A model generated the notes under the pieces. It was not told where the DNA came from and searched no databases. It was given only the letters and a program-made list of their open reading frames with translations. Below are positions 1 to 20,000 of a stretch of 20,000 nucleotides of DNA, piece by piece. The position numbers and the translations under genes are program-made. Position 1 is the first letter of the stretch; each line of letters opens with the position of its first letter. The stretch is from an uncultured virus (IMG/VR IMGVR_UViG_3300032516_007629). Lineage: Duplodnaviria > Heunggongvirae > Uroviricota > Caudoviricetes. The stretch lies in IMG/VR virus record IMGVR_UViG_3300032516_007629. One strand, written 5' to 3'.

Positions 1-1544
1 GCCATGATATCTTTGATAGAAGGCATCCTAGGAGAATAATCCTCTAAAGATTCTTTCTTCCATTCACTACCGACTTGCTTATAAAACGAATCCAAAGCAG
101 AAGCTAAACTTTTAATGGAATGCTCACGCCTATCGGCGGCACTCTTCTTAACCGTGTATAACCAAGAACCAAAGGCTTTATTATATAGTTCCTCATCTTC
201 ACGACCAGTATTAAAAGCGTGTGGAGATAATGGAAGTTTACTTCCGGCTAAAGAAGGACTTAACGCTTGCAGAAGCCACATATCAAACTCAGATTGTAAG
301 GCTTTTGCTCTGTCATACTCATTCGTATACGAGACAATCTCATTACATATCTCTTTTACCCAATTTTGATTACCTATGGTGCGATCCGCAAAAGCCTTCA
401 CTTTACGTGCTAAAAGCTCTTTCATCGTATCGTCAGCATTTTTATAAAGAGCCGTTATTAAATGTGCATGATCAAGCCAGGCTACGATCTCATCTTGTAT
501 AGGACTCTTATTATCCTTAGGGATCTCATAAGCAATGATCGAACGACGTATCATACTCCAAGGAGCTAGAGCCTCCTTGTAGTCGGCTTTCTCCAGCAAA
601 GCTAGATATGGCAGGGGGATTGCCTCATCTCGTAGAGACGCCTCCACAACCTCGCCGAATTGCCCGTAATGCGCGTCTTCTACAGCACCCCTAACATCCT
701 TACCGGAATTCTTTGCCTCCACCACGCTCTTGATTTGAGCCTCTACCGTAGATGCTGCCACTTTGATGTTGCAGGCTTTCATCCAGTCTTGACTGAGATG
801 CTTTTCTAATTTTGGATCTGAGAGTTCGTGGCAGAGGGGAGTTTCAATATTTAAATTAGTATTATCCGATTTTTTTAACCAATCAACTAGATCTTGCAAT
901 TGTATATGGTTGAACTTGTTAGATTGCTTATCTAGATAATAAGCAGCATCTTTGGCTAACTGGAGCCCGACTTGTGTCTTCGACACCTTAGCGTTGGTCA
1001 TGACAAAATCGATGATTTTATCTGCCGAGGTTTTCGTACCTTTGCTTTTGGCTCTGTGCGCCGTATTGACTAGCTGCATGAAATTTTCAAAAGGGAGTTT
1101 AGCCGGACCAGACAGTGCATCGACTTCCGTCTTTGCAGGTACCGCCCGATTCGGGATCAAAGATAAGAAAGTAACCGTATCGTTGGCAAACTTAGATCTT
1201 GCTAGGTCTATAAGGTAAGAAACAAACTGAGTACGAGACCAAGCCCGAACATCGCCAGGAAAACGACTACTATAAGGTGAGAGAAGATATGATGCGCCAT
1301 GTTCCCCCACGGAAGAGTCGCTTATCCACCATACTTGGGGACGCTCTCCCGTAAATCTGATTTCAACTCTTGGAGAATACCCTTTGTCCGCTTTAAAAAT
1401 GGCTAAAGTACGAGGACCGTCGTTAACATCCATGACAGATAAAAAAGGAGACGGAATCTCCTCGACAACAATACCTCCTGCTAAACAGATAGGATCATGC
1501 TGTAAACAATATCTTAACCAGGCAAATACCTCACGGAGGAGCAT
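1..1544 (-). CDS. Hypothetical protein, >514 aa, 3' end beyond the window edge (missing from the ORF track)
   Basis: Manual translation from ATG at 1544 (AAGGAA upstream, 13 nt after the tube stop) gives MLLREVFAWLRYCLQHDPICLAGG...YSPRMPSIKDIM, with no stop down to position 1. Confidence 0.85.
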   Translation of the reverse strand, partial: MLLREVFAWLRYCLQHDPICLAGGIVVEEIPSPFLSVMDVNDGPRTLAIFKADKGYSPRVEIRFTGERPQVWWISDSSVGEHGASYLLSPYSSRFPGDVRAWSRTQFVSYLIDLARSKFANDTVTFLSLIPNRAVPAKTEVDALSGPAKLPFENFMQLVNTAHRAKSKGTKTSADKIIDFVMTNAKVSKTQVGLQLAKDAAYYLDKQSNKFNHIQLQDLVDWLKKSDNTNLNIETPLCHELSDPKLEKHLSQDWMKACNIKVAASTVEAQIKSVVEAKNSGKDVRGAVEDAHYGQFGEVVEASLRDEAIPLPYLALLEKADYKEALAPWSMIRRSIIAYEIPKDNKSPIQDEIVAWLDHAHLITALYKNADDTMKELLARKVKAFADRTIGNQNWVKEICNEIVSYTNEYDRAKALQSEFDMWLLQALSPSLAGSKLPLSPHAFNTGREDEELYNKAFGSWLYTVKKSAADRREHSIKSLASALDSFYKQVGSEWKKESLEDYSPRMPSIKDIM

Positions 1545-1557
1545 TATAATTCCTTTT

Positions 1558-2148
1558 TTAACCTAGGGTAGCGTCCTCAGACCCCGTGTGACTCTTACTT
1601 ACATACGCTATGGTAGCCGCAATACGAGTAATACCGTCCCCGTCACTAGTAATAGCATCATAGTTTTTACTAGTAAACCAGCATCCAGTGTAAGTCCAAA
1701 TATTATAAGTATTTGCTCCACGAATCCAGAACTCTTTAATAGAAAATGAAAAGTTTTGATCAATTAAATCGTCAAATAGTGCAGTCGCTCCTGCAAACGC
1801 ACGCTCCATCTCACCTTGCCAAAGTTCCGCACGAGTAACAGCGATCGTAAAACCCGTCGCCTTACCAGGAACGTACTCAACCGGACGACCCCAAAAGAAA
1901 TCAGAAAGCTCATAAAGATGCACACCCTCACGAGTGTAACTATCTGGCTGCCAAGATTGAATCCTACCGATAATGGAATTTGCTGAACCTGAAGACGCGG
2001 ACACAATCGACACACCATGATATGTTTTGGTAGTCAAAGCATTAGGCTTGGTATAATCAAATTGTGAAACAGCCGTCGTACCCTGATTTACATAATGAGT
2101 ATTGGGTAATCCTGTATCGGCATTGAATACACTAGAAAGAGCTGTCAT
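1558..2148 (-). CDS. Tail tube protein (gp19-like fold)
   Basis: 196 aa, one small ORF downstream of the sheath gene. IGRIQSW..YEL..VEYVPG..TIAVTRAELW..WTYTGCWFTS pattern is typical of large-myovirus tube proteins. GGAGA RBS. Confidence 0.8.
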   Translation of the reverse strand: MTALSSVFNADTGLPNTHYVNQGTTAVSQFDYTKPNALTTKTYHGVSIVSASSGSANSIIGRIQSWQPDSYTREGVHLYELSDFFWGRPVEYVPGKATGFTIAVTRAELWQGEMERAFAGATALFDDLIDQNFSFSIKEFWIRGANTYNIWTYTGCWFTSKNYDAITSDGDGITRIAATIAYVSKSHTGSEDATLG

Positions 2149-2173
2149 ATTATCTCCGTTAAAAGTTTCCTAT

Positions 2174-2482
2174 TTAATCTTTAGATTCTTCTTCCTCTGG
2201 TTCTTCTTCAGCAGAATACTTATTCAACAAAGCTTTAGATAACCCCAGAAGCTTTTTTGAAAACGCAACCATGTACTCATTGTCAATACCTTGCTCTTCC
2301 ACATAGTCTTCAATAGTCTTCAGCACAGATAATTTCTTAACTTTGTCTTCACGCATTAAATGGTACATTAAGGAATCTATAGTTTTGGTCGCAGACACAC
2401 CAGATTCGTGGTGCGCGTCAGACTCCCCGTCTAGAGCACTCACCACCCGGTAACTGTGAAGTATTTTGTCTTTAAAACTCAT
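2174..2482 (-). CDS. Hypothetical protein with acidic C-terminus, possible virion/internal head protein
   Basis: 102-aa ORF with AAGG RBS, packed between sheath and tube genes. Confidence 0.7.
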   Translation of the reverse strand: MSFKDKILHSYRVVSALDGESDAHHESGVSATKTIDSLMYHLMREDKVKKLSVLKTIEDYVEEQGIDNEYMVAFSKKLLGLSKALLNKYSAEEEPEEEESKD

Positions 2483-2505
2483 AAACCTTTTTCCTTTAAA
2501 ATCAG

Positions 2506-5500
2506 TTAGCTAGGAAAGCCGCCTGGTAGCGAAACGGTGAAAAGACCAAATATTCTCTTAGCCACAGTGGCTAGGAAGTAGTTGTAACCGATGTGGAAAA
2601 GAGTCGGATCAGCGGTGTCTCTTACAACAAAGATGTCCTTTGCCGAGATTGAACGAGTATTACCCGTTTCATCCTGGTACTCTCCCATAAACCCACTGGA
2701 CACTAATGTCCTGAGGCGGGTTTGCAGAATGTCCTCAATAAGAGCAACACCTGCTCCCGCTGATGGGAATACTTGACCGATAATCGCCTTGGTTAATGTT
2801 GTGCGAATGTCCTTAGTGACAAACTGCTTTTGGGTCATCTGATTTAAATTAAGAGTATCGCTACTGAATGCATCTGTAGTGACATCTTCCATAATCTGAT
2901 AAACACCAGATCCCACATTGTTAAAGAATATGATATGGTTCGCACCAAGTATTAAATTCTCTTGAGGGGTATACGTCTCGATAGAGTCAAATCCAATAAT
3001 GTTCTCGAAAAGAACCGTTGCTTTTGGATCCGGAAACGATGCGACTAAGGCAGCTACAGCACACGCCACGAACGAGCCATCCAAAGTCATTTGCTGAGCC
3101 GAGCCATCAGAGAAGGTGAAAGTACGCTGCGCCTGCGTGGCAGACACTAGAACCCTACTTCCATGCGCAGCACTCTGTCCGTACACCGCAAACGTGCGTT
3201 GCGAATAAAATACAAGCGAGTTAGCCTCAGTCTCCGAGCCAATCGGCGTACCGATAGGAGCACCGAAATAAGTAATACACTCATGGCGAGCAAACGGATT
3301 GTTAGCTTGATTCACTACATTCAACTGATCGCCAACATTTTGGAAGCTGTTTAAAACAACAAGATCCGTAGCACTTGGTTGATCTAAGAAAGCATTGATA
3401 GCACGCTGATAATCACTCTTGCTGTAATTTCCATCGTCCGCAGCATTGCGAACTTGAATCACATACAATCCAGGGATTGCATAATCAAAAGCAATCGTCG
3501 CGCCTAAATACAAATCATTCCTAGATGAAATAGGTGCTAGGAATTTCTGCACATCACCTAAACCAAGGAATAAGAAAGGAGTTTCGTACATCTCCGCAGG
3601 ACGAAGATAAGCACCACTTAGGTAATACGTTTGACCAGGATCAGGCTCAGGACCAAACCACTGATACACAACCTGAATGTCTCCATCCGCCGTACTAAAC
3701 GAAGGAGAAGTAAACTCAAGAAAAGCTGTACCAGGAATTTGAACGTAAGAAACCGGCGCTCCGTTAGATACACGAGTCACAGAAATAATGTTCTGTGGAA
3801 TGTGATCTAAAGTGATGTACTTAGCACCTACAGTCGCAGTTAGCGCACCAGTCGTGTCCGTAGCAATTTGCCCAGGATTTGAGAAAACTGCCGTATCCTG
3901 CTCACTAAGCGAGAAGTCTAGAAGTCCTAAAGACCTTGCTGACAATAACCACTTATCTCCTGCCTGGTTTTGAGAACCTCCAGGGACAGCATTGACCAAA
4001 CTACTTAAATAACCGTTACGGATGTAAAAACTTAAACCATCGTTGATAACAAAGTTACCACGGTTTAAGCTAGTATCCGCCGTCCATACCCCAAAACCAC
4101 CCTCCGCCGTATCAGCTAACCATCCACCCGAATAAAGAGCCTCGTTGGCAAGATTGGTTACATTGCTCACACTCAAGGAGATGTGACGAACGTCTTCTTT
4201 ACCCTTGTAAAAAGTACGAGGGGCAGTAGCCGTCCAATCAAATTGATCGCCTACCACAAATTGGGTGCCGCCAAACGCTAGCGTTAACGTAATACCTGTG
4301 CTACCTAAAACCTGTATAAGTGATCCAGCAACGTTTTCTGCAATCGAGAAACTTCCCGAAGCACTTGCCGAACCATACATACTCCACACAAAAGTAGCCG
4401 TGCGCGTAGGAGTAATACCCGATTCAGCCTGGCAAATCATACGGAAGCCAGTGTTATACGAAGTAAAGGAATAAGCCGAAGCCAATGAAGTAATAGTTGC
4501 ACTACCCGTTGAACCAGGCAGGAGCGTCGGAGAGATAGCAGAAAGTACCGTGTATTGGTTTGTGTTGCTTAGCAACGGGTCAACTTCAATAAGACCCGCA
4601 CCGTTAGCCTGTACGTAAAAAACATCGCCAATAGTGAAGTTAGCTCCACCGAAAGTGAAGTTTAAAACTACTCCCAATTCCAAAGGTACATTGTTCAATG
4701 TTAAACTATTGGTCTCATCTAAAGTAACCGTAGGCAAGCCTAGTGCGATACTGATAGGAGTCGCAGGTAAAGCCGAATTACCAGCCGAAACCGGAGTACC
4801 TGTCCAAGCCAATGTAGCTAAACGAGTACCCACAAGACCCGAAGCCGCCGTAACCTCTAATTTATAAAGACGACTATAGGGATGAAGGTAAGAAGCAGAT
4901 CCAGATACTGCAACCGTTCCACTGCCAGTAGCTCCCGAAGAATTTACAATCGAGAAGCTGCTAGTTAAATGAGCATTACCAACAGCAGGAACAGGAACAT
5001 CAATCACGAAAGGATCGAAGAAGTTGATATACTCCGCATAAGCAGCCTGGCTCTGATAAGGTCCGACCGCCGAAATTGAACGTATTTGAGCCGACACCCC
5101 ATTAAGAGGTCCAATAGTGACTACCGGAATCGGATCCGCAGCATCCCTAGAGGTTGATTGATAATCAAGCACGTACTGCGTAGAAGCATTGTAAGCCGTA
5201 TCCAAAATTTGAATTTGCGTGTAGTTACCCGACAGATCCTTGAGGTACTTCCACATGTTAGTAGGGACAGGGTTACCGTTAGAATTGTATAGACGCACAG
5301 GAGATGCCTGTGCTCCGTTCGATGGGTACGCTAGAGTGGCAACAAAAGGACTAAAAGCCGAAAAGGTTAAAACCTCTCCTAAGCGAAAGCTCCTAATGAT
5401 TGCAGTGTTCTCTACAACAAACAACCTGTCACCCTTGGCTACAATACAAGGCACCCTCCTATTGTTAGGAAGCGTCCCCGCGCCTGGGATAAAGAATTGT

Positions 5501-5556
5501 CCGATATAAGTACCCACCTCAACATAGCTAGTGGTTGTTAATTCTGGTGCTGCCAT
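2506..5556 (-). CDS. Contractile tail sheath protein with large repeated insertion domains
   Basis: 1016 aa. C-terminal sheath-like core (LDGSFVACAVAAL..ENLILGANHIIFF..EDVTT..DPTLFHIGYNY..KRIF); N-terminal YVEVGTYI; lies upstream of the tube gene. Confidence 0.88.
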   Translation of the reverse strand: MAAPELTTTSYVEVGTYIGQFFIPGAGTLPNNRRVPCIVAKGDRLFVVENTAIIRSFRLGEVLTFSAFSPFVATLAYPSNGAQASPVRLYNSNGNPVPTNMWKYLKDLSGNYTQIQILDTAYNASTQYVLDYQSTSRDAADPIPVVTIGPLNGVSAQIRSISAVGPYQSQAAYAEYINFFDPFVIDVPVPAVGNAHLTSSFSIVNSSGATGSGTVAVSGSASYLHPYSRLYKLEVTAASGLVGTRLATLAWTGTPVSAGNSALPATPISIALGLPTVTLDETNSLTLNNVPLELGVVLNFTFGGANFTIGDVFYVQANGAGLIEVDPLLSNTNQYTVLSAISPTLLPGSTGSATITSLASAYSFTSYNTGFRMICQAESGITPTRTATFVWSMYGSASASGSFSIAENVAGSLIQVLGSTGITLTLAFGGTQFVVGDQFDWTATAPRTFYKGKEDVRHISLSVSNVTNLANEALYSGGWLADTAEGGFGVWTADTSLNRGNFVINDGLSFYIRNGYLSSLVNAVPGGSQNQAGDKWLLSARSLGLLDFSLSEQDTAVFSNPGQIATDTTGALTATVGAKYITLDHIPQNIISVTRVSNGAPVSYVQIPGTAFLEFTSPSFSTADGDIQVVYQWFGPEPDPGQTYYLSGAYLRPAEMYETPFLFLGLGDVQKFLAPISSRNDLYLGATIAFDYAIPGLYVIQVRNAADDGNYSKSDYQRAINAFLDQPSATDLVVLNSFQNVGDQLNVVNQANNPFARHECITYFGAPIGTPIGSETEANSLVFYSQRTFAVYGQSAAHGSRVLVSATQAQRTFTFSDGSAQQMTLDGSFVACAVAALVASFPDPKATVLFENIIGFDSIETYTPQENLILGANHIIFFNNVGSGVYQIMEDVTTDAFSSDTLNLNQMTQKQFVTKDIRTTLTKAIIGQVFPSAGAGVALIEDILQTRLRTLVSSGFMGEYQDETGNTRSISAKDIFVVRDTADPTLFHIGYNYFLATVAKRIFGLFTVSLPGGFPS

Positions 5557-5622
5557 TATGTCCCCTTTTTCAAAACAACAAGGATCTTGTTAAGTGCCTC
5601 AATTTAATCTATGATTAAATGT

Positions 5623-6645
5623 TTAGAGGGTGATCCTAAAGGGGATATCCAAAACTAACTGGTTATTTGCGCCTGTGGCGTGATTTTGCGTGGCGGGTAA
5701 GGTAGAATCAAAAAGATAAAGAAGCGCTGTTCCTTGTCTTCTCGGTTGAATATACCAGGGAGGATTACTGCTAACTAAAGCTATGTTAGGATTAGAAACT
5801 CCTAACGTATGCTTTAACTGCATATTCTCAATAAGCAATGGATAAGCCATGCCTAAGGAAATGCCTTGATTGGGTACTAAATTAAGAAACGTAGGTGTGG
5901 GTCCACCTTCCGAAGAAGCAACAATACCGATGGCGGGTAATACAATCTTATTGAGTGGTAATTGAAACTCTATAATAGTTTCAAACTCCACTTGCAAATC
6001 TATTGTTCTAGTCCATATTTGACTCTTTACATCCCCCTCAACAGATACATTAGACATCTGCCCGGCAGCCACACCACCTAAAGGAAGTCTTACCTCCCAC
6101 TGATTTCCTGGACTGTGTATAACGTGTGCTTTAATAGCATCCACTAAATTGCTAAGTATATAGAATACAGTTCCGGATAATGTGGAAGTGTCTTCTTCGG
6201 AGTAGGTGGCTACTAGTATAGACAAACTTACTTTTACTAAGTAAACGCTAGTAGCACGCCAGCGATTCCTAAAACCAAAACCGTCTAGAAGAGCACTGAT
6301 CCCCGGATCCCCATCTTCTATACCACCATCTATAATCAAAATAGATGGTAGACGACCTGTGTTTTCCTGGAAAAACCTTGCTAAATAAGTCTTACGCTTA
6401 TTAGGATCCGCCTTCATCTCGTCATCGTAAGTTAACTCCGTGACATACTGAAGACCTTCCGGCGAAATCGTAGCGCCTAAATAACCCCTATTTTCACCCT
6501 TAGGATTTAAAAAACTATCTAAGAATCCCTGCATGGTACTCTTAGTAATAGATATAGCTTTATCCGCCACCTGATGCACATAAGTATCACGGCGGCTCTC
6601 TGGAACCTGATTAAAGCTATAACCTAAGGGAGGGGATTTAGCCAA
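5623..6645 (-). CDS. Probable neck/tail-completion (terminator-like) protein with a C-terminal Ig-like segment
   Basis: 340 aa directly upstream of the sheath gene. Has RFFQ..GRLPSILI and alternating beta-strands; C-terminal VSNPNIALV..PRRQGTALL resembles Big_2 domains. Confidence 0.55.
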   Translation of the reverse strand: MAKSPPLGYSFNQVPESRRDTYVHQVADKAISITKSTMQGFLDSFLNPKGENRGYLGATISPEGLQYVTELTYDDEMKADPNKRKTYLARFFQENTGRLPSILIIDGGIEDGDPGISALLDGFGFRNRWRATSVYLVKVSLSILVATYSEEDTSTLSGTVFYILSNLVDAIKAHVIHSPGNQWEVRLPLGGVAAGQMSNVSVEGDVKSQIWTRTIDLQVEFETIIEFQLPLNKIVLPAIGIVASSEGGPTPTFLNLVPNQGISLGMAYPLLIENMQLKHTLGVSNPNIALVSSNPPWYIQPRRQGTALLYLFDSTLPATQNHATGANNQLVLDIPFRITL

Positions 6646-7027
6646 TGATCCCCCACTCGTTACCTTTTAAAGATAGCAAATCACTATACTTACTTTTAAC
6701 AATATTTAAATGGTGAGAAAGCTCCAAGTTTTTTTCCTCTAACGTGTCTCGTAAGGTGTGCAATTGTAGATTTAACCTCTTACACTTTAAAACCCTGCGC
6801 ACCTTACTAAAGAAAATCCTTCTCCATAATGTATTCTCATTTCTAATGAGGATCTCCACCTCTTCAATGTCAAGCCACAATGTCCTTATAGAATGAATCG
6901 AAGTCTTCATCTGAAATAAATGTTTCCAGAAGTCAAATTTCCTACTCCCCCTTTCGAGGTTAAAAGGCGTTGAATGCACTTCAAGTAAGAGGGGAATATC
7001 TTTTTCAAGCTGAGAAATTGCGTCCAT
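6638..7027 (-). CDS. Hypothetical protein (helical/coiled-coil C-terminus)
   Basis: 129 aa, GGAGA RBS, stop overlaps the start of the next gene by 8 nt. Confidence 0.7.
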   Translation of the reverse strand: MDAISQLEKDIPLLLEVHSTPFNLERGSRKFDFWKHLFQMKTSIHSIRTLWLDIEEVEILIRNENTLWRRIFFSKVRRVLKCKRLNLQLHTLRDTLEEKNLELSHHLNIVKSKYSDLLSLKGNEWGIIG

Positions 7028-7036
7028 AAAATTCTC

Positions 7037-8296
7037 CTATTTTGAAAACGTCCTATTTACACTTTTTAAATTGAAAGTAGCGATTAAAAAATCCTCTACA
7101 CTCTTAGTTAAATTTATCGCCTGCTTTCCACACCATAATATACATTTATGCTTATCCGCACTAAAGTGCGCTACAAGATTTCCTTGTACATGCGTTCCCT
7201 TAACATACTGACCTGCGGGAATATTCTTTATATGTGATAGTTGTCCCGCTACATCCGTTAAAGCGTCTAATACCTTAGCCTCTGGATCAGGCTTTTTAAG
7301 CGTAGGAAATTGCTCCTCTCGCTCTTGGGCACGCTGCGACATGGGACGTAAAGGTGCAGCAGTCACCGCAGCAGCTATTTTTTCTTTCTCTTCTAGTGTA
7401 CCCATTTTTGCATCTGGATTAAGCGCTTCAGAACCTTCTAAGATAACACAGTTGTCCGGCGTGAACTCCCGAGGCTTGAGAGGCTTAAAAGCACTGTCTA
7501 TATTCGATAAGAAGTGTAAATCATCTACAAAGTTAGGAAGGGGCTTAAACTCCTTAAGCGTTTTGAAAAAAAGCTTACTCTCCTCTTCAGAACACAAGAT
7601 ATAAATCATACCGTCACGACCAGCATTGTCAGGATGACCACCTAGGTAAAATTGATGCTTCTTATGCTCCTTAGTGAGCCAACGCATATAGTCTAGAGGT
7701 ATCAAGGCAGACATCTGTAAAGCAGATATAGCACCTAAAGTATCATCCTTTTCCTTGTCCTGATCTCTAAGCTTGGTGTAACTAGAAAGCATAACGGCTC
7801 TCAGCTTAGAGGCATAGTCGCCAAGCTTTGACTCCATATCCACTGGTAATTTTATAGATTTAAAAGGAGATGCTGATCCCATATTTTTATCAAAAGGCTC
7901 TACAAAAGCTAAAAGACCTCCGGTAGCTTTTGCGGTTAACTCCTTCATAGACTTTTCGGATACGAGATACGCAAAAGTCAATTCTAAGGGTTCAGTACTC
8001 TTCCCGCTGATTTTAGATGGACCAGCTATTCGCTCTACATTTTTTTCATCATTAATAATATTTCCAGTTTCTTTGAAGAACTTTAAAACATTACTGGTCA
8101 ATCCGGGACCTGAAATAATAAAAAGGTAAGGGTTAAATTGCTTAATTTCAGCAAAACGACCCTCCTTATCTTGAAGAGATTTTCCTGTTTTAAATACGCC
8201 TTCTTTTGCTTTGGGTTTAGCTGCGTCCTTCTCCTCAGCTTGCTTGCGCACAGGAGGACGAGGATCGGCAGCATGAATTTTATACAGATAAGACAT
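7037..8296 (-). CDS. Hypothetical protein
   Basis: 419-aa ORF with AGGA RBS; Lys-rich; no recognisable motif. Confidence 0.85.
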   Translation of the reverse strand: MSYLYKIHAADPRPPVRKQAEEKDAAKPKAKEGVFKTGKSLQDKEGRFAEIKQFNPYLFIISGPGLTSNVLKFFKETGNIINDEKNVERIAGPSKISGKSTEPLELTFAYLVSEKSMKELTAKATGGLLAFVEPFDKNMGSASPFKSIKLPVDMESKLGDYASKLRAVMLSSYTKLRDQDKEKDDTLGAISALQMSALIPLDYMRWLTKEHKKHQFYLGGHPDNAGRDGMIYILCSEEESKLFFKTLKEFKPLPNFVDDLHFLSNIDSAFKPLKPREFTPDNCVILEGSEALNPDAKMGTLEEKEKIAAAVTAAPLRPMSQRAQEREEQFPTLKKPDPEAKVLDALTDVAGQLSHIKNIPAGQYVKGTHVQGNLVAHFSADKHKCILWCGKQAINLTKSVEDFLIATFNLKSVNRTFSK

Positions 8297-8335
8297 AGCA
8301 TCCTATAGAAAGAATATTAATCGTTTAAGTTAATC

Positions 8336-10171
8336 TCAGTCTCTATAAGGTACTAAGGCTTTATGTCTTGGGACGTGTAACTCCGCTACGATGTTAGGAT
8401 CTATCTTACTTAGCGCGGTGATTAGTCGCTCATTCTGGTATGTTTTCTTATAGATTTTATCTATTCTTGCCTCTGAAGATACCGACCACCTAGGCTTAAG
8501 CATCCCACCATTTCCGCTAGAAGAAGCATTCTCCTGATCATCTTCCACGGTTCCTCCAGGACCCGCAGGTTGTTCTTTAGGAGCAGCACCACCGCCGCCA
8601 CCCATGTCTATTTCTTCCTCGCCACCACCACCACCGCCACCTGCTTCTTCACCCATTCCAAGTTGTACGAGGCGCTTTCTTAGAATTGCGTCTTCCCCCA
8701 TCATGGAAATAGCTTTATCTAAATCATAACCAGCCGCCGATGCTAAAATACGCAGTGGCAAAGGTAAGCCTAGATCTTTAAGCTGGACTAGCATTTCGAC
8801 CCAGGCAGGATCTCCCTCAGGACGCAGCGTTTCCTCTGTCGCAAGCGTAGGGATGACAAGCGACCTTAAAGGTATCTCCATAGCCATCTTAGCTGAGATG
8901 TACGCCTTGTTATGTCCACCTGTACGGATATTGTGACTTAATTCCGCTGTCGTTCTTTTTTGGAAATTATGCACACGCGCAAATGTCGGGAAGATCTGCT
9001 TATAAAAAATATCGTTAAGAACTGTTTCTTTAAAAGCCGTTATCTGTTTACCTAAAGAGGTACGGGCGGACTCCATATTGCTGACATTCGTTTCACCGGA
9101 AAGGTATGCTTCAGAGACACCTAGAGATCTCATCTTAATCGTGGATAAAAATTCAAATTCCTGACTAATACCCCAAATCGCTGTAGGGTCTCTAACCTCA
9201 GAAACCTCCACACCGTTTCTTACGGAAATAACCCCGCCGACAGGATCTTCATCTGCTTGCATGAATAAATTGGTAAGAGACGAAATCTCTTCGTCCGTAG
9301 GTAGCCAGTCGTCTTCTATACCCGCTGTAATTAAAAGGATCGCTCTGTTGCGACGACGAGCACCAATTAAACTCGCATTCCAAAGCGCCATCTCATATGC
9401 CCACGCAGGCAGGATACGAGTAAATATAGACGTTCCAATATGGTCATACTGATTAACCCGGCGTGCTAGGAAAAGCGTATTCAAGGGATCTAAAGGAATA
9501 TAACCCGATTGGTTTTGTACTAAATCAAGGACAGCAGGATTCATCCCGGATTTTAGTTCCACAATCCTAGGATCCGTACTGCGTGCAAAATTACGCCATG
9601 CAGGAGAAGACAACACATCAATAAGAGGCTTTTGACCCGACACAGGTAGAGGTTCAATCATCGCAAAATCGGGATCCACCGTAACCATAGAATCCCAATA
9701 GCCCAAGCGCTCATTGAAAGATAAGCTACTAATGCTCCTGCCAATAATCTGGAGTTCCCGACAAATCATCGGAAGCTGACTCCAAAGATCTAAACCCTCC
9801 ATCATATCGTTATACATCTGCTTTATCTTATTATCGTCCGTATCAAAGATAAGCTCCCAACTCTTACCCCAAGGTAGATTGGAAAATAAATCCACCACCG
9901 TCCCCGCAATAGCATCCCGCAAATAAATTTTGCGAAACATCATGTGCAGGTTAGTGGGCTGTCTAGGGATCCAGTCCTCAAGGACTGATCCTTCCTCTAA
10001 CCTATCATTGACGATATTAAAGCGCGTACCGCCATACATGTCCCCTCCCGTAGAAGGGAGACCCGTACTAGCATGCAGCCTAACATCCCCTGTCACTCTG
10101 TTTTTATAAGGTGGGTTGCGCTTATCTAGGTAAGAACCGACAACTGTCTTTTTCCAATTAAAATAACCCAT
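8336..10171 (-). CDS. Portal protein (large-myovirus type)
   Basis: 611 aa. IYLRDAIAGTVVDLFSNLPW, IPLDPLNTLFLAR..GTSIFTRIL, and LGVSEAYLSGE.N.S motifs match portal architecture; Gly/acidic C-terminal tail. AAGGAG RBS. Confidence 0.8.
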   Translation of the reverse strand: MGYFNWKKTVVGSYLDKRNPPYKNRVTGDVRLHASTGLPSTGGDMYGGTRFNIVNDRLEEGSVLEDWIPRQPTNLHMMFRKIYLRDAIAGTVVDLFSNLPWGKSWELIFDTDDNKIKQMYNDMMEGLDLWSQLPMICRELQIIGRSISSLSFNERLGYWDSMVTVDPDFAMIEPLPVSGQKPLIDVLSSPAWRNFARSTDPRIVELKSGMNPAVLDLVQNQSGYIPLDPLNTLFLARRVNQYDHIGTSIFTRILPAWAYEMALWNASLIGARRRNRAILLITAGIEDDWLPTDEEISSLTNLFMQADEDPVGGVISVRNGVEVSEVRDPTAIWGISQEFEFLSTIKMRSLGVSEAYLSGETNVSNMESARTSLGKQITAFKETVLNDIFYKQIFPTFARVHNFQKRTTAELSHNIRTGGHNKAYISAKMAMEIPLRSLVIPTLATEETLRPEGDPAWVEMLVQLKDLGLPLPLRILASAAGYDLDKAISMMGEDAILRKRLVQLGMGEEAGGGGGGGEEEIDMGGGGGAAPKEQPAGPGGTVEDDQENASSSGNGGMLKPRWSVSSEARIDKIYKKTYQNERLITALSKIDPNIVAELHVPRHKALVPYRD

Positions 10172-10203
10172 ATCTCCTTTAATGAGCTTTCGCTCTCGAA
10201 TAA

Positions 10204-10665
10204 TTAGCCTCTAATATGTTGTCTAAATAATAGCATAAGCTTTTTTCTGTCCTCTGGGCGCACAATATGCTTCGTATCCCAGAGGAGCGTCACGATAACT
10301 TTAGGAGCCATCTCCTTGAAAAAAGCTAACCAACTATCGTCGGTTAAATTAAAAGGATCTGTCCTCTGCATCGCCTGCTCAAAGGCAGCCATGAGATCCC
10401 TTAAATGCACAAAATTTGTACTAGCCTTCTTAGTGGTCTTTCCGTAATCGAATTGATCCTCACCCAAAGACACACCGTCAAATCTACGAGCCTTCTTTGG
10501 CTTGTTCGCCTTGTTCGGTTTGAAAGGTGCAATATGACCCTTGCCCTTAAGTGGAGTGGACTTCTTTCCCTTCGCAGGTTTTATCTTAGCCTTATCCTTG
10601 CGGGGGGTAGATTCCGTCCCATCCTTGCGGATATAAGCCTCTACTTTTTCTAAAAAACTAGTCAT
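10204..10665 (-). CDS. Hypothetical protein with Lys-rich N-terminal half
   Basis: 153 aa, start overlaps the upstream stop; AAGG RBS-like site. Confidence 0.75.
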   Translation of the reverse strand: MTSFLEKVEAYIRKDGTESTPRKDKAKIKPAKGKKSTPLKGKGHIAPFKPNKANKPKKARRFDGVSLGEDQFDYGKTTKKASTNFVHLRDLMAAFEQAMQRTDPFNLTDDSWLAFFKEMAPKVIVTLLWDTKHIVRPEDRKKLMLLFRQHIRG

Positions 10666-11176
10666 TCTTTTTCACCTTAGCCGGAAACACTACATGATGC
10701 ATGCGGCAGTATTTGGCAGGTCTTCCCCCCACAAGTTTAATATCTGAGGTAGCAATCTTACAGATGGGACAATATTCGTTAGAATCTACCGAAGCTTTTT
10801 TAGCCTCCACATTCTTCTGTGTTGAATATCTATTGAATAGTTTATCAATAACTGTCCCAGAAGCTAGCACTGATTCGGGTTCACCAGAATAATAAATATC
10901 AGCAGCTACACTTTCTATTGCATCACGAGTTTTATCCTTGTAACGACGCTCTAATACAGATGCAATTGTTTCTTTTTTAAGCACACCACCTCCAATACCA
11001 AAAGGATCTAAATCTTCAATTGTTACGGGTCCTCCAGGTACACCCTCTAAGTAATACTTATTCTTCTTCCCCGCCCCCTGATCCTCTTCGTCTAAAACAT
11101 CATACCACTTACCTTTGTATTTAGCTTTCCAGGGTTTACTACTGCTATACGGTTTTTTTAACGCGGATGAAGGCAT
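10658..11176 (-). CDS. Hypothetical protein with C-terminal zinc ribbon
   Basis: 172 aa; CPIC-x17-CRMH at the C-terminus; starts 1 nt after the upstream stop. Confidence 0.75.
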   Translation of the reverse strand: MPSSALKKPYSSSKPWKAKYKGKWYDVLDEEDQGAGKKNKYYLEGVPGGPVTIEDLDPFGIGGGVLKKETIASVLERRYKDKTRDAIESVAADIYYSGEPESVLASGTVIDKLFNRYSTQKNVEAKKASVDSNEYCPICKIATSDIKLVGGRPAKYCRMHHVVFPAKVKKND

Positions 11177-11177
11177 A

Positions 11178-12170
11178 CTACCCTACTTTTTGTTGTGGAC
11201 CTAAACCTGTTGCTTTAAGTATTGCTGCAAAAGCAGGTTCGGTAAGTTTAACTTTATTTTCTACAACTTTAACCTTAACTAAAGAGCCGAGCATCTGTTT
11301 AACCTTTAAAGGCTTAAGAAGAACATCTTGTATTTCTTTAGGCATATTATCATGCTCAAGTTTGTCTATAACCACTACAACATCAAAGCCCTTTAGAGCC
11401 AGTTTCTCGATAGCTTTAATGCGCCTTAAATCACTAGGAGCGCCGGGTTCCAGTACACGTTGAAAACGCCGTCCATCCTTGTCATCCGCCAAAAGATGAA
11501 TCCTAATCTTGTGATTTTTCTTATCCATAGCTTCGATATAGTCATCATGGGCAATCAAATCTGATCTGGTATTTATAGTTAAAGGCTTGCCTTTATGCTT
11601 TTCTAGTAATTTTAATGTGACTTTATACTTACTATCCATCCATATAAAAGGATCCGATCCACCCATTGGTACGTCTTTACCTAGAGTTCCTTTTAGATCT
11701 TCTACTTTGCGAGGTAACGGATGTGGTAAGCCTTCTTCTTTTTCGCTAATTCTCCAGGCAGCGTTGTGAATATCTCCAAAATACGGCTCGTGATGACTTT
11801 CTTTGATGATTTTAGTCAAAAACTCTTTACCGTTTTCAACGTCAGAAAATCTGTCTATCAACCCGTCTAGTGCTTCTTGATCTATCCAGTCTTGGTCTTT
11901 AAGAAGGCTTTTGAGTTTGGAGACGCGCTTTGTTTTTTCTACGAGTAGGCTCTTGTCTACACTTTTTCTAAAAGCTTCTGGGACAATAACTTTATTGTCT
12001 TTTACACTATATTTTGGTTTGTTTGACGGGGGGTCGTCTTTAAACTCGACACCGTGACGAATGGGTTTATTATTGCGCAAACCCTCTTTGATGTCTTCTT
12101 TGGTAGGCTGGTTTTTAGCTCGCTCACGATCAGAGATAATTTTAGCAACGATTTTCGATATAAAACGCAT
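11178..12170 (-). CDS. Protein with a degenerate spore-photoproduct-lyase-like (Rv2578c-type) radical SAM barrel, lacking the Fe-S motif
   Basis: 330 aa. C-terminal half has GxSDPF, TLKLLE, INTRSDLI, RVLEPGAPS..RRIKAIEKL..GFDVVVVI, colinear with the SPL-like family pattern. The protein contains no Cys. AAGGAG RBS. Confidence 0.65.
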   Translation of the reverse strand: MRFISKIVAKIISDRERAKNQPTKEDIKEGLRNNKPIRHGVEFKDDPPSNKPKYSVKDNKVIVPEAFRKSVDKSLLVEKTKRVSKLKSLLKDQDWIDQEALDGLIDRFSDVENGKEFLTKIIKESHHEPYFGDIHNAAWRISEKEEGLPHPLPRKVEDLKGTLGKDVPMGGSDPFIWMDSKYKVTLKLLEKHKGKPLTINTRSDLIAHDDYIEAMDKKNHKIRIHLLADDKDGRRFQRVLEPGAPSDLRRIKAIEKLALKGFDVVVVIDKLEHDNMPKEIQDVLLKPLKVKQMLGSLVKVKVVENKVKLTEPAFAAILKATGLGPQQKVG

Positions 12171-12219
12171 AAAGGCTCCTTGTAAGATTACATTGAATCT
12201 TAATCGGAGCTACAAACGG

Positions 12220-12257
12220 AAAAACCCGCTTTAAGGAGCGACCCCTAAAGCGAGTTT
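12220..12257 (-). terminator. Second intrinsic-terminator-like hairpin
   Basis: - strand AAACUCGCUUUAGGGG-UCGC-UCCUUAAAGCGGGUUU(UU): 16-bp stem with three G-U pairs that form only on the - strand. Confidence 0.65.
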
Positions 12258-12289
12258 AAAAAAACACGGAGGGGTTAGCCTCCGTGTTT
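12258..12289 (-). terminator. Intrinsic terminator, probable 3' end of the candidate ncRNA
   Basis: Perfect 11-bp inverted repeat AAACACGGAGG (12262-12272) / CCTCCGTGTTT (12279-12289), ending in a U7 tract on the - strand. Confidence 0.8.
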
Positions 12290-12292
12290 CAG

Positions 12293-12379
12293 TGATCTTT
12301 AACGGAATCAACCGAAGGGTAAATTGGCACCCTCTCCTGATGTTTTAAGGGAATCACCCTAAGGGTAAAAGGTACCCTC
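12293..12379. repeat. Two imperfect 42-nt tandem repeats
   Basis: 12293-12334 tgatctttaacggaatcaaccgaagggtaaattggcaccctc versus 12338-12379 tgatgttttaagggaatcaccctaagggtaaaaggtaccctc. Confidence 0.85.
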
Positions 12380-13138
12380 ACCTAAAAGTCATAGTCTTGT
12401 CACCAAGGCTGCGGCTTTTGATTTTTTTACGAGGTGATCTCCTCGCTGACAAAGGTTGCCCTTTGTGGGTTTTTTACACAGTTTCCTTCTGTGAAGAGGA
12501 AGGCAAGGCGCTTAGCCTTTGCTCTGCCTCCCCCGTCCTTGGCATTCAGGTAGACCTCCAAGGCGGTCTCGGGATGACGGATGTTAACCGATTAACATGT
12601 TTTCCCGCGTTTCAGTCCGTTGCAAACTAGACTCCGTTCGTTACCTTTTTGTTTGAGGAGTTTTCTCTCCGTGTGGAGCGTTGTCCTATAAGAGAGCTAC
12701 TCTTATAGAGATTCTATCCACACATTCTAAACTCAAAGAGTTTCCGCTATCATCCCCCTAATCAGGTTTCACACGAGCAGCATGAAGCCTTAGCCGAAGC
12801 TCAGGGCGGTTCCTTTTAATGTCTTGACCTGGACAGATTTTTTCAACAAGTTTCTCTTCTTGTGTAGACAGCTAGATATGCCTACCTTTGAGCCATTGCT
12901 GATCGTATTACTGCGTCTCCTTGAATAATCGATACCTCATCATAAGATATCTGGCTTCTTGGATCCTATTAGTGGGTAGGTGCTACCCTTTACCCCGATC
13001 AGGAGATTTTTTTTAGCTCATCCCAAAGAGCCTCGTTGGTTTGCACCGCCGACACAGAAGGTTCTACAGAACCATCCTGCCGATGGCAAGCGTAAATGTA
13101 TCTTCGTACATTTTTTCTTCGTGGTTAAATTTTGCACA

Positions 13139-13744
13139 TTAATCAGTTTTAGCTCCTAAAAGGATTTCATCACTCAACTGCAAGGTAAGATCCTTTATGG
13201 CTGCTTGCTGTGCCGCTGTAATCGTCACCTCATCGAACCAAGCAATCGACAAAAATCCAATCATGTCGTGCTTACTTGAAAAAATACCTCGTATTAAAGC
13301 GGATTTCGCACCGCCGTAGCGCAGCAAGCCTTTAAAATAAGAATCCTGTAAGAGATCGTCACTCGAATAAAAAACTGTGGAGATTTTCAAAATCTCATCC
13401 GTAACACCTAATAGATACCCAATAGGAATATTCTGGTGAGTTGCTTCAAAAGGAATACCTACACCACGGTTGAGTACAAAATGCGTCATGGATGCTTTTT
13501 GTATTGAACCACCTGATACATAGTGATCTCCGTTATGGAATTGATAGAGTTGAACTCTATCTGCATCACAATAGCTTCTTATTTCTGCTAGAAGCTGCTT
13601 TATCATTAAATTCTCTCGGATACTGCGCTTGATAGTTTTTTTCTTAAGGTAATTTTTAGCGCTTCTCGCCCATACCGCTATTACCCCAAGCAACACACCA
13701 GACAATACCTGACCCAATCCTATCCAAAATTCAGACAATTCCAA
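13139..13744 (-). CDS. Membrane-anchored GAF-like domain protein, probable T4 gpT-type holin
   Basis: 201 aa, TTG start. One N-terminal hydrophobic helix (FWIGLGQVLSGVLLGVIAVW), then a GAF-like pattern ADRVQLYQFHNG..GAKSALIRGI..IGFLSIAW. Confidence 0.6.
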   Translation of the reverse strand: MELSEFWIGLGQVLSGVLLGVIAVWARSAKNYLKKKTIKRSIRENLMIKQLLAEIRSYCDADRVQLYQFHNGDHYVSGGSIQKASMTHFVLNRGVGIPFEATHQNIPIGYLLGVTDEILKISTVFYSSDDLLQDSYFKGLLRYGGAKSALIRGIFSSKHDMIGFLSIAWFDEVTITAAQQAAIKDLTLQLSDEILLGAKTD

Positions 13745-13758
13745 GGAGTACCCTTTCT

Positions 13759-14034
13759 TTAACGCATATGTGGATGTTCTTTTTTATGGCAATTTTCACA
13801 AATCGTCTTGAGGTTAAGTAAGAAATCTCCGCCCCCACGACTCTTACTTACAATATGATGGGCATGCAGCGTGGCAGTTCCACCAGCTAGCTTACCCCTA
13901 GCTCCACACTCCGTACACGCATACCCGTCACGGCGCTTACACTCCTCTGATAAATTCCTCCATGCAGATTTATCCCCACTGCAATATTCTGGAAATTTCC
14001 ATTTAGTGCGCCGCTTATAAAGAGGTTGACCCAT
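13759..14034 (-). CDS. Small HNH endonuclease
   Basis: 91 aa; RRDGYACTECG..LHAHHIVSKSRGG..NLKTICENCHKKEH is a canonical Zn-binding HNH signature. AAGGAG RBS. Confidence 0.9.
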   Translation of the reverse strand: MGQPLYKRRTKWKFPEYCSGDKSAWRNLSEECKRRDGYACTECGARGKLAGGTATLHAHHIVSKSRGGGDFLLNLKTICENCHKKEHPHMR

Positions 14035-14087
14035 CTAGCTCCTTGATATTAGAGTATACACCTAATCTTTAATTATGAGAACATCCC

Positions 14088-14633
14088 ATGCACTATACTG
14101 GAATCGGCTCTAGAGACGTACCCGAGGTCTACCAAAACATACTAAGAACTATCGCCAAGTCTCTCGCTGAAAAAGGTTACACCCTCCGCTCAGGAGGAGC
14201 AAAAGGCGCAGATACTGCTTTTGAAGAGGGCGCTTTAGACGCTAAAGGGAAAATGGAAATATACCTCCCATGGGGCAAGTTTAACGGTAGAAGCGATAAA
14301 GAAGATGGGTACTATTCCACTAGAGATTCGCATTACGATTTTTACAAAAAAGCAAAAGAAGTAGCCGCCAAATTTCATCCGGCGTGGGACAATCTAAATG
14401 ATGGCTCTAAAATGCTCCACACGCGCAATGTCCACCAAATTTTAGGACTCGACGTAGAAACCCCTAGCAAGTTTCTAATCTGCTACTCCGAAGCCAACGC
14501 ACCCTATAAAGAAGGATTCGTAGGAGGTACCGGACAAGCCCTGCGCATAGCGACTAGCCTCAAACTTCCCATCTACAACTTGGCAAATGAAGAATTAGCT
14601 AGGCAATGCCTAGAGATGCTTAAAACTATTTAG
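14088..14633 (+). CDS. SLOG-superfamily (DprA/Smf-like Rossmann) protein
   Basis: 181 aa; YTGIGSR, LRSGGAKGAD, RN, and GGTGQALRIA..PIYNL motifs. Confidence 0.85.
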   Translation: MHYTGIGSRDVPEVYQNILRTIAKSLAEKGYTLRSGGAKGADTAFEEGALDAKGKMEIYLPWGKFNGRSDKEDGYYSTRDSHYDFYKKAKEVAAKFHPAWDNLNDGSKMLHTRNVHQILGLDVETPSKFLICYSEANAPYKEGFVGGTGQALRIATSLKLPIYNLANEELARQCLEMLKTI

Positions 14634-14820
14634 ACCAGTTTTTTAAGCTGATGATCTCAGGCTCGTACACTTTAGTGACGGCACGCATCATCTGATAAGA
14701 ACCTTGACCAAATTCAATGTGACTTCGCGCATGTTCCACCACAAGGAAAAGCTCTTTAAGAAGCTGCTTATCTTCTTCGTTTAGCTTCTCGCTAAGCTTT
14801 TCTATTCGTTGGTGGAGCAT
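14626..14820 (-). CDS. Small hypothetical protein
   Basis: 64 aa; ATG coupled to the upstream stop (TAATG). Confidence 0.6.
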   Translation of the reverse strand: MLHQRIEKLSEKLNEEDKQLLKELFLVVEHARSHIEFGQGSYQMMRAVTKVYEPEIISLKNWSK

Positions 14821-15140
14821 TATAGCGAAATCTTATCTGCAAATTTCTTCTCTAAAGAATAAGGAGAAATATTCCCATGATCGGAGATCATCCAAATATT
14901 GGGTGCCCATTTATTTTTGTTGATCCAATCGACGATAGCTTTTTCTGCCGCATCGTGACTGTTAAACGTGCCAATATGCTTATGCCCCACAGACACATTT
15001 AACTTAGAGCCTAATTGTCCCGTTGGTTCAATGAAAATATCGTCATCATCCGGCTCATCTTCACTTACTTCATGCTCTTCATGCTCTTCCTCCAGAGCAA
15101 CGATCGCATACTTATCGCGGATAATTTTTAGAAAAGACAT
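14820..15140 (-). CDS. Acidic hypothetical protein (106 aa; start re-called to 15140)
   Basis: AAGGAG at 15147-15152 precedes ATG at 15140 (MSFLKIIRDKY...). The track's longer start at 15398 overlaps the opposite-strand HNH gene. Confidence 0.75.
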   Translation of the reverse strand: MSFLKIIRDKYAIVALEEEHEEHEVSEDEPDDDDIFIEPTGQLGSKLNVSVGHKHIGTFNSHDAAEKAIVDWINKNKWAPNIWMISDHGNISPYSLEKKFADKISL

Positions 15141-15240
15141 TAACGGCTCCTTAAAATAATGAATCTTACAACAAAAAGAATTTGCAGCACAAACAAGTAA
15201 AAGTTTCTTTGGTAAAAAACGAAAAAAAGTAGAAGCAGGA

Positions 15241-15846
15241 ATGGAATTTGGAAAATTAACAACTATAAGCCCTTGTCGAGTATTTGGTGGAAAATACCCA
15301 GGTTGGCTATGTAAATGCGAATGTGGAAACTTTGCTGAAATAAGAACTAGTAACTTCACATCCGGACACGTAAAGAGTTGCGGATGTTTGCGCCACACTT
15401 GTAATGCTTACACGGATCCTAAAGAAGCTTCATGGAATAAATTTAAGTCTATCTATGAGCAAGGAGCTAAAAAGCGATCCTTGAGTTGGGAACTCGATGT
15501 CAAATTGTTTAGACTCCTGACTATTTCTAACTGCTATTTTTGTGGTTCCCTTCCGTATAAAATATTTACTGCATATGAGATAAAGAGTGGTAAGAGATTT
15601 CATGGGGTTTCAGGTCCTAGGTTAGAGCAATCTAAAATTGTGGTTAATGGAATTGATAGACTAGATAACAATATTGGATATACTACAGAAAATTCTGTGC
15701 CTTGCTGTAGTATTTGTAATTTTGCTAAGAGAGATCTGGATTTAACTATTTTTGAGTCGTGGTTAGATACCATCACAGAATTTAGAATAAAAAAGAGGGT
15801 GGGAATTGATTTCCCACCCTCTTTCCTTGAAAGAAAAATTGCTTAG
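15241..15846 (+). CDS. Free-standing HNH-type homing endonuclease-like protein
   Basis: FGKLT..WLCKCECG..SCGC N-terminal module, then CYFCG..GIDRLDNNIGYTTENSVPCCSICNFAK nuclease core. Start codon uncertain. Confidence 0.85.
   Translation: MEFGKLTTISPCRVFGGKYPGWLCKCECGNFAEIRTSNFTSGHVKSCGCLRHTCNAYTDPKEASWNKFKSIYEQGAKKRSLSWELDVKLFRLLTISNCYFCGSLPYKIFTAYEIKSGKRFHGVSGPRLEQSKIVVNGIDRLDNNIGYTTENSVPCCSICNFAKRDLDLTIFESWLDTITEFRIKKRVGIDFPPSFLERKIA
15789..15824 (-). terminator. Intrinsic terminator of the 244-aa gene, lying within the 3' end of the opposite-strand HNH ORF
   Basis: Perfect 14-bp inverted repeat AAAGAGGGTGGGAA (15792-15805) / TTCCCACCCTCTTT (15811-15824), 18 nt after the 244-aa stop, with a U-tract on the - strand. 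Confidence 0.85.
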
Positions 15847-16577
15847 TTATTCCACTCCACGCCTAACATCATCGCGCCACTTGTAGGCGTGACACCGATT
15901 TGCGGGGCATACACGACATGTCCACCAGGAACCACGGGACCAACACCACCTGTGGTAAGGATACCGCCCGCACCTAGCGTGATCGCTCCAGCAGCAACAT
16001 TAGTCCAGTCAACACTTTGATCGTAGAAGGCAGTGTAGAGACGACCTTTGCCTTTCATCACACCAACTTGACCGAAGTAGTTAGGGTCAGGATAGTTGGT
16101 AGGAGCTTGGTAGTAGAAAGTTTGCGCTTGCGCAACAGTCAAATTCCAACGGTAGTAAATTTTCATTTGCAATCCCGCTTCAGCAGCGTTGAACGTCAAC
16201 AAGCCGTTGATATAATCCACTTGCACTTGACCTGGGAGAGGCGCAACGACAACCACAAGCAAATCTGAATTGGTTAACACATTATGCACACGAAGCTGAC
16301 CGGCAAGCAAGTTGTTCCACTGAAGCTGAATCGTGTAAGGAGCAGCACCAGGAACCGTATCTAGTTCCACGAATGGTGCAGTCGCGTAGCTCAACTGACG
16401 AAACGAGGCGAAACCAGCAAAAGTCTCACCTGCAAGACCAGCCGAAGGCTTAACATATTCAACGCCGCCAATTAATACACTGACCAATCCGCAACCTTCT
16501 TCCGTAACTCCACTGCCAACCGCAATTGGGGTCGAGTCTACTCTTTCTTGATATGTCTTACGAAGATCAATAGCCAT
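15843..16577 (-). CDS. Virion structural protein, probable head decoration/minor capsid protein
   Basis: 244 aa, beta/Gly-rich. EEGxGLV..YVKPSAG.AGE.FAGF and C-terminal LGVE resemble decoration proteins of large myoviruses. Strong AAGGAG RBS and its own terminator. Confidence 0.6.
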   Translation of the reverse strand: MAIDLRKTYQERVDSTPIAVGSGVTEEGCGLVSVLIGGVEYVKPSAGLAGETFAGFASFRQLSYATAPFVELDTVPGAAPYTIQLQWNNLLAGQLRVHNVLTNSDLLVVVVAPLPGQVQVDYINGLLTFNAAEAGLQMKIYYRWNLTVAQAQTFYYQAPTNYPDPNYFGQVGVMKGKGRLYTAFYDQSVDWTNVAAGAITLGAGGILTTGGVGPVVPGGHVVYAPQIGVTPTSGAMMLGVEWNN

Positions 16578-16629
16578 TTTATAACTCCTTATCTAAATTG
16601 TGGGAGAAAAGTATTCTCTCCCGATGCAA

Positions 16630-16639
16630 TTAATCTATG
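16630..16639 (-). promoter_or_regulatory. Candidate late-promoter motif CATAGATTAA (identical copy at 5604-5613)
   Basis: The same 10-mer lies ~50 nt upstream of both the decoration and sheath genes. Core GATTAA also occurs at 2174, 8317, 8330, 12200 and 13139. Confidence 0.5.
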
Positions 16640-16703
16640 CAGCACTTTCATTTATTTTTAAAAACGATTACAATGTTAATAACGATTACCATAGAGGAGA
16701 AAA

Positions 16704-17225
16704 ATGAGGTCAAGGGGCGATCTAACTGGCAACCAGTATTCTTTCTGGTGTGTTCTAGGTCCTGCGGAAAAATCAAAGTCAGGCAAGAAGCGTTGGTTGT
16801 GTAAATGTATTTGTGGGCGAGAGAGGTCTGTATTTCAAAACGTCCTATTAAACGGCAAGTCACGCAGTTGTGGGTGTCGTAACGGCGAGGATCTTACGGA
16901 TCAGCAGTTTGGTTTTCTTACTGCACTGCGCCCAGTTATTAGAGGAGACGGTGTTAAAGTATGGCTTTGTAAATGTATATGTGGAGAAGAGCCTCTGGTT
17001 AGACCTAATTCCTTGAAAAGGGGTGCTACCACGTCTTGTGGTTGCGAAGGCTTAAAAAGAAGAAAAGAGGCACTGCGTAAGTCTAGTACACTTAAGCCGT
17101 GCCGTTATTGCGGTCGTATATCTAAGTATTGCATCATCTGTAATAGGGCTAAACAAGATATGCCGACTAAGGAGTTCCAAGATTGGATAGACTCCTTAGT
17201 AGCCTATCAGCTTAAAGAGCCCTAA
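16704..17225 (+). CDS. HNH homing-endonuclease derivative with duplicated Cys-rich module and deleted catalytic core
   Basis: 173 aa. Two DLT..F..WLCKCICG..SCGC repeats, then CRYCG-RISKY-CIICNRAK with no IDR..N..N segment. GAGGAG RBS. Confidence 0.8.
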   Translation: MRSRGDLTGNQYSFWCVLGPAEKSKSGKKRWLCKCICGRERSVFQNVLLNGKSRSCGCRNGEDLTDQQFGFLTALRPVIRGDGVKVWLCKCICGEEPLVRPNSLKRGATTSCGCEGLKRRKEALRKSSTLKPCRYCGRISKYCIICNRAKQDMPTKEFQDWIDSLVAYQLKEP

Positions 17226-19350
17226 TACCTACGTAGGTTAACGTGCTTCCGGCTCCTGCCGAGGTAACGGTTAAGCGTGCAAATTTACTAGATGAGATAA
17301 CTGGTCCAATCGCTGTGGTGGAACCTACGGTACAAGCAGTTGTAGTTCCCACACTTGCCCAGTTTGCATTGTCTTCTGATACTTGAAACTGAATACTAGG
17401 GTTAGACCCACCGGCAGCTAGTACGACTAAAGCTTGCAGAGTATCTGTCCCCTCACAGTTAATGGCTGCTGAGTTACTAGATGCCGTGGACGGCGAAATG
17501 GCTCGATCAAAAATTCTACGATTAAGTGTTGCAGGCTCCGTTTGGCGTGAAAATCTTACAACACTATTTGTAAAGCTAGGTGTAGTACCGGATACGGTTC
17601 TAATATAGCGGATCTGAGTACCTGCTAGACGGATTTTAGGACTTGAAAGAAACCCAGTAGTTGTGAATCTTTCAAAGTGGTAAATATCGTACCAGTTAGT
17701 ACCGTCTACAGTTTCTTGAATTACGACATCTAGTGTTGGGGTAGTACCTGAGACAACCGTAACTGCCACGTTAAAAGAGGCACATTGGGTGTTTGCAATA
17801 CTGATACCCGCAGATGTTAGAGTAGTCGTGATGGCGGCGGAAGCAATGTCTGTGGCGCTTGCACCTGCTAAGCTGGCAGCAGTTACAGCCGCAACAGTGG
17901 TAACGGTAGTTACAGTGGTAACCGTACCGCTAGATACAGTTACGGCAGGGGTGTTTGTAACTGCTACAGGAATTTGGTTTCCGGGACCTAGCGGTTTCAC
18001 ATCATTAACTACTACTGCCGTCGCCGCATAGTTTTCAACACTTGTACTACCTACAGTCCAAGTGGTTGTACTAGCAGGTGCGGTTGAGCCGTTAGCAGCC
18101 CTTAGCTGTAAAAAAAGAGACGTGGATTCTTCTGCAAGGTTGACGACCCTAGAAGCCCTCTGTGTAAGCTGTACTGTACCTGCGACCGAAGCTATAAGCT
18201 GATCTGCAAAATAAGCATTACCGTCATTGCTCGTCATAACAGCTAAATGCCCAGGAGACGCTGTGGTATTGATTGTAGTTACCGTGAAGCCTGAGTTATA
18301 TCCCCGACGTTGTGCATCAAAAGAGGCGTTCGTAGCTGTGGTGCTCGTGTAGAGAAGCTGGTAATAGTTCCATCCAAATAAAGAACAAGTACCACTTCCT
18401 GAAGCAGGCCATCCTGCCACAGTAAAGTTTACGTTATTCCCCGAGACAGAGGCTATAGCGAACCTCCCCGGTATCGCTGTTGCCGAGATATTCTGCACAG
18501 CACCCACATACATGGACTGTCCGACGTTGGCAGAAGTGAAAGGGTTACTAGGTATTGTAACTGTTATAGAGGTAGCAGAGTTTACAGTTACAGCCAAAGC
18601 ATCGCCTATAACATCTACGAGTTCAACATAGAAGTTGTTGTTTATAATTCTTTGAGAAAGAATGCTTTGTATTTTAGCTACTAAAGATCCTGAAAATGAG
18701 CTATTTGAACGAATTATAGTTTCCGCATTAGCAGTAGTACCAGAGGTTAACAGTAAGTTTCCTCCCGACTGTGAAACCGCTTGACCGCTGCCCGTTTGAA
18801 TTACGGTGAAAAAGTTAGAGTCTACACCCGAACCTATTGCCGACGCGAAGGTGGATCTGAATAGGGATTGAGGAGCAGGGGTTGTAATGACTCCTCGACT
18901 ACCCCTTACTGCTGGAACCGTTGAAGTTTGATCACTAGCAATATTAACAGGGGTTGAGTTAGCAGTTGTAGCTGCTCCCTTTGCTGGAATATTTCCTGTG
19001 TTAGTGGCTACCGTAGATAAAGAGGAATTACCTGTGGTTTGAAGAGCAGAAGTAGATGCTCCTGTGGGTAATGGCAGGGAAGCTGCTGACACACTAAGAG
19101 GCGATACCTCATAGAATATCTGTAGAGCATCGGAGTTATTAAAAGATCCACCAGTAGTGTCGTAGGTCAAAGAAAAAACATTACTACTAGCGGTGGCTCC
19201 TAAAGTAGGGTCATTCGCTTGAAATATTGTTACACCGTTAGTGACATCGACAATCAAAAATAAGTTAGATAAACTAACTGTACCGAAGTCAGATAGGGTT
19301 ACTTGTTTAGTGGCTTTATTAAATGTATAATTGGTTATTACAGTACGCAT
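17212..19350 (-). CDS. Tail fibre / virion surface protein
   Basis: 712 aa, Thr/Ser/Ala/Gly-rich. N-terminal YTFN..VTL..LIVDVTNGVTIF..DP segment resembles phage fibre N-termini; two related C-terminal beta-sandwich-like units. Confidence 0.7.
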   Translation of the reverse strand: MRTVITNYTFNKATKQVTLSDFGTVSLSNLFLIVDVTNGVTIFQANDPTLGATASSNVFSLTYDTTGGSFNNSDALQIFYEVSPLSVSAASLPLPTGASTSALQTTGNSSLSTVATNTGNIPAKGAATTANSTPVNIASDQTSTVPAVRGSRGVITTPAPQSLFRSTFASAIGSGVDSNFFTVIQTGSGQAVSQSGGNLLLTSGTTANAETIIRSNSSFSGSLVAKIQSILSQRIINNNFYVELVDVIGDALAVTVNSATSITVTIPSNPFTSANVGQSMYVGAVQNISATAIPGRFAIASVSGNNVNFTVAGWPASGSGTCSLFGWNYYQLLYTSTTATNASFDAQRRGYNSGFTVTTINTTASPGHLAVMTSNDGNAYFADQLIASVAGTVQLTQRASRVVNLAEESTSLFLQLRAANGSTAPASTTTWTVGSTSVENYAATAVVVNDVKPLGPGNQIPVAVTNTPAVTVSSGTVTTVTTVTTVAAVTAASLAGASATDIASAAITTTLTSAGISIANTQCASFNVAVTVVSGTTPTLDVVIQETVDGTNWYDIYHFERFTTTGFLSSPKIRLAGTQIRYIRTVSGTTPSFTNSVVRFSRQTEPATLNRRIFDRAISPSTASSNSAAINCEGTDTLQALVVLAAGGSNPSIQFQVSEDNANWASVGTTTACTVGSTTAIGPVISSSKFARLTVTSAGAGSTLTYVGIRAL

Positions 19351-19367
19351 CGATTAAAATCCTTCTT

Positions 19368-20000
<633 letters not shown>

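What the first reader, a model, noticed from the sequence alone, without database searches (positions are those of the whole stretch)
12258..13120. Candidate novel giant structured ncRNA (~850 nt) inside a phage virion gene cluster
Seen in sequence: the ~970-bp gap is by far the largest in a region where genes mostly abut or overlap, and it is nearly wall-to-wall stems. Read on the - strand these include AAAUGUA/UACAUUU (13094-13113), CUUGCC/GGCAGG (13076-13090), GGGUAG/CUACCC (12974-12988), GAUAUCUUA/UGAGGUAUC (12931-12951, two G-U), GUAGGCA/UGUCUAC (12864-12885), AGC-UUCG-GCU (12792-12801), a long arm GUGUGGA..CUAUAAGAG/CUCUUAUAG..UCCACAC (12671-12723), AUGUUAA/UUAACAU (12581-12598), ACAAAGG-GCAA-CCUUUGU (12449-12466) and CUUG-GUGA-CAAG (12396-12407), joined by A-rich linkers. 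The tetraloops and most G-U pairs favour the - strand; the 12384-12419 stem pairs somewhat better on +. Established knowledge: phages encode large ornate RNAs of similar size (GOLLD, ROOL). Inference: this is an independently transcribed RNA of that kind. I saw no hallmark of GOLLD, ROOL, tmRNA, RNase P or group I/II introns, so it may be a new class.
Basis: partly seen in the sequence, partly recalled or inferred. Interest (0 to 1): 0.9.

Follow-up and report, generated by a model that had tools for sequence, protein, structure and literature searches.

The report
New large structured RNA in phage
The long gene-free stretch next to the capsid genes of this uncultivated sediment phage holds a conserved, heavily folded RNA element that matches no known RNA family, and its job is still unknown.

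Summary
It folds well beyond shuffled controls: z -6.6 on each strand.

The stronger evidence is comparative. The element lies directly after the same 201-aa gene in three divergent metagenomic phage lineages: the window, L003 and L005-7. Their proteins are only 53-58% identical. The lineages share unpaired motifs and helices that keep pairing through double changes:
- 21 of 69 hand-aligned pairs are compensatory, against 1-2 in slid controls.
- 17 of 68 pairs change on both sides on the unedited MAFFT alignment, against 1-6 slid, with 0 of 500 shuffles reaching this.

Nothing matched in Rfam 15, 50,697 phage genomes, IMG/VR or GTDB genomes.

Intrinsic terminators, G-U pairs and UUCG/GNRA loops favour the minus (gene) strand, though not decisively.

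Independent transcription is not shown. In L005 the element starts at the upstream stop codon, which suggests co-transcription. The conserved part is about 560 nt. The closest relative (L001/2) carries only a ~240-nt mini version, and other relatives have none.

Verdict: a real, probably new family of large phage RNA. It is known from only three lineages, with no expression data.

The parts
12171..13138 (.). Whole non-coding gap between the 201-aa gene and the 330-aa gene
   Evidence: ORF list; stops in all six frames; no tRNA or tmRNA; no Rfam family.
12258..13097 (-). Proposed RNA element, from the first conserved 5' block to the U-run of terminator 1 (about 840 nt)
   Evidence: The 5' limit comes from homology of gap positions 42-139 with L005 1-94 (z 5.8). 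The 3' limit comes from the terminator.
13000..13097 (-). 5' conserved block, including the motif CUGUGUCGGCGGUGCAAAC shared with L001, L003 and L005
   Evidence: Local alignments against shuffles: z 5.8 for W against L005, z 4.9 for W against L001, z 5.6 for L005 against L003.
12537..12885 (-). Conserved core (helices H1-H15 of my table), shared with L003 and L005-7
   Evidence: fold_alignment A3; nhmmer E 1e-53 to 1e-74; helix table with 21 of 69 compensatory pairs; tool count of 17 of 68.
12752..12763 (-). Invariant unpaired or junction motif GAUUAGGGGGAU. Its G-run pairs with CCCUG at 12802-12806 and closes a two-hairpin junction.
   Evidence: The same architecture appears in the separate MFE folds of W and L005.
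12792..12801 (-). Hairpin AGC-UUCG-GCU. The loop is GUAA in L005 and UUCGU in L003.
   Evidence: A swap between stable tetraloops argues for RNA.
12671..12723 (-). Long arm GUGUGGA...UCCACAC with apical loop UAGCU
   Evidence: 4 of the 7 outer pairs are compensatory across the three lineages. The apical UAGC is conserved (helix 7).
12657..12670 (-). Hairpin GGAG-AGAAAA-CUCC followed by UCAAACAAAAAGG. A module of this type recurs at 12846-12863 and 12430-12445.
   Evidence: The closing pair is G-C, C-G and U-A in the three lineages. An exact match to GAGAGAAAACTC occurs only here in the window. An internal duplicate in L003 is found by model R1, E 0.0099.
12614..12633 (-). Hairpin with the conserved palindromic apex (G)UUGCAAC
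   Evidence: 2 compensatory pairs between W and L005. It is the only TTGCAAC in the window. The 3' arm in L003 is a contig-end palindrome and was not counted.
12289..12449 (-). 3' hairpin region, including a duplicated two-hairpin unit (46-nt spacing). It is shared with the mini element of L001/L002.
   Evidence: Direct repeats D2 and D3. W 641-900 against L001 81-282 gives z 13.5. Seen by eye in the printed sequences, not counted by a script: stem changes C-G to U-A and G-C to A-U.
12258..12287 (-). Intrinsic terminator 1 (ACACGGAGG...CCUCCGUGU followed by U7)
   Evidence: Sequence and MFE fold. The homologous terminator ends the element in L001, and there is a terminator at the same place in L005.
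12215..12257 (-). Intrinsic terminator 2
   Evidence: Terminator scan: 16-pair stem followed by a T-rich tail.
12175..12210 (-). Leader hairpin holding the ribosome-binding site of the 330-aa gene, with the motif UAAGAUUCA. Not part of the RNA element.
   Evidence: Inverted repeat I5. The motif sits at the same place in L001/2 and in L004, which lacks the RNA.
13139..13744 (-). 201-aa gene, always directly upstream of the element (N-terminal helix plus a GAF-like domain)
   Evidence: phrog_14038. 12 relatives found. GAF matched in 3 of 12 members. Weak PDB matches to GAF sensor domains. The AF2 model is poor, pLDDT 49.
13759..14034 (-). 91-aa HNH endonuclease gene upstream of the 201-aa gene
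   Evidence: Pfam HNH E 6e-12. An ORF of similar size (90-103 aa) lies just upstream of the 201-aa gene in L001, L004 and L005, and the window's HNH region aligns at the DNA level to L001, L003, L005 and L007. I did not test these ORFs against HNH models.

Best explanation
The gap encodes a member of a previously undescribed family of large structured phage RNAs.

How I think it is made: it is read from the - strand, the same direction as all flanking genes. Most likely it is the 3' continuation of the transcript of the 201-aa gene. Two tandem intrinsic terminators at 12215-12287 end it.

What it folds into: a conserved 5' block and a conserved core of about 350 nt fold into a multi-helix structure.
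- A junction is closed by CCCUG with the G-run of GAUUAGGGGGAU.
- There is a UUCG/GNRA-capped hairpin.
- There is a long arm with a UAGC apex.
- A hairpin module of the type GAG-AGAAAA-CUC followed by UCAAACAAA recurs.
- There is a hairpin with a palindromic UUGCAA apex.
- Lineage-specific hairpins are inserted between these parts and joined by A-rich linkers.

How I think it acts (inferred, not shown): it is a stable accessory RNA working in trans during infection, in the manner of GOLLD and ROOL. It may assemble with itself through the palindromic loop. I do not think it is a regulator of one particular neighbouring gene.

Odds for the separate steps:
- Conserved RNA-level structure: about 0.85.
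- Minus strand: about 0.75.
- Co-transcription with the upstream gene: about 0.55.
- Trans-acting, self-assembling accessory RNA: about 0.3.
For: Homology and covariation:
- Of the 8 metagenome loci with the 201-aa gene, L003 and L005/6/7 carry a homologous element directly after it (nhmmer E 1e-53 to 1e-67), although the protein is only 53-58% identical.
- RNAalifold predicts 34 pairs, 11 of them with both sides changed.
- My helix table has 14 helices and 69 aligned pairs. 160 of 168 cells are canonical and 21 pairs are compensatory. Slid controls give 35-43% canonical cells and 1-2 compensatory pairs.
- The count of structure pairs on the unedited MAFFT alignment finds 17 of 68 pairs with double changes, against 1-6 slid. 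77.5% of cells are paired, against 31-50% slid. 0 of 500 shuffles reach this.

RNA rather than DNA, and strand:
- G-U pairs number 6 against 1 A-C on the gene strand, and the reverse on the other strand.
- The same hairpin is capped by UUCG, GUAA or UUCGU in the three lineages.
- Terminators on the gene strand end the element in W, L001 and L005.
- L005 folds at z -8.3 on the gene strand and -6.4 on the other.
- G+C is raised over the flanks.

Not coding.

Not a leader of the next gene:
- The downstream neighbour differs between lineages. It is a 330-aa gene in W, a 106-aa gene in L001 and tRNA-Gln in L005-7.
- The upstream gene is constant.
- In L005 the homology starts at the stop codon.

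Context like ROOL and GOLLD: it is phage-encoded, sits next to a tRNA in one lineage, and is patchily distributed. Passages of Kretsch et al., bioRxiv 10.1101/2024.12.08.627333, say ROOL and GOLLD are phage or prophage RNAs near tRNA islands that multimerise through kissing loops and A-minor contacts.
Against: - There are only three independent lineages, and L003 is cut by its contig end. No R-scape-type statistic is possible. My helices were chosen by eye and by MFE from these same sequences, which inflates the share of paired cells.
- RNAalifold scores the opposite strand just as well: -27.3 against -25.2 kcal/mol, and 15 against 11 double changes.
- The window folds equally well on both strands.
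- The + strand has two terminator-like hairpins, at 12449-12475 and at about 13094-13120.
- In run X22, both variants that fall in stems (12450 C>T and 12986 C>T) make A-C on the - strand but G-U on the + strand. A third variant (12459 C>T) spoils the GCAA loop. The contigs have depth 4-6 and the stems lie outside the conserved core.
- 240-nt windows of the conserved core have unremarkable z-scores of -1.4 to -2.4.
- The closest relative (L001/2, protein 73% identical) lacks the core. L004 has no element, and no similarity was found in L008 or in the portal relatives L012-L020. The element is therefore dispensable.
- There is no expression evidence of any kind.
Confidence: 0.55

Rival explanations
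1. It is a cis-acting 3' untranslated region of the HNH/201-aa transcription unit. A long array of hairpins ending in terminators protects the upstream mRNA from 3' exonucleases and insulates it from the late virion operon. It has no function of its own in trans.
For: The element is always attached to the same upstream gene, and in L005 it abuts the stop codon. Tandem terminators follow it, and then a conserved leader (UAAGAUUCA plus ribosome-binding site) precedes the next gene. The mini version in L001/2 keeps mainly hairpins and the terminator.
Against: Protection or insulation needs one or two hairpins, not about 800 nt. It does not explain invariant unpaired motifs (GAUUAGGGGGAU, UCAAACAAA, ACGG, the UAGC and UUGCAA apices) or a conserved multi-helix junction kept across 53-58% protein identity. 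L004 joins the two units with 45 nt and no terminator.
Confidence: 0.2
2. The functional transcript is on the + strand. It would be an antisense or convergent RNA ending at the + strand terminator-like hairpins.
For: Folding z is equal on both strands in the window. RNAalifold is as good on the opposite strand. Hairpins followed by T-runs lie on the + strand at 12449-12475 and 13094-13120. The X22 stem variants are G-U-compatible only on the + strand.
Against: G-U pairs outnumber A-C 6 to 1 on the gene strand in the aligned helices. UUCG and GNRA loops read as such only on the - strand. The strongest terminators are on the gene strand and sit at the conserved 3' end in three lineages. L005 folds better on the gene strand. 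There is no + strand gene or predicted promoter upstream.
Confidence: 0.1
3. It is a DNA-level element: a packaging (cos/pac) site, a replication origin or a protein-binding region. The HNH endonuclease and portal genes nearby suggest a packaging site.
For: An HNH gene next to packaging and portal genes is typical of cos-type modules (recalled: Kala et al. 2014, not read here). GTTGCAAC is an 8-bp DNA palindrome conserved in the three lineages.
Against: Compensatory changes in 21 of 69 pairs, the G-U excess and the tetraloop swaps are not expected for duplex DNA sites. G+C is raised, not lowered, and there are no iteron arrays. The element is absent from close relatives that must also package and replicate (L004, and the reduced form in L001/2). 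The 201-aa protein looks like a membrane GAF-type protein, not a small terminase.
Confidence: 0.07
4. It is leftover sequence from decayed genes or mobile inserts at a recombination hot spot, rich in hairpins by accident or through repeated terminator-like units, and has no function.
For: The site is a hot spot. It holds different cargo in each lineage: a 330-aa gene, tRNA-Gln, an integrase-domain gene, a 60-nt tandem repeat. Peripheral hairpins are lineage-specific, and population variants weaken two of them.
Against: Decayed sequence would not keep motifs and paired helices across lineages whose neighbouring protein is 53-58% identical. There is no trace of a protein frame.
Confidence: 0.05

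Closest known systems
ROOL RNA (rumen-originating, ornate, large)
   Same: A phage-encoded, large (hundreds of nt), many-helix RNA of unknown function. It has a patchy distribution and sits next to a tRNA gene in one lineage (L005-7). ROOL properties are from passages of bioRxiv 10.1101/2024.12.08.627333.
   Different: There is no match to the Rfam model, even at E<=10, in W, L003 or L005. The motifs differ. The element is tied to a 201-aa gene. It is known only from sediment, freshwater and microbial-mat metagenome contigs. Multimerisation is untested.
[quoted passage not shown]
   Same: Similar size (about 800 nt). One part is better conserved and another is variable. Both are phage-borne and can lie near tRNAs (passages).
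   Different: No Rfam match. In GOLLD the 3' region is the universally conserved part. Here the 5' block and the middle are conserved and the 3' third varies.
phi29-type packaging RNA (pRNA)
   Same: A phage RNA encoded near the packaging and portal genes. pRNA oligomerises by loop-loop pairing (recalled knowledge). Here a conserved palindromic loop lies near a portal gene.
   Different: pRNA is about 120-170 nt (recalled). No Rfam family matched, and I did not check that a pRNA model is among the 4227. The element is absent from close relatives with the same portal, so it cannot be an essential packaging part.
3'UTR-derived bacterial small RNAs
   Same: The element is probably made from the 3' end of an mRNA and shares the mRNA's terminator.
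   Different: Those RNAs are 50-200 nt with a seed region (recalled). This one is about 800 nt with a conserved multi-helix core.

Membership tests
GOLLD | Match to the curated covariance model (conserved 3' domain with its pseudoknots) | tested here: not met
   cmscan against Rfam 15. No hit at gathering score in the window or the loci. No hit at E<=10 in W 12100-13250, L005 5550-6700 or L003 3500-4204.
ROOL | Match to the curated covariance model | tested here: not met
   The same searches.
ROOL/GOLLD-like kind (not family) | Phage-encoded, over 500 nt, extensive conserved secondary structure, no coding frame | tested here: met
   Phage context. Element of about 840 nt with about 560 nt conserved. 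Covariation. Non-coding.
ROOL/GOLLD-like kind (not family) | RNA-only multimer formed through kissing loops | not testable with these tools
   Only a conserved palindromic apex UUGCAA is seen. No tool here folds RNA complexes.
tmRNA / tRNA | tRNA-like domain and tag reading frame, or a cloverleaf | tested here: not met
   ARAGORN finds 0 genes in the window. No Rfam hit.
Group I / group II intron | Match to the intron core models, and interruption of a host gene | tested here: not met
   No Rfam hit at E<=10. The upstream gene is whole with or without the element: its relatives are 198-210 aa and it is a 218-aa ORF in L004, which has no element.
RNase P RNA, 6S RNA, HEARO/OMEGA guide RNAs | Match to the curated models. 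For guide RNAs, also an adjacent IscB/TnpB gene. | tested here: not met
   No Rfam hit. No protein matched IscB or TnpB families in Pfam or PHROGs.
Replication origin / cos site | AT-rich unwinding region, iterons or mapped DNA ends | tested here: not met
   G+C is 0.48 against 0.38-0.42 in the flanks. Only two-copy repeats are present. DNA ends cannot be mapped with these tools.

The most novel reading that the evidence does not exclude
This is a new class of ornate phage RNA of about 0.8 kb, built from an internally duplicated module (arm, then a GAG-AGAAAA-CUC hairpin, then an A-rich tract). It assembles into homo-oligomers through its conserved palindromic UUGCAA loop. Like the ROOL and GOLLD nanocages, it would act as an RNA-only scaffold or container during infection, made as the tail of an mRNA and not from its own promoter.
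Probability: 0.2. Interest if true: 0.85.

Novelty: new variant of a known kind. Interest (0 to 1): 0.7.

Why it matters
Very few natural RNAs longer than 500 nt are known to have conserved architecture without coding for anything. Two of the best known, ROOL and GOLLD, are phage RNAs whose function is still unknown although their cage-like structures have been solved.

A third, unrelated family in an uncultivated clade of phages with jumbo-phage-type portals would show that phages invented such RNAs repeatedly. It also has a natural mini version and a constant protein-gene partner, which gives a new handle on what these RNAs are for.

The element is small enough for direct in vitro transcription, chemical probing and cryo-EM.

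Tried and rejected
- **Known RNA families.** Rfam 15 at gathering score and at E<=10 returned only sub-threshold chance hits: FsrA 20 bits against an 80-bit threshold, SAM-II 16 against 44, and similar.
- **tRNA or tmRNA.** None in the window.
- **Hidden protein gene or alternative genetic code.** All three stop codons occur in every frame. No conserved frame.
- **DNA similarity to 50,697 phage genomes.** No match for the W, L005 or L003 elements, or for window 8000-16000.
- **IMG/VR.**
  - Searches with the 330-aa and 201-aa proteins found no relatives.
  - Three motif scans gave 3 chance hits (L009-L011, which read as coding or unrelated sequence) or nothing.
  - 9 loci of portal relatives (30-56% identity) contain no copy by nhmmer or by model R1.
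- **GTDB genome contigs.** A motif scan and a portal scan found nothing.
- **Own genome.** None is held.
- **Sequencing runs.** No RNA holder is listed. The 24 runs that hold the stretch are all sediment DNA. Contigs of four runs gave only 6 single-base variants.
- **Dispersed promoter or regulatory motif.**
  - GAGAGAAAACTC: 4 matches with up to 2 mismatches against 2.15 expected, and the only exact one lies in the gap.
  - TAAGATTCA: 7 against 7.4 expected.
- **CsrB-type sponge.** I counted GGA triplets by eye at about 20, against about 17 expected from composition. This was not computed in a call, and I dropped the idea.
- **Link to the downstream 330-aa gene.** The 317-aa gene after the element in L006 is unrelated to it.
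- **Structure of the 201-aa protein.** The AF2 model was too poor (pLDDT 49) for a fold search.
- **Earlier findings of this scan.** Three look-ups returned nothing.
- **Literature.** Three full-text searches turned up no description of this element. They cover open-access papers and bioRxiv only.
Full report
**1. What is there**

- The window carries a run of minus-strand phage virion genes. These include a portal (8336-10171, phrog_16240, E 4e-98), a sheath-like 1016-aa protein and virion structural proteins.
- The portal is about 30% identical to portals of jumbo phages such as Erwinia Y3-like phages and Ralstonia phiRSL1.
- Between the 201-aa gene (13139-13744, -) and a 330-aa gene (11178-12170, -) lie 968 bp, while the other genes abut or overlap.
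- The gap has no open frame. Each of the six frames holds 12-22 stops of all three kinds. It has no tRNA or tmRNA.
- Its G+C of 0.48 is above the flanking 0.38-0.42.

**2. More structure than chance?**

- The whole gap folds at z -6.59 on the - strand and -6.63 on the + strand, with 20 shuffles each.
- In 240-nt windows the excess is uneven. It is -3 to -5 in the 3' third, which holds two terminators, and only -1.4 to -2.4 over the part that turned out to be conserved.
- For comparison, 92 windows of the window's bases 1-11160 have mean -0.95, sd 1.37, and extremes down to -5.3.
- Thermodynamics alone would therefore not carry the claim.

**3. Comparative evidence**

Where relatives were and were not found:
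- No DNA match exists in 50,697 phage genomes.
- The 201-aa protein has 12 relatives in metagenomes. A metagenome scan with their alignment returned 8 loci.

What follows the gene in those loci:
- 282 nt in L001/L002.
- At least 667 nt, cut by the contig end, in L003.
- 45 nt in L004.
- 1062 nt in L005, and 1734 and 1735 nt in L006 and L007, each containing a tRNA-Gln.
- In L008, 479 nt to the contig end, in which nhmmer and model R1 found no similarity to the element.

Homology:
- The window's gap (read on the - strand), L003 and L005-7 are homologous (nhmmer E 1e-53 to 1e-74).
- This holds although the neighbouring protein is only 58% and 53% identical and its DNA 64-68% identical.
- Shared unpaired motifs include GAUUAGGGGGAU, AAGAC(A/G)UUAAAA, UCAAACAAA, ACGG, an apical UAGC and (G)UUGCAAC.

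Covariation:
- Between the shared motifs lie helices that keep pairing while their sequences change.
- RNAalifold on a plain MAFFT alignment predicts 34 pairs, 11 of them with double changes.
- My coordinate-based table of 14 helices has 69 aligned pairs. 160 of 168 cells are canonical. 21 pairs are compensatory, 4 vary on one side only, 37 are invariant, and the remaining 7 have at least one unpaired cell (one of these, 398/408, is already among the 21). Sliding the 3' partners by 1-3 positions gives 35-43% canonical cells and 1-2 compensatory pairs.
- Using the window's own structure on the unedited MAFFT alignment, the count of structure pairs finds 17 of 68 pairs with double changes, against 1-6 slid. 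77.5% of cells are paired, against 31-50% slid. 0 of 500 shuffles reach this.
- Examples:
  - The outer long arm reads GUGUGGA/UCCACAC, GUGCG/CGCAC and CCAAG/CUUGG in the three lineages.
  - The small hairpin N-GAG-AGAAAA-CUC-N' closes with G-C, C-G or U-A.
  - The hairpin AGC-loop-GCU carries UUCG, UUCGU or GUAA.

Caveats:
- There are only three independent lineages.
- I chose the helices from these same sequences.
- The last 3' arm in L003 is a contig-end palindrome. I left it out of my table, but it is still in alignment A3.

**4. Extent and make-up**

- Homology with L005 starts at gap position 42 (window 13097) and at position 1 of the L005 spacer, directly after the stop codon (z 5.8 against shuffles).
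- It runs, with lineage-specific inserted hairpins, to about gap position 602 (window 12537).
- The next ~250 nt (window 12289-12536) are not alignable with L005. Part of this stretch, plus the terminator, is shared with the 282-nt spacer of L001/L002 (z 13.5), again with stem changes such as C-G to U-A.
- L001/2 thus carry a mini version: the 5' motif, three hairpins, one GAG-AGAAAA-CUC module and the terminator. It folds at z -7.8.
- Because the more distant L003 and L005 have the core, the mini form is most simply a deletion.
- The arm-plus-hairpin module occurs twice in W and in L003. Model R1, built on the second copy, finds the first copy in L003 at E 0.0099.
- The model finds nothing in 9 loci of more distant portal relatives.

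**5. Strand and ends**

For the minus (gene) strand:
- Two strong intrinsic terminators sit at the 3' end (12215-12287).
- A terminator also ends the element in L001 and in L005.
- G-U pairs outnumber A-C 6 to 1 in the aligned helices.
- UUCG and GNRA loops read as such only on this strand.
- L005 folds at z -8.3 on this strand and -6.4 on the other.

Against:
- RNAalifold is as happy with the other strand.
- Two hairpins are followed by T-runs on the + strand.
- In one run, the two variants that hit stems (12450 and 12986, both C>T) give A-C on the - strand but G-U on the + strand. Both stems lie outside the conserved core, and the contigs have depth 4-6.

I put the minus strand at about 0.75.

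**6. How it is made**

- The upstream neighbour is constant and the downstream neighbour is not. It is a 330-aa weakly radical-SAM-like gene in W, a 106-aa gene in L001, and tRNA-Gln in L005-7. In L005 the tRNA is followed by a 697-aa protein with an integrase domain, and in L006/7 by a tandem repeat.
- After the terminators, W, L001/2 and the element-free L004 share a short leader (UAAGAUUCA plus the ribosome-binding site) in front of whatever gene comes next.
- So the element sits between the end of the 201-aa gene and the start of the next unit.
- In L005 there is no room for a promoter of its own outside the coding sequence.
- Co-transcription with the 201-aa gene is therefore the simplest reading (inference, about 0.55).
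- No RNA data exist.

**7. What it does**

- Nothing here shows function.
- A leader role for a specific downstream gene is unlikely, because the neighbours vary.
- A purely protective 3' UTR does not explain invariant unpaired motifs and a conserved junction.
- A DNA site is unlikely given compensatory changes, the G-U excess, raised G+C, and absence from relatives that must also replicate and package.
- My best guess is a stable accessory RNA acting in trans. It resembles ROOL and GOLLD in size, phage origin, patchy occurrence and, in one lineage, a neighbouring tRNA.
- Passages of Kretsch et al. (bioRxiv 10.1101/2024.12.08.627333) state that ROOL and GOLLD are phage or prophage RNAs near tRNA islands, of unknown function, that form cages through kissing loops and A-minor contacts.
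- The conserved palindromic UUGCAA apex (the only TTGCAAC in the window) would allow self-pairing. This is speculation.
- The 201-aa partner looks like a protein with an N-terminal helix and a GAF-like domain, which gives no clue to an RNA role.

**8. Novelty**

- The element is not a member of any of the 4227 Rfam 15 families.
- It does not appear in the phage, IMG/VR or GTDB collections searched.
- Three literature searches found no description. They cover open-access papers and bioRxiv only.
- It belongs to the known kind 'large ornate phage RNAs of unknown function' but is a separate family with its own architecture.
- Support is limited to three lineages plus a mini form, all from metagenome contigs.

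Noticed in passing
L005:6394-8759: Directly after the element, L005 has a tRNA-Gln (anticodon UUG) followed by a 697-aa ORF with a Phage_integrase domain (E 2e-8). The near-identical L006/L007 have different sequence after the same tRNA. This looks like a mobile element integrated at a phage-borne tRNA gene.
   Followed up: partly
L006:3819-4045 (same in L007): A 60-nt unit is repeated 3.8 times (85% matches) in non-coding DNA downstream of the tRNA-Gln. Each unit contains a GC-rich hairpin (GCCCGCAGGGC). Its purpose is unknown.
   Followed up: no
window 12175-12210; L001:3900-3945; L004:3961-4005: A short conserved leader with UAAGAUUCA and a hairpin that sequesters the ribosome-binding site precedes the first gene after the 201-aa gene, whichever gene that is, in W, L001/2 and L004. 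It may be a phage promoter or a translational control site.
   Followed up: partly
window 14088-17225: Three + strand genes interrupt the - strand virion cluster. One is DprA-like (phrog_768, E 4e-59). Two are HNH or endonuclease-VII-like (15241-15846, 16704-17225). They look like free-standing homing endonuclease insertions.
   Followed up: no
window 11178-12170: The 330-aa gene after the element has a sub-threshold radical-SAM match (22 bits against a cut-off of 29.5). It is absent from the closest relative L001/2, so it appears to be accessory cargo at the same hot spot.
   Followed up: partly
L003:4135-4204: The contig ends in a perfect inverted repeat centred on GTTGC|AAC. It is probably an assembly fold-back at the natural hairpin. 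Sequence beyond about 4170 should not be trusted.
   Followed up: yes
window 12577-12580 and 12634-12637: ACGG (5' of the UUGCAA hairpin) and CCGU (inside the next helix) are complementary and invariant in W and L005. They could form a pseudoknot. There is no variation to test it.
   Followed up: no
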